This document shows positions 1 to 64,000 of a DNA stretch of 64,000 nucleotides, piece by piece. Made by a program: the position numbers and the translations under genes. How positions within the stretch are numbered: the first letter of the stretch is position 1; each line of letters opens with the position of its first letter. Location of the stretch: positions 6,143 to 70,142 of the IMG/VR virus record IMGVR_UViG_3300046010_008569; one strand, 5' to 3'. The notes below the pieces were generated by a model, which saw only the letters and a program-made list of their open reading frames with translations, was not told where the DNA came from and did not search any database. The stretch comes from a virus.

Positions 1-298
1 GCGGGCCACCTTGCCCCCGCTGCGCCATAAGAGCAGCTACGCCTGAAGAGATCGGATCACCGGGCGCCGGAGTTTGAGGAGACGGAGTCATGGCCTGTAG
101 GGCCATATTCTCGATCACAGTCGGCTGATTGACCTGACCTTGTGGGGCGGGCTTGGCGCGGTTGCGCTTCTCGATCTCAGAGATCGCAGCGTACTGGATA
201 TTGGGATCGCCACCGCTTGGATTGCGGGCGAGTTGTACCAATTCCGGCACACTCATCGTGCCGATCATGCGGTCGATGTTACCAGCGGGTCCGAACAT
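1..298 (-). CDS. 5' part of a probable internal virion/ejection protein (runs off the window)
   Basis: ATG at 298, just after the stop of 301..1275; open frame MFGPAGNIDRMIGTMSVPELVQ... to the window edge; not in the ORF track. Confidence 0.55.
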   Translation of the reverse strand, partial: MFGPAGNIDRMIGTMSVPELVQLARNPSGGDPNIQYAAISEIEKRNRAKPAPQGQVNQPTVIENMALQAMTPSPQTPAPGDPISSGVAALMAQRGQGGP

Positions 299-300
299 GA

Positions 301-1275
301 TTAGCCACCGCCTCCGCCGCCACCTTGGCCACCCATGGCGTTAAACAGACCGGCAGCACCGATGCCCAAGCCGAGCATCTGCGAATAAGGATTGACCTCG
401 GTCGTGTTCACCACGTTGCTGTTCGCGCCAGTGACGTTGCCGCGGATGATGTTGTTGTACCAAGTGATGTTGTTGCGGTTGTAATCGCGCTGGTTGACGA
501 AGTCGTTGTAACCCTGATCGAGCGAGGCTTGCGTCAGGCGCTCTTGCGCCAGGGCGGCTTCATTCAATGCACCAATGCCGCGAAGCTCTTCCGAGCGGCG
601 CGCTGTGCCTTGGTTGTAGAACTGATTACCGATGCCGGCGAGGCCTTCAGCTTGTTGCAGGTCTCCTGTAAAATCGAAGCGACGTGAACCATCAAGCCGG
701 TTCTCGTCTTGATTGAACTGACCGTATGCAGTGTCGTAGCCCTTCATCAGGGTGTCTGCGATAGTCGAGTTCAGGCCAAGCTGGTTCTGGCCGAAGGCCA
801 CACCTTCCTCGACGCCTTGGCGGTATCCGCCAAAGGCGCCTGACTGCATCTTGCGCGCGTCTCGAGCGACGCGCTCCTTGCCGTAGGTGTCCGCAGCGCG
901 AGCCGTCATGGCATCAAGCACTTGCCTCATATACGGGTTCATGTACTGATCCGCCGTCGCCGCGTCCCAGCGCTGCGTCAACGGATCGTAATTGGCTCCA
1001 GCCGCCCCGATGGCGGCTAGGCCGGTAGTGGCGTCACCAGCATTAAACTGGTCTTGACCTACATTCTCAAGGTTGCGGGTCTGCTCAAAAGCTTGCAGCC
1101 GGTCGTCGCTGAACGGCGCAATACGCGGGCCAGTGTACGCCTCATACGGGCGATACGCCTCACCTCTAGCCGAGGTGAGCGCTTCATCAACAAACGGATA
1201 GAACTCCTCCGGAACACTGAACGTGGTGTTCTGGACTTGTTGTGTACCGCTGTTACCGCCGCTCTTGCCGCCCAA
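301..1275 (-). CDS. Putative internal virion / DNA ejection protein
   Basis: G/Q/N/A-rich, begins MGGKSGG, hydrophobic Gly-rich C-terminus; lies downstream of tail genes as podoviral pilot proteins do. Confidence 0.5.
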   Translation of the reverse strand: MGGKSGGNSGTQQVQNTTFSVPEEFYPFVDEALTSARGEAYRPYEAYTGPRIAPFSDDRLQAFEQTRNLENVGQDQFNAGDATTGLAAIGAAGANYDPLTQRWDAATADQYMNPYMRQVLDAMTARAADTYGKERVARDARKMQSGAFGGYRQGVEEGVAFGQNQLGLNSTIADTLMKGYDTAYGQFNQDENRLDGSRRFDFTGDLQQAEGLAGIGNQFYNQGTARRSEELRGIGALNEAALAQERLTQASLDQGYNDFVNQRDYNRNNITWYNNIIRGNVTGANSNVVNTTEVNPYSQMLGLGIGAAGLFNAMGGQGGGGGGG

Positions 1276-1705
1276 CTGGACACTCCAAGGTCACTAGACC
1301 TGTTCGCTTAAAGCCAAACTTAGCTAGATACCTTTCCCATTCCGGTCTGCCGGCCGGCACGACCCTGAGGGAGCATCCGTTCTCCTGAGCATAGGCCTCA
1401 GTGACCAGATTCATCTTGGCGATCCACTCCTTCATGGAGCCATGCTCGCCAGCCAGCGCGATCAACTCGAGAGTCTTGCAGCGCCAGAACGAAGTAACCT
1501 TAGTGACCAAGACTGCGACCAGAGGGTCTCCGTCTCGATCCGTATCGAATACACCCCAGAGAACTGCGTGACTTGCAATGCAATCGGACAGGAGGTCCGA
1601 CACCTTGCCGCGAGGCTCTAAGAGATACTCGACTTCCTTTAGATACTTCGTAGCTGTTGCCAGATGGTTCACGATATGTTCTGGTGGGATGATAGAGAGA
1701 AACAT
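1253..1705 (-). CDS. Hypothetical protein, possibly GNAT-like fold
   Basis: 150 aa ending GRPEWERYLAKFGF; this type of gene often sits among podoviral ejection genes. Confidence 0.4.
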   Translation of the reverse strand: MFLSIIPPEHIVNHLATATKYLKEVEYLLEPRGKVSDLLSDCIASHAVLWGVFDTDRDGDPLVAVLVTKVTSFWRCKTLELIALAGEHGSMKEWIAKMNLVTEAYAQENGCSLRVVPAGRPEWERYLAKFGFKRTGLVTLECPVGRQERR

Positions 1706-1714
1706 AAGGTCCTC

Positions 1715-2731
1715 TTAGAGGGTTATTTTACCTGGACGCCTTGCCTGCTTAGCGCTGCCGTAGGACTGGGTTCTGATCTTGTCCATAGCGCTATGTAAGC
1801 GCTTAGCGCCGGCTTCGGTACTGCCGGCCCCCAGGGCCGCTACCACATCGGCGGAGATGACAAACTCGCCATCAGATAAGAGGATTGGTTGTTTACCAGG
1901 ACCTTCAGCCGGGATGTTATCGCTTTGGCCATCGCCAGGGCCTTTGAGCAAACCGCCTCCAGCGTATGCATCACCCTCTTCCATACCGAAGAGACGGCGC
2001 ATCAGGCGCTCGCGCGTGCTCCCGCCGCCGCTGCGCCCAGGCCGAGCTTCCGGCAGGTCTGGAATGCTACCATCAGGATTGCGCTGGAGACCCGGGTTGT
2101 CGAAGAACATCTTCTCGCCCTCGTACTGCCCATAACGATACGGATTGTCGGGCGTGAATCCATCATTGCGGGTGTACGTGCTAGGACCCGGTGGAGGTTG
2201 GCCAGTGAACGGCATGACGTTCCGGTCTATCGTCTCATGGCGATCAGCGAACGGCTCGCTCTTGCGCTTCTCCTGCTCCTGCATTTCAGGTGGCATGAGA
2301 GAGCTCGAAAGAGCAGAGACCATCAGGCCTGAGGTCACTGGCTTGCGGCGAAGGAAGTCGATACCCGCTTGGACGACGCCACCGCCCGGCTTCGCAGCGG
2401 CGGCTAGAGCGGGGTTAGAAGCGCCCTGCATCAGAGCGCCCATGCCATGAGGGACCGCACCAGCGACGCCCTGAGCCATGCCTTGGCCCAGTCCTTGCGC
2501 CACGCCTGGCGCCGCATTGAGAGCGCTGGCGCCAGCAGAGGCTGCGTTAGAAGCGGCAGCTGCGTGCGTGCCGACATCTGCAACTGCCTTGGCTCCACCA
2601 GCAGCGCCACCGAGGGCGCCTGCGATGCCGCCAATGCCAGCGCCGAGAAGGCCTGACATCAGGCCTTTCTTGAAATCACCAGTCGCGGCCCAGGTTCCCA
2701 GGCCGCTAATGAGGGGCATCAACCAAAACAT
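1715..2731 (-). CDS. Putative internal virion protein
   Basis: Hydrophobic Gly/Ala-rich N-terminus; C-terminal GGLLKGPGDGQSDNIPA...LSDGEFV motif seen in phage virion proteins. Confidence 0.55.
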   Translation of the reverse strand: MFWLMPLISGLGTWAATGDFKKGLMSGLLGAGIGGIAGALGGAAGGAKAVADVGTHAAAASNAASAGASALNAAPGVAQGLGQGMAQGVAGAVPHGMGALMQGASNPALAAAAKPGGGVVQAGIDFLRRKPVTSGLMVSALSSSLMPPEMQEQEKRKSEPFADRHETIDRNVMPFTGQPPPGPSTYTRNDGFTPDNPYRYGQYEGEKMFFDNPGLQRNPDGSIPDLPEARPGRSGGGSTRERLMRRLFGMEEGDAYAGGGLLKGPGDGQSDNIPAEGPGKQPILLSDGEFVISADVVAALGAGSTEAGAKRLHSAMDKIRTQSYGSAKQARRPGKITL

Positions 2732-2955
2732 TAGGTCACTAAACCCTTAAGCCAGGAGACAAACATACCGCTAACACCGGCGATGAATGCCGCAATGGCG
2801 TAGACGCGGGCCTCCAAGCGGGCCAGCCCAGTCTTCATCTCGACCATATCTCGAGGTGTTATCACCTCAAGCTGCGACTCTATCCGATTGGTCGCCTCAA
2901 CGTTAGCCTTGAGGCTTTGCTCAATGGCTAAGAGTCTGTCTTCGATGGTAGTCAT
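2731..2955 (-). CDS. Small coiled-coil protein with C-terminal TM helix (holin-like?)
   Basis: Heptad-like N-terminus followed by VYAIAAFIAGVSGMFVSWL; coupled to neighbouring genes. Confidence 0.5.
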   Translation of the reverse strand: MTTIEDRLLAIEQSLKANVEATNRIESQLEVITPRDMVEMKTGLARLEARVYAIAAFIAGVSGMFVSWLKGLVT

Positions 2956-3180
2956 TTAGGCCACTTTTACCGTACCGGAGTCGTTCCATAAGCTTCCGCT
3001 CGGCAGGCCAGCAGAAGAAGTCGGGAGGTCTGTTATCCGGACTGTCTTCGCGGTGACTGAGCCTATAGTATTAAGTCTTTGTATGAAATTTTCAAGTTCA
3101 GAGACAATAGAGTCCATCCAAACTTGGTTGTATTCTTCCGGCGCGGAAGACAGTATAGGCTTCTGTGCTGGCAGGCTCAT
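2956..3180 (-). CDS. Hypothetical virion-module protein
   Basis: Translationally coupled ORF with LPTSSAGLPSGSLWND motif. Confidence 0.6.
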   Translation of the reverse strand: MSLPAQKPILSSAPEEYNQVWMDSIVSELENFIQRLNTIGSVTAKTVRITDLPTSSAGLPSGSLWNDSGTVKVA

Positions 3181-5042
3181 CGGGCGCCATCCTGAATTAC
3201 TTCAATTTGCGGTACGCCAAGCTGCCAGGCCACATCTTTCTCTGTGCAATCAAGCCTCAAGGACATGAACCTTGCTCGTTTCTTGACATCAATCTTGTCC
3301 GTGAACTCCTCGACCGGGAGAGTCACAGAACGAATGACATCGCCAACTTCGGCCAAAACATCGGCCGAGCCTGGTTTGTCTTGAAGGCGGATGGACATCG
3401 TGACGCCCGGGCTTGCAGCTGTGGAACCATCGAAGGCCACATCGGGCCAGAAGCCGCGGATACGGTATTGGTACTTGCCGTTCCCGCCGATGGGGAACAG
3501 GCCAGTCTCGATGAAGGAGTTGAGCGGCAGGCTCGGATTCTCCGAGCCGTCATTCAAGCCAGACTCATGCTCATAGATGTAACCGTTCTCATCAGCGCCG
3601 CGGGGCTTGCGCTGAGAGCCGGCCGCTTCCGTCCATGCGGTACGGGACAGCGTACCTGGCGCCCAAGTGCGATCCTTGACGTTGTAGATGATGACGCTGT
3701 CAATCTCATCGGACGAGTTCGAGCAATAGAAGAACTTCAGTTCACCAAACTCAGGGTTAACGCCAATGTGCGCCTTCGATGCTTGAGAGCGGTTCATCCG
3801 GCTATAGATGTACTGCGTCAGAGCAGACGGCAGTTCAGCCACTGAACCGCTGTAGCTGAAGACGCCTCGCGTCGCCATCCAGTAAAGAGCGCCGTCATAG
3901 GCGGCGGCTGCTCTCGGGCCGAGGATGTGTACCTTGTCAGCGATCATACGCTGGCCCCAGTCGCCATCACCAAGCGGCTGGAGAAGGTACAGGGCTCGAT
4001 CAGTGAAGGTCGCAATACCCTGCTTGATCTTCACGGCGATCATGTGCTTGGAGCCGACAGACAGACGAAGACCGCCCGCTGTTGTTGACGCGGTCGGTTC
4101 CCATTCAACCAAGCTCTCTCGATCAGCCCAACGCACCATCAACGGATCGGCGGTAGATGAACCGATTGGATTGCACCCGAAGACAAACAGAGTGCGTTCA
4201 TCAGTTGCGACCAGTATCTGGTCGGCAACAGTCGGAACTTCGTTAGCGCTGCCGAGACTAGAGATAAGTACAGCCCTGCCGGCGCCAGCGCTCACATCCT
4301 TGTAGTAGAGACCGCCACCCCTCGGATTGAAGACGAGGTCTTCGCCGAAGTTATCCTGCGACCAGAGGCGAAGTTGCGAGCCTTCTACTAGCGTTGCGTA
4401 TGCTGAGCCCCAGGTGCCGCGGCCCCAAGGGCCAGCACCCCAACCGCCACCAAGAGCGGTTGTGTCTAGACCAGTCGATATCTGATAAGCGGCAACAACG
4501 CTAGCGCCACCACCAGACGCTGACGAGCTCGCATTCGCGCCGACATCAATCGTGTAACTGTTGGCGTCAATAACACTGACGATCTGATGCTCATCATTGA
4601 ACACATCGGCGGCGATGCCGCCTATAGGACCTGTTGCGCCAGAGAAGGTGACGAAGTCATTGATCTCCGCGCCATGCGAAGTGTCAGTGACGGTGACGAT
4701 TGAGAGGCCGCTCGAGGTGGCGAACGGGTTGTTGTTGATCGTGCTCGATGAGCGGATGGGCGTGATATCCTCGAAGGACCCGCCTTGCTCAATGTAGTAT
4801 TTGAGGTGCGTGCCAACCGCCATGAGGTTGTAGCCGCTTAGCGACGACCACGCGAACAACGCACGCGGAACGCCAATCACTGCATCGCTGCTGATCTTTT
4901 CCCAGCCGCCGATGGAGCGCGGAAAACCATTGACGAAGCGGACATTGTCGCAGTCAAAATAGCTGCGGTCGCTAGCCCTGCGGCTAGCGTCCTTCACCAC
5001 TTGCGGTGAAAACTGGAGCGGGATTGGTTCGCTTGCTGCCAT
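3177..5042 (-). CDS. Tail nozzle / head-stabilisation protein (P22 gp10 / T7 gp12-like role)
   Basis: 621 aa, beta-rich, DCDNVRF near the N-terminus, W/D-rich blade-like segments; position in the tail module. Confidence 0.6.
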   Translation of the reverse strand: MAASEPIPLQFSPQVVKDASRRASDRSYFDCDNVRFVNGFPRSIGGWEKISSDAVIGVPRALFAWSSLSGYNLMAVGTHLKYYIEQGGSFEDITPIRSSSTINNNPFATSSGLSIVTVTDTSHGAEINDFVTFSGATGPIGGIAADVFNDEHQIVSVIDANSYTIDVGANASSSASGGGASVVAAYQISTGLDTTALGGGWGAGPWGRGTWGSAYATLVEGSQLRLWSQDNFGEDLVFNPRGGGLYYKDVSAGAGRAVLISSLGSANEVPTVADQILVATDERTLFVFGCNPIGSSTADPLMVRWADRESLVEWEPTASTTAGGLRLSVGSKHMIAVKIKQGIATFTDRALYLLQPLGDGDWGQRMIADKVHILGPRAAAAYDGALYWMATRGVFSYSGSVAELPSALTQYIYSRMNRSQASKAHIGVNPEFGELKFFYCSNSSDEIDSVIIYNVKDRTWAPGTLSRTAWTEAAGSQRKPRGADENGYIYEHESGLNDGSENPSLPLNSFIETGLFPIGGNGKYQYRIRGFWPDVAFDGSTAASPGVTMSIRLQDKPGSADVLAEVGDVIRSVTLPVEEFTDKIDVKKRARFMSLRLDCTEKDVAWQLGVPQIEVIQDGAR

Positions 5043-5506
5043 TAGCGGGTGATAGTAACCGATTGAATTAACGTGTTGCTATCTGCGTCATACAAATCAA
5101 CAGACACAAACTCACCAACAGCTAAGTTGCTGCCTCTTATCTGGATGTCGTCCATGTCCGAGAAAGTGACGATGCCGCCGTCCAGGACTACAGTTGGTCC
5201 AACGCCATCTTTAAAATACGACATCGTTCCCAGAGAGTCTTCCAGGTTCCTGAACTCAATATTCCCACTGTTCCCGACTGGAACTTCTACCTGCTGGACT
5301 GGGCCGTCTATTGTAACCGTAGTGCCGACTCTGCTGAGCGATCCGGTGATCGTGATCGGATCAACGCCGCTGCTTGGTTCGTAGAATCGCTTCCAAACAC
5401 CACTGACTTTAACCCATGCTCCAGACACGGTCTTCCAGGCGCCGCCGACCTTGACGGACGGCGTCGCTTCTTTCCAAGCTCCTCCAACTTTTATGTTGAA
5501 GGTCAT
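5042..5506 (-). CDS. Tail fibre-associated protein
   Basis: Three KV(G/S)G(A/V)WK repeats at the N-terminus. Confidence 0.5.
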   Translation of the reverse strand: MTFNIKVGGAWKEATPSVKVGGAWKTVSGAWVKVSGVWKRFYEPSSGVDPITITGSLSRVGTTVTIDGPVQQVEVPVGNSGNIEFRNLEDSLGTMSYFKDGVGPTVVLDGGIVTFSDMDDIQIRGSNLAVGEFVSVDLYDADSNTLIQSVTITR

Positions 5507-6396
5507 GCGGTATACTTCAAATGTATGTCGCCGTCAGAGCCACCAGATGGGTCTGAGGTCGAAACGGTGATCGTGCCGGTAACGCCAGTGTTTGCAGCGA
5601 ATGCTGTCAACTGCGCATCAAGCGGCTGATACGCCGCGGCGATTGCTGCCGGCGAGAGGAAGTCAGTGCCGGGCTCGAGATCGAGCAGACCTCGCATCGC
5701 GGCATAGTCTGCCGCGGAGACCAATGAAGCACCGTTCGCTGACGGATTGATCGTTGACCATTCCTCAAGGTTGGCGCTCAGCTTAACGGTCGTTCCATCG
5801 AACGAGATGCCACTGCCGGCGAGTGTGAAGAAGATCACATTGCCAGCACTGTCATCCCAGCCCATGAGGCCGTCAGCGCCAGGGTCGCTGAGGCTAGTTC
5901 CGGTGCCGCCATCAGCAAGGGCAACGTCAGTGCCACCAGCGGAGTAGACAGTGCCGCCACCAATGGTCGTTCCGGACGGCAGGTTGTTGATAGCATCGAC
6001 AACATTCGTGCCATCGCAATAGACCCACTGACGCTTACCGTTCGGGATAGTGATGCCGGTGCCAGCCGATGTCTTGACACGGATCGATTGACCGCCAGTC
6101 GTGTTGTTGTAGACCAAGTAGAACTTGGAGCCATCCGGAACGATGATGTCGCGCGTCGCGGTCAGCGACACGCCGGAGGTGATTTGCAGGATCGGCGGGC
6201 GAGCCTCGTCAGAGGCGCCGTTGCTGGCCGTGAGAGTCACATTGGCGTCTGAGGACATGGATATCGAGGAGACGCCAGCGATGGCCTCCTCTATCAAGGT
6301 GCCAAGGTTTTTGTTGGTCGTCGTCCCCCACAGGGCATCCTGCTCGCCATTAGTGATGAGCTCAAGCCGCAATCTGTTGGAATATGTGCTTGCCAT
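5503..6396 (-). CDS. Tail fibre-like protein
   Basis: MASTYS..LELI..GE...WG.TTN.N N-terminus; DVALADGGTG motif; T/S/G-rich. Confidence 0.6.
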   Translation of the reverse strand: MASTYSNRLRLELITNGEQDALWGTTTNKNLGTLIEEAIAGVSSISMSSDANVTLTASNGASDEARPPILQITSGVSLTATRDIIVPDGSKFYLVYNNTTGGQSIRVKTSAGTGITIPNGKRQWVYCDGTNVVDAINNLPSGTTIGGGTVYSAGGTDVALADGGTGTSLSDPGADGLMGWDDSAGNVIFFTLAGSGISFDGTTVKLSANLEEWSTINPSANGASLVSAADYAAMRGLLDLEPGTDFLSPAAIAAAYQPLDAQLTAFAANTGVTGTITVSTSDPSGGSDGDIHLKYTA

Positions 6397-6399
6397 CGC

Positions 6400-7005
6400 T
6401 TAAACTCTCTTTTCTCGCAGAACCCTATTCGCTATGACTAGATTTCTGCGCGCGGAAGCGCGCCCGGCTGCTCCGCGCCGACCGCCTAGTCCGGCCTTTA
6501 GCGGTGGATAGTCTTTGTTAAGATAAGTCCAGCTTACGCCGCACCTTGCTCTATTCAGTGACGCAAGAGAAATGCAATCAGAAATCCCTAGAACAGCAGC
6601 CAACTCGGCGGTTGGTATTTGCGCCGTCTCTGTTGATCTCAGATTTATGACATCTCTCTCTGATATCCTAGATGCTGGATGATCTTCTCCAGTAGATCGC
6701 TCTTCGTGGTCTGGAACGTCTCCGCCCCATGAACAGTTATATCCACCAAGACTTTTGTGCGTTTTCCGATCTTTGATCAACTCAACCTCGAGGTTCAGCA
6801 TGTCCTGGTGGGACAGGGCTGAGGCAATTGAGTTTATTGAAATTCTAGACGGACCATACTTCCTCATCGCTCTGTATAGGGGCGTGTTCTTTCTAAGGTT
6901 TCGGGCTGCATTGCGATGCTGCCCCCACCTCATACAGAGTAGTCTTTGAGAAGTAACCCCGATATACTTCTCGACCCCATCAAAACTGATTGCATAGATG
7001 ATCAC
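6400..7005 (-). CDS. GIY-YIG homing endonuclease
   Basis: IIYAISF...KYIGVT...RWGQH...E...GYN motifs; lower GC than flanks; probable GTG start at 7005 (track starts at 7038). Confidence 0.8.
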   Translation of the reverse strand: MIIYAISFDGVEKYIGVTSQRLLCMRWGQHRNAARNLRKNTPLYRAMRKYGPSRISINSIASALSHQDMLNLEVELIKDRKTHKSLGGYNCSWGGDVPDHEERSTGEDHPASRISERDVINLRSTETAQIPTAELAAVLGISDCISLASLNRARCGVSWTYLNKDYPPLKAGLGGRRGAAGRASARRNLVIANRVLREKRV

Positions 7006-7006
7006 T

Positions 7007-7432
7007 TTACCGGCGCATCCTGAAGATCGCGCTGTCATATCCAGCGACGGGAAACCTGACTGTAAATGTTTTATTGGAAGTTAGGCGGGCTAGGCCAAAA
7101 TTCAGGACCCAGATAGACTTGTTGCCTTTGCTGGAGTTGTAGATAAGCGCTCCAGCGATATCTGACAAAGTGGACGCCGGCCAGGCCGCGTCATTGAAGT
7201 CTGCGTAAACAGTGCCTTGTGAGACTTGAACCACCCCGCCAGTGAGCGTGGCTCCACCTGCGGTGTAGCCAGTTCCGCTAACCTCACCCGTTGCTGTATA
7301 GGAGGTCGTCTCCGGCCCCAGCGAAGCTGTGGACGTGTAGAGGGCTATCTTCAGGACATCGTCCTCAAGATCATGCACTGCTTGCCAGCTTTCCTTCAGA
7401 AAGCTATCGGTGGCTCCTTGTATGATCGCCAT
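7007..7432 (-). CDS. Virion structural protein
   Basis: KIALYTS...GEVSGTGYTAGG...GALIYN motif common in phage tail modules. Confidence 0.6.
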   Translation of the reverse strand: MAIIQGATDSFLKESWQAVHDLEDDVLKIALYTSTASLGPETTSYTATGEVSGTGYTAGGATLTGGVVQVSQGTVYADFNDAAWPASTLSDIAGALIYNSSKGNKSIWVLNFGLARLTSNKTFTVRFPVAGYDSAIFRMRR

Positions 7433-7629
7433 CAGTCGTTATCATCCACTTCAGTCCAGGTCTGGTTCGATCCAGACACTGGCGTCCAAGACTGCCCGCC
7501 TCCATCGACAGGAGACCAGGATTGGCTGCCTGCTCCGGGCTCATTGTCCCAACCCACTTCAAGCAAAAGGAAGCCCGTTCCATTCTCTAGTTGGAACAGG
7601 TCTCCATCTTCTTTCCTTAGAAACCTCAC
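7432..7629 (-). CDS. Hypothetical protein
   Basis: Coupled ORF with three Q(S/T)W(S/T) repeats. Confidence 0.55.
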   Translation of the reverse strand: MRFLRKEDGDLFQLENGTGFLLLEVGWDNEPGAGSQSWSPVDGGGQSWTPVSGSNQTWTEVDDND

Positions 7630-8162
7630 GGCCAGCCATCCTCGACGCTCACCGCGTCGATAGCTTGGATATCATCACCGGCCTGGACGATAAGAGAGGC
7701 TATGCTTTCCACGTTAGCGAAGCAGGCTTGGATATGAGCGCCAGCGCTCCGGCCGAGCGCCTGGAGCGTCGGGAGGTTGAGGGTGGCGAACTGACCACGA
7801 CTTACCTGCCAGCGCACTGACGGAGCTCCGGAGAGCTCTAGGTACTGGATGGCGCCGGAGATACGTTGCTGGGTTCCTTCATCCAGGTAGAAGGCGGCTC
7901 CGCTGAAACGGAACTCAGTCTCGGCGCGCTTGCGACGCTCCGAGAGTTCTGCGAATTTCTCAGACCGAGCATCAGCCGAGGTCCTCGTCGGCTGCACTAG
8001 TCGCGCGCGTGCGCGAGGGATAAAGCCACCGCCTGCATAGATGGCCCCAACCTCCATGCCTCGGCCGCACAGAACAAGACCCTCCGCTTCCTCATCATGG
8101 ATAGAGGCGATGGTTTTAACGGTCACGCCGTCGATCTGTTCTTCTTTGAGTTCAGCGTACAT
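7626..8162 (-). CDS. Tail fibre assembly-type protein (DUF4376-like)
   Basis: Follows the fibre gene; RR..E...G...W......F..L....L..L......H.QACF pattern. Confidence 0.55.
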   Translation of the reverse strand: MYAELKEEQIDGVTVKTIASIHDEEAEGLVLCGRGMEVGAIYAGGGFIPRARARLVQPTRTSADARSEKFAELSERRKRAETEFRFSGAAFYLDEGTQQRISGAIQYLELSGAPSVRWQVSRGQFATLNLPTLQALGRSAGAHIQACFANVESIASLIVQAGDDIQAIDAVSVEDGWP

Positions 8163-9178
8163 TATGCACCATAATAGAGCTTGACCGTGTAGCGCTCGAG
8201 CGTTAACGTGTCGGCGGAGTCAGCAAGCTGACCTGTAATCACGATTTCGGTTGCGCTTGAGGAATCTATCGACATCGTAGTTGGAGCGCTAACTGCGCCA
8301 GTGCCACCAGCCTGTCCTGTGGACAGGGATACTTGGGATGAGGCGCTGTTTCTATTGGAGAACGCTAGCAGGCGTCGTTGGGCGGCAACTGATGTTGGCG
8401 TGGCTGTGTCGAAGATAGTCCCGCCAGTCCCCGCGCCTGATGCGCCGAACCTTGTCCTAACCGTCTTCGTGCTAGCGTCATTAGTGCAGGACCACCCCTC
8501 ATCAAGCTCAACGAAGCCATTCGGGCCAAGTTCGCCAGCGGCTATGGGAATGGTGGCCAAAATGGTTTCTGATGTTGAGCCAGTCAGAACCGATGCAACG
8601 CCGCTATGACCAATCACACGGAGAAGCTGAAGGTTGGCCGCTGCCGCTCTGGCTGTACTACCGCCAGTGCCACCATCTGCAACGGCTACGTCAGTGCCGC
8701 CCGCGACATAGTACGAGGCACCATTGAGCGTCGGTGCGATCTTGAAATCGAGGACACCAGTTGAGCGCGTCACGCGGAAAATAAGATCGTTTAGGTTCCC
8801 TGCGTCGTCGTAGGAATAAAGGTCTAGGTTGCTGCCGGAATCGGCGCCAGACTCTGCGGTCTGGTTACGAAATAGACTCCATCGATGGATTCCATTACGC
8901 TCCCAGACAAGTTGGGCAACATTAGACCCATCAAGGTCTCCGATATGAACGCCGTCATTGAACGTCTGACGGGCTGGCCAATCCTGGGCGACATCTAGTT
9001 TCGCGGTGTCCGGATCGTAGGCTTGAACATCTTCACCGATGACGAGATCGGCCGTGCAGTAAGCCTTGGTCGCGCTAAGAGTGATCTTGACGTTACCCGC
9101 GCTCTGAACTGCGGGGTACACTTCCGAGCCAGTTAGGGTTCCGGCTGGGTCAAGCTGACTGATCTTCTGGTCGGCCAT
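8162..9178 (-). CDS. Tail fibre protein
   Basis: MADQKISQL N-terminus; DVAVADGGTG motif shared with 5503..6396. Confidence 0.6.
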   Translation of the reverse strand: MADQKISQLDPAGTLTGSEVYPAVQSAGNVKITLSATKAYCTADLVIGEDVQAYDPDTAKLDVAQDWPARQTFNDGVHIGDLDGSNVAQLVWERNGIHRWSLFRNQTAESGADSGSNLDLYSYDDAGNLNDLIFRVTRSTGVLDFKIAPTLNGASYYVAGGTDVAVADGGTGGSTARAAAANLQLLRVIGHSGVASVLTGSTSETILATIPIAAGELGPNGFVELDEGWSCTNDASTKTVRTRFGASGAGTGGTIFDTATPTSVAAQRRLLAFSNRNSASSQVSLSTGQAGGTGAVSAPTTMSIDSSSATEIVITGQLADSADTLTLERYTVKLYYGA

Positions 9179-9804
9179 TAAACGGTCGCATCATTCGGGC
9201 GCTTGCTGCGCTCTTTGAACTCGTCAGATTTGACACGTAAAGTGCCATAGATGGTCAAACCTGACAGGGCATCCTTGTAGCTCTCGTTGTCTGCAAGGAT
9301 GACGTTGTCATCCTGACGCATGAAGAGATCGGCCTCAATCTTGGCTGCGTAGTACAGAGCCCGGTGGGCATTATCGCCAAGCCAAGTCGTGCCGGCCGTG
9401 ACGATACTTTCCGGCTGCCGCGTGTAGCGCAGTTCGCAAGCATAGATGGCGGCTGGCGTCGGGCCAAGGATGAGGCTATTCTCATCCCACTGAGCGTAGT
9501 AGATCGGAGTCCCTGCCGCGGTCCCTGTCGGATAGCATTCTGCGATCCAATCGACCTGCTTCGGAAGAAGCAGGCGCCCATTAACGATCAGGTAATGGGA
9601 GTACAGGTAGCCGTCTGGAACCGACAGGAAACGGCTCGACGGTGAGGTCGAGGCCGAGTCTGTCTGGTGAAACGCAGGAAGGTCAATGTCACGAAGAATA
9701 CGCTCCTCAGCTCTCTTGAAGAACTCAGGAATGGCGGCGACGAACGCCGCCTCCTCGTATTCGCAGCCCTCTTTGAGGGCGGTGACTAACTCGGTGTAGT
9801 TCAC
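9178..9804 (-). CDS. Head-tail adaptor-like protein
   Basis: MNY.EL...AEERI.R...GTP.YYA...LGPTP...Y pattern of podoviral adaptors. Confidence 0.55.
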   Translation of the reverse strand: MNYTELVTALKEGCEYEEAAFVAAIPEFFKRAEERILRDIDLPAFHQTDSASTSPSSRFLSVPDGYLYSHYLIVNGRLLLPKQVDWIAECYPTGTAAGTPIYYAQWDENSLILGPTPAAIYACELRYTRQPESIVTAGTTWLGDNAHRALYYAAKIEADLFMRQDDNVILADNESYKDALSGLTIYGTLRVKSDEFKERSKRPNDATV

Positions 9805-9998
9805 ACCTGCGGCTCCTGGCGGCAGATCACGCTATAAGCACGGATGTTCTGATCTTGCGGTACGGCATTAATGATGGATTGACCGGCCTGCTGGAGGCAT
9901 TGAGTCGAGCTCTCATAGCGGACCTCTGAGCGGAACACGCGCTCTTCCAGTTGACCTTCGGGGCTGAGGAAGAGTACGACAATAAACGCAAACCACAT
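9801..9998 (-). CDS. Small secreted/membrane protein
   Basis: Hydrophobic N-terminus, two Cys, AGGAG RBS. Confidence 0.55.
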   Translation of the reverse strand: MWFAFIVVLFLSPEGQLEERVFRSEVRYESSTQCLQQAGQSIINAVPQDQNIRAYSVICRQEPQV

Positions 9999-10010
9999 GG
10001 TCCGTCTCCT

Positions 10011-10328
10011 TTAGGAAATTACAATGGAGACAATCCCAGTTGATACCAGAATAGTACCGCCAAGAGCCCCAACAGGATCGAAGCCATACAGGCTTCGGTC
10101 GTATCTCAAATTGGGTGGAGGACAAGCCCCTTCAACAGATTGCTTGTCTCCGATTGGCCTTGAACCTACCCAATTCTGCGGATGGTCTTGGTCCCAGCAT
10201 TCGGAGCAAATGCTGTTCCCTTTATCCCGGCCGCGCTCGATCTCGGATCGAAGCTCGGACAGAGGGACCTTCCTGGAGCACCTGTCGCATTCGCCTGGCG
10301 TGACGCCTGAGGGCAGATATAGCGCCAT
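10011..10328 (-). CDS. Zn-finger hypothetical protein
   Basis: CDRC...CSECWD..HPQ. Confidence 0.6.
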   Translation of the reverse strand: MALYLPSGVTPGECDRCSRKVPLSELRSEIERGRDKGNSICSECWDQDHPQNWVGSRPIGDKQSVEGACPPPNLRYDRSLYGFDPVGALGGTILVSTGIVSIVIS

Positions 10329-10999
10329 TAGCGTACACTCGGATAGATGAAGAACGGCTCCCTACCGCGATCCTCAGCCATCGCTAGCCCAAGCTGCTCT
10401 TCATAAACTGTCTTCAGCATCTGGACCCGGTTGTAGTCCGGAGACCGACGCTTCATGGAAAGCTTCCAGCTGAGGCCTGCGGCCATAGCTGGGACGAAAC
10501 GGAACGGGACATCGATGGTCTTATCGGGCGTGCCGGCGTCTTGCAGACGCCTCAAGCGCCAGTAGACGAGGGAATAGTTTGCATTGTCAGGCACCGGCCA
10601 GACATTTACCCGCGGCGCCAGAAGGCGCTCCACGTACACTTGATTCGGACGTTCACCAGCTTGCGTCTTATTAGAGATGCCTGCCCAAGAGCCTACGCCA
10701 ATGCGTGAGATGCGATAGTCTTGGCCAGTCGAGTTATTGCGGATGACCTGATCGATCATATCGACCGTGTCAGTGGCGAGGTCGTACTGACCATCGCCAG
10801 CAACGAGCGGAATGGTTTCCTCGTCCACGGCCCAAAGGTTGAGGCCGAGGTTCGACCATTCGGTCATGAGAAAGTTCAGGCTGCGAGCAGCAGTCCTGTA
10901 CTCATAGCCAGAGCGACCTTCGTAGCCGGCGTTATCAAACGCCTCTTCGATTAGGGTTGCGACATCCGGATCGAATGTCGTCGTGCCTGATGTCGCCAT
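10328..10999 (-). CDS. Head-tail adaptor / tail tubular protein A-like
   Basis: MATSGTTTF...IEEAF...A.RSLN....W.N.GLNLW...RP...WPVP motif. Confidence 0.6.
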   Translation of the reverse strand: MATSGTTTFDPDVATLIEEAFDNAGYEGRSGYEYRTAARSLNFLMTEWSNLGLNLWAVDEETIPLVAGDGQYDLATDTVDMIDQVIRNNSTGQDYRISRIGVGSWAGISNKTQAGERPNQVYVERLLAPRVNVWPVPDNANYSLVYWRLRRLQDAGTPDKTIDVPFRFVPAMAAGLSWKLSMKRRSPDYNRVQMLKTVYEEQLGLAMAEDRGREPFFIYPSVR

Positions 11000-11457
11000 T
11001 ACGACCTCCGGCTTTTACCGCCGCGGCGTGTTAACTCTTCACCGGTCGTTTTGATCGGACGGCCGTTCTCGCCATACGTGACCATGGGACCGCGCGGAGG
11101 CTTAATCTCCCCGCCAGCTTTGAAGCTACGGCGAACGCTAACGCGCTCATCATCGATCCCGACTTCTGTCCCGCCGACTGTCGCGCCCAGTCGAGGTGGG
11201 CGGCGAGGCTCGTCAGGATTTGAGATGGGGAATTGTTCTTGGAACGAACTGGTGTCGAGGTTCAGAGTCCGGCGCCGCGTCTCTGCTGCGTTCTGGTTTT
11301 GTTCCGGAGCGTTTACAGGATTGGCTGCTCGAGCGTCGCGCTGACGTTCTTCCGCTCGGCCTGACTGGCCAGCGGCCGCAATTGGAGCGCGCTGCTTCCT
11401 GGGACTAGCCCCAGCCTTCCTTGCGGCTCCGCCCTTGTAGCGGGAAATGTCGGCCAT
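10999..11457 (-). CDS. Small basic protein
   Basis: Arg-rich; shares the DISRYKGGA N-terminus with the neighbouring gene. Confidence 0.6.
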   Translation of the reverse strand: MADISRYKGGAARKAGASPRKQRAPIAAAGQSGRAEERQRDARAANPVNAPEQNQNAAETRRRTLNLDTSSFQEQFPISNPDEPRRPPRLGATVGGTEVGIDDERVSVRRSFKAGGEIKPPRGPMVTYGENGRPIKTTGEELTRRGGKSRRS

Positions 11458-11783
11458 TAGCAGCCACCCTTGACCTTTCCGCCACGCTTCATTTGCTGCA
11501 TCGGCATCGGCGGACGAGCCATCGGAGCCGGCATTGCAGCGATACCCATCGGCATCGGCGGACGAGTGTTCGGGGTCTGCACTTGACCGCCAATGGCCAT
11601 TTTCTTCACAGGGCCGCGGTTCGAGCCCTTGTAATCACGGCCGGATTGGCGAACGCGAGCATCTCTCGCGCTTGCTTCAAGACGAGACTGTCCAGTACCA
11701 CGGCGAACGGGGGCGGCTTGCACCGCCCCTCCTGTCGCCATCTTCTTACAAGCTCCGCCCTTGTAGCGAGAGATATCGCCCAT
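11457..11783 (-). CDS. Small basic protein with MxxGG repeats
   Basis: MATGG, MAIGG and MKRGG repeats. Confidence 0.6.
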   Translation of the reverse strand: MGDISRYKGGACKKMATGGAVQAAPVRRGTGQSRLEASARDARVRQSGRDYKGSNRGPVKKMAIGGQVQTPNTRPPMPMGIAAMPAPMARPPMPMQQMKRGGKVKGGC

Positions 11784-11793
11784 CGTAAACCCC

Positions 11794-12285
11794 TTAGTTC
11801 GGGAGCGCCCCAGGGAAAGCCGGGAGCTTCAGGTCTTTCAGAATGTCGGGGAGACGATTGCGAATCTTCTTCTCAATCTCTTCCTTGCCGCCAGCGAAGC
11901 GGAGAAGCCAGCCCGGGGCGATGCGAACAATGTCTCGAGCCACTGCGGCCACAAAGGCGTTACCGACATCAACCGAGATACCCCTGCGGGCGAGTTCCGG
12001 GTTCCTCTCGATCAGGGCGGAGAGACCGCCCTTGACGTAGCCAGCGATGATGTTATCCAATCGAGCGAGCTTGGCAGCGAAGCCGAACGGGCCAAGGAAC
12101 TTCTCGATCAGCGCCAGCACGGCTGCACCAACAGAAGCCGCTACTGCGGCAATGGTGCCGGCCTGGAACACTTCAGGCGGTACGATCAAGACATCGGTGT
12201 CTGCCGCAACTTGCGCGGCAAAGGCAATTGCCGGCACAAAGAGCGCCGCGACAAACGCGAAAAGCGTAAGCAAAGACTTCTGCAT
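11794..12285 (-). CDS. Membrane protein, holin-like
   Basis: Signal-like N-terminus plus a second hydrophobic segment. Confidence 0.5.
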   Translation of the reverse strand: MQKSLLTLFAFVAALFVPAIAFAAQVAADTDVLIVPPEVFQAGTIAAVAASVGAAVLALIEKFLGPFGFAAKLARLDNIIAGYVKGGLSALIERNPELARRGISVDVGNAFVAAVARDIVRIAPGWLLRFAGGKEEIEKKIRNRLPDILKDLKLPAFPGALPN

Positions 12286-12294
12286 GGTTCCTTC

Positions 12295-12600
12295 TCAGAT
12301 ACTCAATTTAGGAGTGGCTTTTGCATACAGCGCTTCAATGCTGCGCTGGTGCGCTTCAACCTTCTCCCTCAAGCCATTGATATAGGCATTGAGGTTTTCC
12401 ATTGCTCGTTCATGAGAGGCTCGAGCTTCGGTTTCTGCGGCAACTAGAATGGCGAGGTGCTCTTCAAGGGCCTCGAGCGGGCCGCTGAGAGCGGCTTGAT
12501 TGACGCCAGGTTGAAGAACCTGCTCAGCAATATCAGCATAAGCCGATGACGGAACTGGCTTTTCTTTGAGAAAATCGGGAACTAACTGAGCAAGTTTCAT
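12295..12600 (-). CDS. Coiled-coil hypothetical protein
   Basis: GGAGG RBS before ATG at 12600 (track starts at 12642). Confidence 0.6.
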   Translation of the reverse strand: MKLAQLVPDFLKEKPVPSSAYADIAEQVLQPGVNQAALSGPLEALEEHLAILVAAETEARASHERAMENLNAYINGLREKVEAHQRSIEALYAKATPKLSI

Positions 12601-12654
12601 TATGACCTCCAATGAGAGCCTTACCCATATAGGATTTAGCATGGCGAATCAACC

Positions 12655-12801
12655 TTAATCATTGACCCCATCCTCGACGCCGTCATTGGAGACGCCGTCA
12701 GTGATAGTGACGCCGTCTCCTCGCGTTACAGAATCCGACACGGCGACGCCGGTCGGGCCGCTCGAGTTAGTCTCGCCTGTTAGGATCAGCAGAAGAGACA
12801 T
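12655..12801 (-). CDS. 48-aa protein with DGV repeats
   Basis: Fills the gap after the 485-aa gene; MSLLLIL...DGV x4; below the ORF-track cutoff. Confidence 0.45.
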   Translation of the reverse strand: MSLLLILTGETNSSGPTGVAVSDSVTRGDGVTITDGVSNDGVEDGVND

Positions 12802-12804
12802 GGG

Positions 12805-14262
12805 TTATTCCCAGCCGTAGATCGGCGTCCAGACGAACGTGATGGTCTGCGATGCCGTGGCCGTGCCGACAAGAAACTTGCCGACGAGCTGAACGAACTC
12901 GCCTGGGTTCACGAAGATAGGCGCGTCGCCAAGGTCAACCATGATTGCCCCGCCTTGCGGGCCTTGGCCGATTGCAGCGGCGACGGGCCAAGTCATATAG
13001 CCAAGCGGCAAGCGACGCGGCGCTTTGGCTGCTGCGGCTTCAGCCGTGGCCAGCGACACAGCCGTGTGGCCATAAGCCAGCGAGAATTGCAGCGTGGTCG
13101 CCGTGGTCGCGACCGCAGCGCCAGTGTTCACCGCATCGATACGAATACCGCGAATAACACAGCGCCGACCTTGGACGTTGGCCGTGCCTGCCGGGATTTG
13201 GTAGCTACCCCAGATGCCGTCCGTCGCAGCCGCAGCCGCAGCCGTGACAACACCTTGACCGCCCAAGCCTGCCGGCAAGTTGGCCGTCAGCGCCGTGTTC
13301 GACGGCGCCGCAGCGGTAGGGTTGGTGCTGTTCGGATAGGTCGCAAGCGAGCCCATCGTGCCGCCTGAGAGGCCCTGATACGCGCCATAGGCGCGGTTAC
13401 CAACCACCGAGGCCGTTTGCGAGATGTTCGGGCCACCGATGGTAACGGTGTAGTCGTTCAGCACGAACGACAGAGCCGATCCAGCAGCGCCGCCCGTAAT
13501 GACGTGACGCAAGGCCACCGGGAGCGATGCGCTCATGCACGGCTGGCCTTGGCCTACCGGCGTCTCAATCTCTGCGTAGAGAACGTCATCAATCCAGAAC
13601 TTAACGCTGTGCTCATGGATCGAGATGATGAACTGGTACTTTTGGTTGTTCGTGTAGTCGAAGTCAAAGACGCTGCTGGTCGTTTCCGTGCCATTCGAGT
13701 TGATGACACCGAACAGGCCAGCGCTGGTCAGACGGAAGTAAATGCCGTCAGTCGGCGCGTATGGGTTGGAAGTCGCAAGCCGCGCAAAGCCGAAGTCCAC
13801 GATGGTGTTAGTGGTGGGCTGCGCTGAGAAGCTGCCCGCGAACTCGCCGTAGAGATTAGACGAGCCAATAAGCGGGAACTCGGCGTAAGTGTTGAACTCA
13901 ACGCCAGTGGTCGTGGTTGTGATGTTGCCGCTGTTCGTGGTCAGGCCCGCGGCCGTCCACGTAATCGCCATCGTCGTGTTGCGGTAAGCGAACTTGCCGG
14001 TGTTCTGAGCCGTGTAGTTGAACGTCTCGATGTCAAAGATCGCTTCGCTTGCGATCCGCAGCTTGGCGTCGTCGTCCGTCTCGGGCGATGCTAGATAGGC
14101 CGTGCCCGTCTTTGCGCCGGGGTCGTTCTCTGAGAACAGCCGCACGGCGCCGACTTCTGCCGGCGTGGCGGCTTGGGCTAGATTGACCTTCAGGCGCGTG
14201 TTGGAATCGACGCCCGCAAGGTTGCCGCTGGAGCCGTCTTTGATGTTATTCGCAAAGCCCAT
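12805..14262 (-). CDS. Putative virion spike/appendage protein
   Basis: 485 aa, T/A/G-rich, beta-sandwich-like segments, near capsid genes. Confidence 0.45.
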   Translation of the reverse strand: MGFANNIKDGSSGNLAGVDSNTRLKVNLAQAATPAEVGAVRLFSENDPGAKTGTAYLASPETDDDAKLRIASEAIFDIETFNYTAQNTGKFAYRNTTMAITWTAAGLTTNSGNITTTTTGVEFNTYAEFPLIGSSNLYGEFAGSFSAQPTTNTIVDFGFARLATSNPYAPTDGIYFRLTSAGLFGVINSNGTETTSSVFDFDYTNNQKYQFIISIHEHSVKFWIDDVLYAEIETPVGQGQPCMSASLPVALRHVITGGAAGSALSFVLNDYTVTIGGPNISQTASVVGNRAYGAYQGLSGGTMGSLATYPNSTNPTAAAPSNTALTANLPAGLGGQGVVTAAAAAATDGIWGSYQIPAGTANVQGRRCVIRGIRIDAVNTGAAVATTATTLQFSLAYGHTAVSLATAEAAAAKAPRRLPLGYMTWPVAAAIGQGPQGGAIMVDLGDAPIFVNPGEFVQLVGKFLVGTATASQTITFVWTPIYGWE

Positions 14263-14265
14263 GCT

Positions 14266-14541
14266 TTAAGCCCACACGTAACGGATTTTGAAAGTTCCCC
14301 AGAACAGGTCCATCAGGGAGGTAACGTAAAGAGTGAAGTTGCCGGAGCCTGGTTCGCACGCTAGCTTCCATGAGGCTGATGCGTGTCGATGATCGCTGGC
14401 ATCGTTATCGGCTGTTGAATCGATCATCACGAAGGCCTCTACATAGGCAGAGCTTGTGACATCGGCATCAGTGATGACGACGCTAGCTTCAGCCAGCGGC
14501 GTCGAGCCAAAGTCTACAGTGGCTGTGCCAGTGCCGGCCAT
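14266..14541 (-). CDS. Hypothetical structural protein
   Basis: Coupled ORF, MAGTGTATVDFG. Confidence 0.6.
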   Translation of the reverse strand: MAGTGTATVDFGSTPLAEASVVITDADVTSSAYVEAFVMIDSTADNDASDHRHASASWKLACEPGSGNFTLYVTSLMDLFWGTFKIRYVWA

Positions 14542-14545
14542 GGGG

Positions 14546-15118
14546 CTACGAGCCCCATGCTTGGATCATCTTTTGCAGGCGCTCTTGGATGCTGGCCCGT
14601 TCGGCTGCAACCGCGGCCTTTTCCTTATCGAGCTCAGCCGCTTGAGCAGAGATTGAGGCTTCCTTTGCCTCAGCTTCGCGCGTCAACGCAGAAGCGTTTG
14701 ATGCTGCCTCAGCTGCTTTCGCGTTAGCCTCGTCGGTCACTTGCTTTGCCTTGGCCTCAGCGCTTTTAACAGCAGCCTCGGCCACAGCGACCTTACTCTC
14801 ACTCAGTGCCACAACAGCAGCAGAGTCAGCAAGAGCCTTGCTTGCTGCCGCTTGAGCGTCTTCAATGATCTTGGCCGCGAGTGCGTTTGCTTTGTCCAGT
14901 TCAGCCTTGGCATTCTCGAGAGCCGCCTTAGCGGCGTCTCTTGCTGACAAGACTTCTTCTGCCGGGCCGACGAGGTCAACTACAGCCTTGGCTTTCGCCT
15001 CAGCCGCGGCGAGCTCTGCGAGCTTCGCCTTGAAAGCCTCTTGATCCGCGAGGAGGTTCAAGGCGCCCATCAAGTTGTTTGATTGGCTGCCCTCGAACAT
15101 TGCGCCAGAGACGCTCAT
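14546..15118 (-). CDS. Ala/Glu/Lys-rich coiled-coil protein
   Basis: Probable start at 15118 overlapping the upstream TAA. Confidence 0.6.
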   Translation of the reverse strand: MSVSGAMFEGSQSNNLMGALNLLADQEAFKAKLAELAAAEAKAKAVVDLVGPAEEVLSARDAAKAALENAKAELDKANALAAKIIEDAQAAASKALADSAAVVALSESKVAVAEAAVKSAEAKAKQVTDEANAKAAEAASNASALTREAEAKEASISAQAAELDKEKAAVAAERASIQERLQKMIQAWGS

Positions 15119-15453
15119 TAACCTGTCCTCCCGGCCTGAGCGCCCTTCAAGATGCACGATCCAGAACCGGAGTTCTGCCGAAGCCGGATGCCGCGCACTG
15201 GATAAGCGTAGTTGCCATCGGCGTTAGCCGTTGCCGCAGCAACCGACGCATGGTTGAACCACACGGCGGTTGCTGGGTTGAACGTGGCGGCGAAGACATC
15301 GTCAAACGTGTGCTGAACCGTATAGCTTACGGTCCCAGTGACTGCCACTCCAAACCCAATATTGAACGGGGTAGAGTGTAAGTCCGGAATGAACACGTCA
15401 GAGACGGTCGCCCCGCCAGAAGCGTCTGTCGTTCTAAGCGTAAAGGGCCTCAT
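15118..15453 (-). CDS. Virion structural protein
   Basis: YTVQHTFDD...GNYAYPV..IRL motif. Confidence 0.6.
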   Translation of the reverse strand: MRPFTLRTTDASGGATVSDVFIPDLHSTPFNIGFGVAVTGTVSYTVQHTFDDVFAATFNPATAVWFNHASVAAATANADGNYAYPVRGIRLRQNSGSGSCILKGAQAGRTG

Positions 15454-15465
15454 GGTAGGGCCTCT

Positions 15466-15915
15466 TTACGAAGTCTTGGACGAGTAAGACGGAATGTAAC
15501 CAATCGTGCCGTTGACGTTGATCTTAACCCATTGCGTAACCGCACCGGGCGTGGTCTTGGTCGTGCCTGAATCGACTGCCTTGTGAGTGCCAGCAGCCGC
15601 GTTGAACCAGAACACAGCAGCGTCAGTGTTTGCAGCTGGGCCGGCGCCGCCGAGAACAGGAGAGACAAGCTTGATGTAGTTGTGTCGCGTAACCGTCTGC
15701 GCGGTGGCGGCGTTGTAAGTCGGGGCCATCGAGATGCCCGCGACCGTGCCGTCTGCAACAGTGCCAGTGATCGTGCCAGTTTGAGCCAGGTCAGCTTGAC
15801 CGGACGTGACGTTACCAACCACGTTGCCAGTGACGTTACCGGTCACGTTGCCAATGAGATTACCGACGAAGCCTTCTTCGGCGGTGATCGAACCTTTTGT
15901 GGTGCTATTGCCCAT
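15466..15915 (-). CDS. Putative head fibre/decoration protein
   Basis: GNVT repeats; directly downstream of the capsid gene. Confidence 0.55.
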   Translation of the reverse strand: MGNSTTKGSITAEEGFVGNLIGNVTGNVTGNVVGNVTSGQADLAQTGTITGTVADGTVAGISMAPTYNAATAQTVTRHNYIKLVSPVLGGAGPAANTDAAVFWFNAAAGTHKAVDSGTTKTTPGAVTQWVKINVNGTIGYIPSYSSKTS

Positions 15916-15936
15916 GAGCGTATCCTAAGAGGAAGC

Positions 15937-15960
15937 GGGGGAGGGACTGGCCCTCCCCCT
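15937..15960 (-). terminator. GC hairpin after the major capsid gene (partial terminator)
   Basis: GGGGGAGGG/CCCTCCCCC inverted repeat with a weak U tail. Confidence 0.4.
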
Positions 15961-15967
15961 AGGTTTC

Positions 15968-16882
15968 TTACGAGCCGCCCGGCGAACCGTACATGCCGAG
16001 AGGATCGGCAATGCCGAAGCTGTAACGCTCGCGGCCTTTGTACTTGACGTTGCCGGTATCGAAGTCGCCTTCCATACCCTTCTTCATCGCCACGCGCTGG
16101 AACATCTTGTAGCCGTTGGTGATGTCCGTCTTGAGGAACCAAGCGTTGGTGTCGGTCAGGTAGTTGATGACCGCCCAGCCGCCCGGGATACGACCAGTGC
16201 TCTTGATGGCATTGATGTCGTTATCCATCGTGCCAGGACGCTGTTCCGTCTTGAGGATGCGTTCGGCTGTGAACTCGAGAGCGGACGGGATGATCAGGCG
16301 CGTCGGACGCGCGTTGACCAGCAAGCCGCGGTCGTCAGTCCAGGTGGACATCGCGATAATCGCTGCTTCCAGCGAGGTCTCGTTCAGGTCCGCGCCGGCA
16401 TTCGGACGGTTCGCGTTCACGCCACCGTTGATCAGCGGGTGATCGGTGTCGAAGGCGTATTGGGCGTCAGCAGTCGTGTACGAAGTGAAGCCGAGGTTCA
16501 ACGGAACCATCGCCTTGATCTGCTTCGTTTCCGCGAAGGAGCGAGCCAGAGCTCGCGTGCCACGCTCAGAAAGCGACTGATAGAGGTTGTCTTCCATCGC
16601 CTCTTCCGTCACCTGGAAACCGAGCTTTACGGTTTCGTGGCGCCAGCGGGCAACGTAGCTTTCCTGCATCGTGTCCATCGGGACACCGCCACCTTCCTCG
16701 GTCGTCTGGGCGAGACCGAGGCCCGTCACGCGAAGCTCTTCCTCAAACGAACGGTCTGAGTTGAACGTATCATAGACGAGTTTGTGTTGCTCTGGGTAGC
16801 GCTTGTACTCCAGGCCGAACAGGGCGTTTAGACCCGGCTCAAGCTCGCGGAGCAGTTGTGCGCGTGAAACAGCACCAGCCAT
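15968..16882 (-). CDS. Major capsid protein
   Basis: SRAQLL.ELEPGLNALFGLEY N-terminus, LIIPSALEFTAERIL, DTNAWFL, DFDTGNVKYKGRERYSFG; Mu gpT-like capsid family. Confidence 0.9.
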   Translation of the reverse strand: MAGAVSRAQLLRELEPGLNALFGLEYKRYPEQHKLVYDTFNSDRSFEEELRVTGLGLAQTTEEGGGVPMDTMQESYVARWRHETVKLGFQVTEEAMEDNLYQSLSERGTRALARSFAETKQIKAMVPLNLGFTSYTTADAQYAFDTDHPLINGGVNANRPNAGADLNETSLEAAIIAMSTWTDDRGLLVNARPTRLIIPSALEFTAERILKTEQRPGTMDNDINAIKSTGRIPGGWAVINYLTDTNAWFLKTDITNGYKMFQRVAMKKGMEGDFDTGNVKYKGRERYSFGIADPLGMYGSPGGS

Positions 16883-16896
16883 AGTCAGCTATCTCC

Positions 16897-17517
16897 TTAC
16901 GACGCCGCCACACCGGTCGCGGTGCGGTGGAAGTGCGTGTTCAATCGCACGTAAACTTCTGTATAGGTGTCGCCCACAGAGTTGCTCGGATCGTTGACGA
17001 AGCCAACGATACGGAGCGGAAGGGTGGACGTGTCGGCAATCGAGGAAGCGTCGAGAGCAACACCCGAGTTGCCAGTGACGGTGCTGCCGACTTGCGTCTG
17101 AATGATCGAGGCGTTGCAGCCAAAGGTCAGAGCGCCAAGCGTATCGTCAGCCTGGCATCGGAAAACAACGTCAGGGTCATCAACCACAAACGCACGAATG
17201 TCGCTCGCCACGATAGCGCCAGGGTAGTAATGCCGCTGGAGCGGCTTGCTCGACACCGGATCGGTGTACTCGCAACCGACGAAGACGCCGACATTCGTGC
17301 CAGAGGCCGTAACGGTCGTCGCGGCAACGGTCGTGTTGAACCGCTGGATGTGACCGCGGTTGGTCGAGGACGCAATCAACTTGACCGGGTCGCCGTTGAA
17401 AATCGGCGTGGTCTCGTTGCTAGCGATCTTCATCAAGGTGAAGCCGCCGCTGTATGGTGAGCCGTTGCCCAGGCGATATGCCGGACGCAGGCCATACGGC
17501 TTTAGGGTCGTTGCCAT
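16897..17517 (-). CDS. Capsid-associated (cement/decoration) protein
   Basis: PYGLRP...IF.GDPV...GVF.GC.YTDP...DDP..F motif; immediately upstream of the capsid gene. Confidence 0.6.
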   Translation of the reverse strand: MATTLKPYGLRPAYRLGNGSPYSGGFTLMKIASNETTPIFNGDPVKLIASSTNRGHIQRFNTTVAATTVTASGTNVGVFVGCEYTDPVSSKPLQRHYYPGAIVASDIRAFVVDDPDVVFRCQADDTLGALTFGCNASIIQTQVGSTVTGNSGVALDASSIADTSTLPLRIVGFVNDPSNSVGDTYTEVYVRLNTHFHRTATGVAAS

Positions 17518-17538
17518 TTTGTTCTCCGAACAAACCGC

Positions 17539-18120
17539 CTATCGGGGCGGTCGATTGTTCACAATGCTCGTGCCTTCGTTAGTGTACTTAACTCGACCGT
17601 CTTGTTCCTGGTCTTCCCGCAACCGTGCATTCACGGAATTGATCTGACGCAGGGAAATCTCTTCGTAGTATTTCGCGCGTGCCTTTGCTCGTTCCACCGG
17701 AAGCCGGCAGAGGATAAGACCACCAAATTCAATCGTGTTGGTCGATTCGCCACGGTTATACATCGTGGCCACAATCTCGGGGTAGTCTTCGGCTGCGCAG
17801 GGTCTCCACCCTTCTCGCATGGACCTAGCCATGTTCACGCTGTCAATTTCACCGCGGCTTGAGCCGCGTACCCAGCGGTGGACCCAGCCATCACGTTGCG
17901 GCGGGTCAGGTAGCGAGTCTGCCGGGCGCCAAGTTTGTTGGGCCAGATCGGCGTCTCGAGTTTCTGCCGAGCGCGGAGTGCGTGGAGCACGTTCCGAAGC
18001 AGAACGTGAAACACGTAGAGATTCCTCTGCCTGCTTGTCAAGTGATGCAGCAATCTTTTTCATTTGATCACCAAGGCCTTTGGCCTCGTCATCAGTATTC
18101 ATGATGTCGTTCCTAGGCAT
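17539..18120 (-). CDS. Conserved head-module protein
   Basis: W.P...LP.PP..DG..HRW.R...EGW.P...GGL.L motif. Confidence 0.65.
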   Translation of the reverse strand: MPRNDIMNTDDEAKGLGDQMKKIAASLDKQAEESLRVSRSASERAPRTPRSAETRDADLAQQTWRPADSLPDPPQRDGWVHRWVRGSSRGEIDSVNMARSMREGWRPCAAEDYPEIVATMYNRGESTNTIEFGGLILCRLPVERAKARAKYYEEISLRQINSVNARLREDQEQDGRVKYTNEGTSIVNNRPPR

Positions 18121-19043
18121 TAGTTGCCCTCCATCTTGAGTTTTTCTTCGATGTAGTCTTTGTGGCTGATGCCAAGTCTTGCGCAGAGAGCGGCCTCACT
18201 CTTGGTGATTCGATACACCTTCTTGCCGTTCTTGGTCTTGGCTCCGCCAGACCCGTTCAGGGCAGTCGTGCGTTGCTCAGCTTTCCGCGGCGCCGGACGT
18301 TCCTCCACTTCTTCCTCATCGTCGTCGTTGTCGTTCCCGAAATGTTCCGGGAACATCTTCTGCATCTTGCTGTCAATCTGCTCGTAGTATTCCTCCGAGT
18401 CAGGGGCGACGCCCTTCTTGATCAGCTTTTGATGAAGGCCATAGACATAGCCCGTCATCTCTTCGTCTTTGTGGAACCAGTCTTGGTTTTTGGAATACCA
18501 GTCCTTGCGAGACTGCGGCCACTTTGACTGGTCGGCAGGATCGCCTTCATCTCGAGGCGCCGGCTGACTGTCGATTTCTCGTTCAGCCACCTCAACTCGA
18601 GAGATTTTGTTCTTAATTTCAGTGACTTTGACGGTGGCGTCCGCCACCTTAGCCCCATCACCAAGCTCGATGGCTTCAGTCAGTTCCTTCTTGGCGGCAT
18701 CAAGCTCAGAGCCGAGAGATGCCTTGTCCTTCGTGACAATGGCCTTAGTTGCGCCAGACAGGTAAGTTCGGAGCTTTTGGATTTCGCCAACGGCGACCTG
18801 AAGCTCGCGCTCGGTTGCTTCCTTAGCCCGACGCTCGTCATGGCGCTTCTTGGTTAGAACCTTGATCCGCTTGGCTGCGCCAGCGGAATAGTTCTTTAGT
18901 TCCTCGTCATCCGGCTCACTATCGTCGTCCAGATCGTTGTCTGTAGCCTTCGACCTACCGCGGTCCTCTTCCGGCGTATCATCCTCGATGACAAACTCGA
19001 AATCGTCCTCGTCTTCGATCTCAACGGTTTCTGCGGCGCTCAT
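18120..19043 (-). CDS. Putative scaffolding protein
   Basis: Acidic N-terminus, long coiled coil, W...N..WF..D..MT, C-terminal LCARLGIS. Confidence 0.6.
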   Translation of the reverse strand: MSAAETVEIEDEDDFEFVIEDDTPEEDRGRSKATDNDLDDDSEPDDEELKNYSAGAAKRIKVLTKKRHDERRAKEATERELQVAVGEIQKLRTYLSGATKAIVTKDKASLGSELDAAKKELTEAIELGDGAKVADATVKVTEIKNKISRVEVAEREIDSQPAPRDEGDPADQSKWPQSRKDWYSKNQDWFHKDEEMTGYVYGLHQKLIKKGVAPDSEEYYEQIDSKMQKMFPEHFGNDNDDDEEEVEERPAPRKAEQRTTALNGSGGAKTKNGKKVYRITKSEAALCARLGISHKDYIEEKLKMEGN

Positions 19044-19468
19044 TAGGCGATCCTCTTGATATTGCTCGGGTCCGTGACGACACCTTCGACGGTGTCATCG
19101 TTGATGAAGCGGAACTCTTTCTTAAGGTCAGGATTCTTCTTGTCCTGCCAGACAAGTCGCGTTCCAGAGTACGGCCGGACGATCACAAGATCGCCGGCCT
19201 TGCAATAAGGTCCAGACGGGAAGCGCTTCAGATCGGTGTAACAGGACTCACCCAACGCTACGACATACGCAACCGGCGAGGCCATTTCCTCTCGGTCCAC
19301 GTACTCATCAGGGAGCATGATCCCGCTCGCGGTAGCGCGAGCATAGTCAGGCATGGCAATCAAAATCTTCCAGCCTGTAGGTTTGATACTGAAATCATCG
19401 CGGCCGGTAACTTCCAGCACGGACTTGATAAAGTCTTCCCGGTTGGGAAGCATGTAATTAGAGCTCAT
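19043..19468 (-). CDS. groES: Co-chaperonin GroES-like protein
   Basis: KPTGWKILI...TASGIMLP...VVALG...GD.V...YSG...INDD.V.GVV. Confidence 0.85.
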   Translation of the reverse strand: MSSNYMLPNREDFIKSVLEVTGRDDFSIKPTGWKILIAMPDYARATASGIMLPDEYVDREEMASPVAYVVALGESCYTDLKRFPSGPYCKAGDLVIVRPYSGTRLVWQDKKNPDLKKEFRFINDDTVEGVVTDPSNIKRIA

Positions 19469-19667
19469 TTTCTTCCTCGTTATCGCGCTCTTCTTTGGCG
19501 AGCGATTGAATTGTTAGCTCAACCCAATCTAGGGCGTTGATGTAACCTTGTGAATACTTAACTTGTTCAATATTAAGACTTTGGTTTGTCAGCAGGTTTT
19601 CTGCGTGATTCTCCCTTTGCTCTAGTCTTAGCTCGAGCAGTTTTCTCAGCACTTTCTCTGCGTTCAC
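19458..19667 (-). CDS. Hypothetical protein
   Basis: Sits between portal and groES; overlaps the portal 3' end by about 95 nt. Confidence 0.55.
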   Translation of the reverse strand: MNAEKVLRKLLELRLEQRENHAENLLTNQSLNIEQVKYSQGYINALDWVELTIQSLAKEERDNEEENEL

Positions 19668-22167
19668 CGCGGTCCTCCGCTTTGTTCATAGTTTCCAACG
19701 CCATACGCAGGGCATCTAGTGCCGACTGAGCGTTGGCTTGGCGTTCGCCAAGCTCGTTGCTGCCTTGGGCCTGCATGGCCTTAATGGCAAGTTCGATGCC
19801 CTTAAGCTGCAATTCAGCGAGGGCGATTTGAGCCTCAAGGCGCTCCTTCTCCGAGGTCATCTTGACCTTCTCTGCGTCGGAGACGGCCTTCGACTGAGCA
19901 GCCATGGCCTTGACCTGGACTTCCATCTCCTTGATCTTGAGCTCCTGCTGACGCAGGATGACCATCGGGTCCTGAGCGGCCTGAGCGTTAGCCTGAGCCT
20001 TGGCCTCGGCCGTGTTGCGTTGCAGGACTCGGTCGCCAGCCTCAGCCATCAGGCGCGACAGCGCGCCTTCAACGGCAGGATCAACCGGTTGGCCTGGCGC
20101 CGGAAGAGTGATGCCGGCCTCAACCTCGACACGGCGGCGATAGCCCATCGCTACGTGCTCTGCGATGTGGGCAGCCATGCCGGCCTGAATGGCGGCAGCG
20201 TTCGGGTTCTGACCGATCATCTGCTGCATAAGCGGGTCTTGTGCCGCGGCCATGTGGACGCGGATATGCGCTTCGTGGTCCTGCTCGAGGAACGCCTTAA
20301 CCGGACGCATCATGATGACGTTCATGTTTTCCGTGACCGGGTCCATCGGGACGAACTCGTCAGGAAGCGGAACGATCTTTTCTGCGTTCGGGATTTCCAT
20401 GGTCTCCACCAGAGACCGGTGGAGAAGGGCCATGTCGTAGTATTGAGGCTGCTTCGACGCGAGCGTCTCAGCCGCGCTAAGGCGCATAATGCGCTGGCTC
20501 ATGGTCGATCCTGACGGATCGGCCGTTGGGATGATGTTCGTGGCTAGGAAGTCTTCCTTACGGCTATGGGGGCCGTCATCGGTCGGGTATTCGTAGCCAT
20601 CGTCCATTTCATTGGCGATGATGTCTTTGAACGCACGGAGCTCTTGCTCCATCGAGATGTAATTCCGGACGCCAATCGCAGAGATAACCCGGGTATGCCG
20701 CTCAATCAGCGCCAGGGTAGTGCCTACGGGCGCGTTGGCTCCGCCAGCGTCGCCAATCTTCATGTCCGACAGGGAGCCGATGCGGCGTCCTTCGTCAACG
20801 AGGACACCAAGCAGCTGTGCTAGAACCGCGGACGGCTCTTTCGTCGGAACCCACTCGATTGACTTCGTCAACATGCCTGGCGGCAGGTCAACGTCACGGA
20901 GTTCGCCCGGCCGGAGCGGCTGGTCATCCCCCTTGATGCGAAGATTGCGGGACTTGAAGCCGCTCGGCACATTGTTCATCGTGCCGGCGTCTACCAACTG
21001 GCGCAAAATCGACGTGGCGGCGTCCGAGACGCCACCAAGAATGTGGATCAGACCGATGCCATACGGGCCAAAGCCCGGGGAAAACTTGTACTGAGAGAAG
21101 TGCGTGCGGCGCTTGAGAAATGGCTCGTCTTCATCATAATTCCTATAGATTGCAAGGATTTGCTGCGCATCCTTGTCAATTGTGATGATGTACGGAAGCT
21201 TGATTCCGGAGACTTCCCCGTCATCTTTCTTGTGCTCAAAGCCAGGAAGATCAACGTCAACGTACATCTCCAAGAGATCGCACGTCTCGTCCAGGTCATA
21301 GGGCTTCGACTGGCCCTGAAGATCATCGACCTTCTCTTGAACATCCGTGGGGGAGGATGTCATGGCCTGGGTATCGATGTCGCGATAGAAACCGATGGAC
21401 GCCAGCTTCAGAATATCGTTCCGCGGCGTCTCAGCCATCCAGTGCGTGTACCGCGGCGAGGTCTCGAGCGTGGTTGTGCCGTAGGACATGACCAGATAAT
21501 CGGCCGGCACCATCTTCGCGACAGGGCGCTTGCGGATCGGGTCTCGGTAAAGCTTCCTGAAGCACGAGCCAGCGAGGGCCTGGCGGAATAGAGTCATCTC
21601 AAGATCGTCCCGGTTCTCGGGCATCTTGACTGTCAGCTGGTAATTGAGCTCGTCCTTGACGCGCTTGCCGCGCTTGCGGATAGCCGTCTCATGAGACCCC
21701 GGTATAAAGACGCTGGCAGGGCCCCTGGCAGGGAAAAGCTCAATAGCAGCTTCTGCCACATAGCGCATCAGCGCCTCGGCCAGGACCGGATGGAAGACGC
21801 CGCAGGCGTCCTTCCAGGGGAGGGTTCGCTCTTCGATCTTGAGGCCTACGAGATCAAGGCCTTTCTTGTAGACATCGTACCATTCAGAGCGGGCCTGAAG
21901 GTCAACGTCGAAATCATGCAGCAGTTGGTTGCAGAGATTGGCTAAGTCTTGCTCTTCCATGTGGACGGCAAGGTTGGCGTTCCATTCGGGCTCCTCACCG
22001 AGGGTGTCTTCCTCGTCAAGGTCGATCTCGACGGCTTCGCCATCGACAATAATGAACGCCGGGCCTTCTTCGTCGTCGTCTACCTCGACCTCAATATCAG
22101 CAATGCCGTCATCAAGCGGCATGGGGATATCCCCTGCGCCACGATCTGTGCGTTGGAATTGAGACAT
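19573..22167 (-). CDS. Portal protein
   Basis: 864 aa after terL; PW..ACGV.HP.LAEA, GFGPYG.GL.H, LRQL.DAGT, PVGTT.AL.E; long C-terminal coiled coil (P22-like barrel). Confidence 0.85.
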   Translation of the reverse strand: MSQFQRTDRGAGDIPMPLDDGIADIEVEVDDDEEGPAFIIVDGEAVEIDLDEEDTLGEEPEWNANLAVHMEEQDLANLCNQLLHDFDVDLQARSEWYDVYKKGLDLVGLKIEERTLPWKDACGVFHPVLAEALMRYVAEAAIELFPARGPASVFIPGSHETAIRKRGKRVKDELNYQLTVKMPENRDDLEMTLFRQALAGSCFRKLYRDPIRKRPVAKMVPADYLVMSYGTTTLETSPRYTHWMAETPRNDILKLASIGFYRDIDTQAMTSSPTDVQEKVDDLQGQSKPYDLDETCDLLEMYVDVDLPGFEHKKDDGEVSGIKLPYIITIDKDAQQILAIYRNYDEDEPFLKRRTHFSQYKFSPGFGPYGIGLIHILGGVSDAATSILRQLVDAGTMNNVPSGFKSRNLRIKGDDQPLRPGELRDVDLPPGMLTKSIEWVPTKEPSAVLAQLLGVLVDEGRRIGSLSDMKIGDAGGANAPVGTTLALIERHTRVISAIGVRNYISMEQELRAFKDIIANEMDDGYEYPTDDGPHSRKEDFLATNIIPTADPSGSTMSQRIMRLSAAETLASKQPQYYDMALLHRSLVETMEIPNAEKIVPLPDEFVPMDPVTENMNVIMMRPVKAFLEQDHEAHIRVHMAAAQDPLMQQMIGQNPNAAAIQAGMAAHIAEHVAMGYRRRVEVEAGITLPAPGQPVDPAVEGALSRLMAEAGDRVLQRNTAEAKAQANAQAAQDPMVILRQQELKIKEMEVQVKAMAAQSKAVSDAEKVKMTSEKERLEAQIALAELQLKGIELAIKAMQAQGSNELGERQANAQSALDALRMALETMNKAEDRGERRESAEKTARAKTRAKGESRRKPADKPKS

Positions 22168-23733
22168 TTAGTAAACCCGTCCTGACGGCCGGACGCTGCC
22201 GATCTCGTCGTCTTCAAACAACTGGTGCGTATCGTAATCTGAGCCGATAAAGGACCGATCTCGCAAATATTGCACGGCCTGCGTTACAGTATCTGCCAAG
22301 TCGTCATTCTCCCCGCGAGGAAGATCGGCGCATTCCTCGATAGTTACATCATTTAAGGGGCAATCTGTATTGTACCAGACCACCCCAGATGCAAAGATGT
22401 CCGCGACATTATTTGCCCGGGCCACTTTATCGTTGCTCGCCCCGCCCGCTTTACGGGCAGGGACGTAAGATTCGACTGGGAAGCCGGCGTAGTGGAGTTC
22501 ATCGATTAACGATATACCGCTACCGCGGCCTTCGACCAGGATCACGTCCACAAAATCGCCGGTTCCGTAGTCTTGCTTGACCTGATACTTGAGCGCCGGG
22601 AACTCGAGACGATCCCGATAGCTGTCAATCAGCATGATGTTGGCCTTGTTCCGGCCATCGGCGTCTGGATGGTAGAACACACCCCAGCGCGTGCGCGCTG
22701 AGAAGTTGTTGGCGGTCTTTGAGGTGAAGGCCGTGTCCCAGCTGTCGAGGACGTAGGAGAAAGCCGGCAGCTGGCTCTTCTGCCATGGGCGCCAGTGATC
22801 GCGCTTGATGATCGCGCCGCCTTCGGTCGTCGGATTCTGGAGGTACTGAGCGTTCCACCGGGCTGGCGGAATTTCCGCCCTGATTTTCATGAGCTCTTCG
22901 TAGGACCAGAACTCGGGCCACAGTGGGTTCTTTGTTTCTTCAAAGACGGCCGGGAAGCTGAAGTCTTTCCAGTCTTCGATGTTGCCCTGATCCAGGGCCT
23001 TGGCCATGATCTGGCCTGACATATCGCGCTTCGACCAGCGCGTCATACACAGGACGATAACGCCGCCAGGCTGAAGGCGCTGGCGAGCCAACCCGTACCA
23101 CTCAAATGCATCATCGAAGATTTTGGGGTTGTATTGACCCAGCAGCGCATCCGTTTCGGAATGGGGGTCATCGATGTTGAGGATGTGAGCACCGCGGCCC
23201 GCGAGGGCGCCGCCAACACCGGTGGCGTAGTAATCGCCACCCCTGCTAGTGTTCCAGCGGCCGGCAGAGCGGCTGTCTGCTTTGATCGTGACGCCACCGA
23301 AGAGGTCCTTGTATGGTTGAGATTCCATGGTGTCGCGAACGCGACGACCGAAGCCGGACGCAAGTTCGGCTGTGTTGGAAACCTGAATGATCTTGTTGCT
23401 AGGATGGTGTCCGAAGTAGAAGCTGGGGTTCAGCCATGAGCAGAACTCAGACTTCGTGTGTCGAGGCGGGAGGTGGATGAGGACCCGCTTTAGTTCGCCG
23501 CGGTTAATCCCATCGAAGATTTTAGCCATCTCTCGATGGTGCCGGCCTTCAACGAACTTTCCGACATACTGCGGGAACATATATCGGGCATACCCGATGA
23601 AGGTGTTTCGAGCGTCCTCGAGCTCACGCTTATTCCGATAGTCCTCCAGCATTCGGAGGATTTCACGCTGATCGGAAATGGGTAGCTTAGCGATCTCATC
23701 GAGATCGAGATCAGGTAGGGGTGGCGTACCCAT
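22168..23733 (-). CDS. terL: Terminase large subunit
   Basis: LPPRHTKSE Walker A, GRGAHILNIDDP Walker B, MTRW, SWDTA nuclease, NDDLADT. Confidence 0.95.
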   Translation of the reverse strand: MGTPPLPDLDLDEIAKLPISDQREILRMLEDYRNKRELEDARNTFIGYARYMFPQYVGKFVEGRHHREMAKIFDGINRGELKRVLIHLPPRHTKSEFCSWLNPSFYFGHHPSNKIIQVSNTAELASGFGRRVRDTMESQPYKDLFGGVTIKADSRSAGRWNTSRGGDYYATGVGGALAGRGAHILNIDDPHSETDALLGQYNPKIFDDAFEWYGLARQRLQPGGVIVLCMTRWSKRDMSGQIMAKALDQGNIEDWKDFSFPAVFEETKNPLWPEFWSYEELMKIRAEIPPARWNAQYLQNPTTEGGAIIKRDHWRPWQKSQLPAFSYVLDSWDTAFTSKTANNFSARTRWGVFYHPDADGRNKANIMLIDSYRDRLEFPALKYQVKQDYGTGDFVDVILVEGRGSGISLIDELHYAGFPVESYVPARKAGGASNDKVARANNVADIFASGVVWYNTDCPLNDVTIEECADLPRGENDDLADTVTQAVQYLRDRSFIGSDYDTHQLFEDDEIGSVRPSGRVY

Positions 23734-24103
23734 TATCGGAAAGCGCCTTCATATATTGACGATACTCTTTCCTAGATAAATCCGAGTAGACGATCCCATC
23801 GGGAAGATGATCTCGCTTCACGCATAGATATTGGCCATCGGCCATGTAGACTTTATCGACGCCGTCGAGGACGGCAGTGAAAGCTTCGGCGCCCTTGTCG
23901 GTCAGAACACACCAGTCCTTGCCGACAGGCAAATAACCAGGGTCCACAATGTATCCTAGAGCAATGCACCGGTTCTTCCTTTGAAGGCCGGTGCAGTTGT
24001 CGATCTCAAGCAGCTTGCAGAGTTCCGTATTGCTCGGTGGCTTGCCCAGCTTCCCCATAAGGTAGAGGTAGCTGTAGATGAACTCGAATAGCGTGGCGGG
24101 CAT
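23711..24103 (-). CDS. Putative winged-helix DNA-binding protein
   Basis: G.PPS..EL...L (LexA N-domain-like) and LTDKG wing. Confidence 0.45.
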   Translation of the reverse strand: MPATLFEFIYSYLYLMGKLGKPPSNTELCKLLEIDNCTGLQRKNRCIALGYIVDPGYLPVGKDWCVLTDKGAEAFTAVLDGVDKVYMADGQYLCVKRDHLPDGIVYSDLSRKEYRQYMKALSDNGYATPT

Positions 24104-24432
24104 TAGTGGGCCTTTGGCTGGGGCTCCAGCACGATCCGGACATTCGAGTCACTGAGCTTCGGGCAGCGAAGCTCCTCGCAATCCGTCACGGCAGATTCAA
24201 AGGCTTCAGCGAACTTCTTATTGACGATCACCCAGACATAGGGCTCGAGGATCGAGCGCTCCTTCTCGCTCCAGTCCGACATGACAAGCTCACCAATGGA
24301 CTCACGGCTAAGCATGTCGAAGGCAATGGTGGCAGCTGTCAGGCTGGGCTCCATGCCGGCCACAAACTTTCGCGTCTCGTCATAGACGAGGTTCGCGTTT
24401 TGTTCCACTTCGTTCTGGAGCTCTTCGTTCAT
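24103..24432 (-). CDS. Hypothetical protein
   Basis: Coupled ORF with AGGGG RBS. Confidence 0.6.
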   Translation of the reverse strand: MNEELQNEVEQNANLVYDETRKFVAGMEPSLTAATIAFDMLSRESIGELVMSDWSEKERSILEPYVWVIVNKKFAEAFESAVTDCEELRCPKLSDSNVRIVLEPQPKAH

Positions 24433-24446
24433 GATATCCCCTGTCG

Positions 24447-24489
24447 ATAAAATATAGGCCGGGCTGGCCTCCCCGCCAAACCCGGCCTA
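24447..24489 (-). terminator. Intrinsic terminator
   Basis: TAGGCCGGG/CCCGGCCTA stem followed by TATTTTAT on the minus strand. Confidence 0.6.
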
Positions 24490-24520
24490 CACTCTTCCCC
24501 CGTTTGCCCCCAGGGACTTA

Positions 24521-26179
24521 TTACGAGGCCGAAGGACCTTCAACAACGATCACCGGTTCAGCGGCCGGCTCTTCAGCTGGCTTTGCTTCTCCGGCAACCG
24601 GCTCAGCAGCTTTGGCTTCCTCGACGGCCACGTTCACTGCTTCGTTGAATACTTCAGCTGCGACAGCCTCGGCAGCAGCCGGGTCCTCGGCGGCGATAGC
24701 AGCCGCCTCAACCACGATGGCTTGAGCGCCATCGACTTGAACATCTACCGCTTCGACAACTTCCGTTGCCTCAAGAGCGGACTGCTCGGCGGCTACGTCG
24801 CGGGCTTCTTCCAGTTCAAGCTGGGCTTGATCAAAGGCGACATCTTCCGTCGCTTGTTCGACAACCGCAACTGCTTCAGCCGTGTTCAGGACTTCGTCCG
24901 GAACTTGCTCGGCAATGGCGACCACGTCGCTGGCAGCTTCCACCAGACCAGTGTCAACGATCAGGGCTTCTACCGTCGCTTCAGTGCGTTCGGCTTCGGC
25001 TTCCACATTGGCAGCGGCTGATGTTTCAGCAGCAGCGGCGGCGATCAGGGCATCGGCAGCAGCCTTGGCTGCTTCCTCAGCAGCTAGACGGTCACGCTCT
25101 TGCTCAGCAGCCAGGGCCTCGGCAGCAGCCTTCGCAGCGGCTTCAGCGGCAGCCAGTTCTTCAGCCGCGATGCGATCACGTTCCTGCTCGGCGGCAAGCG
25201 CCTCAGCGGCAAGACGTTCTGCCTCTGCCTTGGCGGCAGCTTCGGCCTCAGCGGCGACACGAGCAGCTTCCGCTGCTGCGGCCTCTTCAGCCAAGCGAGC
25301 AGCTTCAGCTTCGGCAGCGGCCTTAGCGGCAGCTTCGGCTTCAGCAGCTGCCCTAGCAGCGGCTTCGTCGGCAAGGCGTTGCGCTTCCGCAGCAGCGGCA
25401 GCTTCAGCAGCGGCTGCTTCTTCTGCGGCTACACGAGCCGCTTCAGCGGCGGCAGCTTCTTCAGCAGCTAGGCGCGTACGCTCAGCTTCCTCAGCTGCAA
25501 CACGCTCGGCATCGAGACGGGCAGCTTCAGCAGCAGCGGCCTCTTCGGCGGCGATGCGGGTACGCTCTGCTTCCGCGGCGGCAATAGCAGCCGCTTCCTC
25601 AAGGGCCTTGGCGGCAGCTTCGGCAGCCAGTCGATCAAGCTCAGCTTGAGCAGCAGCGGCTTCCTGTGCGGCGATGGCGGCAAGGCGCTCTTCCTCAGCT
25701 TTGGCGGCTGCGGCGGCGGCCTCCTCACGAGCCTTCAGGGCTGCGTCGATTTCCTCTTGAGTTGGAGCAGCCGGGGGAGCTTCTTCGCTCAACCCCGGCT
25801 GCAAGCCGTCACCCACCGGGTCTGGAGCGGGGGCGGCATCTTGTTCCACTACAATAACAGGACTCGGGATAATGTCAACCGGATTGTCAGTGACGACAAC
25901 AACCGGGCCTTGGGCCATCTCGTCTTGGATTTCCTGGTCGGCATCGCCGGACAGGATCAGGTTGCGGAAGTTGGAGACGTTCGAGAACGCCTTAGATTCA
26001 AAGGACTTGGCTTCTTCGGCCGCGCGCAGGGCGTCGGCCTCTCGCTTTTCCGCGGCAACGCGGATAGCCGCGTTCTCCTCGATTACAGACTCGAAAGCTG
26101 CAACGGCGCGCTGCGTGACAGAGGCGCTGTCCAGCCATTCCTTAACTACTGCTGCGAAACGCTTATCAAACGAAGACAT
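24521..26179 (-). CDS. Ala/Glu-rich long helical protein
   Basis: About 250 aa of EAAA/AAEE-type repeats; AAGGAAGG RBS. Confidence 0.75.
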   Translation of the reverse strand: MSSFDKRFAAVVKEWLDSASVTQRAVAAFESVIEENAAIRVAAEKREADALRAAEEAKSFESKAFSNVSNFRNLILSGDADQEIQDEMAQGPVVVVTDNPVDIIPSPVIVVEQDAAPAPDPVGDGLQPGLSEEAPPAAPTQEEIDAALKAREEAAAAAAKAEEERLAAIAAQEAAAAQAELDRLAAEAAAKALEEAAAIAAAEAERTRIAAEEAAAAEAARLDAERVAAEEAERTRLAAEEAAAAEAARVAAEEAAAAEAAAAAEAQRLADEAAARAAAEAEAAAKAAAEAEAARLAEEAAAAEAARVAAEAEAAAKAEAERLAAEALAAEQERDRIAAEELAAAEAAAKAAAEALAAEQERDRLAAEEAAKAAADALIAAAAAETSAAANVEAEAERTEATVEALIVDTGLVEAASDVVAIAEQVPDEVLNTAEAVAVVEQATEDVAFDQAQLELEEARDVAAEQSALEATEVVEAVDVQVDGAQAIVVEAAAIAAEDPAAAEAVAAEVFNEAVNVAVEEAKAAEPVAGEAKPAEEPAAEPVIVVEGPSAS

Positions 26180-26251
26180 GGAAACGACCCTTCCTTAGGA
26201 CCCTGAAAGTTGAGATAGCTTCGGGTTATGTACCCTACCCGGCGTGGTAAT

Positions 26252-26440
26252 TCAATCCCAGCCGGCGTACTGAAGATGGCCTTTCATGGAATTGTAAAAC
26301 CACTCAAGGGCATAGATCAGCGCCAGGCAAGAAGCCATGAAGAGAATCGCTTTGACGTTGATCGTCAAGCTGAAGATCAGCGCCACAAGAAAGACGAGAC
26401 CCTTCATCGGTAGAGCGAAGCTCCTGGCTGAGACTTGCAT
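26252..26440 (-). CDS. Small membrane protein
   Basis: Two hydrophobic segments; start uncertain. Confidence 0.45.
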   Translation of the reverse strand: MQVSARSFALPMKGLVFLVALIFSLTINVKAILFMASCLALIYALEWFYNSMKGHLQYAGWD

Positions 26441-26664
26441 TCAGCGATGTGCTGCTCGAGGATGGTTACGATCCTCTCGAGGCGCTGGATGTATTCCTTA
26501 CTTGGCCGCGGCGCTGAGGAGCAGATATGCATCCCGTTATGGTCGGGCAGCCAGCCGATCATGACATGGTGGGCGCCGTAGTTAGCGAGGTCGAAGCTGA
26601 TGGGATCGAGCTTCTGCTTGAAATAGCTTTCGGGCGTGATCGGCTGTTCGTTGATGAATGTCAT
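26404..26664 (-). CDS. Hypothetical protein
   Basis: Coupled ORF with AGGAG RBS. Confidence 0.6.
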   Translation of the reverse strand: MTFINEQPITPESYFKQKLDPISFDLANYGAHHVMIGWLPDHNGMHICSSAPRPSKEYIQRLERIVTILEQHIAECKSQPGASLYR

Positions 26665-26873
26665 CGGCCCATTAACTCCTGAGTTATCCGCGCTGCCTCA
26701 GCCTTGAGCTCCGCCATCTGCTGGCGAAGCTTGAACTCTTTCTGAACCGCGGTGTCAATCGTGCGTGATGCGGCCTTCCACGGGCCACCCCGCTCCGGCT
26801 CCCCGGCCGCAATGGACGCCTGCTCAAAGGCGTCCTTGAGGACGCACAGGATGTTTAGAGTTTCAGTGTTCAT
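26661..26873 (-). CDS. Hypothetical protein
   Basis: AGAAGGG RBS; coupled to the downstream gene. Confidence 0.6.
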   Translation of the reverse strand: MNTETLNILCVLKDAFEQASIAAGEPERGGPWKAASRTIDTAVQKEFKLRQQMAELKAEAARITQELMGR

Positions 26874-26895
26874 TAATAAACCCTTCTAAACTAAT

Positions 26896-27590
26896 CTAGC
26901 CGCCACACCCCTGTGCGGTTAATCGGCCTCTGCCGAACGGCTAGGATAGCGGTCAGTGAGGCTGCAACTAACCTTACGGCTGCTCCATGGAGCGTTGCAG
27001 TGGTCTCACCGAGCGCACTGGAGCGAGGGCTGGGCGGAACTCCAACTGTACCAGCTGTTAATGCAGCCTGGCTTCCCTTACGCCCTAGCTTTGCGTCTCC
27101 GCGCCACCGGGTCCTCGCAAACTTAATCTGCACCCCGGAACCACTAAGCGTTCTCCGGGTCATCACGCTATCACAAGACCCTTCCCATGGGTGATCTTGT
27201 GCATCCCTGTTTTACGGTTGTCTCCCTTCTGGGAGAGCCGCGTGCAGAACTTACAGTGGGCTTGGGTCGAAGCGATGAGTACACCCAATTCAACCCGACC
27301 GAGCGCGCCGGAACCCACATTAAATAAATGACAGCCAACCGCTAGTATCACGGCCCAGTCGCAAGTCTGACCCAGACGCCCATCGGCTTGCGATTCTCCA
27401 GGGCGAAGGTAGGCTGTCATTGTCTCTCGGGGAGCGGCCACGCTCCCCTTCCCCGCCAGGATAAATGGCCTTGCCTTGGCGGGAGTACCTTTGATCGGAG
27501 GCTCAGTGTCGAACTGAGGTGGCGCACACCAAGCACTCGCACGAATGCTCCCGGGAGAGTTCAACTCCCACACGTACCGCTACCCTCCGA
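26896..27590 (-). ncRNA. Putative large structured ncRNA or cluster of small RNAs, including a tRNA-like domain
   Basis: About eight consecutive closed stem domains tile the gap; G-U wobbles fit the minus strand. Confidence 0.6.
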
Positions 27591-27593
27591 GAC

Positions 27594-27995
27594 TCATAAC
27601 TCCTTCTTCTTGTCCTTATGCCAGGGCAGCTTAATCAACAAGCCCCCATCGATCTCAAACTCTGCCGCGGAGCGGCGTAATTTTGTTTTACCATCATGCG
27701 GTATCAAGACCGATTCGGCAAGTAAATCATTTTTAACAGGCGACGCCTTGCGGAGCTTAAGGACGCCATCCTCCGCTGGAACCAGCTTGATCCATCCAGC
27801 ATGATCGCCAGAGCCGATCTCCAGCGCCAGAAGAAAGCCATCACCTCCTCCAAACAGCGCCTGAGAAGCTTCGGCAGTGAGCATGACATACGGCGTCAAT
27901 CTTCCCTTAGAGCCTCTCCTGCGGGCTCCTATGCTGATTGCGGGGGTATTCTGAACGACCCCTTTAGTGGGTCGTTCGACGGGAGCGAATGTCAC
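27594..27995 (-). CDS. Hypothetical protein
   Basis: Coupled ORF. Confidence 0.6.
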   Translation of the reverse strand: MTFAPVERPTKGVVQNTPAISIGARRRGSKGRLTPYVMLTAEASQALFGGGDGFLLALEIGSGDHAGWIKLVPAEDGVLKLRKASPVKNDLLAESVLIPHDGKTKLRRSAAEFEIDGGLLIKLPWHKDKKKEL

Positions 27996-28207
27996 TCAGA
28001 ACCACCTTCTCGCTCATCCTCGGAGAGGGAGTAGTCCCAGCGACGGAAGGCGCTCGGGACCTCGCTCCCAGCATCTTTCCATTCCTTAACGATGTCAGCC
28101 ATGATGTCATCATTGGCTGGACCGCAGCATTCGTAGAGGCTGTCCACAGTGTAAAGGAGAAACTCTCGTTCGTTCTTTGCCGCGGCGGTTTCCGATTCAA
28201 TACTCAT
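27992..28207 (-). CDS. Hypothetical protein
   Basis: Coupled ORF (ATGA overlap). Confidence 0.6.
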   Translation of the reverse strand: MSIESETAAAKNEREFLLYTVDSLYECCGPANDDIMADIVKEWKDAGSEVPSAFRRWDYSLSEDEREGGSE

Positions 28208-28467
28208 CCTAGATCATCCTGCTGTGCTTCCGGTCGGTTGACCAGGTCTGGCCACTTGCCATCGTTGTACTCGCTGTACGCTCGTCGCCAGCCCTCGTAG
28301 AACTCCGGGCTGTCGTGCTCCCTGGGGAACCTACCTTCGACAAAGGCATTCCAGCCGGCAGCGAACTCAGTGTCGCCACCCTCATCGGAAAGCTTAAACA
28401 CCGCCACTCGGTCGTTTAGTCTGGCTACGGCATTGGTCATGTTCGCTACGCTCACATACGCAGCCAT
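28204..28467 (-). CDS. Hypothetical protein with Rmf/CrpP-like motif
   Basis: FAAGWNAF..G...EFYEGWRRAY; probable start 28467; the longer track ORF runs into repeat DNA. Confidence 0.45.
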   Translation of the reverse strand: MAAYVSVANMTNAVARLNDRVAVFKLSDEGGDTEFAAGWNAFVEGRFPREHDSPEFYEGWRRAYSEYNDGKWPDLVNRPEAQQDDLG

Positions 28468-28490
28468 GGCTGCTTCTTGCATCAACAGAT

Positions 28491-28608
28491 ATGTGACTTG
28501 GATTTGCATTGCAACTAACGTGATGGAGTTTTGTATAAAATTTTTGTAATGGGTATATGGGACCCAGTGATGTGATTTGGAAAATGTAATTTGGGAAATG
28601 TGATTTGT
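28491..28608. repeat. Direct repeats ATGTRAYTTG(G/T)
   Basis: Copies at 28491, 28570, 28584 and 28598, the last three at 14-bp period. Confidence 0.7.
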
Positions 28609-28765
28609 GTGGAGTTTGGATTGGAAATTTTTCTGGACTTGGGTCTGGATTGTTAATTGAATAGCGGGAGTGGGGCGCGCGTGCATAAGCGGGGGTGCGG
28701 GTGGGTGGGGTTTCGCGCGGAGGATAGCTCGGGCGTACGCGCGTGCTGTTGCCCCGAAGGGGCAA

Positions 28766-28811
28766 CATTACCGATTTGTAACTTGAGTTCCGGTTGGGTT
28801 CATGGGATGAT
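28766..28811 (+). promoter_or_regulatory. Putative promoter with TTAC-N6-GTAA operator
   Basis: CATTACCGATTTGTAACTTGAGTT is nearly identical to 30145-30168; TTGAGT-17-GATGAT. Confidence 0.45.
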
Positions 28812-28867
28812 GTAAGGGTCGAAAGCAGGCCCAGCGATGGGCTGGGTCATTCGATAGGGTCTTTGAC

Positions 28868-29278
28868 ATGACGGATACGAACAAGCCGAAGCTCACGGAA
28901 GCCGAGCGCTTGGCCAAGATGAAGGCAGGCAGAAATGCGGCCGGCGCCAAGGTGCGAGCAGCGCGGAGTGATGTCCTCACTAACACTGATGACTTCATTA
29001 ACTCCGCTGAGTTTCGAGCACGTCACAAGACTAACTCAGTGATTAAACGGGTCTTTGATGACCAGTTTGCACTGCGGGAGAAATACAAGATCAACCCTGA
29101 CGGCTCAGCGATGAGCATTGAGGATGAGATCGCAGCCCGCAATGCGGCAGGTAAGCCGCTCTCTGACCGCCAGCGTAAGCATCTCGGGATGCTCACGAAG
29201 AAGGAAGAGAAAGAGCTTGCCGCCCTCGCTGAGGCAGACGACGACCAGGACGACGACTCGCAAGAGGAAGCGGCCTAG
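28868..29278 (+). CDS. Hypothetical early protein
   Basis: AGGGTCT motif before ATG; acidic tail; followed by a terminator. Confidence 0.7.
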   Translation: MTDTNKPKLTEAERLAKMKAGRNAAGAKVRAARSDVLTNTDDFINSAEFRARHKTNSVIKRVFDDQFALREKYKINPDGSAMSIEDEIAARNAAGKPLSDRQRKHLGMLTKKEEKELAALAEADDDQDDDSQEEAA

Positions 29279-29291
29279 CCTGCAAGGAGAA

Positions 29292-29324
29292 GCCCAGAGC
29301 CGAAAGGTTCTGGGCTTTTTCTTT
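29292..29324 (+). terminator. Intrinsic terminator
   Basis: GCCCAGAGCC-GAAA-GGTTCTGGGC then TTTTTCTTT. Confidence 0.8.
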
Positions 29325-29401
29325 GTCCTGGCGCCAGCGAACACCAAGCCGAAGGCGGGTGTGAGGGGCTGAAAGCCCCGAACCCTTTTACCAAAAGGGT
29401 G

Positions 29402-30049
29402 TTAAAGGCTGTTCTTTCCGCCGCTTAGCTGGCTCACTCGCTCTTTAATCTGCTCCATGACCTCTTCTGAGGTGGCTGCGGCTCGCTCTGCGGCCTTGCC
29501 TTCAGCGACAGCCACGGCCCTATGTTCGCTCAGCGCTTTGAGCGCGGCGATCCTAGCGGCGGCTGAATTGTTGGGGTCGGCGGCTTCTGCTTCTAATCGT
29601 TTAACGATAAAGTTGTCCAGCCGGGAGGCGGTGTGTGACACATCACCCTCCTCCTGATCAAGCCTCGTGATAATGCTGCTACGTACATCTGGCTTCTTCG
29701 CCAGGGCGTTAGCCCTGGAATACATACGCTCATAAGACATCACCTCAACGACCTGTTCCCGGTCATCAATGATCTGGACCGCATAGCAGAGCTCAGGGAA
29801 GCTCTGCTTGTATGCCTCCACTAGGCTGGCCCCTGATGCGACTAGCTCAGCGAAGCTATTCTCCTGTTCTGTCAGCCTATCACTGGCGCCTTCAGCGATG
29901 GCCTCTTTGGCCATTCGCTTGAACATGGCGATCTTATTCTGGTTGGTTGGAGTGGTGGAGCCTTTCTTCTTTCCTCCCTTACCCTGAGACTCAAGCTCTC
30001 TCTTACGAGAGAGCAGGTCTATGATCTTGTCTTTGTCTGGGGTGTCCAT
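29402..30049 (-). CDS. Putative terminase small subunit
   Basis: LTEQENSFAELVASG....EAYK...ANALAKKPDV...I and ARIAALKAL, typical of the TerS HTH and oligomerisation segments. Confidence 0.6.
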   Translation of the reverse strand: MDTPDKDKIIDLLSRKRELESQGKGGKKKGSTTPTNQNKIAMFKRMAKEAIAEGASDRLTEQENSFAELVASGASLVEAYKQSFPELCYAVQIIDDREQVVEVMSYERMYSRANALAKKPDVRSSIITRLDQEEGDVSHTASRLDNFIVKRLEAEAADPNNSAAARIAALKALSEHRAVAVAEGKAAERAAATSEEVMEQIKERVSQLSGGKNSL

Positions 30050-30144
30050 GTGTATTGTCTTTTGTGGCGCCGGGGAGGTCTCCCGGCTTGGGAAGGGTTC
30101 GGGCGGTTAGGTTGATGACATTGCTATTTGTCACTGGAAAACAT

Positions 30145-30191
30145 CATTACGAATTTGTAATTTGACTTTTGCATCATACCCATGCTATAAT
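30145..30191 (+). promoter_or_regulatory. Strong sigma70-type early promoter
   Basis: TTGACT (30162-67), 18-nt spacer, TATAAT (30186-91) with extended TG; TTAC-N6-GTAA just upstream. Confidence 0.75.
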
Positions 30192-30522
30192 GCCTGCATA
30201 GTCTAAATGCGTCTGGACAGCCCGCTCTATTCTGGGCCACCACTAGAGGCATATAGTCTATCTGGGCATGGGGTTAAACCCAGCCCATGGTCAATGAGAA
30301 ACCAGCGCTAGCTGGTGTATCAAAGACCGAAGGTCTTTGACATCGTGATCCCCTAGCTGCCCGGCCTTGACCCCGCGAGTTGACGCGTTGGCTATAGGGC
30401 AGCATTGCTGCGACGGGAGGGAGCTTAGGTCATCAAGCCTAACCCCTCCCGGCGCCTTTCTGTGTGCCATGCTAAGCCCTCGCTGAGGGTTTAGCGGGGC
30501 ATACAGCCCCAAAGGGTCTAAC

Positions 30523-30750
30523 ATGACATACGAATACCCAAAGCCACAACACGTCCGTATGGGTTGCAAGGTTCACTGGAACTACTATCAAACCAGTGAA
30601 GACGCCCAAAAGGCTGCCGAGATGGCAGCTATAGAGGCGGCTGATCTGGAGAAGCAAGGATTCGATTGGGGCTATCAAAGCCCTGGCCATATCCGCCTGC
30701 CGACAGAGCAAGACTTCCACCCAGGCTTTTATGAGGTCTGTATCCCCTAA
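30523..30750 (+). CDS. Early hypothetical protein
   Basis: AAAGGGTCT-aac-ATG. Confidence 0.75.
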   Translation: MTYEYPKPQHVRMGCKVHWNYYQTSEDAQKAAEMAAIEAADLEKQGFDWGYQSPGHIRLPTEQDFHPGFYEVCIP

Positions 30751-30825
30751 GCATTGCCTTGAGGGGCCGGAGCGATCCGGCCCTGATAGCCAGCGCTTAG
30801 AAGCTGGATAAAGAAAGGGTCTAAC

Positions 30826-31212
30826 ATGCAAAACCTTGAACAACTGATTGCAGCCGGCATCACCCTCCCTGTCCGCCTTTCCAAGGCGGAACATGGGCCT
30901 TTGATTAAGAAGGCCTTTGAAGAGGGTAGCCTGATGCGGCAGGTTCAAATGCGAGACAAGCCGAACCAAGTTCACGGTCCTGGATTGTATCGCGGCCCTG
31001 ATGGTCCCTGTGCTATTGGGGCTGTCATTCCTGAGGCTCTCGGCCGATGGATTGATGCAGGGAATGCTGACAGAAACTACTCCGTTGGGAATCTTGAGGG
31101 TGTGATTGATTGCGGTGCAGACCGTGATTGGTTCAACCAAGTTCAGTCAGCCCATGACGGAGGGACTGAAATCTCTATGAGAAGGCTTGAGAATCTTCTC
31201 TCTGAGGTATAA
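30826..31212 (+). CDS. Early hypothetical protein (paralogue of 31323..31727)
   Basis: YRGPDGPCAIG...WF..VQSAHDG. Confidence 0.75.
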   Translation: MQNLEQLIAAGITLPVRLSKAEHGPLIKKAFEEGSLMRQVQMRDKPNQVHGPGLYRGPDGPCAIGAVIPEALGRWIDAGNADRNYSVGNLEGVIDCGADRDWFNQVQSAHDGGTEISMRRLENLLSEV

Positions 31213-31322
31213 GCGATAGTCTCATTTATGGCCTTGGTGCGTAGCGCCAGGGCCATAGGTCGGGCGATTGTGAATGCAATTACTCGCTGCATTTTTCAGA
31301 TGCAGAACTAAAGGGTCTAACT

Positions 31323-31727
31323 ATGATTAAGCATTGGACTAAAGCTGAAGCTCTCCCGATCCTCCAAGAGGCGTTTCGGAACAATTCTTTAGCTGCCCAG
31401 CAAGGGGCTCATACTTGCCAGTACCGAGGCCCCTACGGGCCGTGCATCATCGGTGTCCTGATTGATGACGAAACAGCCGCTAAATGGGACGTTTGGACTG
31501 AGTTTGGTGACAGCTTCTCTATTGCCCCAGTGTTCAACGACAAGAGGCATCACGCCTCCGCTAAGATGATTGAGGAGGTCGAGGCCGCTTTTGGTGGTCC
31601 TGACGCTCAATGGTTTGTGGCGCTACAAGAAGCTCATGACGGCTGGGCTACCAGTAACGAATACCATCGGGAATGGGATGGCGGAACATACCGTCAGACC
31701 ATCACCAAGCTACTAGAACTAAGCTGA
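31323..31727 (+). CDS. Early hypothetical protein
   Basis: YRGPYGPCIIG...WF..LQEAHDG. Confidence 0.75.
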   Translation: MIKHWTKAEALPILQEAFRNNSLAAQQGAHTCQYRGPYGPCIIGVLIDDETAAKWDVWTEFGDSFSIAPVFNDKRHHASAKMIEEVEAAFGGPDAQWFVALQEAHDGWATSNEYHREWDGGTYRQTITKLLELS

Positions 31728-31801
31728 GCTCAGCTAGAGCATCCGGCCTTCGGGTCGGGTGCTTCATGGTGCGCTTAGTACCGATAAGAAAGGGTCTGAC
31801 T

Positions 31802-32014
31802 ATGAAAATATTCCACCACCTACGTTTCGGCTTAAAAGGCTGTCTCGCTAGTGGCGAGGCGTTCACTGTGAAGGCAACTTCGACAACCGGCGAGGTTGTT
31901 GAGGGCGGTCTAGCGACCGTGGACGATTACGGCATCGTGGTAGGCAGTATCGGCCAGCAAGCACAAATGCAATGGCACGATATGATACGGCTCGAAATCG
32001 AAGAGCAATTCTGA
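31802..32014 (+). CDS. Early hypothetical protein
   Basis: Start re-assigned to the ATG after AGGGTCT. Confidence 0.7.
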   Translation: MKIFHHLRFGLKGCLASGEAFTVKATSTTGEVVEGGLATVDDYGIVVGSIGQQAQMQWHDMIRLEIEEQF

Positions 32015-32087
32015 GTCCAGCTAGAGCGTCCAGGCCTGTCCTGGGCGCTTCATGGTGCATTCAGCGCCTGAAAGAGAAGGGTCTACT

Positions 32088-32207
32088 ATGAAAATCAAAA
32101 TCCATAAGGGATGGACTGTCGATCTCGACTACTTGCTGGCAACCAGCGATGGTTGCTATCGATGCTACGACATCGGCCCATTCCAATTCATGTTTGAGGT
32201 TCTGTGA
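32088..32207 (+). CDS. 39-aa early protein
   Basis: AGGGTCT-act-ATG; not in the track. Confidence 0.6.
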   Translation: MKIKIHKGWTVDLDYLLATSDGCYRCYDIGPFQFMFEVL

Positions 32208-32326
32208 TGGAATACTTCACCAACCTCAATGTCACTGACAGGTTCCTGCTTGTCATTGGTGTCTGCTTTCTTGTTCTGGCTGTGTATATGGTCTTGGACT
32301 TGATAGGAGATACACTGAGAGAGTGA
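32207..32326 (+). CDS. 39-aa membrane peptide
   Basis: TGATG coupling; one TM helix. Confidence 0.55.
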   Translation: MEYFTNLNVTDRFLLVIGVCFLVLAVYMVLDLIGDTLRE

Positions 32327-32399
32327 GAGTCTCAGGGTCAGCACATCCGGTGGGTGTGCTGATTCTCGGGCGCTCAGCCCGATTTGGAAAGGGTCTAAA

Positions 32400-32822
32400 A
32401 TGAAACATGACGCAATGGCAGAAGTGCCTCATGCGGTCGTTAACGCTCAGGGTTGGCTCACGTCAATCTTGGAGATGGTCGAGGCGCTGGAACGCTCGGA
32501 AGAGCAGGCAGTGCATGGGCCAGACGAAACGGATGCAGTGCGGTCCAGGATTGAAGAATCAGTCCTGTCTGTGCTTGTCCGCGATGGCTGGCGGCTACCA
32601 GGAGTAATAATCACTCCTGGCGCTGAAGAGTACGAAATCCTCCTGACTACCGGAGGGCCAGCGCTTCGCATCACTGGCAAGCTCAACGAGCACAACGAGC
32701 CCGATGACTTCCCGCGGCTTGAGTATCAGGACTGGTACCAACCATGGACTGAGTACACTGACGCGAGAGAGCATCGGGAGGCTTTGCAGCGCTTTGCTTC
32801 CTGCTTCTACTATGGAGATTGA
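32400..32822 (+). CDS. Early hypothetical protein
   Basis: ILLTTGGPALRITG...LEYQDW..PW, a motif recurrent in phage early genes. Confidence 0.75.
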   Translation: MKHDAMAEVPHAVVNAQGWLTSILEMVEALERSEEQAVHGPDETDAVRSRIEESVLSVLVRDGWRLPGVIITPGAEEYEILLTTGGPALRITGKLNEHNEPDDFPRLEYQDWYQPWTEYTDAREHREALQRFASCFYYGD

Positions 32823-32823
32823 T

Positions 32824-32913
32824 ATGATAAAAAAACCAACGCTTCTGGAGATAAGCTTACTTGCAGCAACGATCATAGTGTTTCTTATCACTGTGGTTGC
32901 TCTGTTTGGTTGA
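32824..32913 (+). CDS. 29-aa membrane peptide
   Basis: GGAG RBS; TM helix. Confidence 0.5.
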   Translation: MIKKPTLLEISLLAATIIVFLITVVALFG

Positions 32914-33015
32914 TAGTCTCAGTGAGGCGCCATCCAGGTTGTCGCTGCGCTCCATGCGCTGCGCTTCTCGGGTGGCGCTGATCTCGGGCGATCATGCTCG
33001 GCAAAGGGTCTAACA

Positions 33016-33195
33016 ATGAAACGGTACTTGTTATTCACCTACCAGATTTATTACCCGTCAGGTGGGTGGAACGATTTCAAAGGCAGCTTCGATGATATCG
33101 AAGAAGCTAGAGGAGTCTGGACTAACGATCCATACAGAGATGATCGCTGTCAAGTGATTGACCGCGATACTGGACAGATAGTCTGGAAGGACTGA
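33016..33195 (+). CDS. 59-aa early protein
   Basis: MKRYLLF...YYPSGGWNDF; AGGGTCT start; not in the track. Confidence 0.7.
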   Translation: MKRYLLFTYQIYYPSGGWNDFKGSFDDIEEARGVWTNDPYRDDRCQVIDRDTGQIVWKD

Positions 33196-33269
33196 GCGTC
33201 TCAGTTGCTAGCGTCCGGTCTGGCGCTAGCTTCTCGGGCGATCACCGCTCGATTACGAAGGGTCTGACT

Positions 33270-33500
33270 ATGAGCATGAACGAAAAGAGAGCCATGTGGG
33301 CTCATGACGCCGTGGAGCGCTTCCGTGAAGTGTGCCCTGGTAGCAAGAACAAAGATGGCTCAATCGAAATGAGCGAGGCCATCGGAGACTTGCTGGTTAA
33401 TCTATTTCACCTCTGCGATCTAGAGGATATTGACGCAGCCGGAGCCGCTAAGCGCGCGCTTGCAATGTATCGAGATGAGGTGGAAAACCCCGACTTCTGA
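33270..33500 (+). CDS. Early hypothetical protein
   Basis: IGDLLVNLFHLCD; AGGGTCT start. Confidence 0.75.
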   Translation: MSMNEKRAMWAHDAVERFREVCPGSKNKDGSIEMSEAIGDLLVNLFHLCDLEDIDAAGAAKRALAMYRDEVENPDF

Positions 33501-33581
33501 GAACTGCCCTGAGAGCCCGGCCTAACAGCCGGGCTTGATGGCCAGCGCTTAGCTGGATGATATTAAAGAAAGGGTCTAAGA

Positions 33582-33779
33582 ATGAAAACCAAGTATCTTG
33601 CGGAGCGAAAGCTCGCAATAGCGGAAGATGCGTTGTTCCAATTACTCCTAGCATACGCAAAGGGTGAGCGGAATGGCGGCTCAATTGATTGGGAAGATGT
33701 GGATATCGCGTTTGAAACCGCGAAAGAAGCCATGCCCGATGCATACGCTGACATCGTAAAAGAACTGGAGACAGAATGA
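33582..33779 (+). CDS. Early hypothetical protein (paralogue of the 34322 N-terminus)
   Basis: QLLLAYAK...DWEDVDIA. Confidence 0.75.
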   Translation: MKTKYLAERKLAIAEDALFQLLLAYAKGERNGGSIDWEDVDIAFETAKEAMPDAYADIVKELETE

Positions 33780-34030
33780 GTAGTTTTTCACCGCATATCT
33801 GGGACCACTGCCTGGCGCAAATGCCGGCCACGTTCCGCGCTCGGGAGCTTCTACAGAGCTACCGTGATCTTGAAGATTTGTACTGGCATCGCGCTGGCGC
33901 TTGGGTGGCTTCGCTCTTCTCAAAGAAGGCTAAGCTACACTGGCGCCAGACATGCTTGCGGATCATCGAGAAACGAACCGAGATTCGTCAACTGGGAGGC
34001 ATCGTGCCTCCGTTTTGGAGTATCGCATAA
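33776..34030 (+). CDS. Early hypothetical protein
   Basis: ATGA coupling. Confidence 0.55.
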   Translation: MSSFSPHIWDHCLAQMPATFRARELLQSYRDLEDLYWHRAGAWVASLFSKKAKLHWRQTCLRIIEKRTEIRQLGGIVPPFWSIA

Positions 34031-34242
34031 TGGCAACATTTCAAGATCGATTTCACAAGATCATCAAACAAGCTAAGCGAGAAGCGGAGCGTGACGGCTC
34101 CGCTGTGGCGATCCTAAACCTCAACCAGATCGGATCGCCAATGCTCGTCATTCGTCCGCGCGAATGGAGTGACAGTCATGATTGTGTGGCGCAAGTCCAT
34201 GCTGACGGGACAGTCACCGAAACAGGAAGGATGAGAAACTAA
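34030..34242 (+). CDS. Early hypothetical protein
   Basis: TAATG coupling, MATFQDRF. Confidence 0.6.
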   Translation: MATFQDRFHKIIKQAKREAERDGSAVAILNLNQIGSPMLVIRPREWSDSHDCVAQVHADGTVTETGRMRN

Positions 34243-34321
34243 CATAGCATTGCACTGAGAGCATCGGCCTATGGCCGGTGCTCGATGTCCAGCGCTATGC
34301 TGGGAACTGAAAGGGTCTACC

Positions 34322-34672
34322 GTGAATACAGAACTTGCAAAACAAGCGCTCATTCAACTCTTACTGACTTATGCCAAGGCAGAAGAGACGCGAGACGTTG
34401 AATGGTCTGACGTGGACTTGGCGGTCGAATACGCCAAGGAAGCGTTGCCGGGTGAATACGAGCGCATCCTGGATGAACTCCAGTTTGACGACACTCAGGA
34501 ACGTATCCGCGCGCAATTCAAGACAGATATCGAGCCGCTGGTTATTGAGCAGTACGGGGCTGACGACGAAGTCGCCCTGAACGAAGAGTTCAACAACTGG
34601 ACAGACTCGCTCTGCAAAGACGGCATAATCTCCGATTATGTCTACAACAACATCACTCGAACTGACGACTGA
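34322..34672 (+). CDS. Early hypothetical protein, apparent two-domain fusion
   Basis: GTG start after AGGGTCT; C-terminal D..AL.E.FNNWTDSLCKDG.IS motif. Confidence 0.7.
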   Translation: MNTELAKQALIQLLLTYAKAEETRDVEWSDVDLAVEYAKEALPGEYERILDELQFDDTQERIRAQFKTDIEPLVIEQYGADDEVALNEEFNNWTDSLCKDGIISDYVYNNITRTDD

Positions 34673-34748
34673 GAACTGCCATGAGAGCCCAGGCGCAAGC
34701 TTGGGCTCGATTGCCAGTGCTTAGCGCTGGAATACGAAAGGGTCTACT

Positions 34749-35360
34749 ATGCATGAAGTTTACAAAGTCGAGTACCGCGGATGCGTGATCAAAGCTTACT
34801 ATGATCAAGACGCATCACACACTAACCCAATCGATAAGATGAAGTACGACGACACCTTCATCTGGGCCGTGTGGGAACGTAACTCGATCTTCAGCGACCG
34901 GGATTATCGACCGGTTGATGATCCGTCAGAGATGCCGGACTGGGCAGAAGAGAACGGGTACGAGTTATTCCCGCTCTTCAAGTACGAGCACAGTGGCGTT
35001 GCTTACAGCATCGCCCCTTTCTCGTGCCGATGGGACTCAGGTCAAGTCGGTTATCTGGCCATCAAAAAATCGGCATTCACTTCACCAGAGGCGAAGCCAT
35101 TGCAAGAATATGCCGAACAGTTCGTTAAGACTGCCGGTGCTTGGTGTAATGGTGAAGTCTACGGATACACTGCATACACCGAAGACGGAGAAGATATCGA
35201 CTCTTGCTGGGGCTTCATCGGAGACGATGGCTACTCATGGCGCAATGAAGACTGCTACATGATCCAGCAAGCCAAGGAGAATATCGACTACTACCTGAAA
35301 GAACAGGCAGAGATTCCGTACAAGTACCAAGAAGACGCTGACGCGGCCATGAACGGCTAG
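34749..35360 (+). CDS. Early protein, possibly antirestriction-associated
   Basis: YEHSG...WDSGQVG...W.NGEVYGY...DSCWGF motif; function tentative. Confidence 0.65.
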   Translation: MHEVYKVEYRGCVIKAYYDQDASHTNPIDKMKYDDTFIWAVWERNSIFSDRDYRPVDDPSEMPDWAEENGYELFPLFKYEHSGVAYSIAPFSCRWDSGQVGYLAIKKSAFTSPEAKPLQEYAEQFVKTAGAWCNGEVYGYTAYTEDGEDIDSCWGFIGDDGYSWRNEDCYMIQQAKENIDYYLKEQAEIPYKYQEDADAAMNG

Positions 35361-35437
35361 AATGCAACTAGAGCCCATCGGCACAAGCCGGTGGGCTTCA
35401 TGATGCAGTCAAAGCATCACACTGAAAGGGTCTAACT

Positions 35438-35599
35438 ATGAAAGCCTTCAAAACAAAACACTTCGCTGCTTCATGGCAGCGCGGTGTTCTTTTGTTTGCG
35501 CTTGGCCAGCTGTCTCCGGATGATCTACCCGCTGAAAAGCGGGAGCTTATCCGAGGAATAGCTAACTGGGCGTTAAGTCATGGAAGGAATATCAAATGA
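35438..35599 (+). CDS. 53-aa early protein
   Basis: AGGGTCT start; not in the track. Confidence 0.6.
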   Translation: MKAFKTKHFAASWQRGVLLFALGQLSPDDLPAEKRELIRGIANWALSHGRNIK

Positions 35600-35757
35600 A
35601 AGAATACGTCATCACGCTTCGGCGTGACCGGGGCGGTAAGATCAGCGTCCTGACAACAGCATCTTCTTTGGCGCAAGCCATTAAGCAGGTGTGCGATTTC
35701 GAGTTTGCACCTGAGAGTGCAGTTATTGAAACCAAGTTGATCAGGGAGCTTTTCTAA
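35596..35757 (+). CDS. 53-aa early protein
   Basis: ATGA and TAATG coupling on both sides. Confidence 0.6.
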   Translation: MKEYVITLRRDRGGKISVLTTASSLAQAIKQVCDFEFAPESAVIETKLIRELF

Positions 35758-36317
35758 TGGCTAAGCTAAACATTTGGGAAACGCCAGATTCTTACGCTGG
35801 CTTCAACCCTGTCGGACACATCCTAGTTGCGGCTAAACACCGTGACTCGGATTGTTTGACACGCTCCAACTGGATCATTTCCTGCCAGCGAATCGCTAAA
35901 GTTGCTGGCGTCGAGGCGCTTCCAGACCTGGCCGACCTCTATGAAGGCGGCTGGCCATCAGGGAGGCGTCTTAATCCGGAGGAAATGCCGGCCGCATACA
36001 CGTTCTCAGCATCACACTGCTTAGTGGGCTGGGTAGAATACATGCTTGTTCGCAATGACGCTCCAGAGGTTGTTATCGCTGAAGCGCAAGCTATTGCGGA
36101 TGAAATTAGCAACTACCCGGCCCTCAACGAGGACCACTGGAGCGAAATGGAGTGGGAAGAGGCCCAAGAATACTGGGCCGGAATGTCTCTCCGAGATAGA
36201 CTCGATATCATTACTGATAGTCGTGGTGAGCGCGCTTGCTCAATCTTCGCTATCAGGCGGGATTACATTCCGCAAGATGATAACGGCTTCATCTTTGAAA
36301 GACTGACACGACCATAA
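35757..36317 (+). CDS. Early hypothetical protein
   Basis: RDSDCL.RSNW...H..VGWVE...YP.L.E. Confidence 0.75.
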   Translation: MAKLNIWETPDSYAGFNPVGHILVAAKHRDSDCLTRSNWIISCQRIAKVAGVEALPDLADLYEGGWPSGRRLNPEEMPAAYTFSASHCLVGWVEYMLVRNDAPEVVIAEAQAIADEISNYPALNEDHWSEMEWEEAQEYWAGMSLRDRLDIITDSRGERACSIFAIRRDYIPQDDNGFIFERLTRP

Positions 36318-36395
36318 TGAGTGTTGCCTTGATAGGGCGGGAGAAATCCCGCCCTTGATAGCCAGCAATCAAGCTGGATCACTAGGGTCTAAACT

Positions 36396-36806
36396 ATGAA
36401 ATACATTGCAATCTATCTGGACTGCTGCTTGTCCAGCTATTTCCAAGGTTTTAATGGGCCGGTACTTAATGTGCCGGTTGATAGTGAAACCACCTACGGC
36501 GAGCTTTGCGGCGCGCTGACGGCGGAATTGCAAGTCTACGACAGCACTTACTACGAAGCGACGCTGAACATCGACACGTTCGACTGGGAGGAGGCTGAGA
36601 AGGCTATCATCCAGTTGTTCTCCGGCGTTGGTGTTGACGAGAAGGTTGCTGAAGCTCGCTACGCAGAACGGTATCGGCCGGTTGAGGACTGGATTCAGGC
36701 TGTTGCCTCCAGAATGACAACCATGAGCTACGACGATTGGAAGGAAGCCTGCGCGGAAGATGCAGAGTCCTGCTACTTCTACATCGGCTTCCGTAAAGCT
36801 GAGTGA
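36396..36806 (+). CDS. Early acidic hypothetical protein
   Basis: AGGGTCT start. Confidence 0.7.
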   Translation: MKYIAIYLDCCLSSYFQGFNGPVLNVPVDSETTYGELCGALTAELQVYDSTYYEATLNIDTFDWEEAEKAIIQLFSGVGVDEKVAEARYAERYRPVEDWIQAVASRMTTMSYDDWKEACAEDAESCYFYIGFRKAE

Positions 36807-36921
36807 CAATTGCGGTGAGAGCTAGGGCTTCGGCCCTAGCTTGATCCCCAGCGGTCACGCTGGAATAGAAGCCGCGAGAGCGGCGTATGTGAGCCGAAAG
36901 GCGAGCATGAAAGGGTCTACT

Positions 36922-37269
36922 ATGCACGAGAGTTTAGAAGAGGCGTCTAAAGCTGCCGCTGTATGTGAGGATATAGATGACGCCCTGCGCATCATCTATG
37001 ATTACACAGGCATCGATGATGGCGCCTTTGGCTATGACTTTGTTGAGGGTCTTCGCGTTAGCGGTGATACGACATGGTCCGAGCTATCGCAAACAGAGCG
37101 CGATTTTGAAATCAACCATGCTGCTGCAATCGAAGTGGAAGCTATGGTAGCGTACAAGTTTCCTGTTATCGGTGACTTGAATGCTATTCGCATAGCTGCT
37201 CGCTCCGGCTACCAAGTTCCTGTTGCGTACCGATTAGCGACAGAGATGCAGCAAAGAATGGGAAAATGA
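36922..37269 (+). CDS. Early hypothetical protein
   Basis: Start re-assigned after AGGGTCT. Confidence 0.7.
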   Translation: MHESLEEASKAAAVCEDIDDALRIIYDYTGIDDGAFGYDFVEGLRVSGDTTWSELSQTERDFEINHAAAIEVEAMVAYKFPVIGDLNAIRIAARSGYQVPVAYRLATEMQQRMGK

Positions 37270-37346
37270 GTGTTGCCCTGAGAGCCCGGTGAAAGCCGGG
37301 CTTGATGGCCAGCAATCAAACGCTGGAAATAGAGAAAGGGTCTATT

Positions 37347-37571
37347 ATGGACAATCACACAATTATTGGTGAGCAGACCGACATTCAAGAAGCGGTCGAT
37401 CTCATCGCCGCACTGCACAAGCTTGTCGAGGTTGCAAAAGAGGCTACAGGTGAGGACTTTCCGGTACTCTACGTCGAAACGGAAGAAGGCATCGTCACGG
37501 GTGCGAAGCTTATCAAAAAAGAGCTTAGCGACGGCTCGTTCAGCTACGATATCGAACTCACCTACGACTAG
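37347..37571 (+). CDS. Early hypothetical protein (paralogue of 38358..38582)
   Basis: FPVLYVE...AKLIKKELSDGS..YDI. Confidence 0.75.
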   Translation: MDNHTIIGEQTDIQEAVDLIAALHKLVEVAKEATGEDFPVLYVETEEGIVTGAKLIKKELSDGSFSYDIELTYD

Positions 37572-37774
37572 TAGTCATCCGCTTTGCCGTATATGCGGCT
37601 TTGCAAAAGGCGGCATCGGTTCGTGGAATGGGCAGCAATGCAAGTGCGGCCACTATGAGCCGCCAATCCAAATGATTGACTGAATTTCCACTGCCTTTGA
37701 GCGTTGCGGTGAGAGCTAGGCTTCGGCCTAGCTCAATCCCCAGCGGTCACGCTGGGCTATGAAAGGGTCTCTAA

Positions 37775-38029
37775 ATGATTAAACGACCAAGAATGTATGA
37801 GGGTTTGCCTATCGACGCGAGAGCGTCGATTGACGCGGCCTTTGAAGACCTTACCAAAGGTTTGCGAGGAATGAATTACGGCACAGACAACTGCGACCAC
37901 GCTGAACACCTGATCGACGCTATGACGGAGTATTTCCTGTATTCCAACCCGGCGTTTCGATCTGTAGTCTACGCAGCCGCTTGCCACTACGAGGCAACCG
38001 GCGAATACGCGGAGGGCTGCGGAGGATGA
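37775..38029 (+). CDS. Early hypothetical protein
   Basis: AGGGTCT start. Confidence 0.7.
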   Translation: MIKRPRMYEGLPIDARASIDAAFEDLTKGLRGMNYGTDNCDHAEHLIDAMTEYFLYSNPAFRSVVYAAACHYEATGEYAEGCGG

Positions 38030-38361
38030 GGATCGGCGTTGACACTGTACGCATCAAAGCGGTGCTGGCTCCGGAGGGGCCAGCGTCGCTATCCATAGGC
38101 CGCGGTCGCGTGGCAGAGCGAGGCCCTCAAGGCCTCACCCTCAAGCTGCATGACAAGCCGATCTTCAGGTACGATGGTAAAAGCATCGTGCTCGATCTGT
38201 GCGGCATGTGGACCCCCTCGACCACCAAAGCTATGCGCGAGTATGGTGATGCTGTCGGGGTGGCGATCAAACCATCGCTGGCCAAGGGGCGGTTTACCGC
38301 AAGCTACCGCGGCACTGTCCACGAGGCTAACTTCAACAACACAATAAGGATTGAAATATGA
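38026..38361 (+). CDS. Early hypothetical protein
   Basis: ATGA coupling. Confidence 0.6.
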   Translation: MRIGVDTVRIKAVLAPEGPASLSIGRGRVAERGPQGLTLKLHDKPIFRYDGKSIVLDLCGMWTPSTTKAMREYGDAVGVAIKPSLAKGRFTASYRGTVHEANFNNTIRIEI

Positions 38362-38582
38362 CTCAAGTCATAGAAGAAATCGGAGACAATCACGAAGCCA
38401 CTGACCTCTCCGCCACGCTGCTTAAGTTGATTGAAACAGCGAAGGCGGCGAGCGAGGACGATCCATTCCCGGTCATTTACGTCGAGGATAGAGATGGAAC
38501 GCGCTTCACAACGGCTAAACTCGTGAAGCGAGAACTTTCAGACGGCTCTCACGTATTCGATATCATACTGAGCGACGAATAG
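38358..38582 (+). CDS. Early hypothetical protein
   Basis: FPVIYVE...AKLVKRELSDGS..FDI. Confidence 0.7.
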   Translation: MTQVIEEIGDNHEATDLSATLLKLIETAKAASEDDPFPVIYVEDRDGTRFTTAKLVKRELSDGSHVFDIILSDE

Positions 38583-38604
38583 GGGATCACGCCACGCTAA
38601 GATT

Positions 38605-38643
38605 AAGGGCGGTCAGGAGAAATCCTGCCGCCCTTTTTCTTTG
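38605..38643 (+). terminator. Terminator ending the early operon (between convergent units)
   Basis: AAGGGCGG-CAGGA/TCCTG-CCGCCCTT followed by a T tract. Confidence 0.8.
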
Positions 38644-38644
38644 C

Positions 38645-38842
38645 CTATTCTTTTTGTTGCCTGTTGTCGAAATAACCGAAACCCCAGGGTGGAAGAGGTT
38701 CTTCCTTCAGGAACTCTTCTTCATAGACCTCGATGGGGATCAATTCAAACTCAGGGGGATCGCCACGAAGCCTTGCGGCTTTCTCTTCCTCCAGGCGCTT
38801 AAGGCCGGCGTTGATGGCTTCTGCGTCGTCTGCTAGTTTCAT
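38645..38842 (-). CDS. Hypothetical protein
   Basis: Last of the coupled minus-strand ORFs. Confidence 0.55.
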   Translation of the reverse strand: MKLADDAEAINAGLKRLEEEKAARLRGDPPEFELIPIEVYEEEFLKEEPLPPWGFGYFDNRQQKE

Positions 38843-39084
38843 TAGATTAACTCTCGTTTTGGCGCCGGCAGGGCTAGCCTTGCGGCTGCCGCTGGCGGCT
38901 GGGGGTCGGGCTCTTTCTGGACAACTCCGAACTTCAAAAGCCTCAGTTCTGTGAAAGCTGTCAACAGGGTGTTGATCTGCTCATTCGGCTCCTGGCCTTT
39001 GTACCAGGTGTAGCCGCATTCCTTAGCGATCCGCTCAATCGAATCCACTATTTCGCGCTGGCTTGTGCTGTCGATCTTCTTCAC
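38842..39084 (-). CDS. Hypothetical protein
   Basis: Coupled ORF. Confidence 0.55.
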   Translation of the reverse strand: MKKIDSTSQREIVDSIERIAKECGYTWYKGQEPNEQINTLLTAFTELRLLKFGVVQKEPDPQPPAAAARLALPAPKRELI

Positions 39085-39356
39085 TTAGTCACCCCGATCT
39101 TGTCTGGGATATCAGCTGGCGCCCTCGCCTCGATATCCCTTGCCCAGCCTCTAAGCCATTCCACTAGCTCATGCCTGTTGGCCTCTTTGAGGCCAGTGAC
39201 ATTGAACTTAATCCGAAGGCCAGAGTCCGGAGGCTCTGGATGGAACATCTGATAACCATAGGGCATCAGAGAAACCTCTGGATGGCTGTGATGAAAGCGC
39301 CGCGTAATCGCGCTAGGGCGCGCGTAGAAGAAGCCTTTGGCTTCGTATAGAGCCAA
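39081..39356 (-). CDS. Hypothetical protein
   Basis: Start uncertain, possibly MPYGYQ. Confidence 0.45.
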   Translation of the reverse strand: MALYEAKGFFYARPSAITRRFHHSHPEVSLMPYGYQMFHPEPPDSGLRIKFNVTGLKEANRHELVEWLRGWARDIEARAPADIPDKIGVTK

Positions 39357-40030
39357 GCGCGCAAACGGACCAGTGTGGCTCCCCAGGCGTACTTGATGTC
39401 CTGGGCTATTGACGTGTCCAATTTCGATGGCTGCACCAGCGGCGCAACCACGTCACCCTGAGGGGTTGGATATGTGATTGTCCAGACTCCGTATGGGTCT
39501 GAGCCTCGTGGCTCGACCTCAATGGGATACAACACCTCAGGAAACTCGATGTCTCCGTGGTTGTAGTCCAGCTGAGGTGTGCATGGCTGCTCCTCTAGCC
39601 TATACCCTGTTGTGGTGAAAGGAAACTCACCCTCTCCCGTCTCACTAAACGGAACGAAACGCTTCACTCGACCGCGGGCAAGTTCTTTGACGCGGTTGCC
39701 TTCAGCATCCATCAGAACGAGATTACTCGGCCTATCATTCAAGGAGTCATCATCCTCATGATCAATCTGGTAGCCATCGGGGATGGCTTTCTGGTTGTGC
39801 AGGACCCAAGCCGCTCGATTTGCATATACACGCCGGCCCTTAACCCAGAGGCGCTTCCTGGTGGAGGACTTCTTGCTGGGTGAAAGGAACGTGGCTGAGC
39901 GCCAGACAGGAGGCTCTGTCGGGCGACCTCGACGGTCTCGGCTGGTCTCTATGTCTCCAGTATCGTAGTTGATCCGGAATAGACCGGACTCAAGAACGAA
40001 CTGGAGAGCCTCACTGTCTCGTGTTTTCAT
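39266..40030 (-). CDS. HNH endonuclease
   Basis: IPDGYQIDHEDDDSLNDRPSNL.L.....N. Confidence 0.75.
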   Translation of the reverse strand: MKTRDSEALQFVLESGLFRINYDTGDIETSRDRRGRPTEPPVWRSATFLSPSKKSSTRKRLWVKGRRVYANRAAWVLHNQKAIPDGYQIDHEDDDSLNDRPSNLVLMDAEGNRVKELARGRVKRFVPFSETGEGEFPFTTTGYRLEEQPCTPQLDYNHGDIEFPEVLYPIEVEPRGSDPYGVWTITYPTPQGDVVAPLVQPSKLDTSIAQDIKYAWGATLVRLRAWLYTKPKASSTRALARLRGAFITAIQRFL

Positions 40031-40724
40031 AAAAGTCCCTCAAAATGTACTCAGAATAAGCTGGAGGTATGCCTTGCGACATCTCGGCTAGAGAGAGGCC
40101 TTCCCCATAGACGCCCATTGCCAAGGCTGCGGCATAGGACTGCGTCTCTACACAGGGCCATTTAGTACCACGGCCACCTACAGATGCCGACCTAATCCTG
40201 GCATGTGAGCCGTAAACTCCAATCACTGGATGATTCAAGTTGCCGGACTCTGGCTGTTTCATCTCCCAGGAGGTCTCAAAAAAGCGACGACGCTCAAGTC
40301 TAAACCACTGACTCGATCCGCCTATCGTGAGACTGACACCAAGGTCGAACATTGAGCCGTCGAGAGCGATGGGATTTATCAAATGCTCACTGGCGCCTTC
40401 GACATTTTCAATCGTGTACGGTAGCCCAATTAGTTGCAGTAATTCCCTGGTTTGTGGGATGAGGTTCTCGTGCTGTTTTGCATTCGGGGCGTGCTTCAAC
40501 TCAGTGCCGAATTGGCATGGAGGCGAAGCCCAAACGAAGTTGAAAGAACTGCGAGCCCAAGCGATGAACTTACTATCGTCTCGCAGCGCTGGAACGTCCG
40601 CATTCAAGCAGATGCCCGGGAATCTTTTCTGCGGCCGGTTGTCAACGCCAATGATCTTAGCTCCAGCGCGGATCATTCCGCGCGTGGCCAAGCCGGCTCC
40701 GCAGTAAAACTCCAGGACGTTCAT
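40011..40724 (-). CDS. DNA cytosine-5 methyltransferase
   Basis: Motif I LEFYCGAG, motif IV ASPPCQ, motif VI IENV, R.R.F. Confidence 0.85.
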   Translation of the reverse strand: MNVLEFYCGAGLATRGMIRAGAKIIGVDNRPQKRFPGICLNADVPALRDDSKFIAWARSSFNFVWASPPCQFGTELKHAPNAKQHENLIPQTRELLQLIGLPYTIENVEGASEHLINPIALDGSMFDLGVSLTIGGSSQWFRLERRRFFETSWEMKQPESGNLNHPVIGVYGSHARIRSASVGGRGTKWPCVETQSYAAALAMGVYGEGLSLAEMSQGIPPAYSEYILRDFYENTRQ

Positions 40725-41011
40725 TACTCGCCATCGACCTCTTCGCCGGTTTCTTCCTTAATGCTGGCGTAACCAATCACGTCGCAAATCTGCTCGATGA
40801 AGTCATAGGCGTTGCCGATGACATGATCCATCTGGTAGATCGTTTCTGGGCTCGAGATTTGATTATCCAAGATGAACTGCTCACACACTGCGAATAGTTG
40901 CTTTCTGGTTTGAGCATTGCTCATGTCAGTTGCTCGCGCTAATACTCCGCGCCGCGAATAGAGTTCGCGGAAGAGGTCTTCATTGGTCTTTTGCATTGAT
41001 AGGATTTCCAA
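40724..41011 (-). CDS. Hypothetical protein
   Basis: FI.DN.I..PETIYQ.D.VI.NAYDFIE motif. Confidence 0.6.
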   Translation of the reverse strand: MEILSMQKTNEDLFRELYSRRGVLARATDMSNAQTRKQLFAVCEQFILDNQISSPETIYQMDHVIGNAYDFIEQICDVIGYASIKEETGEEVDGE

Positions 41012-41409
41012 TCCGGAATGAAGACAGGAATGTTAGCTGCTTCGCAGCGAGAAACGCAATCTTTTGTTCCTGCGCCACCCGGGAAAGCAATCGCGAAGTT
41101 GGGACCGAAATCCACCATCTCTTGATTGCGCCGCGGGCCGGCGCTCTTACCATAACGATCCCAGTCAGCCTTGAACTTCTTCACGATCATCATGTTGCGT
41201 TTAGCCCAAGCATCGGCAACCTTATCGGCGCCGGTCGGGCAGTCTCCATGAATGATCTTGATCGGCATGGGTTCTCCGCTAGCGTCGAACCCGGCAATGC
41301 CGGTGAGGATGTCGCAAATGAAATTCCGCTCCGGCTTGACCACAACGAGCTTTCCGTCGCGCATGTAGCATCCAAAGTCTCTACCGCCAGTGACCAGGCA
41401 CCACGTCAT
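40939..41409 (-). CDS. YspA/SLOG (DUF2493-like) protein
   Basis: LVTGGRDF, IIHGDCPTGAD, ADW..YGKSAGP.RN..M, AFPGG.GT; start re-assigned to 41409. Confidence 0.85.
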   Translation of the reverse strand: MTWCLVTGGRDFGCYMRDGKLVVVKPERNFICDILTGIAGFDASGEPMPIKIIHGDCPTGADKVADAWAKRNMMIVKKFKADWDRYGKSAGPRRNQEMVDFGPNFAIAFPGGAGTKDCVSRCEAANIPVFIPDWKSYQCKRPMKTSSANSIRGAEY

Positions 41410-41410
41410 T

Positions 41411-41590
41411 TCACTGACACAGCCGATCAACCCAATGACGCAAACGCGGGATGAAATCGTCGGCCATCTCGACAATAGAATGGCCAGCCTTGGCTATGCG
41501 CAAGGCCTCCTCGATGTTGTCGAGATCGACAGCGAGGTCTAGTTGCTCTTCATAAGCCAGCGGGCTGTACTGAAGCTTATCATCATACAT
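41411..41590 (-). CDS. 59-aa hypothetical protein
   Basis: Fills the gap exactly; not in the track. Confidence 0.55.
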   Translation of the reverse strand: MYDDKLQYSPLAYEEQLDLAVDLDNIEEALRIAKAGHSIVEMADDFIPRLRHWVDRLCQ

Positions 41591-41591
41591 C

Positions 41592-41969
41592 TTAAATCCC
41601 CAATCCTAGTCTATTCATTCTTGCCAGGATGATCGCCCGAGCCGAAGCCCGGGCGTCATCGCCATCGCAATCTGCGATACCTTTTTGCACGGTCGTCCTG
41701 GAGGTCTCAAAGAACTTGGCGATGTCCCGCTGGGACATGCCATAGCGATCATTGAGCAGCTTCCACAGCGCATCCCTGTAGGGGCGAGCCCTATCGGTAC
41801 TCGCGCCATTCCGGAGGCGGTGTGGAGGCACTCCAGCAAACATTGCTATGCTCTCAACGACCGCGTCAAGTTCGTCGTCCGTCAAGAGGGGCAGGCGCTC
41901 TGGTAATTCTGTCGTGGTGCGCTGCCTCCGATACGGTTCTAAGATCGAGCTCAGCCCATTCTCCGTCAT
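41592..41969 (-). CDS. HTH protein, DnaA C-terminal domain-like
   Basis: R...W.LL....MSQRDIAKFF.TSRTTV..G. Confidence 0.55.
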   Translation of the reverse strand: MTENGLSSILEPYRRQRTTTELPERLPLLTDDELDAVVESIAMFAGVPPHRLRNGASTDRARPYRDALWKLLNDRYGMSQRDIAKFFETSRTTVQKGIADCDGDDARASARAIILARMNRLGLGI

Positions 41970-42393
41970 GATTCACTCCAACAAGGAATGCTGGCCAACC
42001 GAAAGATTTGCAGGCAATAGCAACCCCCTCCATAGCCGAGGCTCCAGCCATCATGGCGCCGATAGCGATATCAGCAGCGCCCCCCACTGCGTAGTGGTCC
42101 GCTTTGATGCGGGAGGGTTCAGGTCCTGAATAGTCACAGATCGTCCCGTCGCGCTCAATCACGATGGCTCCTTCGACTTTATCCTCGCCAGTGAAAACTT
42201 CCGGTGCTTTGCCGCGGCGTCCTTTCTCTGCCCATTTCAAGAATAACGAACATGCACTTGCGTCGCCGGCTGCGCCTGCGATGGTCCCGTTCTTTGCTCG
42301 GACGATCTTAGCCTCTCGACCTACAATCATCCGGCCGACAAAGATGAGGTCATCTGCCCAGCACCAGCCGTCTTTGTACGCAATGATCGTCAC
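41866..42393 (-). CDS. HslV/proteasome-beta-like Ntn peptidase homologue
   Basis: GTG start with GGAGG RBS gives M-T-I-I-A; GAAGD; AVGG....A.GAM.AGASA.E.V.IA. Confidence 0.6.
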   Translation of the reverse strand: MTIIAYKDGWCWADDLIFVGRMIVGREAKIVRAKNGTIAGAAGDASACSLFLKWAEKGRRGKAPEVFTGEDKVEGAIVIERDGTICDYSGPEPSRIKADHYAVGGAADIAIGAMMAGASAMEGVAIACKSFGWPAFLVGVNHDGEWAELDLRTVSEAAHHDRITRAPAPLDGRRT

Positions 42394-42410
42394 TCGGTAT
42401 TCCTCCAACC

Positions 42411-42674
42411 TTACAGGTCTCTGGAGCCGCGCTTTGGCTTGGTGTCGGCAGCCTTAGCCACCGCAACACCAAGGCTGGTTAGGAAACCAGCCGAAACCAA
42501 ATCTCCCCATTTCCAGTACCTGCCTCCATGGTGGAGAATGATGCTCTTGGCATCGAAGATTCCAGAGCAGCGGTATCCCCACCGATCACCGTTATCTAGG
42601 GCTGCCTTCAGGTGTCTACGAGCGTCCTCGGAGAGGTTTTCGTAGAGGGCGGCAACTGGAGGAGCTTCAGCCAC
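42411..42674 (-). CDS. Hypothetical protein
   Basis: Fits the operon. Confidence 0.5.
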   Translation of the reverse strand: MAEAPPVAALYENLSEDARRHLKAALDNGDRWGYRCSGIFDAKSIILHHGGRYWKWGDLVSAGFLTSLGVAVAKAADTKPKRGSRDL

Positions 42675-42677
42675 GAA

Positions 42678-42971
42678 TCATTCCTTAAGGTCATACTTGA
42701 CATGGGCTTGAACCGACTTGGCGCCCTGTGATATCAGGTTTGTAACCTGGATTACGTCCAGCGGTATCCGCTGGTGTTGCTCTACCCCATCGACCTTGTA
42801 GCTGATCGCCATGAAGAACCCGTCCGCGTAGGACAAGCTGGGGGAGAAGTCAGTGTCAAACGTCACCTCAGGTAGTCGAGGTGATGTAGTCTTCGATTGT
42901 AATCTGGAGACCATGTCCTCTCTGACCGAGGAGACGCGCGGCGATAGCAAGTATTCGTTCTTCTGGTTCAT
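42678..42971 (-). CDS. Hypothetical protein
   Basis: Fits the operon. Confidence 0.55.
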   Translation of the reverse strand: MNQKNEYLLSPRVSSVREDMVSRLQSKTTSPRLPEVTFDTDFSPSLSYADGFFMAISYKVDGVEQHQRIPLDVIQVTNLISQGAKSVQAHVKYDLKE

Positions 42972-43018
42972 TCTCGATTAACTTTCCCCAACTTGCGTAC
43001 TTCTTGCCCAGGCTGATG

Positions 43019-43768
43019 TTAAGCTGCGAAAGCTTCAGCTTCTCCTTCCGAAGTCTTCTTTTGATTTCCATGCGGAGGTCTCCGGATGATATTTTCCAGG
43101 CAGTCTTTGCACCAAGGAATGCTGGTATGAAGACCTCCAGTAACTGCTTCGCCGCAAAAAAAGAAGGGGGCATCTTCGCTGGGTGTGTAGCGACACATGC
43201 TTGGTGTGAGGTCATCGAACGCCACCCGCCCCTTGGCCAATAGCTCGGGCGTGCGTGGGGGAAGACCCTCTGGCTCTCCTGGTCCGATGCGGTTGCTACC
43301 CATGAAGCCGTAGCTCACCTTGCCGCGGCCGGAGGCGCCTCTTGGGCCATAGTTCTTGCCGGACTTGAGGGCGTCGAACTCCCTCGATATCAAACCAGAC
43401 TCTCGAGCCCGGTCGATGACGCCATTGACGACCTTGCGATTGGATGGCCAGCCGGCTTTCGTGACCTCATCAGCGAGCTCTTGCTGGTTGATCTCCTGAC
43501 CAGCTGCGATCTTCGCATTGATCCGGTCGATGATGAATTGATTACGCTCAGCGTTCTTTGTGTTGACGTAGCGAAAGTCCTCAAGGCCGAAACCTTCAAG
43601 CCGCATGATGCGTCGAAGCGCTTTATCAGATAAACCGACCTCAACTTCAATGTCCCACCAGGACATCTTCTCCACATTTCTTCGGTTATTCAAGTGCACA
43701 GCAAGCTCTCGTCTTGTCATGTGCTTGAACTTGCCTTTGAGATACTGGCCCCTTACCTCACTTACCAT
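43019..43768 (-). CDS. gcrA: GcrA-like transcription regulator
   Basis: C-terminal DLT..MCRY......FFFCG........WC..C typical of GcrA; N-terminal HTH segments. Confidence 0.7.
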   Translation of the reverse strand: MVSEVRGQYLKGKFKHMTRRELAVHLNNRRNVEKMSWWDIEVEVGLSDKALRRIMRLEGFGLEDFRYVNTKNAERNQFIIDRINAKIAAGQEINQQELADEVTKAGWPSNRKVVNGVIDRARESGLISREFDALKSGKNYGPRGASGRGKVSYGFMGSNRIGPGEPEGLPPRTPELLAKGRVAFDDLTPSMCRYTPSEDAPFFFCGEAVTGGLHTSIPWCKDCLENIIRRPPHGNQKKTSEGEAEAFAA

Positions 43769-43795
43769 CCTGTAATCCTTTCGTAGGTAATAAAC

Positions 43796-44179
43796 ATGCT
43801 TATCCCAATCTCAGGCAAGCCCGGCGATCTCGACACGTCGAATATCAAGTCTGCCTCGGACGCTGATCGCGTCCTCATGTGGCTCGCTGCGGTGCTCAAA
43901 GACATGAACACCCAGGTCGAGGAGCGCGGTGGCTCCGACCAGGACTGGCTCCGTAAGATCAGGGCAGCCCAGCGGGCAACCACAAACCTCCGTCATCGCG
44001 TCCTGGAGCTCCGTGATGGGTTCTTCGACAAGATGACTATCCATGAGGCCCTCGTCACGGCGATGGTCTCAGTGCTCGAGCCAGAGGACCTGGCTCAGGT
44101 GTCTATCTGGATTGAAAAGAACTCCCCCCATCTGTCCGGTATCGACTTCACTTGCTTGGCCACAGATCGCCAAGGGTAG
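43796..44179 (+). CDS. Hypothetical protein, lone plus-strand gene
   Basis: AGGT RBS; protein-like composition. Confidence 0.55.
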   Translation: MLIPISGKPGDLDTSNIKSASDADRVLMWLAAVLKDMNTQVEERGGSDQDWLRKIRAAQRATTNLRHRVLELRDGFFDKMTIHEALVTAMVSVLEPEDLAQVSIWIEKNSPHLSGIDFTCLATDRQG

Positions 44180-44516
44180 GTGGTTGCCAGTGGTTTTCTT
44201 TTCGATTGACTGGCTGGCTTTCCTGCGGCTCTTCTGGGACAGAACCATCGTCCCAAATCTCATCACCCTTCAGGCCGTTGCAGGTAAAACAGGACGGCCG
44301 AAGGTTTCTTAGTTCGTTTGATCCGCCCTTGGCTATCGGGATGTAGTGATCGACGGTGAACATATTTGCTGGCGGATTTGAGTTCATCTCGCCATTGCTG
44401 ATCACTGTCTCGCACCCACACCACCAGCAGTTCTGGCCGTACCAAGTGATGACGGAGTCTCGCTGCTTCGCTCCGGTCTTACGTTTCGCCATTTTCGTCA
44501 GCGAAGTAAGGGCCAT
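44148..44516 (-). CDS. HNH endonuclease
   Basis: CWWCG...TVDHYIP..KGGSN...NL..SC..CN..K. Confidence 0.85.
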   Translation of the reverse strand: MALTSLTKMAKRKTGAKQRDSVITWYGQNCWWCGCETVISNGEMNSNPPANMFTVDHYIPIAKGGSNELRNLRPSCFTCNGLKGDEIWDDGSVPEEPQESQPVNRKENHWQPPTLGDLWPSK

Positions 44517-44721
44517 CCTTGGCGCCGATGAATGTCATGCGCCAGCCTGCATCGACAGCGCCGTTGGCGATGTCTTGGATTAGATCGGCGGTCAGCTTCA
44601 ACCAATACTCTTGATTGCGATCTTCTTCCCACTGAAGGGTCGCCTTGTGGTCTCGAAAGTGAATCCGCTTAGCCGCGGCAAGGATCACATCATCACGCCA
44701 ACTCATGTTCGCTCCGCTCAC
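44479..44721 (-). CDS. Hypothetical protein
   Basis: Fits the operon. Confidence 0.55.
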   Translation of the reverse strand: MSGANMSWRDDVILAAAKRIHFRDHKATLQWEEDRNQEYWLKLTADLIQDIANGAVDAGWRMTFIGAKDGPYFADENGET

Positions 44722-44744
44722 ATACGAAAGCCTTCGGCTTTCTT

Positions 44745-46568
44745 CTATAAATCCCGGTCATCGCTGAAGTCGTCGTCGCGATAGCGCGAACGACCGCCAT
44801 TAACAACCTCAAACTCCACGACCTCAGCGCCCCTCATGTTCTTGCTGCCTGTGGCCCAAGCATCCTCATCGGGAGCGTCAAGATCATAGAAGGTTGAGCG
44901 GTCGATGTTGTAGCCTAGCTCTGCTCGGCCAATGCGCCCCAGCCAGCTGTGGCGCGTCTTCCAGTTATGGAAGGTCGAGACATTAACCTCCTTGTCCGGC
45001 CGATGCACGGTCAAGCCGAAGTCAGTCTTGGCATTGAAGGTCCCGCCGCCAGAGATGCTGGCGCCAGTGGGAACTTTATCCTCATCCATTGTCTTCGGGT
45101 GCGCCACAAAGAAGACATGGCATTCATGGTTCTTAGCCCAGTCAGTGCCGAGGGTCAGCATCTCGCTGATCTGAAGGTCCTCGCGGGCGACTTCGGCATT
45201 CTTCTGGATGTAATTGTAGGGGTCGATGACGCAGGACTTGATACCATCTCGCATGACCGCGCCGGTCATGCGCTCCAAGATGGTCTCCATTGTGTCTGGC
45301 CCGCCATCTGAAGTGATGAATGTTGCGTGCTTCTCGACAAGCTCGAACCCTTCTTCGATCTCTCTTTCCGACATGACATTGTTCACGTCAGGATGGAAGC
45401 GTTTTTTCTGGAACTTCTCGATTAATTTTGCGACATGGACGAAGCCGGCATTCTCGCGAGACCAGATACCGAAGTTCCAGCCCTCCCGCATCGCCATGTT
45501 GATGTGGATTTGGTCGACCAGGTCCGACTTGCCATGGCCAGGGTGGCCAGTGATTGTGGTGAAGACGCCGGGAGTGATCCGGAATAGGGGATCAAGGCAC
45601 ATCAGCCCGGTGGAGAAGCCCTGGAGGACATCGCCGCGGCGGAAGCGCATCATGTCTTCACGGAAAGCCGAGGGCTTGGTGAGACCCGGGATTGATTCTG
45701 GTGTGGCGCCAGCAATGATGGTGCGGAGGCGGGCTTCGCCGCCGTCCATGAGGACATCGTTGGCGTCCTTGCAATCCTCCGGCCAGTGGACAGCGTAGGC
45801 TCTCCACAGGCCTACACGGCGCTTAATCTCGGACCCTACAGCCCGGCCGGGACCGTCATTGTCAGTGGCGATGACGATTTTCTTCATCGGCTTCAGCTGC
45901 GCTGAAGCGCGAGACAGACAGGCTAGCTTAGAATCATCCGGATTGGAGCCACCAGTGCTTCCGTGCGGAAGCGATACAACATTCTTCAGGCCTGCCTGGA
46001 GGCAGGACAAGGCGTCCATCTCACCTTCTGTGATGATCATGGATGGCTCGGCCGGATCGATCATGTGGCCGAGAAAGAATGTGCCGGCGTTACCTACCCA
46101 GCTGAAGGCCTTGGTCTCAATCGACCGCAGTTTGTAGCCTGTGATCTCGCCTTTCTCGTTCTGGTAGGGAAAGCCAATGGCATCGGCGCCGCGGACGGTT
46201 CCGCGTCGCAGTCCGGCTAGATCGGCAGTCTCTCGAGAGATGCGGCGGTCTTCAAGCCAGTCATAGCAATCGCGATTCAGGGGATCGAGCGAGATGGACA
46301 ATGCTGGAATCTCTTTCGGTGGAGGGGGAGGAGAGTTAATTGCTTTGGGCTTCGGTGAGAAGCCCTTGAATCCTTCTTTTCTGATGGCCCCTTTTTCATC
46401 GCAGTGCCAGCAATGGTAGGTGATTCTATCCCCGAGATCGCGAACGTTGAGCGTTCGCTCGTGCCTGTTATGGGCTTTTCTTTGAGGAGAGCAGACTAAA
46501 CACTTCAGTCGATTCTCGCCGCTTCGGAGCGGCTCGTTTAGCAAGTACTGGAAATCAGCTTGAGGCAA
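44745..46568 (-). CDS. Primase-helicase (T7 gp4/Twinkle-like)
   Basis: Zn finger CLVC...CWHC; TOPRIM ITEGEMD, DND, KDAND; SF4 helicase GHPGHGKS, IDPYN, VAHP; TTG start. Confidence 0.92.
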   Translation of the reverse strand: MPQADFQYLLNEPLRSGENRLKCLVCSPQRKAHNRHERTLNVRDLGDRITYHCWHCDEKGAIRKEGFKGFSPKPKAINSPPPPPKEIPALSISLDPLNRDCYDWLEDRRISRETADLAGLRRGTVRGADAIGFPYQNEKGEITGYKLRSIETKAFSWVGNAGTFFLGHMIDPAEPSMIITEGEMDALSCLQAGLKNVVSLPHGSTGGSNPDDSKLACLSRASAQLKPMKKIVIATDNDGPGRAVGSEIKRRVGLWRAYAVHWPEDCKDANDVLMDGGEARLRTIIAGATPESIPGLTKPSAFREDMMRFRRGDVLQGFSTGLMCLDPLFRITPGVFTTITGHPGHGKSDLVDQIHINMAMREGWNFGIWSRENAGFVHVAKLIEKFQKKRFHPDVNNVMSEREIEEGFELVEKHATFITSDGGPDTMETILERMTGAVMRDGIKSCVIDPYNYIQKNAEVAREDLQISEMLTLGTDWAKNHECHVFFVAHPKTMDEDKVPTGASISGGGTFNAKTDFGLTVHRPDKEVNVSTFHNWKTRHSWLGRIGRAELGYNIDRSTFYDLDAPDEDAWATGSKNMRGAEVVEFEVVNGGRSRYRDDDFSDDRDL

Positions 46569-46951
46569 GTTTGTGACCCCGGATGTTTTGGACGCAGAGG
46601 CCCCTCCGACAGGAATATGGTCCTATCGGAGTGGCCTATTCGTTTCGTGACCCCTGGAGAGGCTATCGAGACGCTTTCACCAGCGCAGATGGGCAGGCTT
46701 GCCCATCCCAGGTAGGTCGCCCTGTACCTGCTTTGAAGCGCTGAGGCTAGCCCTTGCGGGCTCGGCGGGACATACCGGCTGTGAATACACCGACATGCTC
46801 AGTCTTATGAATTAGCGTTTGCTTTGTCGAAGATGGTTAAGGGACATTAGACCCAACCATCACCGCCAGCCTGGATCGACGCTTCCGGCCCGGCCCTAAC
46901 GGGCTCGTACCTCAAGCTCCCCAATTAGGGGCTGGTATGTTGATGCTGGGG

Positions 46952-46980
46952 TTGACTGATTCCGGTGACGAGGCTATGTT
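46952..46980 (+). promoter_or_regulatory. Sigma70-type promoter
   Basis: TTGACT-17-TATGTT. Confidence 0.6.
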
Positions 46981-47004
46981 GTGCCAGTTCGTCGGCCAAG
47001 AACC

Positions 47005-47050
47005 GAGGGTCGTCGCTGAGCATCAGGCAGCGGCGACCCTCAATCATTTT
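47005..47050 (+). terminator. 14-bp hairpin, terminator-like
   Basis: GAGGGTCGTCGCTG/CAGCGGCGACCCTC then AATCATTTT; G-U pair fits the plus strand. Confidence 0.55.
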
Positions 47051-47094
47051 GGGGCTTGATGATCCCCTTACAACCCGGTACATGAAATTCAGTC

Positions 47095-47166
47095 GCGGCT
47101 AGTACTCAGCGGTAGAGCCATGGATTGTGTCCTTGAGGACGCCGGTTCGAGTCCGGCCGTCTTATC
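47095..47166 (+). pseudogene. Degenerate tRNA-like sequence (His/Thr-like)
   Basis: D arm CTCAGCGGTAGAG, GGATTGTG anticodon region, perfect T arm GCCGG-TTCGAGT-CCGGC; acceptor stem does not pair; no CCA. Confidence 0.55.
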
Positions 47167-47234
47167 GAGAAACAACGGGTCATAAATGGCTCATTAAGCC
47201 ACTTAACGGGTCAAATAGGTCTATTTATGGAACG

Positions 47235-47657
47235 TTAAAAAAGTGCGCGGGATTTCTTTCTTGTCGGTGGATCAAGATCAGCATTCTCCACCAGCTTAAT
47301 CTCGCACCGCGGATTATCCGGGTCTAGCCGCCAGTAGATGTGCTTCTCGCGCACCTGGCGGTCATTGAGGATGACCCCTTTGGTATCCCCATATTTCTTC
47401 TCATCGACCTGAAGCAGGTCGAGGATCAAGCTCTCGTCCAGGTCTGGCCGGCGAGAGGCGTACCAGATGATAATCTCCGCTACACAGGGTAGCTCGAGCG
47501 GCTTCTCCACAATGGGTAGCTGCTGCCTGAACACTTTCGAGTAGGAAAGCGCCTTAGCTGACTTGATTAATCGAGACGAGCCAGCTATCCGGACAGCCCT
47601 TCGGCTATTGGCCTTGCTTGCTGGTTCCCCGTAGATTGTGAAAGATACCTCACCCAT
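47235..47657 (-). CDS. rusA: RusA-like Holliday junction resolvase
   Basis: GEPASKAN, RRPDLD...LD.L, ND.QV, D..NPR.EI. Confidence 0.8.
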   Translation of the reverse strand: MGEVSFTIYGEPASKANSRRAVRIAGSSRLIKSAKALSYSKVFRQQLPIVEKPLELPCVAEIIIWYASRRPDLDESLILDLLQVDEKKYGDTKGVILNDRQVREKHIYWRLDPDNPRCEIKLVENADLDPPTRKKSRALF

Positions 47658-47874
47658 GCGGAATAAGTTTAAGCGCGGTGAGGAGCATTACAAGGCGCGG
47701 TTCACGGTCGAGCAGGTACTGGAGATGCGGCGCCGCAGAAAAGCCGGGGAGCGATTGAAGTCCATAGCCTATGACTTCGACACCTCTCCGCAGACAATCC
47801 AGGATATCGCGACTGGGAAGTCCTGGAAGCATGTTGGTGAGATTGTAGGGTTGAGCTATGCATACAGGGATTAA
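47656..47874 (+). CDS. HTH protein resembling the C-terminal domain of HNH endonucleases
   Basis: RGE.H..A.FT..QV..MR...IA..F..S..TI..I..GKSWKHV. Confidence 0.65.
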   Translation: MRNKFKRGEEHYKARFTVEQVLEMRRRRKAGERLKSIAYDFDTSPQTIQDIATGKSWKHVGEIVGLSYAYRD

Positions 47875-47877
47875 GCA

Positions 47878-48381
47878 ATGAGTGAAGATGATATCTTGGA
47901 ATCGAACTTCCATGCCTACTGGCCTGGCATTCATGCCTCTCTGGAGCGCGAGGTTCAGCAACTAACCACCCTCATCAACAATCAGTTCGATCAGGTCCGC
48001 TATGCCGGCATTTCTGATCTTGAGCTCAGCGATGAGACCCCGTTCTCAATCGATCTCCGCGGCGTCCAGGATCGCATCCCCTACACGATCACTCTGAACC
48101 CAGGGAAGCAGTGGAACGCGATCAACGATCAGTTCTGGAACGAATCGCAGCGTCTTGTGGCTGGCATGACCAGCATTGCAGGCCGCTACCGGCTCCTGGC
48201 CGGAGCGGTTAGGCTTGACTGGGTTCGGCCGATTAAGACAACGCTTGTCCTCCCGCCGACAACCGAGGAACTGATCAAGTTCTCAGGTCTCTCTGCCGGC
48301 TTCTACACTGGCGACATCATTGAGCATCCAGTTGCTTGGATCGGTGGTAGAGTGATCGTTGGGAAGGTACTGGTGTCCTGA
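47878..48381 (+). CDS. Hypothetical protein
   Basis: Fits the operon. Confidence 0.6.
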   Translation: MSEDDILESNFHAYWPGIHASLEREVQQLTTLINNQFDQVRYAGISDLELSDETPFSIDLRGVQDRIPYTITLNPGKQWNAINDQFWNESQRLVAGMTSIAGRYRLLAGAVRLDWVRPIKTTLVLPPTTEELIKFSGLSAGFYTGDIIEHPVAWIGGRVIVGKVLVS

Positions 48382-48569
48382 TGTACTTCTACCCAAAGCA
48401 TCCGACCTACAGCGAAACCTTCCTTGTTGACCGCGCGCAATACGCTCTGGCGTATGCGATCTTCTGCTCGCATGGTGACAGCGGGGCTGAGTGGGGTAAT
48501 GATGTGAGGATCATGTACGGCGATGTCGTTCACACATTCCGGTTAAGTGAAGAGGGAGAAGGTAGTTGA
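48381..48569 (+). CDS. Hypothetical protein
   Basis: Coupled ORF. Confidence 0.5.
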   Translation: MYFYPKHPTYSETFLVDRAQYALAYAIFCSHGDSGAEWGNDVRIMYGDVVHTFRLSEEGEGS

Positions 48570-49090
48570 GCGCCGGGACGTTAACTGACCCGTCGCGCGG
48601 CTTTGGCGATAAGGCTTGGCATTGGAGATATGTGCCACCAGAGGATAGATTCTGGGCGTGTCTTGAATATGAGCAGAACTCAGGGTGTTGGTTATGGAAT
48701 GCTTCGCTGAGAAAAGGAGGGTACGGGCAATTCTACGTCGAAGGTAAAGCGACTCTGGCCCACCGCTTCTCCTGGATTATTCATAACGGCCCTATACCAA
48801 GTGGGATGATTCTACGGCATAAGTGCGATACGCCAGCGTGCAGTAATCCAAACCATCTAGAGCTTGGAACGCATCAAGATAACGCCGATGATATGGTTGT
48901 AAGAGGAAGATCGCTGCACCTCCCGGGCGAGCTTGGTCCTAATGCAAAATTAACTGCACGAGATGTAGCTGCCATACGCAGCATGATTGCTGCTAAGATT
49001 CCGCAAAAGAGAATAGCCGAGAAGTTTGGGGTCAAGCAATCGACCATATCTCACATAAACACTGGCAAGACATGGTATGAAACTAACTAA
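48566..49090 (+). CDS. HNH homing endonuclease
   Basis: CWLW...GYG...AHR.SW...H.CD.P.C.NP.HL..GT..DN plus C-terminal HTH. Confidence 0.9.
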   Translation: MSAGTLTDPSRGFGDKAWHWRYVPPEDRFWACLEYEQNSGCWLWNASLRKGGYGQFYVEGKATLAHRFSWIIHNGPIPSGMILRHKCDTPACSNPNHLELGTHQDNADDMVVRGRSLHLPGELGPNAKLTARDVAAIRSMIAAKIPQKRIAEKFGVKQSTISHINTGKTWYETN

Positions 49091-50030
49091 TAAGTTCAAT
49101 CTCCCAAATCCTATCGTAAGGGCGATAGCAAGAGACCCCTATGATAGGGGTCCTGCTCAATTTTCTGTCTCGAACTTAATCGATGCCCCCCGTGTGCAAG
49201 TGCTTCAATGGAAGCATGACAACGAGATCATCGAGGACGTGGCCGATAAGGTGTTCAGCCTGCTAGGCAGGGCTGTCCACCAAATCCTTGAATGGGGCGC
49301 TACAGGAGATCAGGAGACACCAGAAGAACGACTCTTCATGGAGGTCGAGATCAACGGCGCTAAGGTCATGATCTCTGGCGCCATGGACTTGCAAGACGAT
49401 GACGGCGACGGTGTCGTTGACATCAGTGACTACAAGGTGACATCGGTCTACGGCTTCCTGGCCGATAAGGCTGCTTGGCACAATCAGCTTAACTGCTACG
49501 CACATCTTGTGCGCTATGCACAGTATCGAGGTATCTATGAACGAGGTAACTGGTCTCTTATACCACGCGACGGTCGCGACGTTAGCAGCCTTTCTATTGT
49601 TGCTATTCTTCGAGATTGGTCCTCGGGCAAGGCGAACTCGCCCGATTACCCTCCGGCGCCGATTCAAACTCTGGAGATACCTCTGTGGTCAGCCGAAGCA
49701 GCTGCTGAATATTTTGACCAGCGCGTTCGGCTTCACATTAAGTCAAGATCGCTGGACTTTGCTGGTCGAGAGCTTCCTCTCTGCTCTAAGGAAGAGCGCT
49801 GGGAAGATGATCCCAAGTTCGCGGTAATGAAGGAAGGCAATAAGCGAGCCACAGCGGTCTTTGAAGACCGCGATAATGCGCTTGAATTTATCCGGCAAAG
49901 CAGCGAGAAGAATCGAGCAAAGCTGTCAGTGCAAGAGCGAGAAGGCGATCCTCGCAGGTGTGCTGGAGATTGGTGCCGCGTGTCGCGGTGGTGTAGTCAG
50001 AATCAAAAGCGCTTGGAGGCGATGGAATGA
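49077..50030 (+). CDS. PD-(D/E)xK exonuclease (RecB/Cas4-like)
   Basis: GRAVH..LE, SGAMD, DYK, QLNCY, C-terminal C...WC.....C. Confidence 0.8.
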   Translation: MKLTNKFNLPNPIVRAIARDPYDRGPAQFSVSNLIDAPRVQVLQWKHDNEIIEDVADKVFSLLGRAVHQILEWGATGDQETPEERLFMEVEINGAKVMISGAMDLQDDDGDGVVDISDYKVTSVYGFLADKAAWHNQLNCYAHLVRYAQYRGIYERGNWSLIPRDGRDVSSLSIVAILRDWSSGKANSPDYPPAPIQTLEIPLWSAEAAAEYFDQRVRLHIKSRSLDFAGRELPLCSKEERWEDDPKFAVMKEGNKRATAVFEDRDNALEFIRQSSEKNRAKLSVQEREGDPRRCAGDWCRVSRWCSQNQKRLEAME

Positions 50031-50206
50031 CAACGAAAGTTAAGTTGTTGAACGAAGGTCCGGAGACGGTCAAGATCGAAGTGCAAGGTCGCGACCAGGG
50101 TCGCTTCATCCAGGTCGATGAGAAGACCCTCGAGCCAGGCAAGTTTGCCGATGTCTACGTGACCAAGGGTCAGAGCGTTCAAATCCTCGAGGTCGAAGCT
50201 GAATGA
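50027..50206 (+). CDS. 59-aa hypothetical protein
   Basis: ATGA overlaps on both sides; not in the track. Confidence 0.6.
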   Translation: MTTKVKLLNEGPETVKIEVQGRDQGRFIQVDEKTLEPGKFADVYVTKGQSVQILEVEAE

Positions 50207-51054
50207 TCCCTCAGTCAATCCAAAAGAAAATGGTGGCCGCGGCATTAGCCGCTCCATCCCTCAAGAAAGAAGAACGCAACGAACGGGCGGAGTTCAATTT
50301 CGTTGGCATCGACAAGTTCTACAGCGATGTAGCCATCGTCATGCATGAGCTTGGGTTAGGCTGGGCCACGGTTGAAGAGGGGATCGAACTGATCCCGCTT
50401 TCGGATCAGGTTATCGTCCTACAGAAGTTCCGCTTCGATGTCTTCGACAGCGAGAGCGGTGATGTGGCCGAAGGGTATTCTCATCTGACTATACCGGCGC
50501 CGTTCGCTGACGCGCAGACGGCCGGCATCAGCTTGAGCTATGCGGATAAGGCATTCCTCCGCTCGGCCCTGAAGATCGTGACTGGTGAGAAGGATGCTGA
50601 TCATTTTGCTAAGAAGCGGGACAAGCCTGCTGCAAAGCCTTCGCCAGAGAAGGCAGCGGCTGATCTTGATCCAGGCCCTCCGGAGAAGGCAGAAAAGCCT
50701 AAGGCGGAAAAGAAGAATGCTGAAAAGCCTAAGGCAAAGGGTGAAGACAAACCCGATGCAGTAGAGGAGAAGAAGCCGGAGAAGGCTGTCAGTGAGCAGT
50801 CCGAGATCGAGGCGATCTCTGATCGCCTAACTGAGCTTCTGACTGACATCGGCAGAGAGAAGGCCGGCGCTGCTGGTATCGACGCTCTGGACAAGTTCCG
50901 GAACGATGAAGCGTCTGACATCAGTAAGCTCAAAGCAGCTTCCTCTAAGGAAGATGCGGACGAAGATGTGAAGCTTTGGGCGTCTAAGGTGACGGACAAG
51001 TTCCGTAAACTCTACGACAAGTTCGAGGCTCAAGTTGAAGAGGAGGGTGATTAA
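50203..51054 (+). CDS. ERF-like ssDNA annealing protein
   Basis: K...N....F.F, AQTAG.SLSYA.K..L..AL.I.TGE.DAD; next to the exonuclease. Confidence 0.7.
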   Translation: MIPQSIQKKMVAAALAAPSLKKEERNERAEFNFVGIDKFYSDVAIVMHELGLGWATVEEGIELIPLSDQVIVLQKFRFDVFDSESGDVAEGYSHLTIPAPFADAQTAGISLSYADKAFLRSALKIVTGEKDADHFAKKRDKPAAKPSPEKAAADLDPGPPEKAEKPKAEKKNAEKPKAKGEDKPDAVEEKKPEKAVSEQSEIEAISDRLTELLTDIGREKAGAAGIDALDKFRNDEASDISKLKAASSKEDADEDVKLWASKVTDKFRKLYDKFEAQVEEEGD

Positions 51055-51057
51055 CCC

Positions 51058-51534
51058 ATGGGAAAGTTTGATGACTCGGGCATCTTCAGCCCGAACAAAT
51101 ACAAGAAGAAGGATAGCCATCCTTCGCATACTGGTGTGATCAACATCAGCTATGACACGCTGAAGGCTCTGAACCTTCAAATGAAAGACACTGGCGAGGC
51201 AAAGCTCGAGGTTGCCGGCTGGCGCAAGCGCGATAAGCCGGATATGATCTCACTGAAGATCAGCCTGCCGAAGGAGCGCGAAGACAGCGGCGGCAGAAGC
51301 CGTGATCGGGATGATGACCGCGGTGAGCGTAGCCGTGGTAGCGTGCGTCGCGATGACGATGATCGGGGTGAGCGTCGCTCTGCGCGCCGGGACGATGACG
51401 ATTACGACCGCGGCGAGCGGCGATCTTCGCGCCGGGACGATGACGACGAAATCCCTTTTGATGATCGTCGCTCCTCGCGACGTGAAACCAGAGGGCGGGA
51501 CCGTGATGATGAAGGCGATGAGCGTGATCTCTGA
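51058..51534 (+). CDS. Putative ssDNA-binding protein with R/D-rich tail
   Basis: SG.F.PN..KK....P..TG.I...VAGW, DDEIPF. Confidence 0.6.
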   Translation: MGKFDDSGIFSPNKYKKKDSHPSHTGVINISYDTLKALNLQMKDTGEAKLEVAGWRKRDKPDMISLKISLPKEREDSGGRSRDRDDDRGERSRGSVRRDDDDRGERRSARRDDDDYDRGERRSSRRDDDDEIPFDDRRSSRRETRGRDRDDEGDERDL

Positions 51535-51779
51535 TGCCAACGCCCAGGCGCTTATGTGACGACCGCAACTGTCTGTCCTCCTCCGAGTGCTTATGGCACC
51601 CGGAGGCTGGGGCTCACAGCTGGAAGCCTTGTCATGAAGCGCTAATCACTGACAGACGGGCTGGGGATAAGTCTTGCTCTAAATTTATTAGAGCTTCCGA
51701 GAATCGGCATCTGTGGTACAACGGCTCTGCAATGCCGCCAAACATGGATGAATGGTTTGAAGAAGACTACTACTCTTGA
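51534..51779 (+). CDS. Cys-rich hypothetical protein
   Basis: Coupled ORF. Confidence 0.5.
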   Translation: MPTPRRLCDDRNCLSSSECLWHPEAGAHSWKPCHEALITDRRAGDKSCSKFIRASENRHLWYNGSAMPPNMDEWFEEDYYS

Positions 51780-51933
51780 TCTCGTCCAGCTGATTGTCGT
51801 GATGGCTGGGTTTATCGTCGCCGGTTTCTTTGGTTTCTTTGTCGGGCCGAAGATAATCGATCATTTGATGTTAACCATAGGCATGATGTTCGTGATGTTC
51901 TGCCTAGGTCTAGTCTTTGGAATGGATGAATGA
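51748..51933 (+). CDS. Small membrane protein
   Basis: Two TM helices. Confidence 0.55.
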   Translation: MNGLKKTTTLDLVQLIVVMAGFIVAGFFGFFVGPKIIDHLMLTIGMMFVMFCLGLVFGMDE

Positions 51934-52307
51934 ATAACATTACAGTCGGCCCGTCTTATGTCATCAACTCGCTTTGCAAAGAGGTGCATAAAGCCAACCA
52001 ACAATGGTGGCACGATCTTGAAACTGGAGAGAAACTCGACCGAAATGTGGGCGAGATGCTTTGTCTGGTTCACTCGGAGATTTCCGAAGCCCTTGAGGGC
52101 TATCGGAAGAACCAGATGGACAGTCACCTCCCGCATCGCAAAGCGATTGAGGTGGAGCTTGCTGACGCGCTAATCCGTATCTTCGACCTCGGCGCTGGCC
52201 TCGGTCTCGATCTCGGCGGCGCCTATGAAGAGAAGATGGCGTACAACGCAGTGCGCGCGGACCACAAGCGAGAAGCTCGCTTGGCTGATGGCGGGAAGAA
52301 GTTCTAA
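51930..52307 (+). CDS. MazG-like NTP pyrophosphohydrolase
   Basis: HSEISEALEG.RK...EVELAD..IRI.D...KM.YN..R. Confidence 0.8.
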   Translation: MNNITVGPSYVINSLCKEVHKANQQWWHDLETGEKLDRNVGEMLCLVHSEISEALEGYRKNQMDSHLPHRKAIEVELADALIRIFDLGAGLGLDLGGAYEEKMAYNAVRADHKREARLADGGKKF

Positions 52308-52630
52308 TGACATCTGGGGGCGATGAGATTCGCGATACCGTCGAACAGCGTGCTAACATCTACGGAGACTTTACTCACGAATCTATTATCGCTATGGGCC
52401 TGAAGAACGTGCTTCGGTACGAATGGTCAGATGACCTGACGGAACTGAAGATACGGGATGGCTGGGCTCGTCTCGAGCCCTACCAGCAGCATGGCCTGGA
52501 GTTAATTTGCCTGAAGCTCGCGCGGACAGTAAATGGCGATGGCGGCTATCTCGATTCATATCGAGATATCGCCGGCTACTGCACGCTGATCATGGATCGC
52601 TTGGTCAAAGAAGGAAATGGACATGGGTAA
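52307..52630 (+). CDS. Conserved phage protein (DUF6378-like)
   Basis: R...YGDF...KLAR...DSY.DIAGY. Confidence 0.7.
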   Translation: MTSGGDEIRDTVEQRANIYGDFTHESIIAMGLKNVLRYEWSDDLTELKIRDGWARLEPYQQHGLELICLKLARTVNGDGGYLDSYRDIAGYCTLIMDRLVKEGNGHG

Positions 52631-52871
52631 AATTGCTTTTGTCGCTGCGGCGCTGTTGACGCTGGCTGCGTGTACGCAGCCTGATGATGCCCGCCGCACG
52701 CTTGAAGCGGCCGGTTATTCCGACATCGAGATCACCGGCTACAAGGCGTTCGGCTGTTCTGAGGATGACTATTTCCACACTGGCTTCCGAGCCACTGGAG
52801 TCAATGGTCAGCCAGTCGAGGGTGTCGTATGTGGTGGTTGGCTTAAGGGCAGCACGATCCGCACGCAATGA
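52617..52871 (+). CDS. Lipoprotein
   Basis: Lipobox LAAC; GY..FGC..DD...TGF...G.VC.G. Confidence 0.75.
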   Translation: MDMGKIAFVAAALLTLAACTQPDDARRTLEAAGYSDIEITGYKAFGCSEDDYFHTGFRATGVNGQPVEGVVCGGWLKGSTIRTQ

Positions 52872-53284
52872 CAAAGCCTTTCCATTTTGAAGCCAAGGTC
52901 GAGTCCGTATCCAAGAACAGCAAGGGCATCTTCTTGCGCTTGCTGATCTCGGAGGCTCCGCCTGAGCTCATGACTATGGCGGTCAGCCAGAGGCTGATGG
53001 TGGCTGCTTCGCCGCTGGGTGACTTCGATGAAGATGTTGGCGAGGGCGACCGGGCAGTGCAGCTGGCCGGCATCCTTTGCCGGTCCAAAGACTTCTGGAG
53101 GTTCATTGAAACAAGATCGCGCACTGAGATTTCTATCTCTTCAGAGGATGAAGCCGCGGATTGGCTCCGCGGCAAGTTGGGAATTGACTCCCGGGCTGAC
53201 CTCCGCCAGGATGCCGCTGCCCGAGAGCAGCTGAGGTTATACAATGAGCGCTTCCAAGAATGGTCAGACAAAGCATCTCTATGA
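52868..53284 (+). CDS. Hypothetical protein
   Basis: AG.LC....FW...AA.WLR..LGI.SRA.L motif. Confidence 0.65.
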   Translation: MTKPFHFEAKVESVSKNSKGIFLRLLISEAPPELMTMAVSQRLMVAASPLGDFDEDVGEGDRAVQLAGILCRSKDFWRFIETRSRTEISISSEDEAADWLRGKLGIDSRADLRQDAAAREQLRLYNERFQEWSDKASL

Positions 53285-54068
53285 TGCTTGGCTAGCCTTC
53301 CAAGAACAGCGGTTGCCATACCTTGCGCCAAAGACGCAAGCCAATTACACCCAGGCCGCCCGCCTAATACCCCAGAGCCGCAAGGCGATGCGGGATTACC
53401 AACCAGCTGACATCACCAAGCTCATCAAGCATCTCAAGCCAGGCGCCTACATGGTAGCCAGAGGCTTCTTCTCCAGCCTGTTTGCCTTCGGCATCAAGCA
53501 GGGCTGGGCGAGCGCCAACCCTATCCAGGGTGTCGAGACGAGGAAGTTGGGAAAGATCGTCCGGTGGCCTCGTGAGCGCGTTTATGAAGACATATCGAAA
53601 ATCGATAACCCTGAAGCTCGTCTCGTTCTCGAGACGATGTATGCTTCTGGCCAACGTATCTCCGATGTCATTAGGGCTAGGCCTAAGGACCTTCGCGATG
53701 GAACGCTCAGGCTCTTCCAGAAGAAGACAGGTAACTATGTTGCCGCGGCGCTGGGGCCGGAGATTACGGATCGTTTAGTTGCCCTGGAACAGAATCCTGA
53801 TAAACCCTTTTTTAAGATCAAAGCAAGCACGGTCTGGAGGCTCGTCAGGCAGATGAGAGGCGACACTAAATACAGCCCACATTCGCTTAGGAAGGCAGCC
53901 TCTTGCGAGGCTGCTGAGGGCGGCGCCAGTGAGGCCGAGCTTCAGGCCTTGCTTGGACACCGGACGCCGCGAGCGGCATCCATCTATAGGCTGGAAGCAA
54001 ACGCCGGCATCCTAGCGGCCTCTGCTTCTGCGAAGCGAGCCATGTCAGTCCAAGGAGGCGTTGAATGA
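53244..54068 (+). CDS. Tyrosine recombinase/integrase
   Basis: SGQRISD (R), QKKT (K), HSLR, LLGH, C-terminal Y; core-binding domain ending ANPI. Confidence 0.85.
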   Translation: MSASKNGQTKHLYDAWLAFQEQRLPYLAPKTQANYTQAARLIPQSRKAMRDYQPADITKLIKHLKPGAYMVARGFFSSLFAFGIKQGWASANPIQGVETRKLGKIVRWPRERVYEDISKIDNPEARLVLETMYASGQRISDVIRARPKDLRDGTLRLFQKKTGNYVAAALGPEITDRLVALEQNPDKPFFKIKASTVWRLVRQMRGDTKYSPHSLRKAASCEAAEGGASEAELQALLGHRTPRAASIYRLEANAGILAASASAKRAMSVQGGVE

Positions 54069-54670
54069 AAGACGTGATCGACCCGGTTGAGGTGATGGCG
54101 CGCGGGATTGATCCTGAGGCGTTTGAGGGACGCGACATGACCTACCACGAAGCGCAGGAGCGCATTTATGCTGCCCGCTTTTGCGCTCGCGGAATCTACA
54201 CCGCCGTATTGGAGGCGGGATGGACGCTCGCTCCAAGTAAGTCGCCGCAATTTGCGCCTGGGTACGTCGCGCGCTTGCTCGCTTGCCAGAGCAAACTTGT
54301 CGAAGCGCTGAACACGGCGATCAATACGCTGGGATTGTCCAGCAATGAGTTCTCGGCGCAGAACGCGCGACAGGCGCGCGATGAAGCGCTCGCGCTCGCG
54401 TACCCAGACACCGCAGCATCCGAAGCGGGATGGGTGCTTGTGAAGCGAGGACAGGTCGAAGCCGATGAACGCGCGCACATGCGCACTTTGGAGGAGCGCG
54501 ACGCGGTTCAAGAATTGTTTGATGAACTCTATGTGGCATTTTTTGGAGACGCCCCGGAGTACTCTAATCTCTTCAACGCCACGGATGCGTTCAATGAAAT
54601 GGACGCCCGGCTTTCGCAGCTAAAGGCCGCCATGATCGCCGCCGCTTCCGAAGCGGGCAAAGGAGAGTGA
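54065..54670 (+). CDS. Hypothetical protein
   Basis: Coupled ORF; ASEAG occurs twice. Confidence 0.6.
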   Translation: MKDVIDPVEVMARGIDPEAFEGRDMTYHEAQERIYAARFCARGIYTAVLEAGWTLAPSKSPQFAPGYVARLLACQSKLVEALNTAINTLGLSSNEFSAQNARQARDEALALAYPDTAASEAGWVLVKRGQVEADERAHMRTLEERDAVQELFDELYVAFFGDAPEYSNLFNATDAFNEMDARLSQLKAAMIAAASEAGKGE

Positions 54671-54671
54671 G

Positions 54672-54983
54672 ATGAGCGTGTTTGCTGACATTATCGAAGA
54701 GCGTTCGCGCCAGATTCTTGTTGAGGGCTGGACGCCGGAGCATGACGACACGCACGCAGATAACTCGCTATCAAAAGCGGCTGCTTGTTACGCCGTAGGC
54801 TCTCTTATTCCCGGCGTGTGGCCCTGGGGCCTGCGCTTTTGGAAGCCCAAGAATCGCCGCCGCGATTTGATCCGCGCCGCTGCGCTCATCGTCGCCGAGA
54901 TCGAGCGACTAGACCGAGCCTCTGGCAAAGAGGCCGCGCGCGATGAACCAAAAGACACGACAAAGGAGCGAGCCGATGGGTGA
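54672..54983 (+). CDS. Conserved phage protein
   Basis: ER.RQ...EGWTPEHDD.H...WPW...WKP...RR.L.RAAAL..AEIERLDR. Confidence 0.75.
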   Translation: MSVFADIIEERSRQILVEGWTPEHDDTHADNSLSKAAACYAVGSLIPGVWPWGLRFWKPKNRRRDLIRAAALIVAEIERLDRASGKEAARDEPKDTTKERADG

Positions 54984-55161
54984 AGCAGCCGACGATCTGT
55001 GGAGCAACGAGTTTGATCGCGCGTGCGAGCGCCAAGCGTTCGTTGAGGCAGTTGAGCGCAACTGCCTAAAGCGCCGTCCATCCTGCGACTACGATCTGCA
55101 CCCCGACGATGACGGGCTTCTGACATGCCGCGTGTGCGGCGAGCAGTTTGATTACCCATGA
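54976..55161 (+). CDS. Small Zn-ribbon protein
   Basis: MGEAAD start; C..CG. Confidence 0.55.
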   Translation: MGEAADDLWSNEFDRACERQAFVEAVERNCLKRRPSCDYDLHPDDDGLLTCRVCGEQFDYP

Positions 55162-55210
55162 GCACGCAACCCAATGTTTTCGTCACAAGCAGATGCTGCG
55201 GAGAACACCA

Positions 55211-55603
55211 ATGGCTGAGAGCGCCGCCGTGAAGTATGCTGATCTGGAAAAGAGGCTGCGGCAATACAGCCAAGAGGTAAGCCTTCAAGGCTTGATCGTC
55301 GGGCGCTTTGTGCCGGGCCTTCCGACGCTGCGCTTCATTGACGAATTGCTTGCCGCCGCCGACGCCATCGCAGCGCTCACAAAGCAGGTGGCGGAGCGCG
55401 GCGCGCTCGAAATGGAGCGTGATCTGCTGGCGGAGAAGCTTCAGCAGATCGCCAACTTCGCGCCGCCAACACTGCCGAGATACGAGAACGCAGTGAACAT
55501 CATCCGCGACATTCAATGGATCGCACGGACCACCGTTGAAGCCCTCGCACGCGGACGGGACATATCGACGGCCAGCGATGCGGAGAACAACCATGAAACC
55601 TGA
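55211..55603 (+). CDS. Hypothetical protein
   Basis: GGAGA RBS before ATG at 55211. Confidence 0.55.
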   Translation: MAESAAVKYADLEKRLRQYSQEVSLQGLIVGRFVPGLPTLRFIDELLAAADAIAALTKQVAERGALEMERDLLAEKLQQIANFAPPTLPRYENAVNIIRDIQWIARTTVEALARGRDISTASDAENNHET

Positions 55604-55883
55604 AATTAAACTAATTGAAGTGAAGCCCGGCGTGTACGTCATTGGCGTACAGGCCAATGGACCGGCTGTTGCTGTGTACTGGAAGCATAGCGACGGAACT
55701 TCCAGCCTTATGAAGGCTGGAAAGCGACGGGTTGACATGGAAAAAAAGCTAGGCGACAATAAGGAATTGTCGATTCACGACGCCAAAGCGCGCAGAGCTC
55801 AGTTCGAGCTCATCCGCGGGGGAAGATATGAAGAAGGACCTAACCAAGCTAGCTCTGCTAACGGCAGCGATCATCGCGGCTGA
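55593..55883 (+). CDS. Hypothetical protein
   Basis: GGAGA RBS before ATG at 55593. Confidence 0.55.
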   Translation: MKPEIKLIEVKPGVYVIGVQANGPAVAVYWKHSDGTSSLMKAGKRRVDMEKKLGDNKELSIHDAKARRAQFELIRGGRYEEGPNQASSANGSDHRG

Positions 55884-55889
55884 GGTAGC

Positions 55890-56276
55890 ATGGGCGGTAG
55901 GATTCTTTTCCCTAAGGTAGAGCACAAGCGCATTGGGTTCACACCCAAGCAGCGCGCTGATGCTATGGCTAAGACTGGAGGCATGTGCGCCAAAGAAGGC
56001 TGCAACAAGCCAGCTGAAGAGATTAATCACATAGACCCGGTCGCTATGGGCGGCGCCCATGAGCTCAATAACTGGGAGCCATTGTGCTCGGTCCACCACA
56101 AGATCGAGACAGCCTGGCAAGTGAAGATGATCCGCAAAGCGGATCGAATGGCGGGACGCCGCGGCAGTCAAAGCGGCCGGCGCAAGAAGAACGGTCCTCA
56201 GCTTAAATCTGCGAAGAAGCCATGGCCAAAGCGTTCGTTTCCGTCAAAAAAGAAATCTACTCTTCAGCCAACATAG
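55890..56276 (+). CDS. HNH endonuclease
   Basis: C...GC.....INHIDP...GG.H...N..PLC..HH..ET. Confidence 0.8.
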   Translation: MGGRILFPKVEHKRIGFTPKQRADAMAKTGGMCAKEGCNKPAEEINHIDPVAMGGAHELNNWEPLCSVHHKIETAWQVKMIRKADRMAGRRGSQSGRRKKNGPQLKSAKKPWPKRSFPSKKKSTLQPT

Positions 56277-57528
56277 CTGGCTTAACGGAGTGACGGGCGA
56301 TCTCGCCGTGGGTGCGGTCCATGATGATGCACTTCATGTCTCGGCTCGAGCGATAGCCCTTCTGATCTGAGTACGCATCCGGCGATGCCAGGATGCGGAA
56401 GCTTTCGACTTCAGCCCCAGGGAAGTCCTTCAGCTTGTTCGTGTGGTGAACGTGTCCCATCCAGATATAGCGGTGCTTGGTGTTGCCCCACATCTCAGGA
56501 ACATCCGTAGCCACGATCAGCGGTAGCTGCTCGGGCTTGGCGCCGTGACCATGGTGCGTCGAGATCAGCACATTGCCGAACTGGTAGTAGTGGTAGTGCC
56601 GCGGCGAGTTATCGATTGTGATTCTCGGTTCGTTTTCGTAGACGTTCTTCAGGCATTCCATGAGGAAGATCGAGGACGACAGGTCGTGGTTGCCGATCTC
56701 CACGATGACGTGGACCTTGCCATGCCGGCGCAGCGCTTGCTCGATCATGTAGCGCATACACCGGATCGCAGTTCTGACCATCTTCGGGAAACGGCTGTCG
56801 GCATCCAGGTGGTGGCCCGATGTCGGCGTCACCGCCACGAACGAGTCGTAGTGCATGAAGTCACCGAGGAAGACCAGCAGGGCCTGTTCGCAACGGACGG
56901 TCGAACTGAAGAGGTAATCCGAGGCCTTCTTCAGAAGGCTCTCTCCGATCTCCAGGTCGTAGCTGGAGCCGGTCTCGTCCTTCCAGGCCAGCATCCCGAG
57001 GTGGTGGTCTCCAACCGGGTAGCACGCAAGCAGGTCCTCCATCGCCCTGGAAGGCGCTGGAGAGGGCTTTGCTCTCGGCAGGTCCTTGGACAGTTCGTCC
57101 GCTAAAGCTCTCCAGGCCTCTTCCCTGGCGATCTGCGCAGGCTTTTCAGCAACCCATTGCTGGGTGACCCTGCCCTCCTGGTCATAGAGGGTAGAAACCT
57201 TGGTGATTGTCTTGGGATCGGGCAGGTAGACCCGCTCATCCGGGTCCATGCTAGGCATGGCCAGCTTATCCCACCGGCCGCGCTCTTGACCATCCTGGTC
57301 ATACAGGATGGATTGCTTGCGGACCTCAAGCACCGGTGTCGCTAGGAGACCTAGCTTTCGAGCCTTCTTGAGACGATCCTTAATGCATGAGGCACTAAGG
57401 CCAGTCTTCTCAGCAACGCGCTGAGCGTTGCTTCCTGACGCTAGGTAAAGCTCTACTGTATTCTTTAGCTCTTCTTCAGGGGTTTCCGGGATACGACCAT
57501 TCGCTTCGCGCTTTGCCAGTGCTGGCAT
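56257..57528 (-). CDS. HTH plus calcineurin-like metallophosphoesterase
   Basis: GDHH, GDFMH, GNHD, HHGH, GHVHH; N-terminal HTH. Confidence 0.85.
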   Translation of the reverse strand: MPALAKREANGRIPETPEEELKNTVELYLASGSNAQRVAEKTGLSASCIKDRLKKARKLGLLATPVLEVRKQSILYDQDGQERGRWDKLAMPSMDPDERVYLPDPKTITKVSTLYDQEGRVTQQWVAEKPAQIAREEAWRALADELSKDLPRAKPSPAPSRAMEDLLACYPVGDHHLGMLAWKDETGSSYDLEIGESLLKKASDYLFSSTVRCEQALLVFLGDFMHYDSFVAVTPTSGHHLDADSRFPKMVRTAIRCMRYMIEQALRRHGKVHVIVEIGNHDLSSSIFLMECLKNVYENEPRITIDNSPRHYHYYQFGNVLISTHHGHGAKPEQLPLIVATDVPEMWGNTKHRYIWMGHVHHTNKLKDFPGAEVESFRILASPDAYSDQKGYRSSRDMKCIIMDRTHGEIARHSVKPAMLAEE

Positions 57529-60500
57529 TAGTCCCGCTCACGTTGACGCCGAGATTCGGCTTCCACAGCTTCTGCCGTTCGATTAACGTACTCGTTGTAA
57601 TCTGTCATCACCCTATCCATCCGGCCGGTCAAATATTCTATGCGACGGTCGCGGGCTGCATCGGTGAGGCTATTATCGGCATAGGTCCGGCGCAGGTCCT
57701 GCTCCAGCTGGCGATAGGACCACATATACTGGCGGATACGATTCAGCTGACCATAAGGCACATCGTTCGGATAGACGTTAACGCCCAGCGCCCGAGCGAT
57801 GAGTTGACCTCTCGTCTGCGTCGGTTCGCCATAGCGATCCTCGCCAGTTCCCACGAGAGCCTCGTAGCCGGGGCCACCTTTGTCCTCGCCAGGAAGCGCC
57901 GGCAAATAGTAGTTATAGAAGCTCGGCATGAAGGAGCGGAGTGTGAACCAGGTTGTCTTCCAGCCTTGCGTCTGGGGATCGTCGGTCTCCTCATAGATCG
58001 GCGTGCCGCGGAACGGATCGACACCAGTGCTGACACCGGCATAGATCGTGCCAAGAGGACCGCCATTCAGGCCAAAGGCCTTCAGGGCGTCAACGGGGTT
58101 TCCCTTCGACGCTGACAAGAAGAGACCCCAGAGAGCACCCTCAGGGAGGGTGTAGCCAAGGTCAATCCACTGGATGCGACCATGCTCGTCCCGCCAAGGG
58201 ACGGGCATCAGCATCGGACGGTCTGCGAGAAACTCGCTTAGCGTCTCCTTCGCGTCCTCAGGAGCGAAGCCCCACATCAGCGAAGCGAGCGCCATGAGAC
58301 CGAGGTACTGACCATAGCCTGTATACATCAGGCGCCAGGGCGAGGTGGCGACTTGCTCCAGGAAGTTCGGTACAGCGAAGTACGTGTAGCGAATGAACGG
58401 AGCCAACGCCGTATTGGATAGCCAACGAACAACCGGCGTGACGGCAGAGTAGTCGAAGAAATACTTGCGGGCTTCCATGGCAGCAAGCGCCTCTGGCGTG
58501 CCGCGCTCGAGTTCGTCAGCGATCTTCGCCACCTTGAAGATCACGTCCTCCATCTGGTAGAGGAACGACATATTGTCAGCGTAGGCGTTCTTCATTGCGT
58601 CAAACACCGCGGTTGCGGTGTCCATCGCATTGAGGCCGGCATCAATCGCGCTGTTCGGGCCACCAGTCAGATTAGAAATCTTGGAGCGGAAGTTGGCCTT
58701 ATCGATTTCCTTCTTCAGGTTTCGAGCGAACTGATCCATCACACGAAGCTCTGCTTCGGTGAAGGTCTGCTTCATCGCACCGAACTTGATCGCGGCCTCG
58801 ATGGCAGGAGAGTTCTTCTTCTTGGTGTGATAGTCAGCGACTTGCTGAACCGCCTCGATGACACGTAGCGGGTTCGTACCGGAGCGAGCCAGCATCAGGA
58901 TGTTGGAGTAGATGTTCCGCAAGTGAGTCGGCGGGTTGGCGACTGTCAGCAGGAACTTGATGTTGCGGTTGAATGCACCGTACATCTCTTGCGCAGCGCC
59001 AGCGACAGACTCAGGGTCTGCGCTTGCGAACTGACCGCCAGTGATGTCGTTGTAAAGCTGGGTGATGACGACCGCTCCAGCGGCGTCGCCATACTTGCTG
59101 GTGTCCATCGGAAGCTGACGATAGCCATCCGGAAGATCGCCCTTGCTGAGCGCTGTTGCGTACTGCGGGTTCGTGGACAGGACAAGCTTCATATCCTGAA
59201 TCACGCGCTCGAGGATGCGGATTTCGGAACGAAGCTCTGAGGCATACGAGCCAGTGGCTGATGCCCCGCCGAGACCCTGGAGTTCAGCGCGCTTGTTTTC
59301 AAGCGAAGTCTGGCTGAGCTTCAGCTGATTCGAGATGTAGAATAACGAACGCCACTTGCCACCGAACATCACAAGGCTGTCCGGCAAGAACCAGCGAGGG
59401 TTGCTCGGTGAGGTTTGATTGTGGTGGATCAGCGAGTTCAGGTATGTGTAAGCTGCGATGTCTCGCAGCGGACGCTCGATACTCATGTAGAGCAAGAACG
59501 GAAGGTCCTCGATTTCACCCTTGGTGAGACGCTTGTCCTGAGGGATGCCTTCGCGCCAGGCTCTGTACGGCGCTCCAGAAGCGCGCGTACCCATGGTTGG
59601 CTTGTAGCTCTCGAAATGCTCCATGTACGCACGAAGCAGGTAGTGGCCACTCCACTTATCGCGCTGACGAGCGCTGATGATACGATGCTCCACGAGAGCA
59701 TCGCCCACTTCCTTGATCGCCTGCATGGCCTTCTTGCCGGCCGCTTGCAGTTCAGGCGGGAGCGTCGCGAGGTCGGCTGCCTGTTTCACAGGATCAGCCT
59801 CAGTCATCACTTTCTTCAGGCGCCAAATTTGATCTTGAGCTTTAGCGCGCTCAGCTTGGGTGAGCTTAGCGAGTCCGCTCATGTCGCCCTTCAGGACCTT
59901 GAAGGCGTCCTGCATGTTGATACGCAGGCCCGCGGAAACATCGCGGGCCATCTCGACGGCAATTTCTTCGGCCTTACCGACGCGACCCTGGAAGAGCGAG
60001 CGATAGATGCCGAGCGCTGCTTCGTCGGGAACGCCACCGAATTGGAAATAGCGAGAGGCAGTGCCAGCGATCTGCTGAAGGATTGGGTGACTATTGAAGA
60101 CACCTCTCCACATTGCCTTGAGGCTACCCTCGACAAGCTTATCCACGTCATCGAGCTTACCGAAGGCCACGTTCCATGGCTTAAGACCGGCTATGCGCTT
60201 GTCTTGGATGGTTGCGCCGCCAAGACCTTTACGGGTTTTAACCGACGCAATCTGAGCCGCCACGTAGGCGGCGTCGTCCAGGAAGCCTGGCTGCTCACCA
60301 ATGATGCTGCCGGCTGGAGGAGTGTTCGTGGCGCCGAAGCGGCCACCAGGAGGATTGTAGCGACGGGACTCCATGCGGCCCGCTGGTGTCGGTCTATCCG
60401 TCCCCACAAAGCCGCCTTCAAAGATGCCGTTCTCGAGGAAGGCCAGGAAGGCCTTCTCGTCTTTGAAGAACTGTTGCACTTGCTTACGCGCAATGATGCG

Positions 60501-63500
60501 CTTGGCTGCCGACATATTGTCAGTTAGGAAGTCTTCATCGCTGATGTTCTGGAGCGCGCGCTTGAGTTTAGAATATTGCTCGCGCGTGAGTCTCTTCGGA
60601 GCTTCAGTGATCCCGATCTCGTTCATGACCTTAGCGACCGGCTTGTAAGCCTGTCGCATCTTGTCGAACTCCTGGGACTGCTTACGGGTCAGGCCAAACT
60701 CTTGGTGGACTGACGGCAATTCCTCATCTGTCTGAGCCGCTTGCTCTGCCGCGGCGATGATCTCAGGCAGGTTCATTGCGTCCTTCGGTGTGAAGGACTG
60801 CATCATGAAGTAATCGGTGATGAGACGGGACAGGTAGTAGATACCCATCCCTGTCGGCGGGATTGCTGCTAGGAGCTTCAGCGGGATTGAGCGAAGGTGC
60901 TCCCAAGCGCTCTGGATGTCCTCAGCGCGGATGGTGTCTTGCGTCATGATCGAAGGCTCGAACGCCGCGCGTTCGGCCTCAGTCATGTTCACCATTCGTT
61001 CTGCGTCTCGAGCTTGGACTTCGTCAGCGAGCGCTAAGTAGAGAGACAGCGCTCGAGACATAGTGCTACCCTGCCCAGGGTAGCGTATCTTAGCGCTTTC
61101 GATAGCCCATTCTGGCGGCTCTACATTCCAACCACGGCCCTTCTCCAGCACAGACGCGATCTGCTGGGCGCCACCGCCGCGCTCAAAGTGCTCAATGCCT
61201 GAGATGAGATGCTGAATCTCATGAGCCAGAGTCTCGAGCATATTGTTAGCCAGTATCCTTTTGTTCGGATACTGGTCTTGATTTTTGCTGATGAACAGTT
61301 GTTTCGTGAAGCGATTGCTTCCGCCAGCTATATCGTAGTTGCCGACATAGATCGTGGCATTCTTTAGCTCGGGATACTGATCAAACACGCGAGAGGTGAT
61401 GACATCGCCAAGCCTAGCACTTACCGCCTTAGGAGATCGAATCATCTCGCCCATCTTGGGGAGGAAATCGATCTCCCCAGATGCCAGCGTGAAGCGCCAC
61501 TTCCCCTTCCCGTCCTTCGGGCGGAACCAGCCAGTTTTCTGCTTGATGGTATTCGCGTCGATGCCTTCAGCGGCCATGCGCTTTGCGCCGGCCAATGCAG
61601 TCAGGTCAGCGCCTTTTGCTTTGACGCCGCCGAAGTTCTGCATGTTGCCGGTATCGAAACCGGCAGTTTTGTTCCACTCAACGAAAGCCCGAGCGTAGGC
61701 TACTGATTTTTCTTTGAGCCCAGGGGTAGGTCGTTGTCCGAATACAACTCTTCCAACTCCGGCCATTCGCCCGCCAGTAGCGGCCGTGACGCCTTTAGTC
61801 GTTCCCGGGCGAGGGTTTCCGGATCGACTAATGATTCGATATCGTCTTTGTCTGGTTTCTCCACTTTGCACCTCGTAGAAGCCATCAGCGATCTTCAATC
61901 GCTGGGCAGTTTGATGAACCTTAGTTGGATTATTGCCGATGCGGGTCATCGCGTCAATTGGGATCGCTCGGCCGGTAGCCAGGAAGCGAGCCGCCATGCG
62001 GCGCATACGGGTCGTGAAGTCGGCTCTGACATGGACGATGTCCACGCTATAGCCCTTAGCCTTTAGGCGAGAGATGTATTTCTGAAGCGTTTGGACATCA
62101 TCACCAATGCGTTCATGGACGATGTTAACACCGTCCTTGATCATCCAGCTTACGGCTTGTTGAGACAGAGATGTTGCTTCGCTCCAGACATCCTCCGCAC
62201 CAACACCCTCGTTGTACTCGGGGATGAGCGGCATAACTGCATCTGGCTCGATGACAGCGGCGCCCATCTTCTGGGCGATGCGCTTGGAGATCGAGCTCTT
62301 GCCGGCAGCCGGAGCGCCAGTGACGATAACAGCGCGGCGCTTCTTCTGGAGCTTGTTGGTGGCGCTGCTCTCATACATCGAGCGGACATATTCCGCCATC
62401 TCGGTCGGAGAGATCAGCTGATCTCCACCATCAGGGTGCGGATACTGACGCTTCGCCCACCATTCAGGGTCCTGGACTTGCTCGCCAGTGACGGTTGGGC
62501 CTTCAGATTTCTCAGCCAGCGATTCCCAGATCGGCGCTGCTGCAATCTGCGCCGCGGTCGCGCGAGGGTCTTCGATGCGACGAACGAGATCATCGATCTC
62601 TTCTTGCGTGAAGGCGTTCGTGATAGCTGGCTTGATGCGATCAACGGCGACGCGATTGGAAGGCTCAAGACCTTCCTGGCTGAAGACTTCAGCTTGGTTA
62701 GCTGTGGCGCCGGAACGAAGATTGATCTCCGCCTGGCGGAGTTCTTCACGGAAGGCGGCTTGTTGTGATTTAGTGAGCGAACCAAAGGCGCGAACAAGCG
62801 CCCTGCCAGCCTTAATGAGAGCCCCAAGGGCCTTGCGCCAGATTGAGTCAGCTGAGTCAACCACCTGCTGCTCATACCGAGCGCGAGCAGCCTCCATGCC
62901 AATGGCAACGGCCTCTTCATTCTGCACCCAGCCCGGTTCATCACCGTAAATGACCGCAGCCACTTCGCTGTAAGTTGGGGTACGACCGACGCGCTTCTTA
63001 GCCTCTTCCCACCCCCAAGATTTCCCCGTTAAGTCGGCATCGCCGCGGGACATGCGCGCGCTGCGAGAAGCGTCTACAAGCTCCGCCCATTGCTGGTCAT
63101 TGTAGAAGCCCATCGAGCGAGCCCAGTGCAGGAGCTCGTGGCTGATCGTGCCCTGGAGGGCCTTCATTATACCGTTGACGGTCTTGCCTTCGATAGCGTC
63201 AAGCGCAAAAGAGAGAACTTTATTGTCGTAAGACGCAATGGTCTTGTCGGCGTCGCCCTGGGCGCTAAGGGTATCTACGAAAACGACCTTAACATCACCA
63301 GCGCCGGCCTTGATAGCCTCCCTCCTGGCGGCTGCCTCGAGATCAGCCCGATCTTGGGCTGATGGCGTCCCGCTCATCGGGCGGTAGCTGCGAAGCTCGG
63401 CCGCTGCCCGGTTGCCAGCGAGACGCATCCGCTGGGCATAGCTCATCGCCTTATAGGAAGCACGGTTCCTATTGGAATGCTGGCGAAGCTGATTGATGAT

Positions 63501-63584
63501 TGCCTGGTCGATGGCGCGCTGTTCGCCACTCCGCAATGGCCGGCCGATCTCGGCCTCGACCTTAGCGACGCATTCTCTTCTCAC
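57528..63584 (-). CDS. Large polyvalent / internal virion protein
   Basis: HELLH and HEIQH zincin motifs, GAPAAGKS zeta-toxin-like P-loop, TGWF....GKWRF (LPD23-like), hydrophobic LPD38-like C-terminus. Confidence 0.8.
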   Translation of the reverse strand: MRRECVAKVEAEIGRPLRSGEQRAIDQAIINQLRQHSNRNRASYKAMSYAQRMRLAGNRAAAELRSYRPMSGTPSAQDRADLEAAARREAIKAGAGDVKVVFVDTLSAQGDADKTIASYDNKVLSFALDAIEGKTVNGIMKALQGTISHELLHWARSMGFYNDQQWAELVDASRSARMSRGDADLTGKSWGWEEAKKRVGRTPTYSEVAAVIYGDEPGWVQNEEAVAIGMEAARARYEQQVVDSADSIWRKALGALIKAGRALVRAFGSLTKSQQAAFREELRQAEINLRSGATANQAEVFSQEGLEPSNRVAVDRIKPAITNAFTQEEIDDLVRRIEDPRATAAQIAAAPIWESLAEKSEGPTVTGEQVQDPEWWAKRQYPHPDGGDQLISPTEMAEYVRSMYESSATNKLQKKRRAVIVTGAPAAGKSSISKRIAQKMGAAVIEPDAVMPLIPEYNEGVGAEDVWSEATSLSQQAVSWMIKDGVNIVHERIGDDVQTLQKYISRLKAKGYSVDIVHVRADFTTRMRRMAARFLATGRAIPIDAMTRIGNNPTKVHQTAQRLKIADGFYEVQSGETRQRRYRIISRSGNPRPGTTKGVTAATGGRMAGVGRVVFGQRPTPGLKEKSVAYARAFVEWNKTAGFDTGNMQNFGGVKAKGADLTALAGAKRMAAEGIDANTIKQKTGWFRPKDGKGKWRFTLASGEIDFLPKMGEMIRSPKAVSARLGDVITSRVFDQYPELKNATIYVGNYDIAGGSNRFTKQLFISKNQDQYPNKRILANNMLETLAHEIQHLISGIEHFERGGGAQQIASVLEKGRGWNVEPPEWAIESAKIRYPGQGSTMSRALSLYLALADEVQARDAERMVNMTEAERAAFEPSIMTQDTIRAEDIQSAWEHLRSIPLKLLAAIPPTGMGIYYLSRLITDYFMMQSFTPKDAMNLPEIIAAAEQAAQTDEELPSVHQEFGLTRKQSQEFDKMRQAYKPVAKVMNEIGITEAPKRLTREQYSKLKRALQNISDEDFLTDNMSAAKRIIARKQVQQFFKDEKAFLAFLENGIFEGGFVGTDRPTPAGRMESRRYNPPGGRFGATNTPPAGSIIGEQPGFLDDAAYVAAQIASVKTRKGLGGATIQDKRIAGLKPWNVAFGKLDDVDKLVEGSLKAMWRGVFNSHPILQQIAGTASRYFQFGGVPDEAALGIYRSLFQGRVGKAEEIAVEMARDVSAGLRINMQDAFKVLKGDMSGLAKLTQAERAKAQDQIWRLKKVMTEADPVKQAADLATLPPELQAAGKKAMQAIKEVGDALVEHRIISARQRDKWSGHYLLRAYMEHFESYKPTMGTRASGAPYRAWREGIPQDKRLTKGEIEDLPFLLYMSIERPLRDIAAYTYLNSLIHHNQTSPSNPRWFLPDSLVMFGGKWRSLFYISNQLKLSQTSLENKRAELQGLGGASATGSYASELRSEIRILERVIQDMKLVLSTNPQYATALSKGDLPDGYRQLPMDTSKYGDAAGAVVITQLYNDITGGQFASADPESVAGAAQEMYGAFNRNIKFLLTVANPPTHLRNIYSNILMLARSGTNPLRVIEAVQQVADYHTKKKNSPAIEAAIKFGAMKQTFTEAELRVMDQFARNLKKEIDKANFRSKISNLTGGPNSAIDAGLNAMDTATAVFDAMKNAYADNMSFLYQMEDVIFKVAKIADELERGTPEALAAMEARKYFFDYSAVTPVVRWLSNTALAPFIRYTYFAVPNFLEQVATSPWRLMYTGYGQYLGLMALASLMWGFAPEDAKETLSEFLADRPMLMPVPWRDEHGRIQWIDLGYTLPEGALWGLFLSASKGNPVDALKAFGLNGGPLGTIYAGVSTGVDPFRGTPIYEETDDPQTQGWKTTWFTLRSFMPSFYNYYLPALPGEDKGGPGYEALVGTGEDRYGEPTQTRGQLIARALGVNVYPNDVPYGQLNRIRQYMWSYRQLEQDLRRTYADNSLTDAARDRRIEYLTGRMDRVMTDYNEYVNRTAEAVEAESRRQRERD

Positions 63585-63601
63585 GCACTAAACCCTTCAG
63601 G

Positions 63602-64000
63602 TTATTGTGGAATGCGGATGCGGTCTTCTTCGCGAGCGCGTCCAGGTGGAGCATCAGATGGGGTGCGCCCACCACGAAGGCCATAGCGGCGCACAACGGC
63701 TTGGCGATAGATGTCGTCCTCGGAGACATCGGCATCGCCTCTGGCGATAGCCTCGCCGTTGATGGTGTAGATTTCATCCCGGGCGGCAGCTAGCTCCTGC
63801 GGGGAGAAGTATTCGCGAGGGGCGGTTTCTTCCACAAAGCCATCATCATCGAATTGAGGCGCCTGATAGGTTCCCTCTTCATCCACGTAAGCATTGGCGC
63901 TTTCCAGCCCCCATTCCCGGCGTAGCTCTCGAGCACGCTCAAACATGGCGCTGGTTCTTGAAGCCATTCTACCTTCCTCAGCAAGGAAGCTGGCGATATC
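63602..64000 (-). CDS. 3' end of a gene starting outside the window (probable virion protein)
   Basis: Frame remains open from 63967 to the window edge (DIASFLAEEGR-MASRT). Confidence 0.6.
   Translation of the reverse strand, partial: DIASFLAEEGRMASRTSAMFERARELRREWGLESANAYVDEEGTYQAPQFDDDGFVEETAPREYFSPQELAAARDEIYTINGEAIARGDADVSEDDIYRQAVVRRYGLRGGRTPSDAPPGRAREEDRIRIPQ

What the first reader, a model, noticed from the sequence alone, without database searches (positions are those of the whole stretch)
26896..27590. 700-nt intergenic stretch tiled by about eight closed RNA domains
SEEN: consecutive domains are closed by long-range stems and separated by short, often A/U-rich linkers. They are 26896-26944 (CTAGCCG), 26949-27016 (TCGGTGAG/CTCACTGA plus CTGCAAC/GTTGCAG), 27023-27118 (GCGAGG plus GCTAGGGCG/CGCCCAGC), 27127-27248 (TCTGCAC enclosing three hairpins), 27256-27318 (GTGGGTT/AGCCCAC), 27327-27421 (AATGACAGCC plus TCGCAAG/CTTGCGA), the 27429-27484 hairpins, and 27495-27590. 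Wobble pairs are G-U on the minus strand, the direction of the flanking genes. The ORFs here lack RBSs and look spurious. KNOWN: phages encode large ncRNAs (GOLLD, ROOL) and tRNA clusters; I cannot match this to either. INFERENCE: a new large ncRNA or a polycistronic array of small structured RNAs, possibly decoys against host defence or RNA-binding proteins.
Basis: partly seen in the sequence, partly recalled or inferred. Interest (0 to 1): 0.85.

Follow-up and report, generated by a model that had tools for sequence, protein, structure and literature searches.

The report
Orphan structured non-coding stretch in phage
An uncultured lake phage carries a 720-base stretch that does not look protein-coding and folds into an unusually dense row of compact multi-stem RNA modules, probably a new structured RNA, but it has no alignable relatives, so its function is unproven.

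Summary
The gap 26874-27593 is real. It lies between two leftward genes of an IMG/VR phage contig.

Folding energy beats all 100 shuffles on both strands. The phage's own coding DNA reaches similar z-scores, so energy alone proves little.

A post-hoc architectural count is more telling. The minus strand forms 7 multi-branch junctions. Six are closed by stems of 6 bp or more with a flush last branch. Shuffles average 0.79 (0 of 150 reach 6), and 172 control values from the same window have a maximum of 3.

Two ORFs tile the gap (19 of 2000 shuffles do as well). They lack the phage's codon signature, have no homologues and are predicted unfolded.

Rfam and ARAGORN find nothing.

Two relatives carry different, non-alignable non-coding DNA at the same locus. 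That DNA has the same kind of junction modules, and one module co-varies between the two relatives.

Verdict: probably a modular structured RNA on the minus strand. No covariation or solid expression evidence exists for the window itself.

The parts
26874..27593 (-). Whole non-coding, structure-rich stretch between the stop of the 133-aa gene and the start of the 70-aa gene
   Evidence: Sequence and ORFs. Codon tests. Fold z-scores. Junction statistic. No Rfam or tRNA hit.
27495..27590 (-). Module D8: a five-branch junction closed by the 7-bp all-Watson-Crick stem UCGGAGG/CCUCCGA. Its last hairpin, 27518-27502 (CUCAG-UUCGACA-CUGAG), has a T-arm-like form and abuts the closing stem.
   Evidence: Folds. 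It is the only one of 5 T-arm-like hairpins on both strands of the window that has an abutting 7-bp stem. ARAGORN finds nothing at default settings and only low-grade calls at 80% threshold. In isolation z is only -1.28. Long-range helices compete with it.
27429..27484 (-). D7: two stable hairpins, 27484-27451 and 27448-27429
   Evidence: Pair probability 0.90 and 0.99. z -2.59 minus, -3.96 plus.
27327..27421 (-). D6: closed by the 10-bp stem AAUGACAGCC/GGCUGUCAUU, with an inner two-branch junction at 27393-27359
   Evidence: Pair probability 0.96. z -2.27 minus, -4.41 plus. Junction. Contains the 21-nt patch similar to L084.
27256..27318 (-). D5: a two-branch junction closed by the 7-bp stem GUGGGUU/AGCCCAC
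   Evidence: (z -1.45). In the unrestricted fold, part of its 5' arm pairs elsewhere.
27127..27248 (-). D4: a three-hairpin junction closed by the 7-bp stem UCUGCAC/GUGCAGA, flush on both sides. This is the best-supported module.
   Evidence: z -4.68, 0 of 200 shuffles. Pair probability 0.97. Junction. The only RNA-library contig on the 3-kb stretch laid covers 27097-27247.
27023..27118 (-). D3: the weakest module, closed by GCGAGG/CCUCGC, with an inner junction at 27102-27034
   Evidence: z -1.09. Inner helices have pair probability 0.57-0.58. It shares flanking words with domains of L082 and L084, but the test for colinear words is not significant.
26949..27016 (-). D2: an outer stem enclosing the 7-bp stem CUGCAAC/GUUGCAG and two small hairpins
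   Evidence: z -3.69, 0 of 200 shuffles. Pair probability 0.91 for the inner stem. Junction.
26896..26944 (-). D1: a two-hairpin junction closed by the 7-bp stem CUAGCCG/CGGCUAG, 22 nt before the next start codon
   Evidence: z -3.96. Junction. Best window match of the model built from the relatives' module: 11 bits, E 0.025 in 3 kb, which is weak.
27163..27573 (-). 136-codon ORF, called as a gene in public collections but probably not translated
   Evidence: Codon log-likelihood 0.07 per codon versus 0.25-0.47 in 10 of 10 flanking genes. Only self-hits in 5.8 billion clusters and 1.84 billion representatives. ESM Atlas pLDDT 0.27. AlphaFold2 pLDDT 32.5 with no secondary structure.
26891..27166 (-). 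91-codon ORF overlapping the stop of the previous ORF (UGAUG), probably not translated
   Evidence: Codon log-likelihood -0.10 per codon and GC at codon position 2 of 0.63. Only a self-hit. Together with the 136-codon ORF it covers 95% of the gap, which 19 of 2000 shuffles reach.
27594..27995 (-). Upstream flanking gene, 133 aa, a real gene of unknown function
   Evidence: Homologues at 56-59% identity, conserved from residue 1. AlphaFold2 on the single sequence gives pLDDT 49.9 and 9 secondary-structure elements. No Pfam or PHROG family.
26661..26873 (-). Downstream flanking gene, 70 aa
   Evidence: Coding signature: GC at codon position 3 of 0.72 and log-likelihood 0.29 per codon. No family. 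Absent from L082.

Best explanation
The 720 nt are a non-coding part of the leftward transcript of an uncultured lake phage. That transcript runs on into the terminase and structural genes.

On the minus strand the RNA folds into a row of compact multi-stem modules of about 50-120 nt. Most are closed by a 6-7-bp stem, with the last inner hairpin stacked directly on that stem. The first module also carries a canonical T-loop hairpin next to a 7-bp acceptor-like stem.

Inferred mechanism, not shown: the modules act as RNA-level elements of the long message. The stem-plus-abutting-hairpin minihelices would serve as tRNA-like processing or punctuation signals for RNase P or RNase Z, with RNase E cutting in the A/U-rich linkers. 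Alternatively or additionally they block exonucleases. A G-rich, C-poor, tightly folded spacer would also resist Rho loading in an untranslated stretch.

The locus evolves by gain, loss and replacement of modules. This would explain why relatives have non-alignable sequence of different length at the same place.

Shown here: non-coding character, the unusual architecture, and its recurrence at the syntenic locus. Inferred: transcription, the strand, processing, and any function.
For: Non-coding:
- GC at codon position 2 is 0.55-0.63, against 0.39-0.45 in nine of the ten comparison genes (0.51 in the Ala/Glu-rich 552-aa gene).
- Codon log-likelihood is 0.07 and -0.10 per codon, against 0.25-0.47 in 10 of 10 flanking genes.
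- The ORFs have only self-hits.
- ESM Atlas pLDDT is 0.27 for the 136-codon ORF and 0.47 for the real neighbour.
- AlphaFold2 gives 32.5 with 0 secondary-structure elements, against 49.9 with 9 elements for the neighbour.

Structure:
- 0 of 100 shuffles fold as well on either strand.
- There are 6 flush junctions with stems of at least 6 bp. Shuffles average 0.79 and 0 of 150 reach 6. The maximum among 172 control values is 3.
- The minus-strand count is stable at 5-6 across span settings.

Strand:
- The minus-strand junction count is 5-6 against 2-5 on the plus strand.
- There are 14 versus 7 G-U pairs internal to helices.
- The T-loop reads correctly only on the minus strand.
- All 3 relaxed ARAGORN calls are on the minus strand.
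- No minus-strand terminator lies between the flanking genes.

Locus:
- L082 has about 350 nt and L084 at least 231 nt of non-coding DNA at the same synteny position. They hold 2 and 1 flush junction modules, against background means of 0.48 and 0.29 per 355 nt.
- One module of about 100 nt is shared by L082 and L084. Of its 23 predicted pairs, 8 changed on both sides and 0 are broken. Its G-U pairs lie on the gene strand.

Expression hint: the only RNA-library contig on the 3 kb laid falls inside the stretch, at 27097-27247.
Against: - No homologue of the window's stretch was found, so there is no covariation for it. Sequence searches against L082, L084 and 160 other loci gave nothing significant.
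- The model built from the relatives' shared module scores only 11 bits on the window.
- Relatives with 76-82% identical terminase do not conserve the sequence. That is unusual for a functional RNA.
- The relatives' non-coding stretches do not fold better than shuffles as wholes: z -0.65, -1.04 and -0.36.
- Coding DNA of this phage reaches z -4.5, so the energy excess is small.
- Whole-region z is stronger on the plus strand, and ensemble diversity is 142 on the minus strand against 74 on the plus.
- The junction statistic was defined after seeing the data. One of 86 background values ties the region at span 200.
- Two co-directional ORFs tile 95% of the gap, which 19 of 2000 shuffles reach. 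They have a UGAUG stop-start overlap and a GGAGG before the first ORF.
- A 7-residue in-frame identity with an open frame in L084 has 3 of 3 nucleotide differences synonymous.
- The RNA contig has depth 2, has no strand information, and could be DNA carry-over.
Confidence: 0.45

Rival explanations
1. The stretch is one stand-alone large non-coding RNA of about 650-720 nt, in the manner of GOLLD, ROOL or OLE. Its ends are brought together by a long-range helix, and it acts in trans, for example as a scaffold or decoy.
For: - An 11-bp helix, 27586-27576 with 26953-26943, has pair probability 0.94 and closes 644 nt. A second helix, 27526-27518 with 27108-27100, has probability 0.93.
- The multi-junction architecture is an outlier in the genome.
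- GOLLD is lake-derived and phage-associated (abstract listing of PMC12286853).
Against: - No Rfam match to GOLLD, ROOL, OLE or any other family, even at E up to 10.
- By my own estimate, helices of 8-11 bp at that range are expected about 0.4 to 4 times by chance in 720 nt.
- No own promoter or minus-strand terminator was found.
- The sequence is not conserved in relatives.
- Few loops are of the GNRA or UNCG type (read by eye from the folds).
Confidence: 0.12
2. The stretch is non-functional or fast-decaying DNA at a mosaic junction: a remnant of swapped accessory genes. Its structure is a by-product of G+C-rich composition and former coding sequence.
For: - The locus is variable. The window has 720 nt plus 70-aa and 86-aa genes. 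L082 has about 350 nt and neither gene. L084 has other genes.
- No sequence conservation.
- Open frames persist more than expected, with 19 of 2000 shuffles matching, as in a young pseudogene.
- Coding DNA of this phage also folds well.
- The L084 contig ends inside the stretch.
Against: - The junction count of 6 has no equal among 172 control values from coding DNA of the same genome or among 150 shuffles.
- The same kind of module recurs at the locus in both relatives, and one module co-varies between them.
- The translations have no detectable protein relatives.
- 720 nt of junk is unusual in a densely coded phage genome (general knowledge).
Confidence: 0.22
3. The two minus-strand ORFs (136 and 91 codons) are real, fast-evolving orphan genes, and the RNA structure is incidental.
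For: - They tile the gap exactly. They start 20 nt after the upstream stop, have a UGAUG stop-start overlap, and stop 17 nt before the next start.
- Tiling is matched by only 19 of 2000 shuffles.
- A GGAGG lies 10 nt before the first GUG.
- Public gene callers called both ORFs (P0004 and P0005).
- AVILAVG is shared in frame with an open frame in L084, and 3 of 3 differences are synonymous.
Against: - The codon log-likelihood stays near zero along the whole length, whereas 17 of 18 tested real genes of the three phages score at least 0.18.
- GC at codon position 2 is 0.55-0.63.
- No relatives among 1.84 billion representatives.
- pLDDT is 0.27 by ESM and 32.5 by AlphaFold2, with no helix or strand. 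The orphan neighbour gives 0.47 and 49.9 with 9 elements.
- BLASTP for the 7-mer gives E 0.085, and the upstream nucleotide similarity is out of frame.
- L082 has stops in all three frames at the locus.
Confidence: 0.13
4. The functional strand is the plus strand or the DNA itself: an antisense RNA to the late operon, or a structured single-stranded DNA signal such as a replication or packaging site.
For: - Whole-region z is stronger on the plus strand: -5.42 versus -3.99 and -5.74 versus -2.97.
- Ensemble diversity is lower on the plus strand, 74 versus 142.
- A terminator-like hairpin with a T-run lies on the plus strand at 27663-27687, just past the stretch.
Against: - No plus-strand promoter-like site was found.
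- Terminator-like sites are no more frequent than in shuffles: 3 found against a mean of 3.0.
- The junction count is lower and unstable on the plus strand, 2-5.
- G-U pairs and the T-loop favour the minus strand.
- No iterons or repeats.
- The stretch lies about 3 kb from the terminase genes.
Confidence: 0.08

Closest known systems
tRNA-like processing signals in long transcripts: plant mitochondrial t-elements, the mascRNA type, and phage tRNA clusters
   Same: Modules of about tRNA size sit in a row on the gene strand. Each is closed by a 7-bp stem with a hairpin stacked on its 3' strand, which is the acceptor/T-arm minihelix that RNase P and RNase Z recognise (recalled). Module D8 has a canonical T-loop, UUCGA, closed by a G-C pair. 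The t-element paper PMC1920247 was seen only as a search listing.
   Different: No module is a tRNA by ARAGORN or Rfam. Only 1 of 8 modules has a T-loop. Module sizes range from 49 to 122 nt. There is no anticodon arm, D-loop GG or CCA. No cleavage has been shown.
GOLLD and ROOL large ornate RNAs of phages and prophages
   Same: Hundreds of nucleotides long, with many multi-stem junctions, encoded by a phage. GOLLD was found in lake metagenomes (abstract listing of PMC12286853).
   Different: No match to either Rfam model, even at E up to 10. Not next to tRNA genes, since none is in the window. No conserved sequence across relatives. No evidence of a discrete transcript.
RNase III processing hairpins of the phage T7 early transcript.
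   Same: Structured intercistronic RNA in a long phage message, presumed to organise processing or stability.
   Different: Here there is one 720-nt block of branched junction modules rather than single repeated hairpins between genes. There is no repeat family, and it lies on the opposite, leftward operon.
Candidate structured RNAs mined from IMG/VR intergenic regions (PMC10690425)
   Same: Same data source and the same kind of object. That study also reports tRNA-like candidates (passages read).
   Different: Those candidates are 29-151 nt long and required matches to at least 3 unique regions plus covariation. This stretch has no such matches. Their supplementary lists could not be opened, so absence from them is not verified.

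Membership tests
GOLLD / ROOL / OLE (Rfam covariance models) | A score at or near the family's gathering threshold against the curated model | tested here: not met
   0 matches at gathering thresholds in the whole window. In sensitive mode on 26700-27800, 6 chance-level matches appeared, none to these families, with the best at 21 bits against a gathering score of 55.
tRNA gene or tRNA cluster | Cloverleaf with anticodon arm, D arm and T arm, recognised by ARAGORN or Rfam RF00005 | tested here: not met
   ARAGORN found 0 genes in the window and 0 at default settings on the stretch. At 80% threshold it gave 3 low-grade overlapping calls. No tRNA match in Rfam E-value mode.
tRNA-like minihelix (acceptor stem plus T arm) | A 7-bp stem whose 3' strand directly follows a 5-bp hairpin with a 7-nt UUCRANN loop | tested here: met
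   Met once, by D8 (27590-27495). It is the only one of 5 T-arm-like hairpins on both strands of the 64-kb window with such a stem, and all 7 pairs are Watson-Crick. The other modules have the flush stem-hairpin geometry but no T-loop.
tRNA-like processing signal (t-element type) | Cleavage by RNase P or RNase Z at the module borders | not testable with these tools
   Only contigs were available, and they cannot show RNA ends.
tmRNA | tRNA-like domain plus tag reading frame, recognised by ARAGORN or Rfam | tested here: not met
   None at default settings. At 80% threshold ARAGORN gave a 'permuted' call with an unidentified tag. No Rfam match.
Group I or group II intron | A match to intron models and interruption of a host gene | tested here: not met
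   The only match was a 13.4-bit chance hit to a plastid group II D1 model, whose gathering score is 55.2. The flanking ORFs are separate genes with their own stop and start.
Protein-coding gene | The genome's codon and GC-phase signature, homologues, and a foldable product | tested here: not met
   Log-likelihood 0.07 and -0.10 per codon against 0.25-0.47. GC at codon position 2 of 0.55-0.63. Only self-hits. pLDDT 0.27 and 32.5.
Protein-coding gene | Open frames with start and stop placed like neighbouring genes | tested here: met
   Two ORFs cover 95% of the gap, which 19 of 2000 shuffles reach. They have a UGAUG overlap, and a GGAGG lies 10 nt before the first start.
Conserved structured RNA family (any) | Homologues with compensatory base changes | tested here: inconclusive
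   No homologue of the window's stretch was found. Between relatives L082 and L084, one module has 8 of 23 pairs changed on both sides and 0 broken, but that rests on only 2 sequences.

The most novel reading that the evidence does not exclude
A previously undescribed kind of phage RNA locus. It is an array of tRNA-sized multi-stem junction modules, each closed by a 7-bp acceptor-like stem stacked on a hairpin, kept at one position upstream of the packaging and structural genes. It turns over module by module between related phages. The modules would be cut out of the late message by the host's tRNA-processing enzymes. They would then act as punctuation for the transcript, or as a pool of tRNA-mimic decoys for host tRNA-directed enzymes or defences.
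Probability: 0.25. Interest if true: 0.75.

Novelty: new variant of a known kind. Interest (0 to 1): 0.5.

Why it matters
If real, this would be a large, family-less structured RNA region in an abundant freshwater phage lineage. It also shows that RNA architecture can be retained at a locus while sequence is replaced. Covariation-based screens, which need alignable homologues, would miss such cases.

It gives a concrete, testable case for tRNA-like punctuation of a phage late transcript.

It also corrects the public gene calls, which treat the stretch as two hypothetical proteins.

If it is not functional, it is a useful warning. In G+C-rich phage genomes, folding z-scores of -4 to -5 occur in ordinary coding DNA.

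Tried and rejected
Searches for relatives that gave nothing usable:
- blastn of 26000-28500 against GenBank phages found no match.
- Scans of viral contigs with the 133-aa and 552-aa proteins found none.
- The terminase scan found 177 relatives. The best 80 were kept, and only L002 is close (82%). Its contig ends 1040 nt upstream of the terminase, so it does not reach the locus.
- The 86-aa protein gave one spurious locus, L083.
- The alignment of the 215-aa protein gave only L082's contig again.
- A metagenome scan with the alignment of the 133-aa protein found none.
- A genome-contig scan with the same alignment found none.
- Two degenerate DNA patterns returned only unrelated contigs or L082's own contig.

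The sequencing runs laid on the stretch were identical to the window. They gave no variants and no covariation.

The search for runs listed 14 lake or freshwater runs. I draw no habitat conclusion from the small-share rows.

Parts of the 3-kb stretch without cover in the RNA run are not evidence of silence.

Homology of module D3 with the relatives' module: it shares flanking words with them, but the test for colinear words was not significant (160 of 1000 shuffles for L084 and 79 of 1000 for L082). The three-sequence MAFFT alignment was not structure-aware. I therefore dropped this as evidence.

A recurring AGU motif in the linkers, read as an RNase E-like site, depended on how the domains were partitioned. 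Only 1 of 12 AGU triplets fell in linkers at span 160. Dropped.

Model R1 found only its own two training sequences among 165 loci, plus two 17.8-bit hits (L145, L146) that I take to be chance.

The 133-aa neighbour has no RNA-related annotation. PDB and Pfam gave only chance-level hits, and the Atlas gave only a weak SpoVT/AbrB-like structural hint.

A first run of the span-robustness script hit the time limit and printed nothing. A smaller run used every second segment.

Of 12 planned control segments for z-scores, 9 were run before the time stop.

The claim that the stretch is not in print rests only on Rfam and three paper searches.
Full report
SETTING. The window is bases 6143-70142 of a 70,142-bp IMG/VR virus record, estimated 85% complete. 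PHROG matches identify a terminase large subunit (22168-23733), a major head protein, a primase/helicase and exonucleases, so this is a tailed phage.

The finding lies in a leftward gene run. A 133-aa gene (27594-27995) sits upstream. Genes of 70, 86 and 62 aa sit downstream, followed by a 552-aa Ala/Glu-rich protein and then the terminase. The 133-aa gene is real. It has relatives at 56-59% identity that are conserved from the first residue.

IS THE OBSERVATION THERE? Yes. On the minus strand the per-domain z-scores against 200 dinucleotide shuffles are:
- D1 -3.96
- D2 -3.69
- D3 -1.09
- D4 -4.68
- D5 -1.45
- D6 -2.27
- D7 -2.59
- D8 -1.28

These limits were hand-picked, so the values are biased.

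For the whole 720 nt, the tool gave z -2.97 on the minus strand and -5.74 on the plus strand with 20 shuffles. My run with base-pair span up to 140 nt and 100 shuffles gave -3.99 and -5.42, with 0 of 100 shuffles as stable on either strand.

The important control is that nine 720-nt coding segments of the same window gave z from -0.9 to -4.5. Folding energy alone therefore barely separates the stretch from this phage's genes. Sliding 150-nt windows likewise show only modest values.

A MORE SPECIFIC TEST. I counted multi-branch loops whose closing stem has at least 6 pairs and whose last inner helix lies 0-1 nt from that stem.
- The minus strand has 7 multi-branch loops, and 6 are of this kind. 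Five of them have closing stems of exactly 7 bp.
- Shuffles average 3.75 loops and 0.79 of this kind. None of 150 shuffles reaches 6.
- In 86 other 723-nt segments of the window, taken on both strands (172 values), the mean is 0.73 and the maximum 3.
- The minus-strand count stays at 5 or 6 for span limits 100, 120, 160, 200 and unlimited. The plus strand varies from 2 to 5.
- At span 200, one of 86 background values also reaches 5.

I defined this statistic after seeing the folds, so it is a lead that needs a pre-registered repeat. Even so, the effect is large. The exact eight-domain partition is not robust. At span 160 some domains merge. Unrestricted folding adds two probable long-range helices that compete with D8 and D3.

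CODING OR NOT? Two minus-strand ORFs of 136 and 91 codons tile 95% of the gap. Only 19 of 2000 shuffles do as well. They overlap by UGAUG, and a GGAGG lies 10 nt before the first GUG. Public gene callers called both. This needs a real answer.

Evidence against coding:
- GC at codon position 2 is 0.55 and 0.63, against 0.39-0.45 in nine of ten real genes here (0.51 in the Ala/Glu-rich 552-aa gene).
- A codon model trained on 26 long genes gives 0.07 and -0.10 per codon, against 0.25-0.47 for 10 of 10 neighbouring genes. The value stays near zero all along both ORFs.
- Neither ORF has any relative but itself in 5.8 billion clusters. The longer ORF has none in 1.84 billion representatives read by HMMER.
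- The ESM Atlas model of the longer ORF has pLDDT 0.27. AlphaFold2 gives 32.5 with no helix or strand. The equally orphan 133-aa neighbour gives 0.47 and 49.9, with nine secondary-structure elements.

One point remains unexplained. The longer ORF and an open frame at the cut end of relative L084 share AVILAVG in frame, and all three nucleotide differences are synonymous (BLASTP E 0.085). The nucleotide similarity just upstream is out of frame. That open frame in L084 also lacks a coding signature, at -0.085. I put coding at about 0.13.

KNOWN FAMILIES. Rfam has no match in the window at gathering thresholds. In sensitive mode there are only six chance-level matches on 26700-27800, and none is to GOLLD, ROOL, tRNA, tmRNA or a credible intron. 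ARAGORN finds no tRNA or tmRNA. At 80% threshold it makes three poor calls, all on the minus strand.

Module D8 does have a canonical T-arm, a 5-bp stem with loop UUCGACA. It is followed directly by the 3' strand of a 7-bp all-Watson-Crick stem. Of five T-arm-like hairpins on both strands of the window, it is the only one with such a stem. The rest of D8 is not tRNA-like.

RELATIVES. Few exist.
- L082 has 77% identity in a terminase tblastx segment, 58% in the 133-aa gene and about 70% nucleotide identity in neighbouring genes. Right after the 133-aa gene it has about 350 nt with stops in all frames. A small membrane-protein gene and the 552-aa homologue follow. It lacks the 70- and 86-aa genes.
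- L084 (terminase 76%) begins inside its non-coding stretch. Its 231 nt are followed by a possible homologue of the 86-aa gene. I judged that similarity by eye, and blastn found nothing in that interval.

Neither stretch aligns significantly with the window:
- blastn finds nothing.
- The best nhmmer E-value is 0.055 in a tiny database.
- Local alignment scores are 31 and 37, against shuffle means of 26 and 24 and maxima of 38 and 44.
- Shared 8-mers are enriched on the same strand: 11 observed against 4.5 expected (10 of 500 shuffles reach this), and 10 against 3.1 (4 of 500). They are not colinear.

As wholes the relatives' stretches do not fold better than shuffles. They do contain the same kind of flush junction modules. 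L082 has 2 and L084 has 1, against background means of 0.48 and 0.29 per 355 nt, with background maxima of 2 and 1.

L082 and L084 share one module of about 100 nt: an 8-bp closing stem and three hairpins. Of its 23 predicted pairs, 8 changed on both sides and none is broken. Its G-U pairs lie on the gene strand. That rests on two sequences and a structure chosen by RNAalifold. A model built from it scores only 11 bits on the window. The best hit is D1, the last module before the next gene, which is the same relative position. It finds nothing else credible in 165 loci.

EXPRESSION. Fourteen public runs hold part of the stretch, and one is a metatranscriptome. I laid four runs on 25800-28800. 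All pieces were identical to the window, so there are no variants. The RNA run contributed a single 151-nt contig at depth 2, covering 27097-27247 inside the stretch. This is a hint only. It carries no strand information and could be DNA.

READING. Taken together, this is a non-coding insert-like block in a dense phage operon. Its junction-rich architecture is an outlier in its own genome, and the same architecture recurs at the same locus in two relatives while the sequence is replaced. The most likely explanation is a modular structured RNA on the gene strand that is co-transcribed with the leftward operon. No minus-strand terminator lies between the flanking genes.

The repeated geometry is a 7-bp stem with a hairpin stacked on its 3' strand. 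This is the minihelix that tRNA-processing enzymes recognise (recalled knowledge). I therefore favour tRNA-like punctuation or end-protection of the message, at 0.45 for the structured-RNA reading as a whole and much less for the specific mechanism.

The rivals are decaying mosaic DNA (0.22), real orphan genes (0.13), a single large trans-acting RNA (0.12), and a plus-strand or DNA-level element (0.08).

LITERATURE. I read passages of PMC10690425. I saw PMC12286853 and PMC1920247 only as search listings with the start of their abstracts. The statements about RNase P and RNase Z minihelix recognition, Rho loading, and the RNase E site preference I considered are recalled, not checked.

Noticed in passing
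L084:3982-6504: In this relative the terminase large-subunit gene carries an insert of about 960 nt that is absent from the window. The insert has Hint-like and LAGLIDADG-like motifs (recognised by eye) and an apparent frame break between 4413 and 4432. It is probably an intein with a homing endonuclease.
   Followed up: partly
window 27334-27354 (minus) and L084:61-81: A 21-nt patch reads AVILAVG in the open frame of both phages. Its three differences are all synonymous. This is the only codon-like conservation seen, and neither reading explains it.
   Followed up: partly
window 27663-27687 (+): A terminator-like G+C-rich hairpin with a T-run lies on the plus strand inside the 133-aa gene, just past the stretch. 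Such sites are no more frequent here than in shuffles.
   Followed up: no
window 47141-47157 (+): A second well-formed T-arm-like hairpin (GCCGG-UUCGAGU-CCGGC) without an abutting acceptor stem. It lies about 90 nt from a small-RNA candidate (46952-47050) noted earlier by this scan.
   Followed up: no
window 26252-26440 (-); L082:5719-5867; L084:1276-1578: By eye, a small hydrophobic protein (or a hydrophobic C-terminal part) sits just before the 552-aa homologue in all three phages, while the genes around it differ.
   Followed up: no
window 29402-30049 (-): This 215-aa protein is 63% identical to its L082 counterpart. Its only family hint is a sub-threshold Pfam XRN1_D2_D3 match (E 0.002, 18 bits against a cut-off of 21.8). 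By eye its middle resembles the helix-turn-helix of small terminase subunits (recalled, untested).
   Followed up: no
window 27183-27176 (minus): One copy of the AAGGGUCU word lies inside module D4, 9 nt before the GUG of the 91-codon ORF. A variant, AAGGGUUU, precedes the 70-aa gene.
   Followed up: partly
window, one 723-nt segment not identified: At span limit 200, one background strand-value also reaches 5 flush junctions. I did not locate which segment it is. It may be another structured region.
   Followed up: no
window 24521-26179 (-): The 552-aa protein is extremely Ala/Glu-rich, with GC at codon position 1 of 0.84. It is conserved in L082 and L084 and matches no family.
   Followed up: no
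L084:1 (contig end): The relative's contig ends inside its non-coding stretch. L002's contig also stops short of the locus. Assemblies may break here because of strain variation.
   Followed up: no

Follow-up and report, generated by a model that had tools for sequence, protein, structure and literature searches.

The early genes of an uncultured lake phage are separated by 15 copies of a refoldable RNA hairpin, and because both folds of this element are kept by evolution, the hairpins probably mark the sites where, as in phage T7, one long early transcript is cleaved to give stable messages for single genes. Our preferred reading, to which we assign a probability of about 0.4, is that the elements serve, like the RNase III sites of T7, to process and stabilise the mRNA between cistrons, and that their inherent ability to refold would provide the downstream message with a 5' hairpin. 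The window, that is, the whole 64,000-nucleotide stretch of viral DNA analysed here, carries all 15 elements on the plus strand within one early operon, at the positions reported by the first-pass annotation, and AGGGTCT followed by a start codon was found after each of them.

The array is framed by one strong promoter and one terminator. The promoter of the early operon (30162..30191, plus strand) is of the sigma-70 type, with TTGACT and TATAAT separated by 18 nt and a TG before the -10 sequence; it matches at 11/12 positions, and none of the other six sites detected in 28400-38800 exceeds 9/12. The intrinsic terminator at the operon end (approximately 38605..38640, plus strand) comprises a G+C-rich stem and then a U run, and its fold reaches -32.9 kcal/mol (z = -5.1). 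The promoter scan of the array region returned no promoter-like site inside the elements. They are also not terminators, as no U tract follows them. The start-associated motif AGGGTCT occurs in 18 plus-strand copies over 28856..37770; 17 of these lie 4-7 nt before a start codon, and the copy at 37046 lies within a gene. In the window, 28 matches were counted versus 6.3 expected, and none of 100 shuffles reached 28. The first base of the upstream stop codon is the annotated element start in 11 of the 15 copies, rather than the 10 counted originally, and lies within 4 nt of it in three more.

The long hairpin, of about 25 stacked positions, begins with a lower stem that includes the stop codon of the preceding gene; a C-C mismatch and 2 bp separate this stem from a 3x3 loop (U-U, G-A, and A-G), which is followed by a G+C-rich upper stem of 8-11 bp. 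For the eight copies of family A (alignment A1), 92.7% of the cells are paired and 11 of 19 pairs carry changes on both sides; the observed value was reached by 0/500 shuffles on each of five measures, and slid controls gave only 26-47% pairing. The XY/Y'X' covariation of this family, described earlier as perfect, is indeed exact, with pairs 15-49 and 16-48 never unpaired. The pooled set from the window and its relatives comprises 38 distinct copies, in which the long hairpin is 92.8% paired, compensatory changes affect 18 of 19 pairs, and the covariation score is 0.774 versus 0.214 in shuffles (reached by none of 500). Within this set, the C-C mismatch, also recognized at first pass, is kept in 37 copies, UGA forms the 5' side of the loop in 27, and GAU forms its 3' side in 25. 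The loop varies, with UGU/CAU, UGC/AAU, and GG/UU, and with UA/CAU in family B. The excess of G-U over A-C pairs (79 versus 16) points to plus-strand RNA structures. The earlier assignment to plus-strand RNA thus stands on its G-U argument, whereas the UUCG or GNRA-type loops also cited for it were found only in some copies.

Conservation of the non-Watson-Crick features amid freely varying flanking pairs could also mark a site bound by a protein specific for both sequence and shape, whether encoded by the phage (early or middle) or supplied by the host. Such a reader of the U-U/G-A loop and the C-C mismatch would shut off, activate, or protect all early cistrons jointly, which would fit the restriction of the array elements to one temporal gene class and the presence of about 25 early proteins without a recognisable family. 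We consider this unlikely: the Pfam search of 95 phage proteins yielded no recognisable RNA-binding domain, the loop variants are hard to square with one specific reader, and the covarying small hairpin is left unexplained. The strict conservation of U-U/G-A and C-C would suit a sequence-specific protein equally well, and to that extent it speaks against the processing reading.

The covariance model R2, built from family A matches in the window and relatives, gave 12 matches at E <= 0.0017, all on the plus strand between 30746 and 37757. The next match in the rest of the 64 kb had only E = 0.1, and the covariance models found nothing beyond the 12 array copies elsewhere in the 70-kb record. 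Family A comprises the plus-strand elements at 30748..30807 (65.7 bits; small hairpin 30790-30807), 33498..33556 (70.0 bits), 34244..34304 (64.2 bits), 34670..34730 (67.7 bits; a 3' arm CCAGU gives a U-G pair in the small hairpin), 36318..36380 (72.8 bits), 36804..36863 (72.4 bits; then two extra hairpins before the start-associated sequence), 37267..37330 (70.5 bits), and 37698..37756 (65.2 bits), the last with AAU instead of GAU, as annotated before. Since R2 is derived from family A and recovers all four family C copies (20-42 bits, E <= 0.0017), families A and C are one family. The family C elements, on the same strand, are 31213..31286 (20.3 bits, E = 0.0017), with a long upper stem and an extra hairpin before the start-associated sequence; 32324..32382 (35.9 bits), with a tandem G-U in place of the internal loop; 32911..33001 (41.9 bits), with an enlarged upper domain; and 33193..33252 (25.1 bits). 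Three family B copies, 31725..31782 and 32012..32070 (alignment A6) and 35358..35419 (family B alignment and folds), all on the plus strand, were missed by R2; they have the same build with different arms. Together with five copies from relatives, family B shows 94.9% pairing and double changes in 6 of 17 pairs, and the small hairpin of the third copy, GAUGC/GCAUC, is compensated relative to GGUGC/GCACC.

The same elements are present in 10 further viral or metagenome contigs. The Rfam search and covariation check that had been proposed gave no Rfam match to the elements and a covariation above all 500 shuffles; 37 pattern-matching loci from species-representative genomes gave no match either. 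The many copies in a phage, the conserved unpaired purines, and the missing Rfam match would be compatible with a new class of self-cleaving ribozyme, and self-cleavage had been among the options raised at first. It is highly improbable, because the element forms a rod without branches, its apical loops vary, and only about 8 of its unpaired bases are conserved, which differ between subfamilies. Moreover, it offers no junction and no pseudoknot candidate, and known ribozyme models gave no hit at E <= 5.

The small hairpin was found in 15 of 15 copies (-6.7 to -14.5 kcal/mol), with a z-score versus shuffles weaker than -2 in three of them. In folds free of additional flanking pairs, 3-5 nt separate it from the preceding upper stem; the distance from its end to AGGGTCT is 3-8 nt in 12 of the 15 copies, and over the 38 distinct copies it is 96.7% paired. 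Two 3'-arm positions, columns 88 and 89, show covariation with both sets of partners (columns 11 and 10; columns 104 and 103). The claim that the 3' arm has two competing pairings is thereby supported, and both are preserved by compensatory change. The long and small states are near-equal in energy in all 15 copies (ddG -2.1 to +4.9 kcal/mol); a simple cleavage site would not need this balance, which looks more like a true switch and counts against the processing reading. The refolding step gains support from the leader of the first cistron and from a separate early gene at 28868, each of which has a small hairpin with AGGGTCT; the hairpin at 28868 is compensated in the relative L236 (CCCAGC/GCUGGG versus CCCUGC/GCAGGG).

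The leader element (30455..30512, plus strand; fold of 30440-30527, z = -5.0) pits a long hairpin against a small one (GGGGC/GCCCC) that immediately precedes the first AGGGTCT. Its arms are of a fourth type, its base lacks a stop codon, and its architecture is kept in L236 with a different sequence; with no match to R2, it is a structural analogue only.

The two states could alternatively form a ribosome-driven switch, in which a terminating ribosome would melt the 5' arm and let the small hairpin form beside the next ribosome-binding site, without cleavage. The state of each junction, and hence downstream initiation or stability, would then report the translation of the upstream gene. The element starts on or near the stop codon, the two states are balanced, both pairings covary, and the small hairpin lies close to AGGGTCT, all of which would fit such a switch. 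We regard it as doubtful, as the trigger proposed at first pass is weakened by two results: blocking the first 16 nt raised the predicted accessibility of the ribosome-binding site in six copies, lowered it in eight, and left it unchanged in one (n = 15), and the leader element has the two-state build although no stop codon lies at its base. The position of the stop codon is also non-discriminating, since at the two T7 junctions checked it lies in the lower stem or just before it.

The repeats might instead act as DNA, either as attC-like sites of single-strand recombination or as PeSL-like recombination cassettes mobilising early genes, and the RNA fold would then be incidental. Relatives differ in the order of genes next to similar elements, and when such elements were paired across contigs, 8 of 13 pairs had neither flank in common. 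Three paralogous gene pairs lie within the array, and in a minor contig the gene between two family B elements is replaced by 308 other letters. As in attC arrays, each small gene, without assigned function, precedes an imperfect hairpin whose arms and imperfections are conserved around a variable centre, and gene content is mosaic between relatives. A tyrosine recombinase is also encoded in the record. However, attC folds on the bottom strand, whereas here the G-T pairs (79 versus 16) fall on the coding strand; inspection of the elements revealed no GTTRRRY/RYYYAAC boxes (R boxes), and the recombinase scores 19.5 bits against an integron-integrase cut-off of 265 and is separated from the array by 15.5 kb here and by 19.6 kb in the relative G001. 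Arbiol et al. reportedly described PeSL cassettes of T4-type phages in 2010 as an early promoter plus a stem-loop. Our array resembles them in that repeated intergenic modules border small early genes where the genome is plastic, but the analogy drawn at first pass fails because the elements contain no promoters. The attC-like and PeSL-like readings thus failed on strand, boxes, integrase score, and promoters. A DNA-level role is very unlikely, as it would also leave the covarying small hairpin without a function, and homologous recombination between any repeats could yield the shuffling.

The analogy with the hairpins between T7 early genes matches in layout, and the first-pass interpretation is partly supported overall. 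Dunn and Studier reportedly placed the T7 early sites R0.3, R0.5, R1, R1.1, and R1.3 in intergenic gaps in 1983, and the first T7 RNase III site is located in an untranslated leader; the two-state element in the leader of our phage supports the processing reading in this respect. The T7 early intergenic hairpins, as folded here, place an internal loop between a lower stem of about 8 bp and an upper stem of 9-13 bp; at the two junctions checked, the stop codon is inside the lower stem (0.4/0.5) or the stem starts just after it (0.7/1). Both systems place paralogous, imperfect two-tier hairpins between genes of an early polycistronic mRNA made by the host polymerase. In both, the stop codon is in or beside the lower stem, an upper stem of about 10 bp stands above an internal loop, a short distance leads to the next ribosome-binding site, and the leader has one copy. 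The two systems also differ: R2 gave 0 matches on the T7 early region, with no sequence or model similarity; the density here is threefold (15 in 7 kb versus 5 in 7 kb); the loop is asymmetric in T7, whereas here it is a symmetric 3x3 G-A loop with a fixed C-C mismatch; and the competing, covarying small hairpin is absent from the T7 sites folded, which leaves the two-state feature without precedent in T7. The likeness concerns layout, and cleavage here is a prediction.

Repetitive extragenic stabilisers are known, and the elements might likewise be passive structured spacers, neither cut at a specific site nor switching, that would stop 3' exonucleases, impede the loading of Rho on untranslated gaps, and shield neighbouring cistrons from one another. 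Their stable, G+C-rich upper stems and the missing U tracts would suit this role. It is quite unlikely, given that such spacers need neither conserved mismatches nor a fixed internal loop nor a covarying alternative hairpin, and that the lower stem is kept weak, not strong.

Under the processing reading, host RNA polymerase would make a single early mRNA of about 8.4 kb, in which each element would first fold as the long imperfect hairpin. A double-strand-specific endonuclease, most likely host RNase III, would then cut this helix; by analogy with T7 sites, the cut would probably fall close to the internal loop on the 3' side. The stable upper hairpin would stay on the 3' end of the upstream message, and the freed 3' arm could pair with the downstream segment into the small hairpin of 5-7 bp, releasing the downstream message. 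The latter would gain a 5' hairpin followed by the ribosome-binding sequence, a leader layout shared with the monocistronic early gene of this phage. The long form may be kept weak enough for the exchange by its conserved wobbles and mismatches. A host enzyme is favoured because Pfam detected no recognisable RNase domain in the 95 phage proteins and no phage RNase III is encoded in the record, although early proteins without known families leave room for a phage-encoded nuclease. According to the review PMC3867540, RNase III is confined to one strand by loops and mismatches, cleavage of a single strand leaves stabilising 3' hairpins, and the T7 early precursor, about 7000 nt long, is processed by five signals of this type.

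The proposed refolding after the loss of one pairing partner resembles that of the hok mRNA of plasmid R1, in which a metastable long-range pairing gives way to a local hairpin and the fate of the message is altered. There, a single toxin mRNA is trimmed at its 3' end, whereas the trigger proposed here is an internal cut, predicted from sequence at 15 junctions. PMC3203893 describes a start-associated sequence (SAS) in Cluster K mycobacteriophages, a short conserved sequence just before the start codons of a gene subset; upstream of about half of these lie imperfect inverted repeats whose spacer varies from 4 to 13 bp (extended SAS). The phage studied here likewise has a conserved pre-start sequence with inverted repeats upstream, with no sequence relation to the SAS. 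According to the same source, departures from the Cluster K repeats are uncompensated, so its authors saw little support for an mRNA hairpin; in contrast, a complete upper hairpin takes the place of the spacer here, and compensation is seen in 18 of 19 pairs.

All 15 elements that the first-pass annotation had placed on the + strand between 30748 and 37774 were recovered there, and after each of them comes AGGGTCT, with a start codon 4-7 nt later. The annotation had also noted that many copies begin exactly at the upstream stop codon; this holds for 11 of the 15 rather than the ten counted at first. In family A (eight copies), the long hairpin, in which the 5' and 3' arms pair around an upper stem, was 92.7% paired, with both-side changes in 11 of 19 pairs. 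On each of five measures, none of the 500 shuffles reached the observed value, and slid controls were 26-47% paired. The covariance model of family A (R1), searched without filters against the entire window in both orientations, returned the eight A copies at 67-77 bits and matched four family C copies weakly, with nothing convincing beyond the operon. A second model (R2), built from 37 hits in the window and its relatives, detected all four family C copies of the window at 20-42 bits, so that families A and C form one family. R2 gave 12 window matches at E <= 0.0017, every one on the + strand within 30746-37757, and no match in the remainder of the 70-kb record. Family B, aligned separately from three window copies and five from relatives, follows the same plan: its lower stem carries two mismatches that are fixed, its loop is UA/CAU, and its upper stem opens with G-U. 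The family was 94.9% paired, with double changes in 6 of 17 pairs. One copy in the related locus L236 (11299-11361) combines family B arms with the UGU/CAU loop of an A-type subfamily. Altogether, 48 distinct copies were available, comprising 38 of A/C type, eight of family B, and two further family C copies.

The relatives came from pattern and model searches. A specific pattern returned 21 loci, of which L228 alone was genuine, and led to a viral contig carrying three copies (G001). A stricter pattern yielded 38 loci in metagenomes and a further viral contig; R1 gave 10 strong matches and one weak match on these 39 loci, and a match in L261 (23.3 bits with R1) was judged to be chance and dropped. 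A loose scan of viral contigs gave single matches in at least 118 contigs, all by chance and none a relative, and the 37 pattern matches from species-representative genomes, with no R2 hit, were likewise chance. R2 found no element in 23 loci that encode distant relatives of the terminase or of the 203-aa protein (up to 10 kb on each side of the matched gene), and a blastn search with the region as query returned nothing relevant from 50,697 phage records. No description of the motif was found in the full text of open-access papers and bioRxiv.

The long hairpin was evaluated on alignment A5 (40 hits, 38 distinct; L255 was excluded as mostly a duplicate of L247). From the base upward, 9-10 lower positions lead to a C-C mismatch, above which come 2 bp, a 3x3 loop, and finally the upper stem of 8-11 bp. 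The hairpin was 92.8% paired, with both-side changes in 18 of 19 pairs; the covariation score was 0.774 versus 0.214 in shuffles (0/500), slid controls were 29-44% paired, and the measure of further pair types was not significant (107/500 shuffles). These alignments were fitted to the model, which favours the structure; aligning family A with MAFFT led to the same result. Among 719 cells, G-U combinations numbered 79 versus 16 A-C, which identifies the folded strand as the + strand and bears out the earlier proposal of a plus-strand RNA. The imperfections are preserved as such, with the C-C mismatch in 37, UGA in 27, and GAU in 25 of the 38 copies, and the loop variants UGU/CAU, UGC/AAU, and GG/UU are likewise non-Watson-Crick or wobble.

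The same 3' arm takes part in a second structure. In all 15 window copies, the RNA that follows the upper stem forms a small hairpin of 5-7 bp (-6.7 to -14.5 kcal/mol; z-score weaker than -2 in three copies), and the long hairpin's 3' arm makes up the 5' half of this small one. On A5 the small helix was 96.7% paired. Column 88 pairs with column 11 as G-C 27 times and U-G 9 times, and with column 104 as C-G 27, G-C 8, and U-A once; column 89 pairs with column 10 as U-A 28 and C-G 9, and with column 103 as A-U 28, G-U 5, and G-C 4. Both positions therefore covary with both partners, and the competing pairings of the 3' arm, with the 5' arm and with the downstream segment, that the first reading had put forward are upheld. 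The independent events are few: the arm sets UUGC/CCAG/CUGG, GUCUC/CGGGC/CCCG, and CAGC/GGUGC/GCGCC, the CUAG variant, and GAUGC/GCAUC at 35358. The 3' arm always pairs worse with the 5' arm (wobbles, C-C, or G-G) than with the downstream segment, and in constrained folds the two states differ by -2.1 to +4.9 kcal/mol in all 15 copies. As a natural example in which covariation supports each of two mutually exclusive RNA folds, the element family is unusually clean.

One use of two such states would be a switch thrown by ribosome termination. The near-equal energies would suit a switch; however, when the 5' arm was forced open, as by a terminating ribosome, the ribosome-binding site and start codon were predicted to become neither more nor less accessible in any consistent direction, and neither state consistently occluded the ribosome-binding site. 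We regard termination-driven switching as somewhat unlikely.

The virus record is 70,142 bp long, of which the window covers bases 6143-70142, and its completeness is estimated at 85%. It belongs to a tailed phage encoding a terminase, capsid, primase-helicase, ERF, and exonucleases, with a terminase only 40-45% identical to those of the nearest cultured phages; the ten sequencing runs listed for it are DNA contigs of lake-water metagenomes, with no RNA run among them. The array occupies a block of about 25 small + strand genes, none assignable to a recognisable family, and every element falls between two + strand genes. A strong sigma-70-type promoter on the + strand at 30162-30191 matches 11 of 12 consensus positions and has an extended -10. 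Promoter-like sites in 28400-38800 number 7, against a shuffle mean of 7.3, and this site alone scores above 9/12. The early block ends at about 38605-38640 (+) with a terminator, a G+C-rich hairpin followed by a U run. With a single promoter and a closing terminator, the elements would sit within one predicted transcript, and we infer that the early block is transcribed as one message of ~8.4 kb by the host polymerase. The 126-nt gap at 37572-37697 before the last element may contain a small ORF that is rich in Cys, ends at 37683, and lacks the start-associated motif.

AGGGTCT occurs 28 times in the window versus 6.3 expected, and 18 of these copies are on the + strand within 28856-37770. Seventeen early start codons are preceded by it at 4-7 nt, typically inside AAAGGGTCTAAC; late genes seldom have it and carry AAGGGT-like sequences without TCT instead. 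In all relatives, AGGGTCT accompanies the elements. The nearest published look-alike is the SAS/ESAS layout of Cluster K mycobacteriophages (PMC3203893), in which a conserved sequence lies 3-8 bp before start codons with 17-bp inverted repeats upstream; the authors report no compensatory support for a hairpin. The array has a start-associated motif of its own, but its repeats are compensated and unrelated in sequence to those of Cluster K, so that the Cluster K system is best seen as an analogue in layout rather than as a class to which the elements belong.

Both early genes that head primary transcripts, at 28868 (a separate gene with its own terminator) and at 30523 (the first cistron of the operon), carry a small hairpin and then AGGGTCT, and L236 shows compensatory change in the hairpin of the 28868 gene. 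The small-hairpin form is thus the leader of these genes when they come first on a transcript. The operon leader also contains a two-state element (30455-30512, +), in which a long hairpin competes with a small hairpin before the first start-associated sequence. Its sequence is unrelated to the array elements, it has no stop codon at its base, and its architecture is kept in the relative (L236:10360-10430). A block of ~24 bp with a GATTTGTAAYTTGA core is common to 28766-28789 and 30145-30168, where it overlaps the -35 of both rightward early promoters; it is found too upstream of the homologous gene in L236 and is probably a shared operator.

For comparison, we folded the early intergenic gaps of T7, which hold its RNase III sites. 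The stop codon there lies in the lower stem (0.4/0.5) or a few bases before the stem (0.7/1), and an internal loop is followed by an upper stem of 9-13 bp, as in the plan of the elements. Unlike the elements, the T7 gaps folded without a competing hairpin. R2, with filters off, had no hit at E <= 1 on T7 400-8200, and the likeness is one of analogy, with no homology in sequence or structure. Two T7-type traits are present in the elements: the hairpin extends over roughly two turns of helix interrupted by an internal loop and a mismatch, and its position is intercistronic within one predicted polycistronic host-polymerase transcript. According to the review PMC3867540, the ~7000-nt T7 precursor is processed by five signals, and mismatches and loops confine cleavage to one strand, leaving stabilising 3' hairpins.

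The elements may serve, in the manner of the T7 sites, as signals for processing and stabilising the message, with a host nuclease specific for double strands making the cut and the RNA then refolding, a reading to which we give a probability of about 40%. The nuclease would cut the element, and the cut would release the 3' arm, which would then refold as the 5' hairpin of the downstream message. No phage RNase III was found, and no RNase or RNA-binding domain was detected in the 95 phage proteins; the RNA polymerase family PF00940 had no match in the phage, a result made uninformative by a control that likewise matched nowhere. That the elements serve as a protein-binding site is unlikely, and a role as passive stabilisers is more doubtful still. 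The estimate for nuclease processing is kept at this level since the near-equal energies of the two states equally suit a true switch. Tentatively, the elements could be bistable switches, one at every junction of the early operon, in which a terminating ribosome or a cut flips the junction and sets the fate of the next message (stability, processing, or initiation). On the same tentative footing, a single 3' arm would serve two hairpins, the long one containing the upstream stop codon and the small one at the head of the next cistron's leader, and it is conceivable that conserved wobbles and the C-C mismatch tune the energies near equality. Such switches would be a repeated modular coupling of translation or processing that was previously undescribed. 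If T7-type processing is right, the strategy of cutting an early message into stable single-gene messages would have arisen independently in an unrelated group of lake phages, at a much higher density than in T7 and with a refolding step. What is distinctive here is the second, competing fold, with its covariation and tuned energies. As a compact module (~60 nt plus the ribosome-binding sequence), the element is a candidate insulator or processing part for synthetic operons.

Self-cleavage was also considered. The first-pass annotation had not recognised the motif as a described family, and Rfam 15, which includes all known self-cleaving ribozymes, gave no hit at the gathering score in the whole window. 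At E <= 5 in 28500-38800 there were nine weak chance hits, none of which involved a ribozyme or the full element. The ribozyme reading, for which we see hardly any likelihood, was rejected.

A last reading makes the elements DNA-level recombination sites of the attC or PeSL type. The elements do coincide with mosaic boundaries, where the early gene cassettes of related phages differ, and the gene order around them varies among relatives. Among 13 similar element pairs, too few to tie the elements to either the upstream or the downstream gene, four share both flanks, one the upstream flank only, none the downstream flank only, and eight neither. Three paralogous pairs among the 25 early proteins (30826-31212/31323-31727, 33582-33779/34322-34672, and 37347-37571/38358-38582; 29-54% identity, E 1e-9 to 6e-18) are consistent with duplication inside the array. 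In four of the lake-water metagenome DNA runs, compared with the window, the elements showed no variants. The one junction to other sequence came from a run that is possibly the source sample, where a minor contig of 411 nt (depth 6 versus 93) has 308 other letters in place of the 228-nt stretch 31783-32010, the gene that separates two family B elements. This contig hints at cassette exchange and could equally come from a related phage with family B elements that match at 85% or more. All of these mosaic signs, from gene order and flanks to paralogues and the swapped gene, would be expected from recombination between any repeats.

Other features speak against dedicated sites. The core boxes of attC have the form R''/R' = RYYYAAC ... 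GTTRRRY, and by inspection they are absent from the element arms (YTGC.../...CCAGY, GTCTC/CGGGC, and CAGC/GGTGC). An attC site folds on the bottom strand, whereas the elements fold on the coding strand (G-T 79 versus A-C 16). The sole tyrosine recombinase (274 aa, 53244-54068, +; Pfam Phage_integrase, 51 bits) belongs to a replication/recombination module and lies 15.5 kb from the array, or 19.6 kb in G001, where a homologue is found at the end of the contig. It scores 19.5 bits on TIGR02249, for which the integron-integrase cut-off is 265, and misses the cut-offs set for all NCBIfam Xer and integron models. In PeSL (promoter-early stem-loop) cassettes, each repeat contains an early promoter; the likeness to them suggested in the first-pass annotation was not sustained, as no promoter-like site lies inside any element. 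The attC and PeSL readings were rejected given the wrong strand, the missing core boxes, the lack of an adjoining integron integrase, and the absence of element promoters, and we hold a function as recombination sites to be very improbable.

Two further observations concern the window outside the early block. An intergenic stretch of ~700 nt (26896-27590), with leftward genes on either side, has no convincing ORF and no Rfam match. At 57528-63584 on the - strand, a protein of 2018 aa has mixed PHROG matches (virion-structural, ATPase/kinase-like, and minor-head) and thus looks like a polyvalent virion protein.
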